DNA of 64,000 bases from Selaginella moellendorffii (taxonomy: Eukaryota > Plantae > Lycopodiophyta): the NCBI RefSeq assembly GCF_000143415.4, contig NW_003314269.1:3155060-3219059 (forward strand), given 5' to 3'. The notes below the pieces were generated by a model that made no database searches, had not been told where the DNA came from, and saw nothing but the letters and a program-made list of their open reading frames with translations. Shown here piece after piece: positions 1 through 64,000 of the stretch (position 1 is its first letter; each line of letters opens with the position of its first letter). The translations under genes and the position numbers were made by a program.

Positions 1-116
1 CCGAGGGAGAAGAAGAAGAAGAAGAGCAAGACAGCGATGGCGATGATCCGGCAGGAGCTCTTGGTGCCATGGCGATGCTGGAAATTGCCGTCCTCGATAG
101 AAAAACGATCGATCAT
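1..116 (-). CDS. 5' end of a probable membrane-anchored protein gene, truncated by the window edge
   Basis: ATG at 116 reads MIDRFSIEDGNFQHRHGTKSSCRIIAIAVLLFFFFFSL(G): a short N-terminus followed by a hydrophobic signal-anchor stretch; divergent from the next gene. Confidence 0.4.
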   Translation of the reverse strand, partial: MIDRFSIEDGNFQHRHGTKSSCRIIAIAVLLFFFFFSL

Positions 117-270
117 TGGGAGGGGGGACAGAGTGACGAAGATGAAGAACACCAGCCGAGGAAACAACCTAGGAAGGCCACCAGTTTTTCCACACATTAT
201 ATTCCCGTAGCTTGAAATTCCCGCCAGCGTGTACGATCGAATTTATCAGCATATTCCCTCCTTACCAAAG

Positions 271-303
271 GACACGTGTTGTGCAATGCTGGGAACACGT
301 GTC
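271..303. promoter_or_regulatory. Pair of G-box/ABRE motifs in a short divergent promoter
   Basis: GACACGTGTT (CACGTG 273-278) and AACACGTGTC (296-301), 60-90 nt upstream of the ATG at 360. Confidence 0.5.
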
Positions 304-359
304 GCTGTGGGCATGGACGAGTTCTTCAGTGACCCAGGAGGAGCTAGGGTTTCGTGAGA

Positions 360-1305
360 ATGCTCGCGATCTTCGGGAAATCGGTGGCGCAAGCGCCTGA
401 GCAGCTCAGCGCAGCTTGCGGTGACCATGGCGATGGAGGAAATGAGGGAGGATCGCCCGATCTGGTGAGCTCCTTCCGAGAATCCTATCCCGAAGCGGTC
501 GTGTTTCAAGCCGGCGAAGCGGCGATCGCCTACAGCCATGAGCGCCAGGCCTTGCTCAAGCCGAGGTAGGCAAGTTTTTCTCCCAGGAAAGTTCTTGCAA
601 GGGATTGGATTGGATGAGATGGAATATTGACCAACGATGAACACCAGGACTTTTGCTGTGGCGGACGATATCTTCTGCGTGTTTGAAGGCATCCTAGAGA
701 ATCTCACGTCGCTCAAGCAGCAGTATGGCCTCTCGAAGGTGGCCAACGAGGTGCTCATTGTCATCGAAGCGTACAGGAATTTGAGAGACCGGGCACCATA
801 CCCGACTGACCATATGATCCGCGAGTGGAAGGGCCACTTTGCCTTCGTCCTCTTTGACAACACAACACAACGCGTACTCGTCAGTGCTGTGAGTGGCCAA
901 GAATTTTCTTCGTGATGGAGGACTTTCTGTCGCTCTCGTTCTACGCTTTTACTTTCCTCTTTTCAGGATTGTCAAGGAAAAGTCTCGCTCTTTTGGGGGG
1001 TCACGTCGGAAGGCTCGCTGGTTTTCTCGGACGACTTTGACGTTCTCAAGAATGGGTGCTTCAAATCTTCGTCTCCATTTCCACCTGGTAAGGAGGACTT
1101 TAGCTTGCGATAGAATATAATTTCTATTGATTGGTTGTGCACAGGATGCTTCTTCTCGAGCGAGCAGGGGCTCCAGAGCTTCGATCACCCGCTGAACGAA
1201 GTGAAAGCCTCGCCCAGGGGAAAAGGCAAAGACGGAGTAAAGTTTGAGGTGGATCGGCCAGAGCAACCTGTGGGCGATGGACCAGGTTGGGCGTCTGCGT
1301 TCTAA
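360..1305 (+). CDS. Stem-specific protein TSJT1 / Wali7-like aluminium-induced protein (DUF3700, Ntn-hydrolase-like fold)
   Basis: Exons 360-565, 648-888, 967-1087, 1145-1305 with GT-AG introns; MLAIFGKSVAQAPEQL, QQYGLSK, VIEAYRNLRDRAPYP, GHFAFVLFD, LFWG, PFPPGCFFSS, LQSFDHP are family hallmarks. Confidence 0.92.
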
Positions 1306-2997
1306 ATGGAGAGGAAGAAATTTGCGAAAGACACGGTACCTCCCCTTGCCTCGTGCATCTGCGAATTATTTGACTTCACTGCCTCTTGCTACTGAGTTTA
1401 GTCATTGAATAAATTGACTAGGCGCCAAGAGAACACAAGAAGATATAAGATGATTTCCCATGCTTTGAAATTTTCGGTTTACAGCCAGTCATAACCAAAA
1501 CCGGATGCTAGCGATGGGGTGGGATAGGTGTTGGTAAGGGATCTGGCCATGCTTTTTCATTCCTCTCTTTGCTTGGACCTCGAGTCTGAATTTCCCAGGT
1601 GCTCCACCTCAGGTACCCTGCTCAGGGTGTAAATAAGAAAAAGTTTTGTATTCAAATCAAATTATAACTCAAATCAGTTCTGTGAATTCCAATTTGCTCC
1701 AATGGAAATTTCAATTTTTAACATAATTCCCTCAACTAAAGGTCCATTGTATGTTATACTACTATGACTTTGCATATGGGATCCACACCTGTACTTTCTT
1801 TTGAGCACCTTTCACATGGTTTTTATAGGTTGAAGCCTTCATAAATTCTTGTCCGGCACTTTTTATTTCTCACACATGATCGAATCAGATGATGGTTGAA
1901 GTAAGCTCGTGATTTGTACTTTTATTTGTCGCTGAGTGCATATTAATTTGGCAGCAATAAGTCCTTTTCCTGCATGATTTGGGGTGCCCAGGTGCTCAAG
2001 GACCAAGAGGGCTGAACATCCATACTCATACAAGTGATACTGGAGTACTTTCAACAAGTGCTCTAGTTGTGCCTTGGAAAACTTCTTCTGGTATTCTAGT
2101 CTTGCTGTGGTAATCCTCTATCTCTAGTTGAAGAAAATGTTGTAGATGACAACTCACAAGGTATTCCCAATGTTGTGGTATATGGTTATGCAGGATAATA
2201 GTGACACTTGGGTGCTAGTGTGCTCACTCCAGAAAATTAAGCCCCAAAGCTTCAATGCCACCAATTGGTCAAAGGTATAGTTAGTGCTAATTTCAGTCTG
2301 CCTATGTTGTGCCAATGGTAAACATGGCTTGGACATATGCTAAACCACCTCTAGCCTGAACAATATATAAGCTTCACAACATACACTATGCAAAGCAATA
2401 TATCAAAGGTTACACTTTCCAAATTTAGTTTGATGGATGATTGGCTATTTTTTGTAATTTTTGATAATGATTATACATCTCTTTTGATTAGGTGATTGAT
2501 GATTTCTAGTGGTTAATTGTTTTTTTTTTCTTTTATAACTTTTGGCTTTTTGCATTACCATATGTTATTTTGGATTAGTTTTTCATTTTGCTTATTAATC
2601 GATGATACTTTGTGTTTTTTGTGCTGTTTTTTATAAGTTGTTTGGCATGCTATCTACAATATTTGGTATCATTAAGTTTTTCTTATGATATACTTGCTAT
2701 TAAATTTTGTTGGATAGTTAATCCTATGTTTTCAAACTATAATGATCTTTCTGTTTTATCAATTGATAATTTACTTGAAATACTTTTGTATTCTAATTTA
2801 AGATTTACTCACTGATAATTTTGTCTAAGATATCTTTGTGATATTATCCATCATATTGCTCTTGAGTTTTGACTAGTATAAGCAAATTGTTTTTGATATT
2901 TCATGTGCATGGTGAAATCTCTAGCCATGGGATGACTAATTATCTTAATGTAGGGAACAACAATCAATTGACATAGAGCCGGTGCACAAATAGTAAG

Positions 2998-4425
2998 TGT
3001 AGCACATGTGGTTTTCACCTTTTATCCTATGGTGATTTACCATAGGATAACCACCAAGGGAACTTAAACCACCATATACCATGTGCTATATGCTATGTGT
3101 TTAAGGATAGTGGAGTAAAACTTGAGTTTTAGGGCTTTGGGCCACTGAATGAAAGTATAGAGCTAAACTCCCAAGCTTGTAACCAAAGAACAAAGGAATT
3201 AAAGCATAGAGCAACTTTTGAGCATTTAGCCCAAAGAATGAAGGGACAAAAGCACAAAGCAATGTAGGAATAGTCTTAGAGCATCTAACATCCTAATGCC
3301 AAGACCAACAAATAAAATGAAGCCAAAAAAATATAAAGAACTAACTCTTTGAGGTGGCGTAAGTTAAAGAATGCCTAAAACCACGACCAAAATGATAAAG
3401 AGTTCATCGGATGAAACCAAGTTCGAGATCGACTCCGAAATCAAGATTGAGACCGAATTCGAGACCAAGTTTGAGATTGAGCCTGAGGTCCAAAGACCGA
3501 GCTTGAAGTCGGGTCCGAGATCGAGTTCGAGACCAAGTCTAAGGTCGAGTCTGAGATCCAATCCAAGATCAAGTCTGAGATCCAATCCAAAATCAAGTTT
3601 AAGATCGAGTTGGAGACCGAGTCTAAATATTAATACAGATCATGGGGTGAAAGCACAAAGTGTGTCTCCCGGGGGGGGAGAGGGGGGGGCTGCAGGGGTT
3701 TCTAAAAGTATTGTAGGAATAATGAGGTTTAGGAATTAATCTTGAAGGAATTCTTCAATAGTGCTTCCAAATTAACTTAAAGTTGACACTGGGGTTTAAG
3801 GGCTTTAGGTAGGAGTGAGCATGGAGTTAGATGGTGTGAGGGAGGTCACTTGAGGAAATGCTTAAGAGCAGCTCCCACTCTCGGAAGGGAAACTGACTAT
3901 GGTGCTCCCAACTCATGTGAAGTGGTGCCCCACTTGAGTATTATGTAGCTCATTGGTCTTTGCTCATTCCTAAGGGCTTAGGCCTTTCCTTTGAGATGGA
4001 AGTGGGGGAGTAGGGGTACCCACACTGAGTCATTAAGCCATGATGTTTCCCTTTGAGATCTTGAAGTAAATAATGCACCTAAGGCTTGTGAATTAAAGGG
4101 TCCCATAATCAAGTCTTATAGTACCAAGTGATTTTAGAAACTTAGAAACTTGATGTGTTTAGCTATTTGTGTTTGTAAGGAGTGTAGCCGAACCTTAAAT
4201 CTAATCTAACCAGGAGAAGGGGATTGGGAGAGAATTTTGGAATTCGTGGATGGATGGGTAACACCCCGTTGCTCGTGCAATGAGTAGTTGAAATTAAGTA
4301 GGACTAAGTAGGAGCTAGTATCATAAGTAGGAACTTTGGCAAGGGAATTTAACTAAAGCCAAGGTAGTAGTGGTCGGATGGACAAGGTAAGCTAGCAAAT
4401 TAGAAGGGAAAAATTATAGCTTACA
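2998..4425 (+). repeat. Family A 5' LTR (about 1.43 kb) with a decayed hexamer repeat block
   Basis: Starts TGTAGC, ends TTACA; homologous to 20170-21208, 38316-38660, 39613-40447, 42295-43159. Confidence 0.85.
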
Positions 4426-4428
4426 ATT

Positions 4429-4440
4429 TGGTATCAAAGC
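4429..4440 (+). promoter_or_regulatory. Primer-binding site (tRNA-iMet)
   Basis: TGGTATCAAAGC 3 nt after the LTR end; consensus TGGTATCAGAGC. Confidence 0.85.
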
Positions 4441-4484
4441 CTTTTCCTTAGTTTTAACAAAGGATAGAGGTAGATTATTAGGAG

Positions 4485-7400
4485 ATGGCTAAAGCAGAGC
4501 ATAAGAGAACCAAGGCGAAGATGGAACCTTCTCTAGAGCTGGAGCCTCAAGTCAAACAAGAAGCTATGGATGAGGAATCCTTGCATGAGGACTTTAGTGA
4601 GGAAACTTTCAAATAGGAGTCCAGTGGTGAGGTTTGGTCCTTCAAGACTTCATTAGATATTTTAGAAGGACAATTAGTATAGACTAATGCCCTATTGGAG
4701 ATTCTCATACACAAGCTAAAGCATGACAAAAAGCAGAAGAAAAATTGCAAATGTTGGCAATGCAAAAGGAGGGGACTGAGGCGGAACTGAACAAAGTTGA
4801 ACAAACCAAAGTGGAATCAATCCCTTAAGCAATTCCCAAGTACAAACCAAAACCCCCACCGGTCTTCAAGGGAGTGAATGATTATAAAGTGGTGGAGGAT
4901 TGGTTTTATGATATAAAGGATTACTTCCGAGCGTTGCATTTATTGAGCTTGGAGAAGGTCCGAAGTGCAAAACCATACTTGACAGATAATGCTAAATCTT
5001 GGTGGAGAATAATAGAGGTCAATGAAGAACTGATGGCCACTTGGGAAATGATAAAGGTAAGGATCTGTGCAACTTACATTCTTTCAAATGTTACTCTGCA
5101 CCTAAGGGATAAGCTGAATAAGCTGAAGCAAACAAGAACCATTCAAGAGTATGTGAATGCATTTATGGCAAAGAGGATACTTGTCACGGACATCGGTGAC
5201 ATGGATGCATTCCATGCCTTTATATAAGACTTGCAGACTTGGGTTCGAGACGAGGTGATGCATTGGAACCCAACCAACTACAAGGAAACATTAGATACAG
5301 CTATTAAGGTGCATTTTAATGATAACTTGTGAAAGGGGAATATAATGGGGTTAGGGTCTATATTTAGAAAATGAGCCAAACCAAGAGGGACATATAGCAA
5401 AGGAAATTCAAAAAGAGTTTCTCTAAGAATGAGTCCTCAAAGTTTTGGAAAGGTAAATTTGGTGGCCAATGAGCAAGTACAAATAGGAGTCAAGCGAAAG
5501 GGGATAAACCCACGAATAAAAAGGTTAACTCGGCTAGTAGTGTGGGAAACAACATATGTTTCAATTACTATGAAGCAGGACACTTTTCGAAAGAATGCTC
5601 CTACTCGAAGAAGGCCAAAGTTAATATAGCCATTAAGTTAGGTGAAATCCAAAGTGAGGTATATGATCCAATCCTTAGCTCAAAGTTACTCATTACATAA
5701 GAAATTTTGGTGGAGAGTCATTTGCGACATCTACTAACCCTCTCAGAGAAGCTTAGAGGTAGCTTTATTAAGATCCTTATTAATACGGGTGCCTTGAATA
5801 ATTTTATAGCTGCAGACATAATCCAGCAAGTTGGACTAATAGTGTAGCAGTTGGGTGAATCGAGGACTATAAAGTTTGTTTAAGGTGAGGTATTTTGACA
5901 AGTAAGAGTTGAAATAGGGACATGGAAAGTAAACATGGATTTCACTGTGTTTAACATAATAAGATTTGAGATGGATTGGTTCAATTGGTTTGTGGTAACC
6001 TTGTATGGAAAAGGTAGGAACTTTGTGGTACTGGCAAATGCCTGAGGAGAATAATCCAGAGTGGAGGCCTAGGATTTAAAGGTAAGGCAATATAAGGCTA
6101 AAGACTCCTGCTTGAACTTGGTGTCCATGAGAAGATAACTCATTAAAGGAACCAATACAACATTTTTGTGTGTTTACTCTCAGTCAGGAGTGACAAAAAA
6201 CAAGAATAGAAAAAGTACCTTTAGTGATATAGTAGATGTTAAACCAATTTCAAGATACCATGTTAGAAGAGTTACCGGTGGGGTTACCCCCCACATGACT
6301 GATAAAACATAAGATCAAGCTAGTCGAGAGTGCTAAGGTGATGGTTTGTCCCCTCTATCGGTTGAACGAAAAGAAACTTAAGGAGCTCAAACACCAATTT
6401 AAAGAGTTGGTGAATAAAGAGTATGTTAGGTTGAGCAAGTCATTATATGGGGCGTTAGTGTTATTTGTGAAAAAGAAAGATGGATCTGTGCACATATGCA
6501 TAGACTATTAGTTGCTCAACAAGTATACAAAGAAGAACAAAAACCCTTTACCAAGGATTGAGGACTTGTTTGATAAGTTGGGAAAGGTGAAATACTTATC
6601 AAGGATTGACTTAAGGTCAAGATACTACCAAATCATGGTAGCAGAGGAAGATGTCGAGAGACAACCTATCAGACAAGGTATAGAAGCTTTGAGTTTCTGG
6701 TGATGCCCTTTTGAATGTCTAATGCACCAGCAAAATTTTTGGCACTGATGAACCATATTATTGTACCATATCTGGATCATCGTGGTCATCTATATTAACG
6801 ACATCCTGATCTATAGCGAGACATTACAGGAGTATGTTGAACACTTGAAACACAAGTTATATGTTAAAGAGAGTAAATATGACTTTGTTCAATAAGAGGT
6901 AAAGTTTCTAAGGCATATGGTGGGCAAGGATGAGCTCAAGATAAATCTTGAGAAAGTTTAAGTGATTCAGGAATGGGAATGACCATTGAATATACACTTG
7001 TTAAAGGCATTCTTAGGGCTATGCAACTACTATCGAAAGTTTATCAAACAATATTCAAGAGTAACTTTACCTTTAATGGACCAAACGAAAAAAAGGAAGA
7101 TAGTATAGATAGTGGAATGTTAGGCGGCATTTGTCCATTCAAAGGGAAGTTGAGGAAGACTCCTGTGTTGGCATTACTAGGATTTAGTAATAACTTTGAG
7201 GTAGAAACAGATGCTTCAGACTTTGTGTTGAGCACAATTTTGAAGCAAAATAACTATCAAGTGGTGTTCTTTTCGAAGAAGTTGAACAAAGCTTAGCAAA
7301 AATGGCTTGCCCATGAGAAGGAATTATTTATGGTGGTCAAGGCACTCAAGGAGTGGTGACTCTACCTTGGGAAGCACTTCAAAGTTTACATAGATAATGT

Positions 7401-7764
7401 GGTAATGAAACACTTTTTGTCTCAACTTGAATTATGAGGAAAACAAGGTTAGTGGGCCAATGCTTTGGTTGAGTTAGATTGTGAGATTTTGTATAAACCT
7501 AGGAAGAGCAACATCATGGCAAATGCTTTAAGTCGAAAAGCAAGCTTGAAATTAGCAATGTCTAGTGCGACAATAATCTTTTGGGATGATGTATAGATAG
7601 TGTATTAGAAGGATGGTCTAGCATAAGAAGTGTTGCTAAGGAACCAAAAGGTGCGGGATGCTCATTAGAGAGGTGAGTTGTTGACTAAAGAAAAAACAGG
7701 TTATGCAAAACACAATAGACTCATCTATTATAAACAAATGAGGGTGTATGTTTCACAAGGGGAA
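4485..7764 (+). pseudogene. Family A gag-protease-RT-RNaseH, with many stops and frameshifts
   Basis: Gag-like YLTDNAKSWW and LNKLKQTRTIQEY; RT PLPRIEDLFDKL..SRIDLRSRYYQI and VVIYINDILIYS; RNaseH FEVETDASDF..VVFFSKKLN. Confidence 0.9.
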
Positions 7765-8225
7765 TGTAAGCGATTAAATTTTCCATTCTACTTTAGTCGC
7801 TTAACCGCACCTCCGACTAGTTGGAGGAGTCTCAATCATAACCCCCATAAGTCCTTCTCAGGACTTGGGGCTTGCTAGCCCCGAGAATGGCATCCATGCC
7901 ACTCAACCTTTGCACTTGGTCTAAGTGCTCCATGTGTTCGGTCCCATGACCGACACCCCAAGGCACCACCAACATACCAGCCCGTTATGCTAGGCCATGC
8001 CCAATCACCTTGGTCACATCGGTGGTCCAACACCACCTGCATTGCAATCCCGTCTTTCCAAGACTGGGCCATCCGTCCATGAGTGGTCATCCTAGATCCA
8101 CTCCTTAGCATCCTTAGGATGCCCACAAACATGGGGAATAGCCTACCCCAATATCTCCTTTCTGGTCCCCACTAAGTCCCTCTCTGTCCTTGGCCGTGTT
8201 CGCCAACACTGCCACTGGATCAAGG

Positions 8226-8726
8226 TGTGAGACACAAAATCCCTAGGCCCCAAAGTGGAGCCGGAAAGGGTGCCACGTGGTAGTGGCTGAAGCGAGAGCC
8301 AAACGAGCGTAACACGTTTGGACCAAAAGCTCCGACTTGAAAAGTCAAGAGCGGGAGTGGAACTCCCAACGAAGTGCTCGAGGAACGAGCACGAAGCGAG
8401 CAAAAAGCGAGGCTCCAAAAAGGGACCCAAAAGGACCAACACATGACACGTGGAAGTGTCCGAGATGGACTCGAGTTGGAGTCCGAAGTGGAGTCCGAGA
8501 TGGACTCGAGTTGGAGTCCGAAGTGGAGTCCGAGATGGACCCGAGTTGGAGTCCGAAATGGAGTCCGAGATGGACCCGAGATGGAGTCCGAGATGGAGTC
8601 CGAGATGGACCCGAGATGGAGTCCGAGATGGACCCGAAATGGAGTCCGAGATGGACCCGAGATGGAGTCCGAGATGGAGTCCGAGATGGAGTCCGAGATG
8701 GAGTCCGAAGTCGAGACCAAGACCGG

Positions 8727-8758
<32 letters not shown>

Positions 8759-9898
8759 TCGGGACCGAGACCGAGACCGAGGCCGAGGCCGAGACCGAGC
8801 CCGAGCCCGAGCCCGAGTCCGAGTCCGAGTCCGAGTCCGAGTCCGAGTCCGAGTCCGAGTCCGAGTCCGAGTCCGAGTCCGAGTCCGAGTCCGGAGCCTG
8901 AGAGGGTGAAAGCCCAAAGCGTTCGTCTCCCAGACCCTGGGGGGTTTGGTGAGCTCCAAAAGTATAGTAGGGGGAGGACTGCAGTGGAGCCAGTTTGGCC
9001 AGGAAAGGCCAGTTTGGCCCAGGAAGGCCGGACCCAGTGTTGGGTGATGAGCTGCCCACTGGGAAGTCCAAGACTAGAGTGAACACGGACCGACAAACGG
9101 GGTAGCTTGGTGAAGTGTTCAAGAGCCGGCTCTAGTTCCCCCGGGAGATCGACGGGCCGATGCTCCCAGTCCAAGTGTGGGTGGCACTACCTACTTGGAT
9201 ACCTGGTGTGGCTCAACGGAACCCGCTCTAAGCCCATGGCTAGAGCACCCAAGGGCAGAAGGCGAGGAGAGTACCCAGGTGGCTCGCGTAAGGCCACGGT
9301 GTTCCGAAATGTTGTCCCAAAGGCCCAGACTGTGGAAAGGAAGAGGATCAGTCCTCTGGGGTAGTGACCAAGGACACAGTCGGGTGGTGAGGAAGTCCCA
9401 AAGGACTGTGGGACTTAGTGGTCGGGCCTGTGGGTCTCGATCCAGTGGCAGTGTTGGCAAACACGGCCAGGGGCAGAAAGGGACTTAGTGGGGACTGACA
9501 GAGGGATATTGGGGAAGGCTATTCCCCTTGTCGGTGGGCATCCTAAGGATGCTAAGGAGTGGATCCGAGATGACCACTCACGGATGGTTTGCCTAGTCTT
9601 GGAGAGCCAAGACTGTGATGCAAGTGGTATTGGACTACCAGTGTTGCAAAAAGGTGATTGGGCATGGCCTTAGCGTAACGGGCTGCTATGTCGGTGGTAC
9701 CTTTGAGTGTCGGTCATGGGATCGGACACGTGGAGCACTTGGACCAAGTGCAAATGTTGAGTGGCATGGATGCCATTCTCGGGGCTAGCAAGTCCCAAGT
9801 CCTGGATTGGACTTATGGAGGTTGTGAATGAGACTCCTCCAAGTGGTCAGAGGTGTGGTTAAGTGACTAAAGTAGAATGGAAAATTTAGTCGCTTACA
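8226..9898 (+). repeat. LARD 5' LTR (1673 bp)
   Basis: TGTGAG...TTACA; near-identical to 14050-15686. Confidence 0.95.
8461..8892 (+). repeat. Minisatellite/hexamer array in LTR: (GAGATGGAGTCC)n, (GAGACC)n, (GAGCCC)n, (GAGTCC)n
   Basis: Directly visible; repeated at about 14284-14680 and, antisense and more decayed, at about 16222-16780 and 18795-19030. Confidence 0.95.
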
Positions 9899-12402
9899 AT
9901 TTGGTATCGGAGCTGTTCCTTAGTCCGACTTTTATTGGTGCTCAAGTATATCACCACTAGTGTTGGCATCGGAAGGTCCGAGAAGTGGGCTTATCCTTGA
10001 GGAGTAGCAAGTCGGGAAGACATGGCTCTCCATTACAGTTCATGTGTGAACTTGTAGACGAGGTGGTGGATAAAAAAGGGCCAATAATGGAACGACTTTG
10101 GGATCTTGGGAACAGTATATGGTTTTCCTCAAAGAGTTGAGGATGTGATCCAGATGAGCGTTTGACTTAGCAAACTGGCTAATGTAGTTGTGGTAAACAA
10201 CTACAGTTGGGATCACGGGAAAGATAAAGACTCCAAAGCAATAAAGGAGTCACAAGATTTTCCTCATATAGTTGAGGTTGGTCCTCATGAATGTGAGACC
10301 AGAAGTAATGACCGTGGGAGGTCAAATACGGAAGAGGACTCAAGTCCTTGAAATGGTAGCCGGGGCTACCTTTAATAAATGCTGGAACAACCCAAGGAGT
10401 TGGGGGGTGTACTTAGAGATGAGTGGTATTCTCATCGCATGGACAAGTAGTCCTAAGGGGCAAAAGTTGCCTCCAGAGAACAAAATCAAGTGTCGGAGTA
10501 ACACTTGTGAAAATAGTCCTTTTGAGTAGGACAGGAATGCAAGAAGTGTATTCCAGTGAGCTAGTGCCTCACAAGTAGGACCTTACGGGTATGTGGATTA
10601 ACCAAGTCCAAAACTGCTGGATGACTCAAGTAAAGTCAACGGATGGTCCTAAAAGGACTAATGGAAGCATTTGGACTGTGGTGTGTTGTACCCCACAAAG
10701 GATGGGGGGGGGATCATAGGATCCAAGGATGAGAACAGAGGGTATCTCATCGATGGCAAAATGTGCCATGCTAAAGTTATGGGAAAGGTGTTCCCAGAAG
10801 AAAACAACTTTGACATAAAGTTGTGTGTGACCTCTATGGTGCAGTGCTAACGGATGGTTGGCATGAGAAAGAGCGGTGTTGGTCTTGGCAAAGACTTAGA
10901 CACGAAGGGGAAATGTCATAGAGGTAGGCTCGTGGAGCCGATGGGGTGGAGACACCAAATGTGCCAAGGTGTGATACCTTGAGGCTATGTTGGTGGGTTC
11001 ATGAGAACCCCTTGCCAAAGGAATCCCAATGGAAATGGGAATAGCATAGCCTAAGTTGCAGAGCATGCAGTTGGAGTGTGGTGACCCAGATAATGATGGA
11101 GGTGTGAAAGCACCAAGCAATGAGTTGTAGGACTTGACAACTATGAGGCAACTAAGCAAGAGGTGCAAAATAACTAGTTACACGGGTAGAAGGTAGCTAC
11201 CCAAGACTTCTTAATAACATAAGGAAGTTGGATATACCCTTACGGGGGATAAGTTGCTTGTGTTGCGATATAGTAAGTCAATGTCATAAAAGGAAATACT
11301 CATTGTCAAAAAAAAAAAAAAAAAAAAAAAAGCCATCATTGGGACACCCGAACACTCTAGAACACCAGAAGGTGGTGTTTGATGTCGCGAGGGCAATGGA
11401 TAAAGCCCAAGGGACTAAGTCCCTAGCGAATGATGGATAGAAGGTGCTATCCAAATGTCCAAGGTTACGGAGACAGGAGAGGACTGTCTACCCGAGTTGG
11501 ACAAAGCCAAAAATGGAATTTTGGCAAGGCTAGTGATGGGCATGCAAAGGCCCATAAGCAACAATGTAATCCCAGTGTGTGGGATTATAAGGTGAGCATA
11601 CCCGGATTGAGGAACCACTCCCTAGGCTATTGGGTAGGTTCATCCCTAAGAATACTTGCTAAAGCATGATAAAAAGTGCAAAGCTATCCTCCTGGTCTAG
11701 AGGAGAATGACCAAAGGAAAGGTGTGAAGCCAAAAAGCAAGAAGTAAGGGGATAGAACCGAACCGTAGGAATCAAAGGGCATAACCAAGGTTGGTTATGC
11801 CAGCTGGGAGTGGAGAATCAAGTGGGGGCTCGAGGGTGTTGCCGCTAGCAATCGTGATGCTATGGAGAGTCTAAAATATGGAATTGTCCATGCTAGACTA
11901 TGTGGCATTTGGAAGGCTTGCAAAAAGGGAGGCCTTAGCAAGCTGAGGGACAGAGTTCCTTCAAGGTTCCCAAAGATGATTCTAGGTAGCTTAGTACCTA
12001 GAAAGGCTAAGTGTAAATGGTTCATGGAATGCGCGAAATCAGAGTGGCGCAGCAGAAGCGTGGTCTTGAAGCTTGCCATGAGGCAAGGCTATCAAGGTTA
12101 GGGAAGTAGTTCCCGAGTGTTCAAAGAGAGGGCTTTGAACGAAAGTCGATGGTCAAGGACTTTCACGCTTATGCAGGAACCATGTTACAGTGGTCGGAGG
12201 ACTTGCCAAGCGAGATTGGCACGTCGGGGGAACAAATACCCTAGTTGAAGGTGATAACTTCAAAAAGGGTGGGCCATGGGGCCGAGCATGGAGGAGTCCA
12301 TGCATGATCACAAACATGTCAAGTGAGAGGACTTGGCAGTGTGGAGGAACTAGGTTCCTAAACTGTGATCTGTAGCGCGCTTTAAAAATAGGTTGGTGCA
12401 CC

Positions 12403-12815
12403 GGCGTGGGGAGTCACGCCAGGCATCTTGTGTGATGCCTTCCGTAGATGCATATACGGAGGTTGGGTTCGAGTCCCGACCCTCTAGTGCTTGGGTTCGA
12501 GTCCCAAATCACTAGGGCGTGGTGATGGTTTGGAATATGAGGACACTCATATTTCGGTGATCATGGACTCTCAGTGGGGAGACTGGTTTGGGCACACCTC
12601 AAAGTGAGGGATGCCTCGGAGTCGTGATGCACGGTTAGATTGCTTAGAGTGAAAGCTCGGCATATCTAACTTAAACGCTTTGGTGCAAGTGGCACCAAGG
12701 TCGTGGTGAGTGAGATGGGGACACCTAATCTCAGTTGCTATGAACCCTTGGCCGTAAGGGCTAGCTTGGGTGCACCGCCAAGTGTGGGGGATGCCCCCGG
12801 GGTTATAGTCAACAA
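12403..12815 (+). ncRNA. Candidate structured cis-RNA element in the LARD with two TTCGAGT T-loop hairpins
   Basis: Back-to-back stems GGCGTG/CACGCC, AGGCATC/GATGCCT, TCCGTA/TACGGA, GGTTGGG/CCCGACC, CTAGTG..TTGGG/CCCAA..CACTAG; homolog at 19909-20115. Confidence 0.55.
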
Positions 12816-13815
12816 CTTGGAGGTCTAGAAGACCAAGTACCTCTTAGCAACTCTGTTAAGGTGCCAAGGTGAGATCACTAGGTGATCTTATGGCCAGATA
12901 AGGACAAGGTCCTTGGTTGGCTAAGGAATGAAGTTCCTGGTTCAAAATGTTGAAATTGAACTGTTTAAGGTGGTGTGGCTTGGTCGTGATGACCAAGTGG
13001 GAAGAGCACCTAAGGGAAATAAACTATGTCCGTGCGATGGTATAGTGAGTCCGAGGAAAGTAGTCTTTATAAAAGACCCATGGGAGGGTCACGAAGTTGG
13101 GCCGTGGATAGAGCCCATAGCAGAAGATGCTAAAGAGACGTACTAGGGGTGAATATCCTCCGGACTTGGCAAAGAAGAGTCTTTGCTATGGAACCGAAAG
13201 GATACCTCAAAAATGGAGGTAGCGATCCTATGTTGCTGGGTGCAACAATCAAGGATAGGAGCAAAGGACTAGTGGCCAAGTTTGGGCCATGGAATTTACT
13301 GGAAGGGATCCAAATGGCAAAGTTAGCCAAGGAACACTAATGTGTTCGGTGCTAACAGCTTGTGGGAAAGGAAGTGGACTTCCAAGGATGGATTCCTAAG
13401 TGCTCCAATTTGGCAAAGTAAAAGCTCCAAGTGAGGGAGCGGTAAGGTAGCCAAATGATAGGGCTATGGACAGCCCTAGCACAAAGTATGATAATTGGAA
13501 CTTAGTGCCCAACGTGGCACGAAATAGAAGAGAGGATGATGGTGCCTTCAAGTAATGAACTTCCTAGGATGGGGAAGTGGAGTTGCACAATCTGTGCAAT
13601 GCAAGGTGTTGGAGACACCTAGGAAATTGACTTCCAAAAGTCAAAAGAGTAAAAGTTCCAAGGTGCAAACGTTCAATAGATGGAAATTGAGACTACTTGA
13701 GAAGGAGTAATGGGATTGACTTAGAGAAGGGTCTCTAAGAGGTTTAGCGAGAACCACTACATGTGGTCCAATCAGTCTCTAAGTTGGGGAGACTACCCTC
13801 CTTAGGGGATAGGCA

Positions 13816-13945
13816 AGGCATGGTGAGCCTTTGGTGTCAAACCATTGAGGAAAATGCAAAAGGCATGGTGAGCCTTCAATGTCAAACCATTGACAAGTAT
13901 GGAGAAGGCATGGTGAGCCTTCAATGTCAAACCATTGACAAATAT
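13816..13945 (+). repeat. Three tandem 45-bp repeats upstream of the LARD polypurine tract
   Basis: AGGCATGGTGAGCCTT....TGTCAAACCATTGA units begin at 13816, 13861, 13906. Confidence 0.9.
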
Positions 13946-14049
13946 TGGCTAGGTGCCAAGGATGGAAATGGTAACACATGCGGGTGTTACTTTATAAAGT
14001 GGTTTACCGTTCGATGAGGACATCGAACTTCGTCTATGGGTGGTGGAGT

Positions 14050-14550
14050 TGTGAGACACAAAATCCCTAGGCCCCAAAGTGGAGCCGGAAAGGGTGCCAC
14101 GTGGTAGTGGCTGAAGCGAGAGCCAAACGAGCGTAACACGTTTGGACCAAAAGCTCCGACTTGAAAAGTCAAGAGCGGGAGTGGAACTCCCAACGAAGTG
14201 CTCGAGGAACGAGCACGAAGCGAGCAAAAAGCGAGGCTCCAAAAAGGGACCCAAAAGGACCAACACATGACACGTGGAAGTGTCCGAGATGGACTCGAGT
14301 TGGAGTCCGAAGTGGAGTCCGAGATGGACTCGAGTTGGAGTCCGAAGTGGAGTCCGAGATGGACCCGAGTTGGAGTCCGAAATGGAGTCCGAGATGGACC
14401 CGAGATGGAGTCCGAGATGGAGTCCGAGATGGACCCGAGATGGAGTCTGAGATGGACCCGAAATGGAGTCCGAGATGGACCCGAGATGGAGTCCGAGATG
14501 GAGTCCGAGATGGAGTCCGAGATGGAGTCCGAAGTCGAGACCAAGACCGG

Positions 14551-14582
<32 letters not shown>

Positions 14583-15686
14583 TCGGGACCGAGACCGAGA
14601 CCGAGGCCGAGGCCGAGTCCGAGTCCGAGTCCGAGTCCGAGTCCGAGTCCGAGTCCGAGTCCGAGTCCGAGTCCGAGTCCGGAGCCTGAGAGGGTGAAAG
14701 CCCAAAGCGTTCGTCTCCCAGACCCTGGGGGGTTTGGTGAGCTCCAAAAGTATAGTAGGGGGAGGACTGCAGTGGAGCCAGTTTGGCCAGGAAAGGCCAG
14801 TTTGGCCCAGGAAGGCCGGACCCAGTGTTGGGTGATGAGCTGCCCACTGGGAAGTCCAAGACTAGAGTGAACACGGACCGACAAGCGGGGTAGCTTGGTG
14901 AAGTGTTCAAGAGCCGGCTCTAGTTCCCCCGGGAGATCGACGGGCCGATGCTCCCAGTCCAAGTGTGGGTGGCACTACCTACTTGGATACCTGGTGTGGC
15001 TCAACGGAACCCGCTCTAAGCCCATGGCTAGAGCACCCAAGGGCAGAAGGCGAGGAGAGTACCCAGGTGGCTCGCGTAAGGCCACGGTGTTCCGAAATGT
15101 TGTCCCAAAGGCCCAGACTGTGGAAAGGAAGAGGAGCAGTCCTCTGGGGTAGTGACCAAGGACACAGTCGGGTGGTGAGGAAGTCCCAAAGGACTGTGGG
15201 ACTTAGTGGTCGGGCCTGTGGGTCTCGATCCAGTGGCAGTGTTGGCAAACACGGCCAGGGGCAGAAAGGGACTTAGTGGGGACTGACAGAGGGATATTGG
15301 GGAAGGCTATTCCCCTTGTCGGTGGGCATCCTAAGGATGCTAAGGAGTGGATCCGAGATGACCACTCACGGATGGTTTGCCTAGTCTTGGAGAGCCAAGA
15401 CTGTGATGCAAGTGGTATTGGACTACCAGTGTTGCAAAAAGGTGATTGGGCATGGCCTTAGCGTAACGGGCTGCTATGTCGGTGGTACCTTTGAGTGTCG
15501 GTCATGGGATCGGACACGTGGAGCACTTGGACCAAGTGCAAATGTTGAGTGGCATGGATGCCATTCTCGGGGCTAGCAAGTCCCAAGTCCTGGATTGGAC
15601 TTATGGAGGTTGTGAATGAGACTCCTCCAAGTGGTCAGAGGTGTGGTTAAGTGACTAAAGTAGAATGGAAAATTTAGTCTCTTACA
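14050..15686 (+). repeat. LARD 3' LTR (1637 bp)
   Basis: 36 bp shorter than the 5' LTR within the hexamer array; about 4 substitutions seen by eye. Confidence 0.95.
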
Positions 15687-17012
15687 CAAGGCCCATAGGC
15701 CCGACCATTAAGTCCCACGGTCCTCTGAGACTTCCTCACTGCACGACTGTATCCTTGGTCACTACACCAGAGGACTACTCCTTTCCACAGTCTGGGCCTT
15801 TGGGACAACATTTCGGAACACCGTGGCCTTACGTAAGCCTCATGGGTACTCTCCCCACCTTCCGCCTTTGGGTGCTCTAGCCATGGGCTTAGAGCGAGGT
15901 TTCGTTGAACCATGTCTGGTATCCAAGTAGGTAGTGCCACCCACACTTGGACTAGGAGCATCGGCCAGTCGATCTCCCAGGGGAACTAGAGCCGGCTCTT
16001 GAACACTTCACCAAGCTATCCCGCTTGTCAGTCCGTATTCACTCTAGTCTTGGACTTCCCAATGGGCAGCTCATCACCCAACATTGGGTCCAGCCTTCCT
16101 GGGCCAAACTAGCCTTTCCTGGCCAAACTGGCTCCACTGCAGTCCTCCCCTTACTATACTTTTGGAGCTCACCAAACCCCCCAGGGTCTGGGAGACGAAC
16201 GCTTTGGGCTTTCACCCTCTCAGACTCGAACTCGGACTCGGACTCAGACTTGGACTCGGACTCGATCTCGGTCTCGGTCCCGATATCGGTCTCGGTCTCG
16301 GTCTCGGTCTCAATCCCGGTCTTGGTCCCGGTCTTGGTCTCGACCTCGGACTCCATCTCAGGTCCTTCTCGGACTCCATCTCGGATTCCATCTTGGGTCC
16401 ATCTCAGACTCCATCTTGGACTTCGTCTCGGACTCCGTCTCGGTCCATCTTGGACTCCATCTCGGGTCCATCTCGGACTCCATCTCGGACTCCATTTCGG
16501 GTCCGTCTCAGACTCAATCTCGGATCCATCTCGGGTCCACCTCAGACTTCACCTCGGACTCCATCTCGGACTCCATCTCGGATCCATCTCGGGTCCACCT
16601 CGGACTCCATCTCGGGTCCGTCTCGGACTCGATCTCGGGTCCTTCTCAGACTCCACTTCGGACTCCACTTCAGACTCCAACTCGGGCCCATCTCGGGCTC
16701 CACTTCGGACTCCACTTCGGACTCCAACTCGGGTCCATCTCGGGCTCCACTTTGGACTCCAACTCGGGTCCATCTCGGACACTTCCACATGTCATGTGTT
16801 GGTCCTTTTTGGGCCCTTTTTAGAGCCTCGCTTATTGCTCGTTTCGTGCTCGTTCCTCGAGCACTTCATTGGGAGTTCCACTCCCACTCTCGACCTTTTC
16901 AAGTCGGAGCTTTTAGTCCAAACATGTTACGCTCGTTTGGCTTTCGCTTCAGCCACTACCACGTGGCACCCTTTCGGCTCCACTTTGGGGCCTAGGGATT
17001 TTATGTCTCACA

Positions 17013-17404
17013 TGGAACTTAGGAAGGTAGCTTTAGAAAAGTGTCATGATGGACCTCTTGTGGGATATGGCGTAATGCCTAAAATGATGGGCTTACTTAA
17101 GAGGAAGTATTATTGGCCAAACATGGTTAAGGATGTCTAAGATTATGTAAAGACATGTTCAATATGTCAGCAGATTAAAGTCGTGACTAAAGCTAGTGAA
17201 GGCTTGTTATAAAGCATCCCAATTCCTGATTGTCCATGGAAATGTTTTACAATAGACTTCATCATGGGACTTCCCCCAAATAAGGGGTTTTATGTAATGT
17301 TTGTGGTGGTGGATCGGTTTTTTAAAATGGCATATTCCATACCCATCATAATAGAAGTGGATGCAGAAGGTATGGCAAAGCTGTTATTCGAATAAATGGT
17401 AGTT
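17013..17404 (+). pseudogene. Family A integrase N-terminal zinc-finger and core fragment
   Basis: CHDG..KRKYYWPNMVKDV*DYVKTCSICQ, PIPDCPWKCFTIDFIMGLP, FVVVDRF. Confidence 0.88.
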
Positions 17405-19259
17405 CATGTGTCCAATCCCATGACCGACACCTAAAGGTACCATTGACATATCAACCCATTACGCTAAAGCTATTTTCATTCACCCTTGTCACATCGGTAG
17501 TCCAAAACCACTGTAAGAAACTAAAGGGAATAATTCGAGAGATGATCCATAAGTGTTCAAATATAGAAGGAAAGGGCCCATGAACAAAAGTGCACCCCCA
17601 TTTTGAATCAATTAAGGGTCTTGGGATACTTAGGGTCAAGCGTCCTTGGGTTTAAATAGTACTGGGTTGGGTGACCTCCCAAAAAATCCAAATTTAAGGA
17701 GCTTACATTTAGTATTGGAGTAGTCTCGGGTGTAACTCTATTAGTTGGCTAGAGGAATCGCATCACATGTTAATTGACATTTGGTAGATCTAATTTGCTC
17801 CCACTGGGCTTGACCCGAGGGATAGGGTGTTAAGAGAGCGAATCTCTCGAGCTGTGACTTTTAGCTTCCATTCACGAGAGCGTGAACTTGCAGGGAAGCG
17901 GGGTGGATTATAAGCAACCAAAGGGAATGATTCGAAAGATGATCCATCAGGGTTCAAATATAAAGGGAAAGGGCCCATGAACGTGCACCCCCTTTTTTTA
18001 ATCGGTTAAAGGTTTTGGGATACTTAAGGTTAAGTTTCTTTGGGTTTAAATAGCATTAGGTTGAGTGACCTCCCAAGAAGTCCAAATTTAAGGAGCTTAC
18101 AACATTACAATCTTTGTCTCTTAAAGACTGGGCCATCCACCCATGAGTGATCATCCCTTGACCACACCATAATACCCCTAGAATGTCCGAAGACATGGGG
18201 AATACCCTTCCCTAATGTCCTTCCTCTTATCCCCACCAAGTCCCTCTTCATCCATAGTTATACTCACCAACACTACCATTAAATCAAGGCCCAAAAGCCC
18301 GACCACTAAGTCCCATTGTCCTCAGGGACTTCCTCACCTTGTGATCGTATCTTTGATCACTACACTAGAGGACTATTCCTCTTCCTTTCCACAATCTGGG
18401 ACTTTGGAATAACATTTCAAAAATTGTGGCCCTACATGAGCCTCATGGGTACTTTCCCCACCTTTTGCCTTTAGGTGCCCTAACCATGTGGCTAAAGCAA
18501 TGTTTTGATGAGCCACGCCAGGTATCCAAGTAGATAGGACCACCCACACTTGGATTGGGAGCATCAACCATTCGATCTCCTAGGGGAGCTGGAGTCAATT
18601 TTTGAACACTTCACCAAGCTACCCCGCTTGTCTATCTGTATTCACTATAATCTTGGACTCCTTTGTGGTTTTATTATCACCCACCACATGAGTATATTCT
18701 TCCTTGATCACATTGGTCTTTCTTGGTTAAACTGGCTCCACTAGAGTCCTCCCCCTACTATACTTTTGGAGATGAACGCTTTGGGCTTTCAGCCTCAGAC
18801 TTGGACTCAGATTCGGACTTGGACTTGAACTCGGTCTTAGACTTGGTCTTGGACTCGGTCTTGGTCTCAATCTCAGTCTTGGTGTTGGCCTTGGTCTTGG
18901 TCTCAATCTCAGTCTTAACCTTGGACTCCATCTTGGGGCCATCTCAGACTCCATCTTGGATCCATCTCGGACTCCATCTCAGACTCCATCTTGGGTCTAT
19001 CTTAGACTCCATCTTGGGTCCATCTTGGACTCCTTATCAGGTCTATGTTGGTCCTTTTATATTTTTTTTTTAGAGACTCATTAATTGCTTGCTTTGTCCT
19101 CATTCCTTGAGCACTTTGTTGGGCTTCCACTCCCACTCTCAATTATTTAAGTTGGAGCTTTTAGTTCAAATGTGTTACCCTTGTTTAGCTTCCATTTTAA
19201 CCACTACCATGTGGCACCCTTTTGGCTACACTTTGGGGCTTAGGGATTTGTGTTTTACA
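17405..19259 (-). mobile_element. Older, diverged family B LTR (antisense, one end missing), interrupted by Cassandra
   Basis: Collinear with the reverse complement of the LARD LTR, with many transitions; ends ..GATTTGTGTTTTACA. Confidence 0.8.
17512..18101 (+). mobile_element. Cassandra TRIM (5S rRNA-derived domain in both LTRs)
   Basis: LTRs 17512-17707 and 17909-18101; GTCAAGCGTCCTTGGG..TAGTACTGGGTTGGGTGACCTCCC matches the plant 5S internal promoter; degenerate iMet PBS about 17710-17721; PPT AGGGAAGCGGGGTGGA; about 200-bp non-coding interior. Confidence 0.88.
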
Positions 19260-19774
19260 ATCAGAAACGCTGGGACGTAGAGTTCCAACCTGGGGAAAAG
19301 GTATGGCTAAACTAAGGTTACCAAGTGGGATTAGCCAAAAGTTGACTAAAAAGAAAATGTATGTATTCTTGGAAATAAACTAATTTTAAGTTCCTTAAGT
19401 AGGTTTGCAGGGTCTTATGAAATTAAGGCTTAAATTGGTAAAAGGGTTACTACCTTAGACTCCCTTGAAAGATGGGGCCTGTGTTCCACATGAATTTACT
19501 TAGGCCGTATTTTGAGGATTCGCTTTGTAAGGGCCAAATAAAACTTTTACCTAAGGTTATTCAAGGGGAAGAGGAATATAAAGTTGAAGCCATCCTCAAT
19601 ATAAACAAGAGCAAACAACAAATATGTGAGGTGAGGGAGTTTCATGTGAAGTGGAAAGGATTTCCACATTACGAAGCAACATGGGAATCAAAAGAGAATT
19701 TAGCAAATGTGCCAGATTTGGTGAAAGAATTATGGCAAGGTAAAACTCTATGTATTTATGTAAAGTTCAATTAA
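19260..19774 (+). pseudogene. Family A integrase C-terminus (GPY/F-like module) and chromodomain
   Basis: RFAGSYEI..PVFHMNLLRPY, then EEYKVEAIL..FHVKWKGFPHYEATWESKENL. Confidence 0.9.
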
Positions 19775-19908
19775 AGTATCCATTTGTGAAAATGAGCAAT
19801 GTCACATATTGGGACTTGAAGGCATGCCGAAAGTAAGCTAATTAGCATGGGTTAACTAAGTCAACCAAGCATAGTTAACTACGCCTAACTCTTTATGGGG
19901 ATGTCAAA

Positions 19909-20115
19909 TCCATATACATATTTTATGGAGGTTGGGTTCGAGTCCTAAATTTCTAGTAAAGTAAGGATGGGTTCAAGTCCCAGCCTTATACTAGGGTGTG
20001 ATGAGGTGAGGGGTATAGGGATATTTATATCCCGTTGTCATTGGCTTTTAGTTAAAGAAGTTGGCTTAGGCATACCGTTAAGTGGGGGAATGCCCTGGAG
20101 ACATGGTCAACAAAT
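19909..20115 (+). ncRNA. Homolog of the twin T-loop structured element, in the chromovirus 3' UTR
   Basis: TCCATA/TATGGA, GTTGGG-TTCGAGT-CCTAA, CTAGTA..TAAGG.TGGG-TTCAAGT-CCCA.CCTTA-TACTAG, GGGATAT/ATATCCC. Confidence 0.5.
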
Positions 20116-20169
20116 CATAGGATTAAAAAGAGATGTTCAATGTGGGCATCAAGCTTCTTTTATGGGTGG

Positions 20170-21208
20170 TAAAAAACCAACTCCTTGAGGTGTTGTAGGA
20201 TAAATGATCTCTAGAACCACAACTGGAATGATAAAGAGTTCATTGGATGAGATTGAGTCCGAGATCAAGTCCAACACCAAGTCTGAGGTTGAGTCTGAGA
20301 TCTAATACGAGATCGAGTTTAAGATCTAATCCAATATCAAGTCCGAGATCCAATCCAAGATTGAGTCCAAGATCGAGTCTAAGACTGAGTCTGAATACTA
20401 ATACAAGTCGTAGGGTGAAAGCCCAAAGTGTTCATCCCATGGGACAGAGGGGTGGCTACAAGGGGTTCCAAAAGTATAATAAAGATAGTGAGGTTTAGGA
20501 ACCAGTCTTGAAGGAACTCTCTAGTAGTACTTCTAAACTGACTTAAGGTTGAGATTGGGGGTGAGGGGCCTCAAGTGGGAGTGAGTATGGAGTTAAGTGG
20601 TGCTAGAAAAGCCATATGAAGAAGTGCTCAAGAGCAACTCCCACTCCCGAAAGAGAAACCAATTGTGGTGCTCCCAATTCATATAGTGTGGTGCCCCACT
20701 TGAGTACCATGTGGCTTATTGATCCTCACTCTTTCTTAGGGGCTTGGGCCTTTCCTTTGGGATGGAAGTGGGGGAGTAGGGATACTTATATTTAGGGATA
20801 CTTATATTGGGCTATTAGGTCATAATGTTTCCTCTTAGGGTCCCAAAGTAAGTGATGCATTTAAGACTTGGGATTTAGAGGGTCCCATGATCAAGTCTTG
20901 TGGTACCAAGAGATTTTAGGAACTTAGAAGTTTAGTGTGCTTAGCTGCTTGTGCTTGTAGGGAGTGTAGTAGAAACTTAAGTCCAGTCTAACCTGGGAAA
21001 GGGGATTGGGAGAAAATTTGGGAATCCATGAATGGATAGCTAACACCTCATTGTTGATGCAATGAGTAGTTAAAGTCAAGTAGGACTAAATAGAAGCTAG
21101 TACCATAAGTAGGAACTTTGGTAAAGGAATTTAACTAAAGCTAAAGTAGTGGTGGTCGAATGGACAAGGTAAGCTAGCAAATCAGAAAAGAAAAATTTGT
21201 AGTTTACA
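20170..21208 (+). repeat. Family A 3' LTR (first ~330 bp missing), followed by a PBS and a gag start to about 21360
   Basis: Collinear with 3330-4425; ends TTTACA; then TAGTATCAAAGC and ATGGTTAAAGCA matching 4429-4580. Confidence 0.85.
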
Positions 21209-22234
21209 ATTTAGTATCAAAGCTTTTTCATTAGTTCTAGTGAAGGATAGAGGCGAATTGTTGAGAGATGGTTAAAGCAAGGTGTAAGAGAACCAAGTTG
21301 GAGATGGAACCTCCTCTAAAGCTGGAGCTTTCAGTTGAACAAAAAGTTATAGATGAGGAATTAAAAGATTTAAAAACTAGGCCAAGTATACTCAACAAGA
21401 AATACATAGGAGTTCCTACTTTATATTCATCTGGCTAAGTCCAGATGCTAAGCTTAATTTTTTAACACTTAAACAAGAGGGGCTAAAAAAGGAACTAGCA
21501 ATACTAACTTCTTGCTATCATGGTAGTAAGGAAAGAATATTTAAATGAATTAGCCAAAAAGTAACTTTTAATACCCACAATCACATTTGCGATAATAAGC
21601 TCTAAATTAGGAATCCCCCGCATACACCCTTTCTTCCCTGGCAACACTCCATCTTTTTCTTTAGACTCTTTATTGGTTTCTTCTTCTAGGGTTGGCTTTC
21701 CCTTCTTCTTGGACTATAGTAAGTAGTTAATATCCTTGATCACAATAATTGCCTTGTTGGAAAAACAAATAACTCTAACTATCTATTTATAGAAACTTAT
21801 TTAAACCTTACCAACAAGTTTAGTTTGTTTGCTCATGAGGCTCTATGTCACTTGGAAATAAAGGTATATCAGCTTTTGTAAGTTGGGTGACATTTAAAGT
21901 AGCAAAAGTGGCTAACTCTATTAGTCATTTTCTTGTTTGTGATGGTCAGAAAGTGTATGAGTGGTAGCACATTTGCATTAAACAAACCATAATTCATTTA
22001 ATTTTAGTGCATTTCTCACAAAATGTGAATATTGTGAACTTTTCCTAAAGTTGTTTTTTTAGTGGTGGTCTAAATTAAAGTGTGCATCAATGAAGATGGC
22101 AATCTTTTCAAAAGGGGGGAGCATGTCATGAATGTGACAGTGGGTATCAAAATTTACCTGTTAATGATTCCTTTCAAATTTCCTTTGATAGTTCTTTTTA
22201 TTTAAGTGTAGTAAAGTTGTTCCTTGGCTATAAG

Positions 22235-22371
22235 CTCTTTCTATTCATTTAGATGCTAAAACTCAAGTTTTGCTCCACTGTTTGGTACACGTGTTCAAGG
22301 TTAGGTTCCACTTCATTTTTATCCTATAGTAAATCACCATAGGGTAAAGGGTAAAAACCATGTATGCTACA
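22235..22371 (-). repeat. Fragment of the family A LTR 5' end
   Basis: Reverse complement TGTAGCATACATGGTTTTTACC..CCTATGGTGATTTACTATAGGATA matches 2998-3050. Confidence 0.7.
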
Positions 22372-25300
22372 AAAACTCTTTATCATCTGATAATATTACC
22401 ACTTCTATTAGCACAAATGTTAGCAATATTAATGCCTCAATAATACACCTTCTCTATCCAACAAGTTACTTCAGTATCAAGGTATAATAAAATGAATGTT
22501 ATAGTTTTTTTCAAAACACATTGTGTAAACTTTCTAGGAACCAAGGTACTAACACTAGCTTAGCATATAATAAGTCACATCAAGAACCCTAGTTGAAGCT
22601 ACTATAATGTTACTACTTGCAAGTAGACTAACATCATCATCAATAACTTTGGGATTGATCATTGTTTGAATAAGTAACTTCACAAACACATTACCCATAA
22701 TTACAAGGATATGATACAAGAATCATAATACTTGATCATCAATCAAATAATACCATATCATCACCAAAAAAGTTTATGCTAGTATCTAGTGCCAACTCAA
22801 ACGGCAAAATACAATATAAATCGCATATCCCACTAATAGAGATTTATAATACATAGCACTATCAACTATTCAAGGAGTAATATCAAGATTCCCTAGAAAA
22901 GAATTGATCATTATAACCTAAGCCTTCTGATGGTAAACCTAAGTAAAATGATTTAGTGTTTCACCACTTTCTAATCCATAGCATGCCACTTATAAGACCA
23001 TTATAATAAATATGCATAAAAAAAGGACTTTCAATTGCATGCTGTGAACACGAGCAATAAGATCAAGATTTATGTATTTGATCTTTCATCCTTGATAATT
23101 ATTTTTTCAATCTTAACTTGACTAACCTTAGACTTGCATTTTCACTGTCTTTAGTCCAATCTAGAAAAAGTTTATAAAAAAGCATGACATTAACTCTTGA
23201 ACCAATAGATTAATCTCTACAATTTTGATTGATCCACTCATTAATCATGTCTAGGAAAAATCCATTATTGTCATATTAAATAGTTATATACTAGTTTATT
23301 TTCCACCCATTGCAAGCCTAGAAGAAATTTACTTTTACCCACAGTAATATGGTTGTCACTTATGGTGACCATTGATAGGCTAACATTAATTTTGCCAACT
23401 CAAAATATGTGTGTCACTTATGAGCCTAAGCATAAGCTTGTGCAATATGGTACATGTCAAATCCATCTTATGAGCCCAAAATGAAAGCTCATACAATATG
23501 GTATAAATAGTATGTGCCAAAATCCATAACCAAGGACACATACAAAGCCACAATAACCAAAGATGTACCCACTAGGATTATCACTTTTATTTTTGCATAT
23601 GCAACAAGACTAGTTGGCTAATCTCAGTAAATAGTACTCACTAAGACTAATCTTTTAATACTAAAAGTAACAAACATGGTTTTGACTCTTTACCTTATTG
23701 TGAATTACCAAGTTAGTTGGACCATAGTAGTTAAATTTGCCAATTATATGGGATATAGAGATTATCTTGAAAAAGATGGTGTTATTCCCACACTTGAATT
23801 CACAATCTAATGCAATTTATATTTAGTAAGTTTTGAGTTTATCCCATCTCCCAAGACTACATTAAAAGCCTAAAGTGAGCTTTCATATAAAAGATTGTGT
23901 ATGTGTGTTTTATGGGGTTTCCAAATGTATAGTAGGCATACTAGGTGACTATTGTAGCATGACTATTGTAGCAGAAGAGGTAGAGCACGGCTTTGCAATG
24001 GAAATACCTAGAGTTTTAAGAGATGGTGTTTTAGAGGGTAATGAAGGAGTCCACTAGCAACTAACAGATTTTATCATTGAAAGGACATGGAATGTGACTT
24101 ATGGTCATAGCAATGCCTAATGCCATAATTGATTTCTATCTAGCCAAAAGCAATCCAATTGCAATGGTAGAGGTAAACACTTGTGATTTCCTGAAACACC
24201 ATGGTGTTGGCCAAGAATCTTTTTGATTGTTGCCAGATACATTGCTAGTGGGATTTTGGTTGATGCTATTGAGGTCTTGCTACAGCATGACAAAGTCTCC
24301 TTCACCACAGATTGTTGCAAAGATTGTCTATTTGTCATGGTGATGATGGCTGGTCAAACATATAGGTTCCTCTTTCTATTTTTTTTTTATTCTTATAGTT
24401 TGAACTTCAACTTGGCATTGTCAACTAGATCTATCTTATGGAAGGCCAAAGGATTGGATAAATACATGCAAGGATTGTTGAATGAAGCCATAATGAAGCC
24501 TCTTTGGAAAACTAAAGGTACCTTAATATTATTCATGTTTGGTTTCAATGTTTAGAGATTATTTGTGAAGCAATAGTGGACGACTCACCACATTTTGTTT
24601 TCTTAAACAGAGTAGACTGTAACTTGAGAAAGAGTGGATCAGACAATCCATAAGCAATGCATTTCTTTCTCAAAGAATCTCAAAAAGCTCTAGTCTCATC
24701 TCTGCATGAGTCTTGGAGATGAAGATGTAGTCTCTTAGTAAAATTTCATATAATTCTGGCCATACATTGGAATCTTCCTCTAGATTTTTACACCATATGA
24801 ACGTGGTCAACATGAAATTGTGAAGAGAAAAAACAATGTCTCTTGGCAGCATTTCATACAATTTTAGCCCCACATTGGAATCTACCTCTAGATTTTTGTG
24901 GTGGGAAGGAGAAGAAGACAATGAGATGCATCTTATGCAAAGCTGAAATCTATAAGGTAGTAATCTTAACATTTAAATAAATAGGTATAACACTTACTCT
25001 TTTGTACTTACATGTTTTGAATGTACAGGATATTTGTAATGTGAAGATGGACTGATGTGGAGGGACAATGTTCTTTTACTCAACCAAGACCAAGATACTT
25101 TTTATTTCTAGGACTAAACCAAAGTTAGTAGGTTATAGTGCTATCACTATCAAGATACATATATTAGCACTAGGCAGATTTGGCACTCTCAAAGGAAGAT
25201 AGTGCACCTTCAGTGGAAGGTAATATTCCAAATGGCACTGACCCTAGGTCCTAGGAAAGATGAACAATAAATAGATCAATCTAGTTTCCAGTCTTTATAA

Positions 25301-26793
25301 ATTCTCCAATGATATCCATGATTTCAAGCTGCAATGCTTCAATCTACTGATATGGGTATAGTTTGGAAAACAGGTCTAGTGATTGGTCTCGATATGCAAT
25401 AATTAAGTTTGCAGTTTCTCCTGATGTTATATAGGTTCTACATGTTCACAACATAAGTATATTGTAAACTTCTACAGTGTAGATGTTTCTTCTCAACATT
25501 GATCCTGAACCACATTTTGAGGGGGAGAAAAAAGGAGGGAGATTGTAGCTTTGGTTTACAAGAATGGTAATATATTTCTTTCTTAGGTCACATATTGGAG
25601 TTTCAATATCATATTGGATGGTGAATACTAACTATAAATGATAAACAATCTACAACTGTGTATGTTATTTTAATTCACTAATGCAGTGAATTTTTGGTGT
25701 AACATGCAATGCTCTAGAGGGAAGCTAAGGAAACACAATATGTTTTGAACTACAAATAACCCTGAACGACAACACAATTGATCACCAATCCAGTATATCA
25801 TGGGAAGAATGAATATAGGAAGATCTCAACTATTGATGGGCATTGTGCTCATGGCAGTGATGCACAGGGAGTACGAATCTGAAGATAGGGGCAATTTGTC
25901 ATATTCCTCTTTGGATTAAGCAGAAGAGCTTATTCCTTGATCATTCTATGGAGCTGATAAGTCATGATCACATACTAATATGTGCTGGGCTAACTTGATT
26001 AGTCATGAGTTTGAAGTGCTCCATGCTTAGAGTCCCAGCTACTTACACAACTCTTTGCAAAAGTTACTTAGTTTGTGAATACTTTTTCACGATTTTAGCA
26101 TTGCACCTTTCACCATTAATGAGATAAGAGAACTTTTTAGACATAGTAGTTTACCACATGCTAGGAATCATACCAACCCAAGTGGAGTAGGTGATATACA
26201 ATCTAATCTCTAGGATGGATCAGATCAAGGGGGAGTTTTAAGGTGCCAAGGACACAGGAATCTATAGTAGGAATCTAGGAGAGATTAAAGAAGATGAATA
26301 AGGCTATATATAACAAATAGTTAATAGTAGCTTTTTTCATTCTATTAGTAAGAGAATAGAGGAAGTAGGAAGAAGGTGGGTGCTCTCAAAGCTTGTGGTG
26401 GCCAGGCACTTCTAGGTATAGTGACAAAGAGTCTCACAAAAAATAAAGAGTTTTGAAGACAGCTTTTAAGGTGGTGTGTGCTATTTGTTTTACTAAATCC
26501 AAGACTTGTTGAGGTAAGTAAGAAGCTATGAATGGGTTGACCATGGAGATTAAAATGAAGGTAGGATCTGGTTGCATGGTATAGCCATTTTGGTGGCATA
26601 GGCAGCCTTATTGATTCTAGAGTGTTTTGTTTTGTAATATATAAATATATTTTCAAATAATGTTGACCTAGCAATACTATGTGAATTATTAAAACAAAAA
26701 TTATTTGATAAACCTACCATTAAATAAAAAAGACATGCTGTTTTAGTATTAATACCATATGAACATAGAGAGTATGGTTTAAAAGAAATTAAT

Positions 26794-29700
26794 AGTGAGT
26801 GCATGGAATATGGAAAGAGAATACAGAAAATATGCATATAAATTAGCCCAAAAACCCTAGCTTATATACAGAAACAAGTGGTTCAGATTGAAATCAATCT
26901 ATAGCTACCAAAATTCCATTACACTAATATTAGTATATAGCATTGTAGTTATACACTTGGACCTCATATCATCCCCTCATTTCAGAATGATGGAAAATTG
27001 TCAAAGTTCTCTCGTAAATGGGTTGGGATTTGGAAGAACATTAGAAAGAGGCATCGGTGGATTTGTAGGTGGTATCAGTTATTCATGATCCCTTTGTACC
27101 AAGTATTTTAGCCATTGCATATGCACAATTTCTAAAGAATCGGCCTGTTGGACATTATGTTGAACCTCATAAACTTGTGATCAAACTTGCCACAACACCT
27201 AATACGATCTTTTCCACTGAACAAAAGAGATGATAAATAACCATCCTAAATTGAATGCTGAAAGTTCACGTACTTCGTGATTATCCCTTTGAAGGTTTGA
27301 ATGAGCCATTCCACTAAATTGTCTAACTATGAATGATAAACACTCATGGAAGTGTGGCATATCCCTAACCAAGATGTCAAAACATGAAATGCCTTAGCCA
27401 TAAATGTAGGACAATTATCCGAAAGAATCTGCTATGAACAGGAATGCTGGAACACCACTCAATTAAAGAGGAAGTATCCAACAATAATTGCAGGTGCACT
27501 AGCAAAAGCACCAACTTCCATCTAATGAGTCAAATAGTTAGAAGCAATAATGACATACTCATTGTTAACAAATGATCATGGAAAATGTCCTATAAAATCA
27601 AATGCCACCAACTCAAATGAACAGGAAATTACAATTGACTTTAACCATCCTTCTATAACACAAGGGGGAGTATTACGAGCTTGGCACCAAATGTAGCTAC
27701 GCACATACTAGATAACATCATGTTGCATCTTTAGCCAATAGAAAGATTTGTGCAACTTTTCGGTCACATGACAATATCCCATATACCCACTTAGAATAGG
27801 AGAATCATGGTATGCTTGGAGAAAGCATAGAAGAAAGATTGAAGGTAGCACCAGTTAAATGATTATTAGGATCCATCCCCACAAAATAAAGAAGATTATT
27901 TTTAAAGTGATATTGAGAATGTAAATGCTAAAATGGCAAGTCATCAACAAGTGATGCAAAATTTTCAAACCTATTGCAAAGCCTTTGAATCTATAACTCA
28001 ATCTTTTGAGCTTTGCGAACCTTATCAAGAGAAGGTAAATCTTGCTTTACACCTTATAGACACTGAATGTCAAGTATAACAACCACCGATGGCATAAAAT
28101 CCTTGTTAAAAAAATCTATAAATGATAGAATAACAAGCTTATAAAAAACCTGAGAAGAAAGTGAAGAAAGAAGAAAAGCTCAAGAAACAACATTAGCATC
28201 AACCATAAAACTCTTCGGGCGATGAACCACATCAAAATCATATATATAAAGCTTTAAAGCCCACTAAGCAGTATGATCAACTAAGTTCTTCCACTTTAAT
28301 AATGAAGTAGCTATAGCATGATCACTTTTTAATAACGTTTGAGAACCACATACATATGCATGAAGTTTCTTGAAACCCCAAACTATTGCTAAACACTCCT
28401 TCTCTGTTGTGGAATAATTCATTTTGGCAAGTTGCAATATATAGTTGATATATGCAATAAGATGGTGCTAATTAGGCACACTTGGACTCTCTTGCATTAA
28501 CACACCTCTCAGGCCAATATTAGAAGCATCCATGTGTAAAATAAAAGGTCAAATATAGTCAGGATACGCTAAAACTAGAGGAGCTGTCAATAGCTTTTTG
28601 AGATTTTTAAATGCCCACTCACAGTTTACAGACCAAATGAAAGATGATGTTGACAACTTCAACAATGCTTACAACGGTGCAGTATGATAAAAAAGATGAT
28701 CAACAAAATGACTGAGATACTGCATCTTGCTCAAGAAGTGTTGTACATCATTCACACATTTTAAAGTAAGGAACTTTAGAATAGCGACAAGTTTGTCATG
28801 ATCAACTTGCAAACCCTCACGAGAAATATGGTACCTAAGATAAATTGTGTCATTGGACCCAAACATGCACTTCAACCATTTTATCTTTAAATTAACTTCC
28901 CATAGCCAATCTAACACTTTATAAATATTATGGATATGTTCTTCCCACATTCCCTCTAAGTGGATTAAGACATCATTGATGACGTTAGTGATCACCTTCA
29001 GTATATCGCAAAGAACCTCATCTATTATCCACTAAAATGTTGCTAAAACATTGTTCAAATCAAATGGCATCACCAAGAACTCATATAAACCAAATGGTGT
29101 ATGAAAACTAATCTTAGAAATATCCTTTTCGGCCATCAGTACTTGTCAGTACCTAAAAGCAAGATTTAACTTGGCAAAGCAACGACTTCTCCCTAGACGA
29201 TCCAAGAGATCAGTAGTGTGAGGAAAAAGGTACATATCCAGGATTGTCACTTTGTTTAACAAATGATAGTTGATGCAAAAATGAATACTCCTATCAAGCT
29301 TTATCACAAAATGAGGTTCACATACTGAAGGACTCTGTGACTTCTAAATAACACCTTTTTCCAACATTTTCTTGATCTCTTTGGATAATTGTCAACGAAC
29401 AAAAACTTTGATTGGAAAAGCTTCCCCAATTAGAATACGATGATGTGTTGCAATTTTGGCCCCAAACAATAAGTCAAATTCAAAGAGATTGGCATACTCC
29501 TTCATGAGTCGATCAACCACTGCAACATAAAAACTGTCGGAGGGATTAGAAAAGGGAGAGCAGAATAAGACAGAAATATAAAAAGAAGTAGTAGGGGGAT
29601 AAAAGTAATGGAAGTAAAGGTAGAAGCAAAGGGACGAAGAGGTATAAAAGTGAGAGTAATAGATGAAATGTAAAGAAGTATGAGATAAGGAGGAGAAACC

Positions 29701-31313
29701 TCAAAGTTATACATAGCATGATTACACCGCAACCAATTCATACCAAAGATAAGGTCAAAAACTTGATTTGGTACTATCTACAATGACTGCAATTCAAGCT
29801 CGAGATCGCCCATATGCACAACCAAGTCTGCCTCATCCCATGCATGTGTATATATGGCTATTGCTATAAAGAATGAAAGCTGACTTTACCACATGATGCA
29901 AATGTAGACGGAAACATGTGGCAACAGGCCAAGCAATAAAAGATAAACTCAAATCTGTATCAACCAATATGGCGAGAATAATAGGAGACTTTTTGCTATA
30001 AAAGAAAGAAAGGTGAAAGGGTCACTAATTTATTCTTGCAAGGTCCTTCTGCTACTTGTGTAACTCCTTGTTTCTTGGAAGCATCTTAGTGTCTAAATTT
30101 TCCACTGCAGCAACACTAATAGGACGTTGTGAATGCCAAGGTCTCCACCCAGAAAATAAAAGTCACTACTCTAGAAAACGTCAATAATGCCAATAAGTGT
30201 GACCAACTTCATCATATGCCCAATAGTAGACATCACAGCCATGACCACGTCCTTGCTTTTGTCCTTGAACTTGAGTAGTAATAGCATCAACCTCCATTAG
30301 AATAGGACTATCTGCCACAACAAGTGGAGCTAAAGAATATATAACAAGAAGTGGAAGGGCGAATATCTCATAATGTTATGCCAAGAAAAAAACATCATCA
30401 AGGGTGGATGGAGCAAGTGCATGCATAAATCCTACAAAATTTTTACGAAGTGCTGGCCACAATATTCCTAGCTTGATCTGTTTTGACATATTTGGCTCAA
30501 CACGAAGTAAGAGGCTTTCAAAAACAAATGCTAAATTGCATCACTGACTCAGATGGTTTTTGACGAGATGATGCAATTGTTAGAAAGCATCATTACAATC
30601 ATTAATATGTTCAAATGCATATTTGAAGATGTCCTTGAGAATACTCCAATCCTCATGAGTGGTTGTGCTCAAACCATTGTACCACTACAATGTTGTCCCA
30701 TGGACACACGTAGGAAACTCACGCAAACATTAAGCATCATCACAAAAATGATATGTGGCAATCAACATAAAGTGATCAAACCAATAGTACATATCATCTC
30801 TAGGATTCTCATGGAAGAACTCCAACTCGATGCAAAGATTGATACCAAGAGCAAGAGGAACTGTACCATGCGTCGTGAATATTACTATCAATTGAGTTTG
30901 ATTGTTTAATTACTATCGTATAGCATCAAGCAATTGCACCAATTGCTGCTCCAAAGTCAAAGGAGGAAAAAACTAGTACTCTATCATGAAAATGAATAAA
31001 AAGAAACAAGAAAAAGAGAAGTTAGAAAAAGCTAGAAGGAAAGGGAGATCTCGACAATACAAAGCTAGATCTAAAAAAAAAATCCCAAATTCTAACACTT
31101 TTTAGAGACAATCAAATTTGCCCCTCATTTCCACCAATGTAAGTGTATGGAATATAGAAAGAGCATATAGAAAATGTGCATATCAATTAGCCCAAAAACC
31201 CTAGTTTATATATAGGAGTGAAAGGTCTAGATTGAAACTAATCCAACGGCTACAAAAATCCCACTATGTTAATATTAGTACATGGCATTATAGCTGTACA
31301 GTTGGACCTCACA
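26794..31313 (-). mobile_element. Old decayed copy of gypsy family C
   Basis: LTRs about 26794-26968 and 31138-31313; PBS (CCACCA on +, 31131-31136); PPT; internal region collinear with 32625-37275, with heavy transitions and a deletion in the integrase. Confidence 0.9.
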
Positions 31314-31348
31314 ACTTAATTTATAATTAATAATATAAATAATAAAAT

Positions 31349-31351
<3 letters not shown>

Positions 31352-31398
<47 letters not shown>

Positions 31399-31523
31399 AT
31401 ATGTATGTATATATGTATATATATATGTATATATGTATATATATATGTATATATGTATATATATATGTATATATGTATATATATATATGTATATATGTAT
31501 ATATGTATATATATATGTATATA

Positions 31524-31618
<95 letters not shown>

Positions 31619-31734
31619 ATATGTATATATATATATGTATATATGTATATATATATATGTATATATGTATATATATATGTATATATATGTATATATATAT
31701 GTATATATATATATATATAGACACACACACACAC
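31352..31734. repeat. Compound (TA)n/(TATATG)n microsatellite ending in (CA)n
   Basis: Directly visible. Confidence 0.98.
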
Positions 31735-31789
31735 TAGCAAACATAGTTTTAAAATAAAATATTGGATGATATAAAATTATATATTATTT

Positions 31790-32446
31790 TATTTTTATGC
31801 TTAAATAAGAGTAATGCAAGTTTATCAGTGTTTATTTGAAGATATATTTTCTAATATGGAAACAAGATTAAAAATAAAGAAATAATTAGTTTTAAAGGTT
31901 TATATAATATCTAAACAAATCATATATAGTTATTTTTCTTAATTATCATTTTCATCAGGAAAATAATTTTCTGTAAATTCCATGTAGTAAGAATTGTCTT
32001 TTTACTAGTAGTATTACTCCTATTTATTAATCAAATTTATCAAATAGAAGTTTATAATTATAAACATATTTATAGTTTTTAAACACAAGATTAATCTTAT
32101 TGCATAGCAACAATCAAATGCTAGAATAAACTAGAATATACCAGAAAATGTTTAGGATCATTTATAAATTATATCACCATAAGCTCTATTGTCATACTTC
32201 AATTAAATTAATGCAATGCTTATTTAGAGATATATTTTCTAAGAACAGAAACAAGATTAAAACTTATATTATATTATATTTAAAGATATTTATTATACCA
32301 TATTATATAATTATTGTTCTCAATTATCAGTTTTGTCTGGAAAATAATTTGCTGCATTACAGCAACACTTGGTTTACTTTACAGTAGCACTATTCCCTTT
32401 ATTAATCCAATTAATTAAATGAAATATTTTAATTATAAGCTTGCTT
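31790..32446 (+). repeat. AT-rich repeat family, two tandem ~0.4-kb units; the second continues at 37450-37560 beyond the gypsy insertion
   Basis: GATATATTTTCTAA..GAAACAAGATTAAAA and AGTAG..TATT..CCT.TTTATTAATC recur; also at about 46212-46340 and 48020-48200. Confidence 0.65.
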
Positions 32447-32856
32447 TGTGAGGGCCAAGTGTACGGCTACGATGCCGTATACTAATATTAGCGTAGTAGG
32501 ATTTTGGTAGCCGTCGGATTGGTTTCAATCCGGACCACTCGCTCTTGTATATAAATAAGCTAGGGTTTTTGGGCTAATTGATATGCATATTTCTGTATTC
32601 CCTTTTATATTCCATGCACTCACATTGGTGGAGGTGAGGGGCACCTTTAATTGTCCCTGGGGAGTGCTTGGATTTGGGATTTCGGTTTAGATCTAGCTTT
32701 TGCATTGTGTAGATCTAGCTTTTTCCATTTCCTTTCTTTTATTCTTTCCTTTCAGGATTTTGGTTTAGATCTAGCTTTTTGCATTGTCTAGATCTACCAT
32801 TTCTTTCAGCTTTTTGTCATTTCTTTTCTTTTGCTCTTTCTTTTTCATTCATCTTC

Positions 32857-33768
32857 ATGGCTTCGCAATCTCCTCCTTTGACTCTAGAGCAGCAGTTGCT
32901 TGATGCTATGCGCTTGCAATTGAACAACCAAACTCAGTTGATGGCGGCACATGGTACAACTCCTCCTGCTCTTGGTGCCAATCCTCGCGTTCGGCCAGAG
33001 TTCTTTCGTGGGAATCCTGGGGATGATGTATACCATTGGTTCGATCATTTCACGGTGATTGCCACATATCATTCTTGGGATGATGCTCGACATTTGCGTG
33101 AGTTCCCCACATGTCTCCAAGGGACGGCACTGCAGTGGTACAATGGATTGAGCGCAGTCACTCGTGGCGATTGGAGTGTTCTTCCGAACGTCTTCAAATG
33201 CGCTTTCGGACATGCCGACGATTGTGATGATGCCTTCCAACAATTGCATCGTCTTCGCCAAGGGCCATTTGAGTCGGTGATGTAATTTGGCGTTCGTTTC
33301 TGAAGTCTTTTGCTTTGTGCGGAGCCAAATATGTCGGAGCGGATCAAGCTAGGAATGTTGTGGCCAACACTTCGTCAAGATCTTGTCGGACTTGTGTATG
33401 CACTTGCTCCTGCCACTCTTGACAATGCTCTTCGCTTGGCACAACGTTATGAGACATCGCATTTTCCACTTCTTGCTACACATCCTTCAGCTCCACTTCC
33501 TATGAGTGATGGTCTTGTTCCCATGGAGGTTGATGCTGCTGCTACTCGAGTCCAAGGACACGGGCGAGGACGTGGTCGTGGCCGTGATGTTCGTTGCTGG
33601 GCGTGTGATGAAGTTGATCATACTTATCGGCGTTGTCGGCGCTTTCCGGATTGGCGACCTCCATTTCCTAGATGGAGACCTTGGCGTCAGCAACGTCCCG
33701 TTGGTGCTGCTGCGGTGGAAGGTTTGGATACTGAGGTGCATTTGGGAAACGAGGAATCGCACGAGTAA
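32857..33768 (+). pseudogene. Family C gag (two premature stops)
   Basis: MASQSPP..PEFFRGNPGDDVYHW..LQGTALQWY..LRQG; VPMEVDA; zinc knuckle CWACDEVDHTYRRC; stops at 33283 and 33301. Confidence 0.9.
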
Positions 33769-33818
33769 TGGAGGGATCTTGCGCGAATAAGTTAAACCCT
33801 AAACCCTAAACCCTCCAT
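33744..33818 (+). promoter_or_regulatory. -1 programmed ribosomal frameshift signal (slippery heptamer plus H-type pseudoknot)
   Basis: G_GGA_AAC in phase with gag; 6-nt spacer; stem 1 TCGCACGAG/CTTGCGCGA; loop ATGGAGGG pairs with CCCTCCAT at 33811-33818. Confidence 0.75.
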
Positions 33819-36800
33819 CTTTCTTTCGGGAGTATTATCAAGGGGTTCACTCGGCACCGGTTCATCCAGTGTTTACTTTCCAAGCTCATTTTTATAACAA
33901 GAGGTCTCCTATTCTTCTCTCCGTGTTGGTTGATATAGGTTTGAGTTTATCTTCTATTGCTTGACCTGTTGCCACACGTTGTCGTCTACACTTGCGTCGT
34001 GCGGCGGATCCAGTTTTCATTCTTTATGGCAATGGCCGTACACATGCATGTGCACGAGATGATGCAGACCTGGTTATGCGTGTGGGCGATCTCGAGCTTG
34101 AGTTGCAGTCGTTGCGAGTGGTGCCGAGTCAAGCTTTTGACCTCATTCTTGGTATGGATTGGTTGCAGCGCAATCATGCCAAGTGTGACTTTGAGGCTTC
34201 TCCCCCTTGTCTCATACTTCCTTATGTTTCATCCATTCCTCTCACTTCCGTACCTCTTCGTCCCTCTACTTTTACCTCTGCTTCCATTACTTTTGTTCCC
34301 CCACTATTTCCTCTTGTGTTTCCATCTTGTTCTGCTCTTCCCTTTTCCGATCCCTCCGATGATCTTTGTGTTGCAGCTGTTGACCAGCTCATGAAGGAGT
34401 ATTCTGATCTCTTTGAATTTGACCTATCATCTGGGGCCAAGATTGCCACATGTCATCCCATTCCAACCGGGGATGCTCGTCCAATCAAGGTTCCTGTTCG
34501 TCGTCGGTCACCCAAGGAGATCAAGATTTTATGTGCAAACGTCAAGGAGATGTTGGAGAAGGGTGTTATTCGGAAGTCGTGGAGTCCTTGGGCATGTGAA
34601 CCTCATCTTGTGACGAAGCTTGATGGGAGTATTCGTTTTTGCATCGACTATTGTCCGTTAAATGAAGTGACGATCCCGAACGTGTACCCTCTTCCTCACA
34701 CTGCTGATTTCTTGGATCGTCTGGGGCGAAGTCGTTGGTTCACCAAGCTAGATCTTGCTTCTGGGTATTGGCAAGTACCGATGGCCGAAGAAGATATTCC
34801 TAAGACTGCTTTTCGTACACCATTTGGTTTGTACGAGTTCTTGGTGATGCCGTTTGGTTTGAACAATGCTCTAGCAACTTTTCAGCGGATGATGGACGAG
34901 GTTCTTTGCGATATGCCGGAGGTGATGGCTGACTTCATTGATGATGTCTTGATCCACTCGGAGGGGACGTGGGAGGAGCACGTTCGTGATGTTTGTAAAG
35001 TGTTGGATCAGCTACGCGACGTTGGTTTAAAGCTGAAGCGGTCAAAGTGCGTGTTTGGGTCCAAGGACACAACTTATCTTAGGTACCGTATTTCTCGTGA
35101 GGGTTTGCAAGTTGATCCTGATAAACTTGTGGCTGTTCTAAAGTTCCCTACTCCAAAGTGTGTGAATGATGTGCAGCATTTTTTGGGTAAGGTGCAGTAT
35201 CTCGGTCGTTTTGTGGATCATCTTTTCGACCGCACTACACCATTGCGAGCGTTGCTGAAGTCATCAACGCCATCTTTCATCTAGTCTCCGGATTGTGAGC
35301 GGGCGTTCGTGAATCTCAAAGAGCTATTGACGACTCCTCCGGTTTTGGCATATCCTGACTACACTCGACCTTTTATTTTGCGCGTGGATACTTCTGACAT
35401 TGGTCTTGGAGGTGTGTTGATGCAAGAGAGCTCGAGTGTGCCTGGTCAACGCCATCCCATTGCATACATAAGCCGTACATTACAACCAGCGGAGATGAAC
35501 TACTCTACGACGGAGAAGGAGTGTTTAGCAGCAGTCTGGGGTTTCGAGAAACTTCATGCATATCTACATGGTTCTCGGACGTTACTTGAAGGTGACCATG
35601 CTGCTGTTACTTCATTATTGAAGCGGAAGAACCTGGTTGGTCGTACGGCTCGATGGGTTTTGAAGCTTCAGATATATGATTTCGATATTGTTCATCGCCC
35701 AGGGAGTTCTATGGCTGATGCTGATGCCCTTTCTCGAGCTCCTCTTCCTTCTCCACTCACTTCTCATGTTTCTGATGAACCTGTTGTTCCAGCATCTGTG
35801 GATTTTCTAGATGAGGATTCTGTGCCGTCGGCAGTTGCTGTCCTTGACGTTCAGTGTCCACAGGGCGCAGAGCAAGATCTACCTTCTCTTGATGAGGTTC
35901 GCGAGGCTCAAAAGATTGAGCCGTGGATTCGAAGGCTTCGAGATGGGTTTGAGAATTCTGCATCACTTGCTGATGATTTGCCTTTCTGGCATTTACATTC
36001 TCAATATCGCCTTGAAGATGGCCTTCTTTATTTTGTGGGGACGGATCTTGATGATCATTTACGGCTGGTGGTGCCTTCGGTGTTTATTCCGCGGTTTCTC
36101 CATGCCTACCATGATTCTCCTATTCTAGGTGGGCATATGGGACACCGTCGTGTCACCGAGAAGTTGCGCAGGTCTTTCTATTGGCCAGAGATGCGACATG
36201 ATATTATCTGGTATGTGCGTAGCTGCGTTTGGTGCCAAGCTCATAATACTCCCCCTTGTGCTGTAGAAGGACGGTTGGAGTCAATTGAAGTTTCCCGTCC
36301 ATTTGAGTTGGTGGCGTTTGATCTTATGGGACCTTTTCCACGATCGACCACTGGCAATGAGTATGTTATTATTGCTTCTGACTACTTGACTTGCTGGGTG
36401 GAAGTTGGTGCTCTTGCTAGTGCCTCTGCAACTGCTGTTGGATACTTCCTCTTCAATCGAGTGGTGTTCCAGCATTCTTGTCCAGAGCGGATTCTTTCGG
36501 ATAATGGTCCTGCATTTATGGCTGAGGTATTTCATGTTTTGACATCTCAGCTGGGGATACGCCACACTTTTATGAGTGCTTATCATCCACAATCAGACGG
36601 TCTGGTGGAACAGCTCGTTCGGACATTCAAAGAGATGATTGCGAAGTATGTGAACTTTCAGCATTCGGATTGGGATGGTTATTTGCCGTCTCTTCGGTAT
36701 GCCTATGTCACAGGGGTGCAGAGTTCTGTTGGTGCTTCACCATATAAACTTTTATATGGTCATGATCCAATATTACCAACAGAGCTGGGTTTACCTTCGC

Positions 36801-37243
36801 AATTGTCACGAGCTCCTGATGCTAGGTCATGGGATCAATATTTGACAAACATTCTTCCACTTGTCTGAGCAGAGTCTGCTGAACACTTAGGCCGCGTACA
36901 AGTGGGACAACAACGGCGCTACAATTCCCATTATCATCCACCTACGGAGTACAAAGTGGATGATTTGGTGTTAGTCCGTTTTCCCCATCTTACGGTACAT
37001 GGTTTATCTAAGGGGCTCCTTGCGCAGTGGAAAGGACCGTATCGGGTGTTGCAGCAAGTTGGACCACAAGTTTATGAGGTTTGGCATTACGTTCAGCAAG
37101 CCGATCCTCCGGAGATTGTGCATGTGCAGCGGTTAAAACGCTTCATACAAAGGGATCAGGAGCAGTTAATACCGTCTACAGATCCGCCGATGCCTCCTCC
37201 TGACGTTCCTCCAGATCTCGGCCCATCTACAAGAGAACCCTGA
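33812..37243 (+). pseudogene. Family C pol (PR-RT-RNaseH-INT), single frame with three premature stops
   Basis: VLVDIG (protease), LILGMDWL, RFCIDY, FTKLDLASGYWQV, MPFGL, FIDD, VDTSDIGLGG, YSTTEKECLA, HH-CC, DLMGP, SDNG, HPQSDGLVE, WKGPY; stops at 33962, 35282, 36866; no chromodomain. Confidence 0.95.
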
Positions 37244-38829
37244 CGGCCTTCCATTATTCCGAGAGGAGGGGATGATGTGAGGGCCAAGTGTACGGCTACG
37301 ATGCCGTATACTAATATTAGCGTAGTAGGATTTTGGTAGCCGTCGGATTGGTTTCAATCCGGACCACTCGCTCCTGTATATAAGCTAGGGTTTTTGGGTT
37401 AATTGATATGCACATTTCTGTATTCCCTTTCATATTCCATGCACTCACAGCTTATATTTTATAAATACAAGATTAATATTTTTGCATATCCACCATATAA
37501 TGAAAAAAATATACCAGAAAAAATTTAGAAAAGTCAATTAATTATAGCACTGAAATCTCTATCCAATAGATAACATTAGTAGCCTCAAGTGACATATAAT
37601 CAATAATAGTGTGGAGTGGAATGGTAAAGGAAGAGAATGTAGTAGAGATTAAGAAGGAAAAACAAATTTATCCTAGATCTAGTGAAAAGCAATGTCAAAA
37701 AACTTTGCCCTCTAGAGACAAATTGCAATACCCCTCAACTACATTAATGTGAGTGTTTATTCTTGTATATAAGCAAGGGTTTAAACCCCAATTAAAATAT
37801 ATCCCTTGAACCAGATGTAGTCCAAATGGATGTTATGCTGATTGCATGCATAAGGAGAAAAACTTTTGGGTGAGAACTAGTAGCTTTGGCTATGAAGACT
37901 TGGGAGAGAGAATACTAATTTTCCTTTGTTAATTTTTTTAGGTCAGGAAGATGATCATCTTCAAGACCCAATCTATTCACCAAGAGTGCTTTGTGGTTCT
38001 TTTAGAACTAAGTAGCCTACAAGGTGGCATCAGTGTTGGAAGGTCTTGATTCAATTCCCTCAACCGAATCCCAAAAATCTTTAGCTATTAAAGTTAATTG
38101 GACTTTGGTCTTTTATGTTATGAAGTTCTCACTCGTGAACTTTTGGAGCAGCTTCTCCCATCATTTATCAAATGTTAGGAGGTGGAGTACTAGAAGCCAT
38201 TAGTTTCTAGAGAAAATGTAAGCTAGAAGCAAGCCTTTGTTGCCACCATCAATGTTTGTGTTAACCTCTTAGTCCTAATCATTGGGTGATCACTTCGCCA
38301 CTATAGTTGGGCTTGTGTAGCGTATGTGGTTTTCAACCTTTGTCCTATGGTGATTTACCATAGGATAACCACAAAGTAGAATTTAAACCTTCCATGTGCG
38401 TCATATGCCACATGCCACATACCATGTGTCCAAAGGATAGCAGAGTGGAACCCAAGTTTCAGGGCCTTGAGCCACTGAACAAAGGAATAGAGCCAAACTC
38501 CTAAGCATGGAGCTAAGAAGCAAAAGAACTGGAACACAAAGTGATTCCCGAGCATTTAGCCCAAGGAGTTAAGGGACAGGAGCATGGAATGGCTTGGAAC
38601 AGTCTTAGAGCATTTAACATCCTAATGCCAGGACTAGTATGCAAAATGGAGCCAAATAGAGTTTAGTGCTATTTCAGCTTATTAAATATGGAATGTCTCT
38701 AAATTGCGAATTTAGGCATCAAATGAACATCATTGTGTTCAAGACAATCTCTACATTCCATAGATATATTAAATGAGCAAATCTAGACATTTTTCATAAA
38801 TAGCATTTAAAACCGAATGGTATTAACAC

Positions 38830-39465
38830 AAGGTGCATGATAGTGAGGGTGTTTGGTAGATACAATAAGCTATCATTTAGTGAATATTGAAGGACTAAGC
38901 TCAATATCATAGAGGTTCTCAACACTAGCAAGTGTAAGTTAATGAATAAGTTTTGTTAACCAAGTCAAGTATATTTGACTAATAGCACTTAAGAATTCTA
39001 TCTTTATGCTCATCTAGTCAAGTCTAATCTAAATCATCTTGATTAAACCCTTGCATTTCTCCTGGGCTTGCTCAATTGAATTCTGTTCAGATATTATAGG
39101 TGCTTGATGAAACTTTGTCTTAAACACACCTCATGCTTAAGCTCTTAATTGCTCATATCAATATATATGTATTACACCTAAATTTGGAGCTAAACTCCAA
39201 GCCCGTTGCACTACAAAACAAGGGTCCAGTACACTCTTAATCCCATGAGCACCAGATGAGATCAACATAAAGGGCATGATAGCAAGAGTGTTTGGCAAAC
39301 ACGATAAGCTATTATTTAATCAATATTGAGGGACTAATATCAATATCATAGGGGTTCCCAACACTAACAAGTGCAAGTCAATGAATAAGTTTCTCTAACC
39401 AAGTCAAGTATATTTAACTAATAGCATTTAGAAATTTCATCCTTATGCTTATTTGGTCAAGTGCA
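38830..39465 (+). repeat. Imperfect direct repeat of about 190 bp (38835-39025 and 39275-39465)
   Basis: GCATGATAG..GTGTTTGG..ATAAGCTAT..AATATTGA.GGACTAA..CAATATCATAG..AACCAAGTCAAGTATATTT occurs twice. Confidence 0.75.
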
Positions 39466-39512
39466 CACGCAATGACCAATTTCTCAACTAGCTTAGATGA
39501 AGACCATAGAGG

Positions 39513-39612
39513 NNNNNNNNNNNNNNNNNNNNNNNNNNNNNNNNNNNNNNNNNNNNNNNNNNNNNNNNNNNNNNNNNNNNNNNNNNNNNNNNNNNNNNNN
39601 NNNNNNNNNNNN
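39513..39612. other. Assembly gap (100 N)
   Basis: N run. Confidence 1.
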
Positions 39613-41784
39613 ATACTAATATAGGCCGTGGGGGTGAAAGCCCAAAGTGATAATCTTTTGGGGCAAGGGGGGGGGGGGGGGGGGGGGTCTGCAAAGGGTT
39701 CCAAAGGTATAGTAGGGATAATGAGACTAAAAACCCAATATTGAAGGAATTCTCCAGTGATGCTCTCTCTAGTAGTGCTTCCAAACTGCGTTATTGTTAG
39801 GATTGGGACTAGGGGTTAGTGGCCTTGGATGGGAGTGAATATGGACTCAAGGGGTCCTAAAGAGGCCTCTCAAGGAAGTGGTTAAGAGCAATTCACACTT
39901 TCAAAAGGGAAACTAATTGTGGTGTTCCTAGCTTATATGGAGTGGTGCCCTATTTAAGTACTATGTAGCTCATTGATCTTTGTTCCTTCTTAGGGGCTTG
40001 GGCCTTCCCTTTAAGATTGAAGTTGGGGAGTACAGGCATTCATACCGTGCTATTAGGCCATGGTGTTTCCCCCCCAGGTCCCGAAGTAGGAGATGCATCC
40101 AAGGCTTGGGATTTAAAAGGTTTTACGATCAAGTTTTGTCATACTAAAGGATGTTAGGAACTTAAAAGTTTAGTGTGTTTGGCTCCTTGTGCCTACGAGG
40201 TGTGTATACAAACTTTAAGTCTAGTTTAAACTAAGGAGGGGAATTGGGAGAGAATTTGGGAATCCCTACATGGATGGGTAACATCTTATTATTTGTGAAC
40301 AAATAGTTGAATCCAAGTATGTCTAAGTAGGAGTTAATACAATATGCAAGAACTTTGGCAAAGGAATTTAGCTAAGGCCAATGCAAAGGTGGTCGGATAG
40401 ACGAGATAAGTTGACAAATTCAAAAAGGAAAAAAAGAAAAGCTTACAATTTGGTATTATAGCCTTTTTCTCAGTTCTAATGAAGGATAGACGTGGATTCC
40501 TAGGAGATAGTTAAGGTAGGGCATAAATGAAATAAGGCAGATACAAAACTTCCTTCATAGATAGAGCCTTCGGTCGAACAAAAGGCTATGAATAAAAAAT
40601 CCCTGCATGAGGAGGATTTCAATAAAGAAACTTCCAAATAGAAGTCTGGTGGTGAGGTTCAGTCATTCAAGGTTCGATTAAATATTCTGGAAGGATAAAT
40701 GGCATAAACCAATACCCTATTAAAGACCCTCGTATGCAAGTTGAAGTGTGATAAGAAGTAGAAAAAAAAACAAAAGATTGCAAATGTTGATAATGTAGAA
40801 GGCATGGACTTTTCGGCGAGGATTAAAGCAAGACCAAACAAAGTTAAATAAACTGAAATAAAGTTAGTCCCTTAAGTAGTTCCCAAGTACAAACCAAAGC
40901 CCCCACCAGTCTTCAAGAGAGTGGATGACTGACTATAAAGTGGTTAAGGATTGATTTTATGATATGGAGGATTATTTTGAGTGTTGCATTTCCCAAGCTT
41001 GGAAAAGGTCCTATATGCAAAACCATATTTAATAGATAATACTAAGTTTCTTTTGTGTGTAAAATAGGGCAACAAAACAAGCCAATGAAAGACCGATAGC
41101 CACTTAAGAAGATATACAATTTATATTCTTACAAATGTTACTCTACACCTAAGGGATAAGTTGAGTAGGTTGAAGTAGATAGGAACCATTTAAAAGTGTG
41201 TGAATGTGTTTATAGCCAAAAGGATCCTTGTCATACATATAAGTGATATAGACATGTTCCATACTTTCATATTAGGTTTGCAAACCTAGGCTCGGGGTGA
41301 GGTGATGCACTAGAACCCAACCAAGTACAAGAAAGCATTAGATGTAGCTATCAAGGTGCATTTCAGTGATAACTTAAGAAAATGGAATACGATAGAGTGT
41401 GGGTTAATATTTAGCAAGGGAGCCAATTAAGAGGGACATATGGCAAAAGGAAATTCAAGAAAAATTTCTCTAAAAATAAATTTTTAGGGTTTTAGAAAGG
41501 TAGATTTGGTGGCCAAAGAGCAAATATGTGGGGAGTTAGGTGAAAAGGGACAAACCCATTAATAAAAAAATTAAATTTAGTAGTAGTGTGGGGAACAAAG
41601 TATGCTATAATTGTGAAAAAGTGGGACCCCAATATCGCACTAAGTTAAAATTCAGCACAGCCTATCACCCACAAATAGGTAATAAGTATTGGATCAAGTA
41701 TTATAGCAAGGACACTTAAGGTGGTAAAGTGGTTTATTGCCTTTGACTTTGTCAAGAGACGAGAAGACACACTTTATGTTCCAT

Positions 41785-42294
41785 NNNNNNNNNNNNNNNN
41801 NNNNNNNNNNNNNNNNNNNNNNNNNNNNNNNNNNNNNNNNNNNNNNNNNNNNNNNNNNNNNNNNNNNNNNNNNNNNNNNNNNNNNNNNNNNNNNNNNNNN
41901 NNNNNNNNNNNNNNNNNNNNNNNNNNNNNNNNNNNNNNNNNNNNNNNNNNNNNNNNNNNNNNNNNNNNNNNNNNNNNNNNNNNNNNNNNNNNNNNNNNNN
42001 NNNNNNNNNNNNNNNNNNNNNNNNNNNNNNNNNNNNNNNNNNNNNNNNNNNNNNNNNNNNNNNNNNNNNNNNNNNNNNNNNNNNNNNNNNNNNNNNNNNN
42101 NNNNNNNNNNNNNNNNNNNNNNNNNNNNNNNNNNNNNNNNNNNNNNNNNNNNNNNNNNNNNNNNNNNNNNNNNNNNNNNNNNNNNNNNNNNNNNNNNNNN
42201 NNNNNNNNNNNNNNNNNNNNNNNNNNNNNNNNNNNNNNNNNNNNNNNNNNNNNNNNNNNNNNNNNNNNNNNNNNNNNNNNNNNNNNNNNNNNNN
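41785..42294. other. Assembly gap (510 N)
   Basis: N run. Confidence 1.
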
Positions 42295-44415
42295 ATCCAA
42301 GACTGAGTCCAAGATTCAAGATCAAGTCCTAGACCGAGTCTAAGATTAAGTTTAAGATTGAGACTGAGTCTAAATACTAATACAAGTCATGGGGTGAAAG
42401 CCCAAAGCAATCGTCTCCTTGGGGTTGGGAGGGGGTGGGGGGGGGGGGGGGTTGTTATAGAGAGTTCCAAAAGGACTTAGTTTTGAAGAAATTTTCTAGT
42501 AATGCTTACAAATTAAGTGTTGAGGTTAGGATTAGGGGTTAATGGTTTTGGGTGGGAGTGAGTATAGATTCAAGAGGTGCTAAAAAAATTTCCCAAGGAA
42601 GTGCTTAAAAGCAACTCCCACTTCCAAAAGGGAAACTAACTACAATTTTTTTGGCTTATGTAAAGTGGTGCTTTAATTAGGTACCATACAACTCATTAGT
42701 CCTCACTCCTTCATAGGGGTTTGGGCCTTCTCTTTTGGACTAAAGTGGGGGAATAAAGGCACCTATACTAGGCTATTATGCCATAATGTTTCCCTTCAAA
42801 GTTATGAAGTAAGAGATGTATTCAAGGCTTGGGATTTAGAGGGTCTTATGATCAAATTTTGTTGTACTAAGGGATGTTAGAAACTTAAAGGTTTGGTATG
42901 TTTAACTGCTTGTGTTTGCCGAGAGTGTAGCTGAACTTTAAGTCTAGTCTAACTCGGGGAAGGGGATTAAAAAAGAATTTAGGAATTTGTGAATAGATGG
43001 TCAACACCTTGTTGCTTATGTAGTGAATAGCTAAATCTAAGTAGAAACTAATACAATAGATGAGAACCTTAGTGAGGGAATTTAATTGAGACCAAGGCAA
43101 TAGTGGTCAGATAGATGAGGTAAACTAGTAAATTGGAAAATGAAAATTTATGACTTATACAAAAATTATCATCCTAGCTTGCTTTGCCACTACTTGTTCA
43201 ATAACTCTTTGATGAAATAACTTTTTCTATGGTGCATTCAGCCACTATCACCCCAAAATAACAAGAAACACAGTGAAATATCAAAATCATAGTTGCATAT
43301 TAAGAAGCTAGTGCACTGAAGAAGAGTAGAACTTTATATGAAAAGGTATGTCTTTTAGATGGATCTAGGAGGAAGTAAATAGCATTAAGAAAACTCATTA
43401 ATATTTGCATTCTCACAAATCTACTTACTGGGGGGGTGGGGGGGAAGGTTGCTATAGAGAGTTCCAAAATGACTTAGTTTTGAAGAAATTCTCTAGTAGT
43501 AAGTGTTGAGGTTAGGATTAAGGGTTAATGGTTTTGGGTGGGAGTGAGTATAGATTCAAGAGGTGCTAAAAAAATTTCCCAAGGAAGTGCTTAAAAGCAA
43601 CTCCCACTTCCAAAAGGGAAACTAACTACAATTTTTTTGGCTTATGTAAAGTGGTGCTTTAATTAGGTACCATACAACTCATTAGTCCTCACTCCTTCAT
43701 AGGGGTTTAGGCCTTCTCTTTGGGACTAAAGTGGGGGAATAAAGGCACCTATACTGGGCTATTATGCCATAATATTTCCCTTCAGGGTTATGAAGTAAGA
43801 GATGCATCCAAGGCTTGGGATTTCCGAGAGTGTAGCTGAACTTTAAGTCTAGTCTAACTTGGGGAAGGGGATTAAAAAATAATTTAGGAATTTGTGAATA
43901 GATGGTCAACACCTTGTTACTTATGTAGTGAATAGCTAAATCTAAGTAGAAACTAATAAAGAATTTAGGAATTTGTGAATAGATGGTCAACACCTTGTTG
44001 CTTATGTAGTGAATAGCTAAATCTAAGTAGAAACTAATACAATAAATGAGAACCTTAGTGAGGAAATTTAACTGAGACCAAGGCAATGGTGGTCAGATAG
44101 ATGAGGTAAACTAGTAAATTGGAAAATGAAAATTTATGACTTACACAAAAATTATCATCCTAGCTTGCCTTGCCACTACTTGTTCAATAACTCTTTAATG
44201 AAATAGCTTTTTCTATGGTGCATTCAGCCACTATCACCCCAAAATAGCAAGAAACACAGTGAAGTATCAAAATCATAGTTGCATATTAAGAAGCTAGTGC
44301 ACTGAAGAAGAGTAGAACTTTATATGAAAAGGTATATCTTTCAGATGGATCTAGGAGGAAGTAAATAGCATTAAGAAGACTCATTAATATTTGCATTCTC
44401 ACAAATCTACTTACT
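42295..44415 (+). repeat. Family A LTR 3' part plus ~270 bp flank, tandemly duplicated (about 42430-43428 and 43429-44415)
   Basis: LTR ends at 43159 and 44145, each followed by the same CAAAAATTATCATCCTAGC..CAAATCTACTTACT flank. Confidence 0.85.
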
Positions 44416-44789
44416 AGCATGATAAAGCAAGTATTGTAATAATGGAAAAAAAAATCTAGTATATGAGCTCTTTTGATCTCCCTTACAAAATATATCCTTT
44501 AATATTGAGTTTGTCTCCAATCTAAATCCAAGAAATATTGCTCTATATGTGCTCTTTGCCAACATCTTTGACTTGCCTTCTCAATTAGATTGAGCTTCCA
44601 AGGAATAGCCCAAGTGCTAGGGCTGCATAAGGTAGTTCTGCACCACAATAATATCTCTATCTTCTTAGATCATAAGTGTTATGCATGTTTTTCTAATGTG
44701 ATTTGAAAAATACAAAGCTAGACACCCTATCACCTATGCCATAAGCTTAATAACTGTATTTTCTATGAATGGTTAAGAATTATTTTTAA

Positions 44790-45263
44790 AGGTATATTAT
44801 AATTTTTTGATTCTGAAAGGTCATCCATCCTAGTACTACTTAAACCCAAAGACACATAACCTTAAGTATCCTAGACCTTTAATCGATAGGAAAAGATAGT
44901 GCACTCTTGTTTATTAGCCTTTTACATTTATATTTGAACATTTATAGATTGTATTTTGAATTGTTTAAGCTCACGCCCTCGTGAATTAAAGTTGAAAGCC
45001 ATAACTCTTTTGAGAGCCCCGCTCCCTTAACACTCTATCCCTTGGGTTAGACCAAATTAGACTATTAGATAATAATTTTAATATGTGGTGTGACCTCTTT
45101 AATACTAAATATAAGCTTTTGAAATTGAACTTTTTATAGTACTATTCAAACTTAATGACACTTAACCCTAAGTATCCCAGTGCACTTTTGTTTTTAGGCC
45201 CTTTCCTTTTATATTTAAACCCTTATGGATCATCTCTTAAGTCATTCTATTTGCTTGTTTATA
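44790..45263 (-). mobile_element. Decayed Cassandra TRIM (LTR-internal-LTR)
   Basis: Reverse complement contains GTAGTACTAGGATGG (5S IE/C-box); internal segment matches 17760-17885. Confidence 0.75.
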
Positions 45264-45298
45264 TATATATAAAATGATGATATTATGCTAAACCCATC

Positions 45299-45490
45299 TG
45301 TAACCTTTTGAATTTAGACTTCCAAGATGTCACTCAACCCAATATTATTCAAACCCAAAAATGTTTAACCCAAATATTCCAAGACATATAACCAATTGAA
45401 AAAGGGGGTGGACTCTTGTTCATGGACCCTTTCCCTCTATATTTAAACCCTATGGATTATCTTTCAATTTGTTCTTTTTGGTTGCTTACA
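45299..45490 (-). mobile_element. Cassandra solo LTR
   Basis: TG..CA, 192 bp, collinear with 17909-18101; flanks CCATC/CTATT fit a decayed 5-bp TSD. Confidence 0.8.
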
Positions 45491-47046
45491 CTATTTTACA
45501 ATTATTATTTTTATAAGGCAAATAATGTATTATGCATTGTATGCAACATTTTTGTCACAAATATGATTTTGGGTGTTGAAGGATACTTGTTGGCCTATTC
45601 TTACAAACACTTTCTCCTTACTACTATGACACCAAGAGATCAGTACTCCTAGTTCTTTATATTAGCCTCTTTTGTCCAAGTGTTACTAAATTGGATCTAG
45701 TATCTTTACTTAGCCAAATAAACATAAAGTATAAACTCTTATATATTTATTGTTATGTATACTCAATTTTTTTTTTAGTTCTCTTTCGCTCTGTTTTGTA
45801 CTGACTTGGCAAGAACTTTCGTGTATTGAGCCAGTCCCTTAGGATCACTACATAATAGCCTATTGTGTCTGTTAGACACCTCTGTTATTATGCCCTTAGT
45901 TCCAAAGGTATAGTAAGTACAATTGCTAGAAGTATAACTGACCATTTGATATGTTAATTTAGCCCTTACAACTCTTTATTTTATATTTGACTTGGGTCTA
46001 AACTTAAACTCTATGTTACTTTAGTTAGTGGGGTACCCACCTCTTAGAAGTGACCAGTATACTAAAATTGTGTTAAATTTTGTTTGACACTAATTTGCAT
46101 ATAGGAGCTTGATACAAGGAGCTGATGTTAGTAGAAGATATTGAGTGTATATTACACCTGTGTAATGGGCTTGGGGTTCAATTTCAAATTTAGGTATGCT
46201 ACATTTTTTAATAGTAGTGTCATTCCTATTTATTAATCTAATTAATCAAATATAAATTATAATTATAAACATGTTTATATTTTATAAACACAAAACTAAT
46301 ATTATTGCATTTCAACCATTAGATGGTAAAATATATATGCTAAATCATATTTTTTATCACTTGAGAGTAATGGTCAAGCTATTGTACTCAACACATACCA
46401 CATACCACAACCTAAGACACTTCTTAATATGGTAAAAGGCTTAAATGTCAAAAGTGCAAAGTATTGAAGAAAAACTTTTGTATGGTGGAAGATTTTAATT
46501 CGTCTTTTTTTTGTAAAAGTTATTTCTATCATAAAAGCCAATATTTTTATAGTAAATAGTTGTAAGCTCAAAAACCTAATCAAATGTTTCTACTTTTTGG
46601 GTTAGCATTGGTAAGGGTTGCCTGGATATTCTAGTATATTTTATCATCTAACCATAATTTAAATTAATCTTGTGTTTATATTTATATATAAACTTTCTTA
46701 AACTTTAAATTAATTTGCTCTATTATGTATGCTGCCCTCAAAATATTAGCTATATGTATATGGTATGAATATCAAGTATACAATTATTATATATTCTACT
46801 CTAAAACACCAAATTCAGTTTATATACTTTACTTTTAGAAATAGTACTATAATTTAGTTTAATTGATTAAGGTTTTAATTTAAAATAGTTAAAGAGTCTT
46901 AAAAACAGTATATTATAAAAAGTGTTTTTTATATTTCTATAATTTTTACTAAGATATTTCTATGTTTAACACTTGGCTTAATAAAACAGCCTTATTTGCT
47001 AATATATAAAGAAAACTAACTAAAAAAGTTTTCTTATAGAACATTA

Positions 47047-47547
47047 ATGGCAACCTATTTATATTTTATGTTATTGATGTTTCTACATGTTTATTTTATT
47101 ATAGTTGTCAAATGTCAGGTAAACTTTACATTACTTACTACAATTGTGTTTTTTTTAATAACTTGCTATATATAACTACAGTGTAAATATTCAATTAATA
47201 TAAAAACTGGATGTGAAAATGGGGCAGGAACTGATTCTGACATAGATGTTATATTTTCTTCTTTTTCAGGACGTACATTAACATTTAATAATTTAGATAA
47301 CAAGGGAAAGGATGATTTTGAGAGATGCAATCTTGACACATTTGATGTTGAAGGAGAATGTCTTTCTGAGAATGATAAAATATGTAGAATGATAGTACAA
47401 CGCACACTTAGTAAAAATGGGGAATGGTATATTGATTGGATTGAAATTTCTGGAGAGAAATCAGGTTCGAAAATATTTGAAGTGTATAGCTGGCTTAGCA
47501 CAGATAATAGTGATAAAGAAATTGATCTCTGCAATCATAATATCTAA
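47047..47547 (+). CDS. Secreted PLAT/LH2-domain protein (plant PLAT/ATS3-like), 145 aa
   Basis: Exon 1 47047-47118 MATYLYFMLLMFLHVYFIIVVKCQ (signal peptide); GT-AG intron 47119-47181; exon 2 47182-47547 CKYSINIKTGCENGAGTDSDI..FERCNLDTFDVEGEC..ICRM..WYIDWIEI..FEVYSWL..DLC. Confidence 0.88.
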
Positions 47548-48807
47548 ATAATAAATAAAAAATTTAAAAGGATTAGCAAAACCAATTTAAAGAGGAATAA
47601 TTCAGATGGGGCTTGTGTTTATAAATTATAAACATGATTGTAATTTTTACATATATATAAAATTATATTGCTTCTTTATGATTTAGATTTAGAGTGTTCT
47701 TTGAAAAATTTCTGATAAGAAAATCTTTCATATTTTGGGACATTGGAGAATTGAGATTCCTCATTTCTTGTAAAATTTTATTTAATATTAGACAAAAGTT
47801 TTCTAATTAAATAGTTGTGAGCTCAGAAAATTAATTAAATGTTTCTACTTTTTTGGTTTGCTTTAAAATTCTACAATATGGTTGGATATTCTAGGAAATT
47901 CTACCATTTACCTCTTATTTAGATTAATGTTACATTTATATTCATGCATAAGCTTTCTTCAATATTAAAATAAAAATAATTTGTTGTGCATTGCATGCAG
48001 CATTGCTTTGTTTGCTTAATAGTAGTGTATTTAATATTTATTAATCTAATTGATCAAATAAAAGTTTGTTTATTATTTATAAACACCAAATTAATCTTCA
48101 ACCACTAGAGAGCAGAATAAAATAGAATATAGTAGAAAGTGTTTAGAAAGTTTATAATTATAAATACAAGATTAATCTAAATGAATAACAACAGTTAAAT
48201 TGTAGAATATCCCAAAATATCCGTTTAATGTTATTCATTAAATTAGTTAATTTAATACTATGTGGTAAAAAGGACAATGTTGTGATGGAAAAAATAGTGA
48301 CCAAACAGGTTGATTTTAATTCCCACCTGAAGAAACAAAACTACTACCACCAGTTTGTTCAATTACGAGCCGTAAGACACGGTCAAGGAATCCAGAAAAA
48401 TCGTGATTCTGTACCCATTGTTTATTAGAATGGTGGTAAAGTATGACGTGTCTACCCACACAGGCAGCCGGAAAATGCCTACGCATATTCTATGAAGCAT
48501 GGCAGGCTAAAGCTTTTCATACATTCACTCTCTAGCCTATGAGAGAGGGAGAGGGGCGCTCTTTCCATGGTGCCAGGCATCCACGGCCTAGGGTTTTCTA
48601 GTTTCTAGCTCCAAGAACGGGCCGGCACCCGCATTGCGCCGATTCTCCAGGTTTCTCTCGGTTCTTGCCACTTGTTTGCCAGATTCTCCTCGTTCTGGCG
48701 CTGGAATCGCCGAAATATCGTCCTAGCCGCGCAGCATTGCGATATTTCGAGGCCAGGCCGCTCGCTACTCGTTTCCTCGCTAGGAAATCCAGGGAATCCG
48801 TGCAGGG

Positions 48808-50028
48808 ATGTCGCGCCACGGCAGAATGCGCGCTTCTTTCGACTCCGAGGCGACGAGCCTGGGCCCTTCGCCGCCGCAATCGCCCCGGCATCCGGTCTAC
48901 TTCGTCCAGAGCCCCTCGCGCGACTCCCACGACGGCGACTACAAGCCCTCGGTGCAATCCACGCCCATGATCAGCCCCTCGGCGTCGCCCATGCATCACT
49001 CGTTCGTGCGCTCCTCCAACGCCTCCTCGGCCGACACGGTGTCTGGGCAGCACAAGCTTGGATCGAGGAAGGTGCTGCCACAGCCTTCGTATGGAAGCGA
49101 TGCTCACGGCCGTGGTGGGTATCGCAAGAAGGGATACAAGCCATGGGTTCCCGGCGGCACCATCATGGAGGAGGAGGAGCAAATGCCCGGCGCAGCCAAG
49201 AAGGGCCTCTCGCGGTGCTGCATGTGTGGACTCAGCTTCCTGGGCTGCGTCCTCGTGTTTGGATTCATCGCTATGATCTTCTGGTTGGTCTGTCGGCCTC
49301 GCGCCCCGGAGCTGCGAGTCAAGGTATGTTCCAAGTTCTAGGATAGCGAATTTGGTTTTGGGCTTGCGTGCATTGCTCATTGCGAAGCTTTTTCTATGGC
49401 ATCTTGTCTCGGGCTTGCTTGCATTACTTACGTAGCCGGGTCTTGATTCCGTTCTCCCTGTGATCGCGGTGTCCAGGATATCATTTTCAATGAGTTTTTC
49501 GTGGTCGACGGGAGTGCCCAAGGCGTGCCAACTCGGGTCTTAACGGCGAATTGCACGATCAAGGTCATGTTCCACAATCCCTCCAAGTACTTTGGGCTTC
49601 ATGTGAGCGACTCGGATGTTACGCTGGACTACACGCAGCTGAGCGTCGGGACCGGCAAGGCAAGTCGCTGCTTAGTCTATTCCAGTTCCGATTCCTCCTC
49701 TTCTAACGTTTTCCAGTTCCACTACGCACAGATAGCCAAGTTCTACCAGGCAAAGAACAGCAAGAGGGCGTTTTCGGTGAACGTTGTCGCTGTCAGGATA
49801 CCCCTGTATGGCGCGGGTCCGAACCTACAGAGCCTGACACAGGCCGGTGGCGGCGTTCCCTTGCAAATTAAAGCCGCGCTGCCGTCGCGGGCCTACGTCT
49901 TTGGCAAGCTCGTCAAGCCGAAGTTCAGGAGCTACTTCTCGTGCGACGTGACGGTGAACAGCAGCGGCAAGAACTTCCTCAAGCTCCTGGGCAAGCAGTG
50001 CACATACACGGCTCCACCAAAGCCTTGA
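48808..50028 (+). CDS. CC1: Companion of cellulose synthase (CC1/CC2)-like protein, LEA_2/NHL family
   Basis: Exons 48808 (or 48826)-49323, 49477-49659, 49732-50028; DSEATSL..SPRHPVYFVQSPSRDSHDG..STPMISP N-terminus, one TM helix, FHNPSKYFGLHVS, KFYQ, IPLYGAG, RAYVFGKLVKPKF. Confidence 0.85.
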
Positions 50029-51290
50029 CAATCAATCCCAGATCCAGACGACGGTCTCTTTGTTCCTACCTAGCGGCGATCTCGAGAGTGAGCAGTGGTG
50101 GCTTTGTCTTCCAAGCGCAAGTATGACGACGACGAGGTATGTATAGGATGTTGCAAGAGAAAAAAAAAAGAGAGAGAGAAGAAGATTCTTCTTGAGAGAC
50201 TTTAGTTGGGGTGGAGCATCATCATCACTCGGTGTTAGTACAACGGTACAACACATCGATGTTACGTTTGTGCTTGTGAGGTTCTAATGTAAATCGTTTA
50301 CAGGGTGCGCGTTTTTTTCTAAAAGAAAAGTCTCTCGATCTCGCCATCACCGTTGCTTTGCGAGCGTAAACAAGGAATAAGTTGGAGCCTCGTTTTCTCT
50401 TCCCAACAGCTGTTTTTGTTGTATTACGCAGGTCCTCTGAGTGTGAGCTCAGCGTCCTTGTACTGCCGTGGGGTCACCATAGATTGGCAAGATCAAAGAC
50501 TCTTCCTCTAGCTACTAAACAGATTCTATCATGGATCACTCAGTGCGATCACTTTCCTTGATTTTTAAGAGGCCTCAGGCCGTGGATTGGAATGGATGGA
50601 ATTGAATAAGAAAAAAAATCTGGATCCACCACCACTGATTGGTTGCCTGTTGATCGCTGCTGGGTTGGAGAGTAAAGACAAGACACCGACAAGCGGGCAT
50701 CCATGTAAAAGTCTAAACTTATAGACATACACGTTGCTTTCATCATCTTCGCAAACTCGAGAGACAAACTATAATGCTCGACCGACTCAAGACCAAGAAC
50801 GAGGAACAATTAAAAAGAAACGAACACAGCGATGGCTTACCGGTGGAATTTTTTAATGCTCTTCTTCAACTTCCACCTACAAATGTTTGTTCCTGCGACC
50901 AACACTACCAAATCCAAAATCTCAGTGTGAGCGAGAATCGAGAATCCCAAACAGCCTTTTCCCCACCATACCCAATAATATCCGATTTCCATATTCACAA
51001 AACAAAGGAGAAGAAAATGGAAAGAAGATGCATACCTCAGGCACGAGCACCGAGTGAGAGAGTAACAATTCCCTCAAGCCCGGCCACCCGGCTGGAATGA
51101 AAACTTTTTTACTACCTGATTTACAAAACTGAACCGATGAAAGCCCCCAACGCCCAAAACTGCAGCTGGACGAGTGATTGGATTAGCCAACCGAGGAAAC
51201 AGAGAAATCACAACATACTCACAACTTTTAGAGAAGAGCTTCCGGAAGTATTTATACCAAAGAAAATCTCGATGCGTGAAGACTATGTAC

Positions 51291-54200
51291 TCATTTCGCA
51301 AGAAAGTCGTGCCGGAAAATGGTCAGGTTCTGTGTGAACTTTTCTCTGTTCGTGGGTTCCAACGTTCGGTTCACGTCAGTCATCAACTTCTCAAAGCCGA
51401 GGAGGAGCTTTTGCTGGCTATCGGGAGGCTGCATGCAATAACAAAGCAAAAAGGCATGGTCATTAAAAGCGCGAGGAAAACTCTTGTGACAAGGGGATAA
51501 AGTAAAACCTGTGAAGCAATAATTTGGATCTTGATGTCAGTGTATGCCTGAAGAAAAGAGAACGTTAGCCTAGCAGAAGCAAAACGAGCCGACAGACCTG
51601 CTCATTTATTAGAATCAACGCCAGAATAGGTCGGCTTATGCTCCATTGGTTGGAGCATTCCTCAAACAGCACCAATTCAAAGAGCGACTTTAAGAGCTGC
51701 AAGAGAAAAAGGTTATCATGCTAGCAAAGCCTCGAAACATACCTGTGGGAAGATATTTGGCCGCTCCTGTATGTGCCTTGCAAAGTTGATTGACATTGGT
51801 GAGGTGGGGGACTCTCCTAGAGTGATGTGTGTGAAGTAGTATGCCGACATGTTGTCTACAGCGCTTGCACACTAAAACACCAAGTCAAGGAAAAAAGGAA
51901 ACGTAAAAACAAAATGCGAAAAAGCAAAGGTACGAACCTGTGAAGAAATACTGGCATCTAAAGATTTGAGACCCGCCTCCAGTGAACCCAGAACATGTGA
52001 AAATGTTGGTGTGTCAAGGTTCACAATGACCGACAAATGGTGGTGACACAAAACCTCGAAAAAAGCATAATATGATCGTGCAACCTGCCACAAAAAACGA
52101 GCGGTGTGTTTGGCTTCTCTCATTAATAGCAGTACCTTGCGATATGCGGCGATGTCGGCTAACGGTATTGAAAACGACATCTTCAAAGCTACGTCCAACG
52201 CATCGGCGAGAGCAGGATCGCCGTAGAGCTCAAAAACACCGAAATTGACATAATTTCCACCCAAAGCTGTCAAAGAAACTCTTCATCAGACAAATCTTCC
52301 AAGGCAACAAAGAGCAAACCTCGAGTAAGAATAACCAGAGCTATCCAGATGCCCTTATACTTGTATGCATATATGTCAGAGGGCGTTGGAAGTGCCATTA
52401 TTCCATTTCCATAAGCTACCAATAGCTTACTGATCTCTCGAAAGAGCAAAATTCCATTGGGCGATGAAGACTCAAATGTAAGGCGCTGGGTCTTGTTCAC
52501 GACAAATTCAGCCATGAACTTCAACAACGGGGTCGTCACCTGGAACCAGCAAATAAGCAGACAAGAAAACAGCAAGCGTGTAAGAGTACCTCTGGAGTAT
52601 CTACCCAATGACCAAGAGCTCTGATAATAACAGAGAAATGAGCTGGATACAGCCAATCGAATAGCGGGGTAAACGTTTTCCGACTGTGGACAAGTTTTAG
52701 CAACCTTTCAAACATTTAAGTTCCACCTGTTTGTAGCCATTGTAATGCCCCTCAAATCCCGCATCAATCCGACAATGGTATATTTAACAGCATCGGATCT
52801 GAATGCCGAATCTGGAGTCGCCTCCAAACTCAGAAAGACCTGTTGAGAGAAACAAAACTTACTAACTAGCAAAAGGAAGAGGATGCATGAAACCTGCTGC
52901 AAAGGGGCGATTGCAGTGCGGAACCTCGACACGGAATCCTCCATGAACACCAACCGCCCTATGGTGAAGTAGAACGTCGTCCGATGCCTCGAGTTGGAAG
53001 GCTCATCCAGAAAAGAAAAATGCTCCCTCTGCAACCTCAAAACCATTGTATCTGGTTGTCCAAACATTTCAAATGTTTTTTACCGAGCAAACTACTGAAA
53101 ATAAACCTGGCGAAATCACTACTATACAAATATGCTTACCGTGTGATTTGCGAGGATGAAATTCACAGCATCCAGCTTCAACAAAAGTTTTCCACTCATG
53201 TATCTGCAGAAGAGAAAACAGATAATGAGATGCAAACTTCCTGTTGAACATCCTACCCGGTAGGCAACTCTTGAAAAAGGTTCAGTGCTTGTTGAATAAC
53301 ATCCTCGCACTAAAGATTGCTTTGATAAAAAAAAAAAGGAAAAATAAAGACGTGAGGGTTAACCTGAGCGTAGCACTTGAGGTCGGTCGCAATCTTCGCA
53401 ACGATAATATTTAAGGCCACTAAATTATCTTGCACCCCAAGTTCGCTAAGCCGAGCATACAATTGCTGATATGAAAAAAGACGGTTTAGCAAGACAAGAG
53501 GACCAATAGCAACGCGATTACCTTAGAAGAATGCTCCCCGACGTATACTTTGCGAAAATGCTGAAAGAAAGACAGTAAAGCAATATCTAAGCGTTGCTTG
53601 CTTCGTTCACCATATCTCTGTTGAGAAAAAAAAAAACAGAAATTATGAAAAGGGTTTACGACGTAGAAGCACACCTGTACATGCGAGCCAGAATCCGTTA
53701 CTTGGAGAAGTTGAAACACTCGTGCTGAAAGTTCTCCGTCTATGACTTCGTGAACCTCTGCACTGCAGAACAAAAAGCGAGAATGTTAAGAAAAGCCTGA
53801 ATGGTAGTTACAAATACCTGGATGCCGAATTCTGCCTGATCTTTATAATGGAGCCAATAATATGAACTAGCCATGTTAATTGGCCTTCAATTATACTAAG
53901 TCGAGAACCTTCAGCAGGATTTGGAACACGTGAGGCTTCCTGCAGTGACATGTATTAGCGTCTGTAGAAGTTATAGCATGCCTTCATACCGTGAATGATT
54001 GTAGAATTGGATCAAGCAATTGCAGGATGAAAGCACTAGATCTCTCGTACTACGTATAAAAACAAGAAACAAAGTCATCAGCGATCTGTATTACTCTGAA
54101 ACAGCAGCACCTGAAATCGACAAAGAAATGGAAGACTATCAAGTTGATCTTGCAGATGTTCCTCGTTGTCAAGAGGATCTTCAGCCAAATTGTTTTGAAC

Positions 54201-55929
54201 GATCGCCTGCTCAGGATATTAAGAATCTTACAAAAAAATTCAACAAATTTCGTTACCTGTACAGAATCAAAGCGTGATGTTATATAAGCCTCCGTTATTT
54301 TGGGGACGTACGCATCGAGTAGACTAGGAAAATTACTTTTAAGATATGGAACTGACGAGACGAGCCGGGACCAGAGGCCCAAAAGGTAATATACGCTTCC
54401 GCTGGCCCACTACAGATATCACAGGATTCGGAGGTGAACAAGAACAAAAAATCAGATTTGTAGTACCTGCCAAGATTGAAACGACCTTATTGTGAACTCA
54501 GCCACCAATCGGATCCAGTCATTATAGTTTTCTACACTTATCAACTCGGAAAGCTGGTAGCGAGGTCATCAGCAAATAAAAGTCTACATAAAACAAAGGA
54601 TTGCTTACTTGGTAGTTCGTCTTCAACCTCCCAAGGAGGCGACAGTACTCATGATAGTTAACGTGCTCCGACAGTCCTGTGAATACACAAGGCACACCAT
54701 CCGAATGAGCAGAGGAGGCACTAAAACGCCGAACCTTGTTGAGTTCTCAGTATTTCGCGTGTGCCAGACAGCAAGTGTGATAAAAACTTCATGCGCTCAG
54801 TTTCGCCCGAAAACAGAGCTCTTCTAATAGAGGCTAGTTGAACGAGACATTCTAGCGCCTACCATAAACCTGTTGTTAGAGTACGTGAAGCGTAGAATCA
54901 AACCTGGTTTGAAAGTGGGGGCTTTGAGATAGCATAATAGTCGAAAAACAAGTTGATGGTCGACATATCTTCCAGCAAACCTTTCCACGAAGAAGGTATC
55001 TGCAATTGGCAGACATTACAGCAAGCAAGCATCATGCAAGATAGTCACTCCACCTGAATCGTACCAAGCTCCTCAGAGCTTTCATCTTGCGATGTCCCCA
55101 CAAAGTCAAAAGAAAGACACTTTAAAGCGAGACCCATGGCTTGCTGACGGAGCCTGTCATCAGCTGCAAAAAAAACGAAATAAATAAACGCTGTAAAGAA
55201 ACATTAAAGACATACCATCTCGTTTCAATTGGCCAAGCGATGTAAGTGAAATCTGGAAGATCTGGAGGAGCGCCGAGTCACGAAAGAAACAGGCAATTTT
55301 TCGATGATGCGCCAGAGAGAGGCATGGATTTGGCTGCAGATAAACAAAAAAAAATAAAAACGATAAAAAAACGCTGCAAGCCGAGGACAATGCAGGCTTA
55401 CCTGATTCATCTCCTGGACGAGTTGATTCAAGATTCGCAAACCAATGTAGAAGTGCTCCACTGTTGCTTGAGACATGAATTTCATGGCCTCTTTGGTGAT
55501 CTCCTTGAATCTATCGTCGTCATTCCAGCCCAGTTTTGTGATACGGCAGAGGAGCTGGATCAGGGATATGATCACAAATGCTTGGAGCTCCTGTCCTTTC
55601 GATGCCAGATAGCTCAAAATATAGTTTCCTGGGGAAAAAAACGAAAGAAAAAAATTCACGGCAATCCAAGAAAGAAGATGCTACATACTGATATCGATTC
55701 TCAGCTGGAGCGCCAAGGTGTGATTGGTGACTTGCTTGAGAAGGCTCGAAGATGCCAGCAGCTGCGCATATGGAGACGATGAGCTCTCTAGGATGAGCTG
55801 ACACTGCGAAATGTAGTCCAAATTCGTCGAGAAGCACTGCAATGTGCTCTCGGCATGAGCTCGCTCCGCCGGATCCTGGGAATTGTAGAGCCGGTCGCAC
55901 AGGGCCTCCAGCTGCGCCAAGCTCTCCAT
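51291..55929 (-). CDS. XPO7: Exportin-7 (RanBP16/17) homolog, many short introns
   Basis: MESLAQLEALCDRLY..ERAHAE, QLLCRITKLGW, HRKIACFFRD, FFQHFRKVYVGE, GLMRDLRGI, TTPLLKFMAEFV..RLTFESSSPNGILLFRE, GNYVNFGVFELYGD, NQWSISRP, REKFTQNLTIFRHD; stop at 51291-51293. Confidence 0.95.
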
Positions 55930-56274
55930 CGCAAATGGAGCGCCCGAAATTTCCTCCCTGCCGATGCGATGTCAAGATTGCTTCCACGCAATCCCGCGCC
56001 GGCGATGGATCTGAGATTCATGCGGCCATGCTATCCCCCCCCCCGGGTTCCCGAACGCACAAACCCTAAGAAAACCCTAGAAGAAAGACGCTGCCGTACT
56101 TGCCCGTATCCGGACCGTCAGATATCGTGGAATGTACGGAGTCGAAAGAAATAATCGGTTCATCCTTGCCGTCGATGTCCAGCGGCCGGATCGCTTGCCA
56201 AGTAGACTTTGCCACGTCGTCGTGAGATATTTGCCTAAAACCCTTATCCAAACCCTTGAGCGAGGGAAAGAGCT
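55930..56274. promoter_or_regulatory. 345-bp bidirectional promoter region with telo-boxes
   Basis: Head-to-head XPO7 and RIBA-like starts; AAACCCTAA/AAACCCTAG at 56061-56080. Confidence 0.55.
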
Positions 56275-57609
56275 ATGGCGGCATATTGTGCGCCCTCTGG
56301 GAGTGCGCTTCTTGCTAGGGCTCCGGCACCTAGGGTTTGGATAGCGGGCGCGAGCGCCGGTTTCGTCGGATTCAATGGCGGCATTCTCCGGCGCGGTATG
56401 TGTCTAGGATTCAGCAGCGCCTTTAGAAATGGAAATGCGGCCGATAGATTCGTCACGAGGGCCTCTGCGGCGGCCGAGGCTTCCACAGATGCGCCAGTAG
56501 ATACCGGGCCAGGGATTACGATTGAGGAGACTGATCCCATCCCTTACATCAGCGATCTCTTCACAAACGATGAAAACGATCCGGATGTTCCCACCGAGGG
56601 CTATTCATCGATCTCTGACGCTTCCAAGGCGATTAAAGCGGGCAAGGTTTGTACAAATAAATTGCTAATTGCGAGTACTTAATGTGGGTCTGTTATATGC
56701 AGTTTGTGATTCTTGTCGACCTTGTGGATGGACGTAGCGTTGGATACTTGGTGATGGCAGCGAGTATGGTTACTCCCGATCGTCTCCAGTTTGTCGATCG
56801 ATACTGCATGCAAGGTCTTTTTTGTGTGCTGAGCAGTGAGCGTCTAGACGAGCTCCAAATTGGTGCGAGAGGAAGCATGACCGATGAAGCGAGAGTTTCC
56901 GTGGTATGTAAACGTTGAGAATTGCTGTCTTCTCTTCTTTGATTTAGTTTCTGTTCTTTGTGTTTTCCAGGACGAAAGATCTGGCACTGCAACTGGCGCC
57001 TCCGTGGGTGCAAGAACAAACACCGTTTTAGCACTCTTAAATCCAGAATCGAAGCCGGACATGTTCGTAAGTCCCGGATACGTTTATCCTCTGCGTTATC
57101 AAGGCTCTGGCAAGCGAGCTGGAACTCCAGAGGCGGCGCTGGATCTCATCACTCTGAATCGCCTGCCGAGGGGCGCCCTGGTTTCTCAGCTGGTCTACGA
57201 CAAAGAGGATCTAAATCCCCGACTCCCAAAGCTCCAGCGATTCTCCAAGGAGAACTTGATCCCGATTCTCTCGGTTACTGACTTAAACAGGTAAAAGTTC
57301 TTCGAGCTCTTCCATTTCGCGACTTGATCTCTCTTTGGTGTTTCTTCTTCCAGGTACTTTGCCGAGACCACACTCCACAACTTGACAGTCGTCAACTGGA
57401 TCATGAAGAGCCTCCAGGACGAAAGAGAGCGATTGCAAAAAGAGACCGGATCGACGTCTACTGATATGAAGTTCTTGATCGCCGAGAGGGATCGATTGAG
57501 GAAAGAAAGAGGAGAACCTCCGGTGGAAGAGGGAGAGGGCCAGGGCGGCGCCGCCAATAATTTACCCACAAACGGCCTTCCAACGTCGCCTCCGCTACCA
57601 ACATCTTAG
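56275..57609 (+). CDS. Plastid-targeted RIBA-derived protein: degenerate DHBP synthase domain only, with a novel C-terminal tail
   Basis: Exons 56275-56646, 56703-56903, 56971-57290, 57354-57609; transit-peptide-like N-terminus; DPDVPTEGYSSI, LVMAAS, TGAS..RTNTVLAL, PGYVYPL, RAGTPEAALDL. Confidence 0.85.
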
Positions 57610-57713
57610 ACTAGAGCTTTATGTATGCTTTTGTGACATGGCGCCTTGTTGGCATTGTTTTTAGTGATGTGGCAATTAAAATGGTTAAAGATTATAATGG
57701 TAAATATAACCCT

Positions 57714-59459
57714 ATGGATTCGAACCCCCGGAGAATGGATTGCTTAATGTTTAGGGCTCTAGTGCCAGGTGCTAGCACCGCATTGTGTCCGAGAGCCCCT
57801 AGGGCGTCGAATTACCCGGGCGCTGCAGTGAGATTTCCACTTCCCGCGTCCCGGAGGTCGGGATTGTGCTGCAAAGCGGCATCCGATGATGATGCGGCTA
57901 CTAGAGCGCCCGGATTGGAGACGATCTCAGCTCAGATCACGCCAGTCATCGACAAATTCTTCGTCAGCGATGTGCAAGGGGATCCGGACAAGCCAATGGA
58001 GGGGTTCTCGCAGATATCGGAGGCGATCGAGGCGATCGGTGAAGGAAAGGTAAGAGATTGAGAGAATTATTTTCTTAAACCAATGTGTTTGCTTACGATG
58101 TTCTTGTTGGGATGATTTAGTACGTGGTGCTCGTCGACGGAAAAGATACGGGGCATTTGGTGATGGCGGCAAGCTTGATCACACCTCAAGACGCTCATTT
58201 CTTTGTGAAAGCAGGCAGTGGTTTGATGTACTGTCCCATGAGCCCGAAGCTCTTGGACCGATTGAGAATCCAGTTAATGGTTCGAGAGCACGGCGAGAAC
58301 GAACCTACGCCGGAGCAAGCACAAACGGTGTCTGTGGTATGTTAAGCTTGTTTGTTCTTCCAATGCATAGATAGCTGAATGCAAAGCCTGTTTTTTCAGG
58401 ATGCGAAGCTGGGGACGACAACTGGTGTCTCGTCCCAAGATCGTGCAAACACAATTCTTGCGCTTGCGTCGCCCGACTCCAGATCGGAACACTTTCGAAA
58501 GCCGGGACACATTTATCCTATTCGAACTCATAGAGATGGAGTTCTATACAGGCTTGGTTTTGCAGAAGCCGCTATGGATCTTGTAACTTTAGCTGGGCTG
58601 CCGAGTGTTGCTGTGACCACACATCTTGCGGTCCAAGGACTGCCAGAATTGAGCAAGTTTGCGGCACAACGCGGATTTCCATTCATTAAAGTTGCCGATT
58701 TAGGAAGGTAAAGTGCGTCGTACGTACGAACGAAGCTTTGTGAGTCAGTGCCGACGGGATTTTCGTTGTTCCAGGTACATGAAAAAGAGGGAGAAGCTTG
58801 TCGAAAGAACTGCAGTCGCTCGACTTCCAACCAAGTGGGGGGATTTTAAAGCTTATAGCTACAAATCAAAGCTCAATAGCATTGAGCACGTCGCGTATGT
58901 GAAGGTGTGCATTTTACGGTTTTTCGTTTTTTTTTTTTCTGGTTTTTTTCCTTCGTTCTCAACTCTAAAGTTGTACTCAGGGCGATATTGGCGACGGACA
59001 AGACGTGCTTGTGAGAGTTCACTCTGAATGCCTCACTGGTGACATCCTTGGCTCTTTGAGATGCCCGTGCCGTGACAGTCTCGCTCACGCCATGCAAAGA
59101 ATCGAGAGCGCCGGCCGGGGCGTGCTCGTCTACTTGCGTGGTCACGAGGGAATGCGGGTCGGCCTCGCGGAAAAACTCTCAGCTTACAGCATGATGGATG
59201 GAGGCGAATCCATCGTGGAAGAAACCGCAGTGGATTCGCGTGACTACGGCATTGGTGCTCAGGTTAGTTTTTTCTTTCTTTGCTTTCCTTCTCTTCGTTC
59301 TCTTTCTGTTTGATCACTGTATTGATGTTCCAGATCTTGAGAGACATTGGAGTGAGAACGATGAGGCTGATGACCAACAATCCCGCAAAGTTCCTTGGCT
59401 TGCGAGGATACGGTCTGGCTGTAACGAGCAGAATTCCAGTGTCTAGAGGGTCAAGCTAA
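57714..59459 (+). CDS. RIBA: RIBA-family DHBP synthase/GTP cyclohydrolase II fusion, divergent
   Basis: Exons 57714 (or 57735)-58049, 58121-58336, 58400-58707, 58775-58904, 58981-59262, 59334-59459; [66 protein letters not shown]. Confidence 0.9.
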
Positions 59460-60185
59460 TACGGTATGCTTCTCAAGTTCCTTCCTTCACAGTCTTATAA
59501 CTGCTACAGTTACTGGATGATTTTTCCCTTGCCAGGTTTTAGAAGTTCGACGAAGTTAATATGCGTTGTCCTTGGAAGAATTCTTATCAGGAAGTTCCTT
59601 GCCACTGCAGCAGAAATTTCCATCGCTCCATCACTCTATAGTATTTTAGGAATCGTAAGAATGATAGAAATAGTCATGGGAGACTCTTCGACAAACAAGT
59701 AGAGAAAATTTAATCAAACTTTAGATTCGTGCCTTGCTCTAGACATGCCTGGTAAGTAGCGAAGCAAATGCATAAAGCATACGGCGGCGGGGCTAATTAA
59801 GTCCTAAAGCTAGATTGCATTCCGTGCGTCACGTCCGTGCCAGGGTTTTCTCGCCAATGTACCCTCGCCCAGTGCTTTGTTGGCCGGTGTTAGGGCTCGT
59901 CAGCCTCTTTCCATCGCCCAGCCCTCCATCCCCCCTCCTCCCTTCCTCCTCTTTCTCCTCCCCCATTTCTTCTTTATCTTGAGCGCCTCCTCCTCACAAC
60001 CCTAATCCAGGGTTTTGCGATCGATCTCCGGCGGCAGTCTTCGTTCTTCTCGGTAGGGATCGGGGTTGATCGCGGAGGGCGCTCGAGCAGAAAATCACAA
60101 AAAAGGTCTGGTTCTTCTCTTCTCTAGCGAGAAAACGAAAACAATTTCCCAAGAAATCTCGAGAACAGCAGCTAGCCCGGCAGAA

Positions 60186-62620
60186 ATGGCCCAGCTCCCG
60201 TCGCCTTTGGTCCAGTCGCCTGTGATTCCCGGGATCAATCAGTTCGTGTCGACCTCGCTCTACGTCGGGGATTTGGATCCCAATGTCAGCGAGAATCAGC
60301 TGTATGATCTCTTCAACCAGATTGGGCAGGTCCTCTCGATCAGGGTTTGCCGCGATCTCATGACGAGGAGGTCTCTGGGCTACGCTTATGTGAATTACAA
60401 CAACGTCCAAGACGGTATGGTGCTTTGCTTTGTTTCCACGCTTTTATTGGTACCACTAAACGCCTTTTCTCTTGTTCTATTATCAGCAACGCGTGCGCTG
60501 GAGCTTCTTAACTTCACTCCTGTGAATGGTAAGGCTGTGCGTATCATGTTTTCTCACCGGGATCCTAGCATTCGCAAGAGTGGAACTGCTAACATCTTCA
60601 TCAAGGTACTATCAGTAGAAGTATTTGAATTCCTCCGGGTTTGAGAGTATAATCTTCGTGTTTTCACAGAATCTCGACAGGGCCATCGACAACAAGGCTC
60701 TCCACGACACGTTTGTGAGCTTTGGAAACATTCTCTCTTGTAAGGTGGCCACGGACTCCAACGGGCAGTCGAAAGGCTATGGGTTTGTCCAGTTTGAGCA
60801 GGAAGAGTCTGCCCAGGTTGCCATTGACAAGGTGAACGGGATGCTCGTTGCGGAGAAACAGGTGTTCGTTGGTCCTTTCGTTAGGCGCCAGGAAAGAGAA
60901 CAGAACGGCAAGTTCAACAACGTGTTTGTGAAGAACCTGGGTGAATCCACCACCGACGACGAACTCAAGGAGGTTTTCGGTGCATTTGGAAAGATCACAA
61001 GCGCCGTGGTGATGAGGGACTCCGATGGAAAGTCGAAGTGTTTCGGCTTCGTCAACTTTGAGAATCCGGACGAGGCTGCTAAGGCTGTTGTAGGCCTGAA
61101 TGGAAAGAAAATCGAAGACAAAGAATGGTACGTGGGTAGAGCGCAGAAAAAGTCCGAAAGGGAGGCAGAGCTCAGGGCGAAGTACGAACAAGAGCGCAAG
61201 GAGCGTATTGACAGATATCAGGGCGCGAACTTATACCTGAAGAATCTGGACGACGACGTTGACGATGAAAGGCTTCGCGAAATATTTGCCGATTTCGGTT
61301 CTATTACCTCGTGCAAGGTTAGAATGCTTTGTTTGCGTTTCATTTTGGCTCGCTAAATGGGATCGTGTAACAGGTAATGCGGGATGCTCAAGGTCAGAGC
61401 AAAGGATCAGGATTTGTTGCATATTCCGCCCCAGAAGAAGCCAATCGTGCGGTATGTTTGCCTACTTTATTCTAATCTGTTATAGCAACTGTTACGATAA
61501 CATGTGGAACTTTCAGACGATTGAAATGAACGGAAAGATGATCGGAAGCAAACCAATCTACGTTGCCATGGCACAAAGGAAAGAGGAAAGGCGAGCCAAA
61601 CTACAGGTAAGCCCGAGGACTATGGTCTTACGATTATCTCAAGTCATCATTTGTGCAGGCTCAGTTCGCTCAGATGAGGAGTCCCGTCGGTGTTGCGACT
61701 ACGATGCCAATGTATCATCCTGGAGCACCGGGGCTTGGTCAGCAACTGTTTTACGGGCAGCCACCCGCGTTGATGCCTCCACAGGTGACATATTTACTCA
61801 CCTCCTACATGGGAATGTCTTCTAAGTTCTTTCGGTTTCGTCTTGCAGCCAGCTGGATTTGCTTATCAGCAGCAAATGCTAGGAATGCGGCCAGGCGGCG
61901 GTCAATTGCCTAGTTATTTTGTACCTGTTGTTCAAAGGCAAGGACCTCAAGGAGGACAGCGAGCAGCCGGAGCACGGCGCGGAGCCGCTGGAACGCCAGT
62001 GCCACAGCAGCAGCTGCCACCACCGCAGCAACAGGTTCACCGAATACTTATTGTACTTCGTAACCTCTTGCATCCATTTGACATGGGTGTTTGCCGTCGT
62101 TTCAGATGATCCGAGGTAATCGGAATTTCCGGTACACTCCCTCGGCCAGGAACACTCCCGAAGTTCCCGTACCACCGCAACTCGTGAATGTGCTGCCTGT
62201 TCCGCTGGAGATACCAAGCGTGCCTCTGACTCCTGTTTCCCCGCTTCCGCCGTCGTTACCCATCGGTGCGCTTGCATCCGCTCTGGCTTCCGCGTCTCCC
62301 GAGCACCAACGAGTGGTACGTAGATTTGGATTTGTTTTTGGTACGTCCCGTGTGCACCGTTTTCTTACGCGAGTCTCGATTGCGTGTAGATGCTGGGAGA
62401 GCAGCTGTATCCTCTGGTCGACCAGCTCGAGCATGACCACGCCGGAAAGGTAACTGGTATGCTGCTCGAGATGGACCAGACTGAGATCCTCCATCTGCTC
62501 GAGGCACCGGATGCTCTGAAAGCCAAAGTTGCGGAGGCCATGGAGGTGCTGAGGCAGGCCCAGAGGTCGCCCTCGACAGAGCTGGCGTCCCTCTCGCTCA
62601 ACGAGCCAATTCCGTCGTAA
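60186..62620 (+). CDS. PAB: Cytoplasmic poly(A)-binding protein (4 RRMs + MLLE)
   Basis: Exons 60186-60414, 60487-60605, 60670-61317, 61374-61451, 61517-61606, 61659-61784, 61849-62034, 62106-62315, 62390-62620; [56 protein letters not shown]. Confidence 0.97.
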
Positions 62621-64000
62621 AGCAGCAGCAGCAGAGAGTGTGCATTGAGTTTTCGTATGACGGAGTACATTTTGTTTCTCGTTTTTCTTTCTTTCTTTTA
62701 ATGCTTTTTTTTTTCCCTTACGGTTGACTGCATAGAGATGTTTGCTGGACGAGAGTGAGTTCTTTTTTTCTCTTTCTCTCTCTTTTTTTGCTTTCGTTTG
62801 CTTTGCTGTTCCTTAGACTTGCTTTCATTCTGTGTTCATTTCATTTTCGGTTTCGTCTGCTGCTGCTGCTTTTTTTTGCTCGTTCTTACGCATCGGCTTC
62901 ATTTGTAGACTGGTGGTTGGGATGGGAAAGTTTTGATATTCTTTTTCTTCTTCTTTGTTGGCTCTTGGAATAAACGACATTAGGAAGTATGTGGCTCTCT
63001 CTCTGACAAGATCTCTCGCTCCCTTTTTTTCTTTCTTCGTCGTCCTTTAAGGTTGTCTGTGGGTCCTAACCTCGTGTTCTTGTTTCTCAGCCTCAGCTCT
63101 GCGCCTTCTGCTGATGTGTGGTGAAGTTTTTTTTTCAGCAGCAGTGGGTGTCATGGTACAGTGCACATGTTGATCAGGTAATGCAGTGTACCTTTTTTCT
63201 GCATTTGTTATAACTTCCAGATTCGGGGCCGCTTGCTAATAACTCCCGTGTTTGTTGTAGAGAGCTGGAGTGAAGGCTTAGTGTTTCGTTCGTCGGAACC
63301 AAATGCTCTACGGAGGAGGGAAGGAATGGAGACGAGACCGGGGGCGTGTTGGTGTTAATCTGGACTTGGTTTCTCTCGACACGGCCAACGAACTCCTCTC
63401 GGGTAAACTCCGTTTCTCTGTCCGTCCGCCTGCTCAGCTCAGCTAGTCTCGGTTCGTTGGTTTGCTGGCCTGGAAAGCTTTCGAAGTTTGCGTCGTCGTG
63501 TCTAATGTCATCGATCGTTCGTTAGAACCGGAACTTCGCTTTTGTTTTGCTTTTGGAGGCTTTCTCGATCGATCGCGAGCGAGCGAGCGCGAAGAAGACA
63601 TACCGAAAGAATCTGACAGAGGGACATCAAGCGTCAGTGCGTACACAGGTACATTTAAGTTGCTTTAACTCTGCTCGTCGAGAGAGAGAGAGATAGCTTG
63701 GCTTTGCTGGGCTTGGCTTTGCATTGCATTGCGTCGTGTGTGTGTGTGATGTTGTGACGCTCTTCTCTTCTTGGCGGTTTTTACCTTCGCCCAGTTGGTA
63801 CGAGAACCTGCCGTATCTGTGTGGGCATTATCGGACCAGCAGCAACACACTGGCCCCAGTGTACGGAAAAAGTGGTGGCCAGGACTTTTTTCCGCAAAAT
63901 CGCCACGTCACCCTGACCGAGGGGCTGCCACGTGTTAGTGAAATCACCAGTGACAACGTCACTTTCGGCAAATCCCCCTAAAGGGAACTGGACGAGAAGC

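Follow-up and report, generated by a model that had tools for sequence, protein, structure and literature searches.

To our knowledge, the way in which plant LTR retrotransposons and their gene-less parasites select RNA for particles is poorly defined, and no mapped packaging signal for chromoviruses was found in the literature searched. The question is raised by a stretch of 64,000 nucleotides of Selaginella moellendorffii (contig NW_003314269.1, positions 3,155,060 to 3,219,059 of the forward strand), hereafter the window, in which a non-coding LARD is nested in a decayed chromovirus and both elements carry a related structured module with two look-alikes of the tRNA T-arm. What have a parasite and a chromovirus kept in common, does selection act on it as DNA or as RNA, and what could it do for an element devoid of genes?

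Genomic context of the two elements

The window starts with a host gene 98% identical to a Selaginella moellendorffii protein. The chromovirus, family A (2998-21208), is a decayed Ty3/gypsy element with gag, RNase H, integrase and chromodomain, interrupted by nested insertions. The chromodomain is found at the integrase C-terminus (19469-19771, + strand; PF00385, E 1.8e-13), downstream of the gag, RNase H and integrase pieces, and it is this C-terminal chromodomain, together with the Ty3/gypsy gag-pol order, that identifies family A as a chromovirus. Its 5' LTR spans 2998-4423; its 3' LTR (20178-21208, + strand), from which roughly the initial 340 nt of that 5' LTR are missing, is 77% identical to it. 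After the shortened 3' LTR come a further primer site and a gag start (20170-21361), which suggest a tandem or recombined arrangement.

The LARD (8226-15686, + strand) is a young non-autonomous LTR element inserted in the family A pol gene. Its two LTRs (8226-9898 and 14050-15686, + strand) differ at only 4 of 1636 aligned positions, and it displays a 5-bp target-site duplication (CAAGG), a primer site of the tRNA-Met type near 9900-9914 and a polypurine tract. The longest + strand frame of its 4.1-kb interior encodes 110 aa, the 10 longest + strand interior frames have no Pfam match, and tblastx against the family A interior returns nothing convincing (best E 0.006, inside the module). The LTRs of the two elements are related (65-70% identity over stretches of 130-270 nt), which therefore indicates a common lineage, and both elements have a tRNA-Met primer site.

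The LARD is inserted within a solo LTR that belongs to its own family and has the reverse orientation (7765-8225 and 15692-17012), and a second, older reverse solo LTR of this family lies further along the same pol gene (18103-19260), family A pol being a repeated target of LARD-family insertions. The LTRs of both families contain tandem 6-, 11- and 12-nt repeats (3420-3620, 8458-8880 and 20248-20400). Elsewhere, the window carries a second Ty3/gypsy family (32449-37449) with LTRs of about 177 bp that are 95.5% alike and long gag-pol frames, adjoining an inverted decayed copy (26795-31313); the T-arm hairpin is absent from this family. Two neighbouring GTP cyclohydrolase II/riboflavin-synthesis-like genes (57198-59310; PF00925 at 58969-59310) are apparently a tandem duplication.

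Architecture of the shared RNA domain

Apart from the priming sites, the module is the interior sequence that the LARD retains in common with family A, together with a single 19-nt match (E 0.016). An initial reading made from the sequence only had seen no other similarity between the two interiors. This was too strict, since the tRNA-Met primer site and 36 nt preceding the polypurine tract (14009-14044 against 20135-20170; 81% identity, E 0.001) are also common to both, in addition to the related LTRs. The hairpin of this polypurine-tract region, located before the LARD 3' LTR (14009-14049, + strand) and common to family A (20135-20170), has a fold that is not significant alone (z -1.0 and -1.7).

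In the LARD, the core domain (12396-12632, + strand) is predicted to form a multi-way junction closed by a 5-bp helix (12396-12400 with 12628-12632; mean P 0.88) that is not confirmed in family A. It begins with three abutting hairpins, H1 to H3 (12403-12460, + strand), whose stems are common to both elements and whose loops are not conserved. These are followed by T-arm mimic 1 (12461-12481, + strand), a 7-bp stem capped by the loop TTCGAGT, and by T-arm mimic 2 (12482-12517, + strand; z -4.2), in which an outer 8-bp stem, an internal loop and a 5-bp stem lead to the same loop. The core then continues with a block (12518-12623, + strand) whose first part (12518-12565) is a long arm with a GACA loop and whose second part (12566-12623) is a three-way junction. 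Downstream are two more hairpins (12633-12701, + strand; z -6.0 for 12630-12702), with no counterpart seen in family A, and a diverged duplicate of the block with the same fold (12702-12804, + strand). The stems first noticed at 12403-12420, 12421-12440, 12441-12460, 12461-12481 and 12484-12515, and the GACA-loop stem at 12532-12555, are all present; the extension of the module to 12815 proposed at that time corresponds, in its 3' part, to the second copy of the block.

The family A copy (19868-20102, + strand; z -3.0) lies in the 3' untranslated region, 94 nt past the chromodomain stop. The initial reading had placed a homologue just after this stop; it is indeed there and begins earlier than described, at about 19868. 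It comprises, all on the + strand, H1-H3 (19868-19929), T-arm 1 (19930-19950), T-arm 2 (19951-19996), a GACA-type arm (19997-20042) and the junction (20043-20102). The distance from the domain to the downstream LTR is 248 nt in family A and 1590 nt in the LARD.

The named LARD stems have helix probabilities of 0.91-0.99, and the region 12400-12820 has a folding energy of -194.8 kcal/mol (z -7.4), none of 100 shuffles being equally stable. Among 42 sliding segments of the LARD interior on the + strand, the most stable is 12400-12519 (z -5.8); many others also have z below -2, and the minus strand of the module folds well too (z -6.7). A cloverleaf-like long-range pairing of 12415-12420 with 12516-12521 was rejected, as it costs about 5 kcal/mol more than the local H1, and so was a palindromic dimerisation loop in H3, which is not retained in family A. 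The tip of the three-way junction carries a short sequence motif with irregular pairing, kept in all three versions of the block (12595-12611, 12773-12791 and 20073-20090), a candidate for protein binding. Across versions, the GACA loop is preserved as well.

Selection acts on the structure of the sense RNA

As the GACA-loop arm and three-way junction occur twice in the LARD (12518-12623 and 12702-12804) and once in family A, three versions can be compared, with 55-68% identity at paired positions (37 of 62 paired letters identical between the two LARD copies). Across these three versions, which come from one genome and were aligned in pair registers set by hand from predicted folds, so that the counts lean toward the model, pairing is kept in 89 of 93 cells. 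Two-sided changes affect 10 of the 31 pairs, two of them by transversion, which methylation decay cannot give. In LARD copy 2, 30 of 31 pairs are retained, where the null gives a mean of 23.7 (sd 1.3) and reaches this number in 0 of 20000 cases. On the + strand, G-U cells number 23 and A-C cells 1, or 13 and 0 in the undecayed LARD copies. The middle stem of family A T-arm 2 was left out of these pair comparisons.

This covariation and the plus-strand G-U bias therefore indicate that selection acts on the structure of the sense RNA. The module is thus very probably a cis element operating at the RNA level, in agreement with the initial proposal of a cis-acting module common to a gene-less element and a chromovirus lineage.

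The same data bear on the hypothesis of a neutral relic, made of captured tRNA ends or of repeat-derived T-arm look-alikes that have no current role. In its favour, tRNA genes often have duplicated T-arms next to them, the 3' half of the motif has look-alikes among the LTR repeat units, and LARD interiors are generally structured. However, two-sided and transversion changes that keep pairing largely refute a neutral origin, and the rest of the 4.1-kb LARD interior has no likeness to family A. A relic is therefore extremely unlikely.

Decay, population variants and expression

Between the LARD and family A, the module shows 67% identity over 180 nt (E ~5e-6). When 251 genomic contigs from run X1 were aligned on the family A copy, 37 of 261 positions differed. 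At 24 of these 37, the window has T or A where relatives have C or G, the reverse being observed at 9; this excess therefore indicates that the copy present in the window has decayed. Both compensatory pairs cited in the initial reading combine a G-to-A with a C-to-T change, which methylation decay can also produce. The first (TCCATA/TATGGA) is not clean: 19912 is a G in 67% of the depth with 19926 unchanged, so that relatives have a G-U pair there, and the neighbouring pair is broken in 21% of the depth. The second (CTAGTA/TACTAG) stands, with no listed variant. The mismatches that the window shows in the stem of family A T-arm 1 are absent from relatives, where the stem pairs throughout (C at 19946, 19949 and 19950; 87-98% of the depth). 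None of the 37 listed variants affects the 14 T-loop positions of family A, an absence that is not significant alone given 37 variable positions out of 261. The depth of family A contigs jumps from about 9,000 to 150,000 and the contigs mix several sequence sets; several sets thus carry the module, some being far more abundant than the window copy.

The LARD stretch is covered by 14,661 genomic contigs of run X1 over 751 nt, a contig depth that does not equal copy number, and one full-length contig was obtained from run X6, presumed to be RNA but possibly DNA. The LARD variant at 12478 (36% of the depth) turns a U-G into a U-A and keeps the pair in T-arm mimic 1; another, at 12508, lies within the internal loop of T-arm mimic 2. 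Polymorphic sites are rarer in 12403-12660 (3 of 258) than in the flanks (22 of 393; Fisher p 0.003), in a comparison that includes 40 of the 84 LARD variants and whose boundary at 12660 was set after the fact. In 12661-12815, variability is at the level of the flanks (11 of 155), with several variants that break the MFE pairing.

In the raw RNA data, one run of 1,382 million letters, a single read falls on the LARD stretch and three on the family A stretch. All RNA reads on the module stretches are less than 90% alike and come from diverged relatives. The LARD and family A are nearly silent in this sample.

Mimicry of the tRNA T-arm

The motif GGTTCRAGTCC occurs four times in the window, always within the two modules (0.04 occurrences expected; none of 100 shuffles reaches four), confirming that both TTCRAGT loops are kept in the LARD and in family A. 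At all four sites, a 7-nt GUUCRA loop caps a stem of at least 4-5 bp. The loops of the two elements differ solely by G or A at tRNA position 57, and a purine at this position fits the T-loop consensus GUUCRA, as given in the available text of 10.1101/202747. The same text reports that 7-nt GUUCRA hairpin loops of mRNAs are methylated by TRMT6/61A, the tRNA m1A58 enzyme.

The module is nevertheless neither a tRNA nor a tRNA-like structure (TLS): it has no acceptor stem, CCA or D-loop equivalent, and the loops of H1-H3 differ between the elements. ARAGORN calls no tRNA in it, and the suggested search for a known Rfam family finds nothing at the gathering threshold (two chance miRNA matches, E 0.9-3). 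These results weigh on the idea of a tRNA-like cleavage, modification or stability element, which would direct RNase P/Z-type cutting, protect an end or release a small structured RNA. According to the part of PMC4919913 that is available, RNase P requires T-loop-like structures to cleave substrates other than tRNA; GUUCRA loops in mRNA are methylated, and the predicted closing helix gives a compact domain. Without acceptor stem, CCA, conserved D-loop or any ARAGORN or Rfam match, the tRNA-mimic processing site of the initial reading finds no support. Furthermore, cuts inside genomic RNA would stop replication, and the very few RNA reads on the module show no accumulation of ends. Such a function is unlikely.

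The presence of two T-loops side by side in elements that both have a tRNA-Met primer site had also evoked a platform of interlocked T-loops docking the elbow of the primer tRNA-iMet, and viral RNAs have been suggested as a place to look for the double T-loop motif (PMC4919913, available part). However, the elbow receptors described there, those of RNase P, T-box and L1 stalk, consist of two pentanucleotide loops interlocked head to tail. Although the module resembles this interdigitated motif in having two T-loop-capable sequences near each other, each loop caps, in the predicted secondary structure, its own hairpin and copies the full 7-nt tRNA loop. The spacing of the T-arms differs between the elements (28 versus 35 nt), and the domain is 2.5 kb from the LARD primer site. 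What holds of this proposal is the adjacency of the two loops; docking is very unlikely. Judging from their sequence and predicted folding, the loops are mimics of the tRNA T-arm, that is of the ligand, and resemble the receptor less.

Both loops also match the B-box consensus, and the module could act as DNA, as a twin B-box binding TFIIIC and serving as an insulator, an anti-silencing or targeting site, or a Helenus-like Pol III promoter. Indeed, S. moellendorffii harbours a Helenus TRIM with tRNA-derived boxes (PMC10886601, available part), and some repeat units of the family A LTRs match the B-box consensus, which gives three further B-box-like 9-mers in each LTR. On the other hand, the covarying stems, some of them far outside the box, and the plus-strand G-U bias need RNA. 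The only A-boxes near the module are one-mismatch look-alikes that are not common to both elements, there is no T4 run within 600 nt in the LARD (12500-13100), and the site is internal, outside the LTR. The B-box likeness noted initially thus stands, and TFIIIC binding is quite unlikely to explain the module.

Relatives elsewhere and the VL30 repeat

No plant homologue of the module was found in scans of viral contigs and metagenomes, and a module-specific 24-mer has no match in the viral contigs. The twin T-arm pattern has 21 matches in viral contigs; 17 of them have tRNA genes nearby, being mostly T-arm duplications, and tblastx of the 21 against the window elements shows no likeness. In metagenomes, it has 24 matches: 14 in mouse retroelements, 8 inside or next to tRNA-like sequence (7 with ARAGORN tRNA predictions and L030 judged by eye) and 2 in tandem repeats. 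The latter are 25-30-nt repeats with T-arm-like units on non-coding contigs (L032 317-510 and L025 1940-2186). No description of the module was found in the literature, within a coverage that excluded most subscription journals and Repbase; the supplementary element sequences of PMC10886601 and PMC6317226, outside this search, may hold related elements.

The 14 mouse matches (L022-L024, L026, L028, L031, L034-L038, L040, L043 and L044; L022 2964-3150) belong to one gammaretrovirus/VL30-type family, whose Gag matches the capsid of murine leukaemia virus. The gag start is visible in 13 of the 14 contigs and an upstream primer site in 10. Just upstream of the gag start, the leader, or packaging region, carries a tandem array of 2-5 repeats of 38 nt, and every unit can fold into a T-arm hairpin. 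The repeat unit is the published VL30 26-nt motif (PMC8615591), also named 'SEV enrichment motif', which has been linked in print to packaging and to the loading of vesicles and for which the authors report BLAST matches with vector Psi signals (available parts of PMC8472637 and PMC8615591). As reported in the accessible text of PMC8472637, the repeat alone confers an approximately 600-fold vesicle enrichment in human cells in the absence of viral proteins. The authors credit a long double-stranded fold rather than the loop; the word 'tRNA' has no occurrence in the main text of that paper, and the T-arm reading of the repeat is therefore our own. The motif occurs in 36 of 86 full-length VL30s and is dated to about 4.4 Myr (PMC8615591, available part), and mouse VL30 Psi has no known consensus according to what is accessible of PMC4859993. 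The likeness with VL30, which comes from a motif search and concerns one non-homologous family, would be a convergence; it is a lead, not proof.

A possible recruitment or packaging signal

From structure to function, every step is inferred. The constraint bears on sense RNA, which the parasite and the helper alike have to bring out of the nucleus and into particles. The reading that we favour, on account of the T-loop copies, of the m1A58-enzyme substrates with the same loop and of the box B precedent of brome mosaic virus (BMV), is a cis-acting recruitment or packaging signal for the element RNA, to which we would give somewhat less than an even chance. The Gag of the helper element, perhaps with host T-arm-binding proteins, would select genomic RNA through the domain. 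Recognition of the T-arms, and probably their modification (m5U54, Psi55, m1A58), would proceed as in tRNA, and binding would route the element RNA into particles. The LARD would have kept, and partly duplicated, the domain because it must borrow helper proteins in trans.

Packaging has points against it. Twin T-arms arise easily beside tRNA genes, as in 17 of the 21 viral matches. The domain is 3' or internal, whereas the classical Psi of retroviruses has a 5' place and their export elements lie 3'. Retroviruses and mouse LTR elements have their CTE, RTE and MTE export elements just after pol, where the domain lies as well. Host readers of tRNA arms could let unspliced RNA leave the nucleus or move between cells, and a non-coding parasite needs export as well; the covariation evidence fits export equally. 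However, the domain lacks the acceptor arm and mature tRNA ends on which exportin-t depends. The vesicle enrichment of the VL30 repeat without viral proteins points to a host pathway, but the authors of that study credited the double-stranded fold (PMC8472637, available part). Export or trafficking is the main rival reading, conceivable and rather doubtful.

If the packaging reading, or that of trafficking, is true, the domain would be a first defined signal of this kind for a plant chromovirus. With about 230 nt, clear covariation and its presence in both the parasite and the helper lineage, it is small enough to be probed, bound and moved onto a reporter.

Comparison with known systems

Family A resembles SM1/SM2-Galahad, with which it shares an LTR longer than 1 kb, a poly-G tract, a tRNA-Met primer site and a classical chromodomain (PMC3350952), in a comparison based on LTR and primer-site features; the accessible description of these elements includes no structured 3' UTR. 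Protein searches did not single out a clade for family A. The LARD is comparable to Sukkula-type LARDs, which are also large and non-coding, with a primer site, a polypurine tract and conserved predicted RNA structure, and whose description, in the available text of PMC7215508, includes no T-arm mimic or helper-shared module. Conserved folding of LARDs was already known in general (same source).

Like the TRIMp3 elements (Helenus, Ajax and Cassandra), the LARD is a non-autonomous LTR element with a small-RNA-like sequence. However, as far as PMC10886601 is available, TRIMp3 stay under about 1.3 kb, have a promoter made of A and B boxes within the LTR, and show no conserved folding. Membership in Helenus or TRIMp3 was rejected, since the LARD is 7.5 kb long and its motifs are internal, limited to the B-box, conserved in fold and also found in a coding element.

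In VL30 as here, repeated hairpins with an identical 7-nt loop occur in both a non-autonomous LTR element and a coding relative, and one VL30 repeat folds into an outer stem, a bulge and a T-arm that resemble LARD T-arm mimic 2. Unlike the module, the VL30 repeats lie in the 5' leader, are tandem and young, do not occur in all VL30s and are not homologous to it.

The other precedent is box B of BMV RNA3, needed for recruitment by protein 1a (PMC5869524, available part) and presented in the title of Baumstark and Ahlquist (2001) as a TpsiC stem-loop mimic modified in vivo. Like the module, box B mimics a T-arm from an internal, non-coding site of a replicon RNA; according to the same accessible material, it is a cis signal for recruitment by a replication protein. 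BMV is, however, an RNA virus with a single box B, whereas the module has two T-arms within a larger covarying domain of an LTR retrotransposon, and no homology is expected. It is possible, and still speculative, that T-arm mimicry is a recurrent and unrecognised code for RNA selection in retroelements, evolved independently by a lycophyte chromovirus with its LARD and by mouse VL30-type elements, as by BMV, in which host T-arm readers or modifying enzymes would license the RNA for packaging or export. If the T-arm loops are the working part of the domain, they would link plant retrotransposons to BMV box B and provide a new reading of the VL30 repeat.
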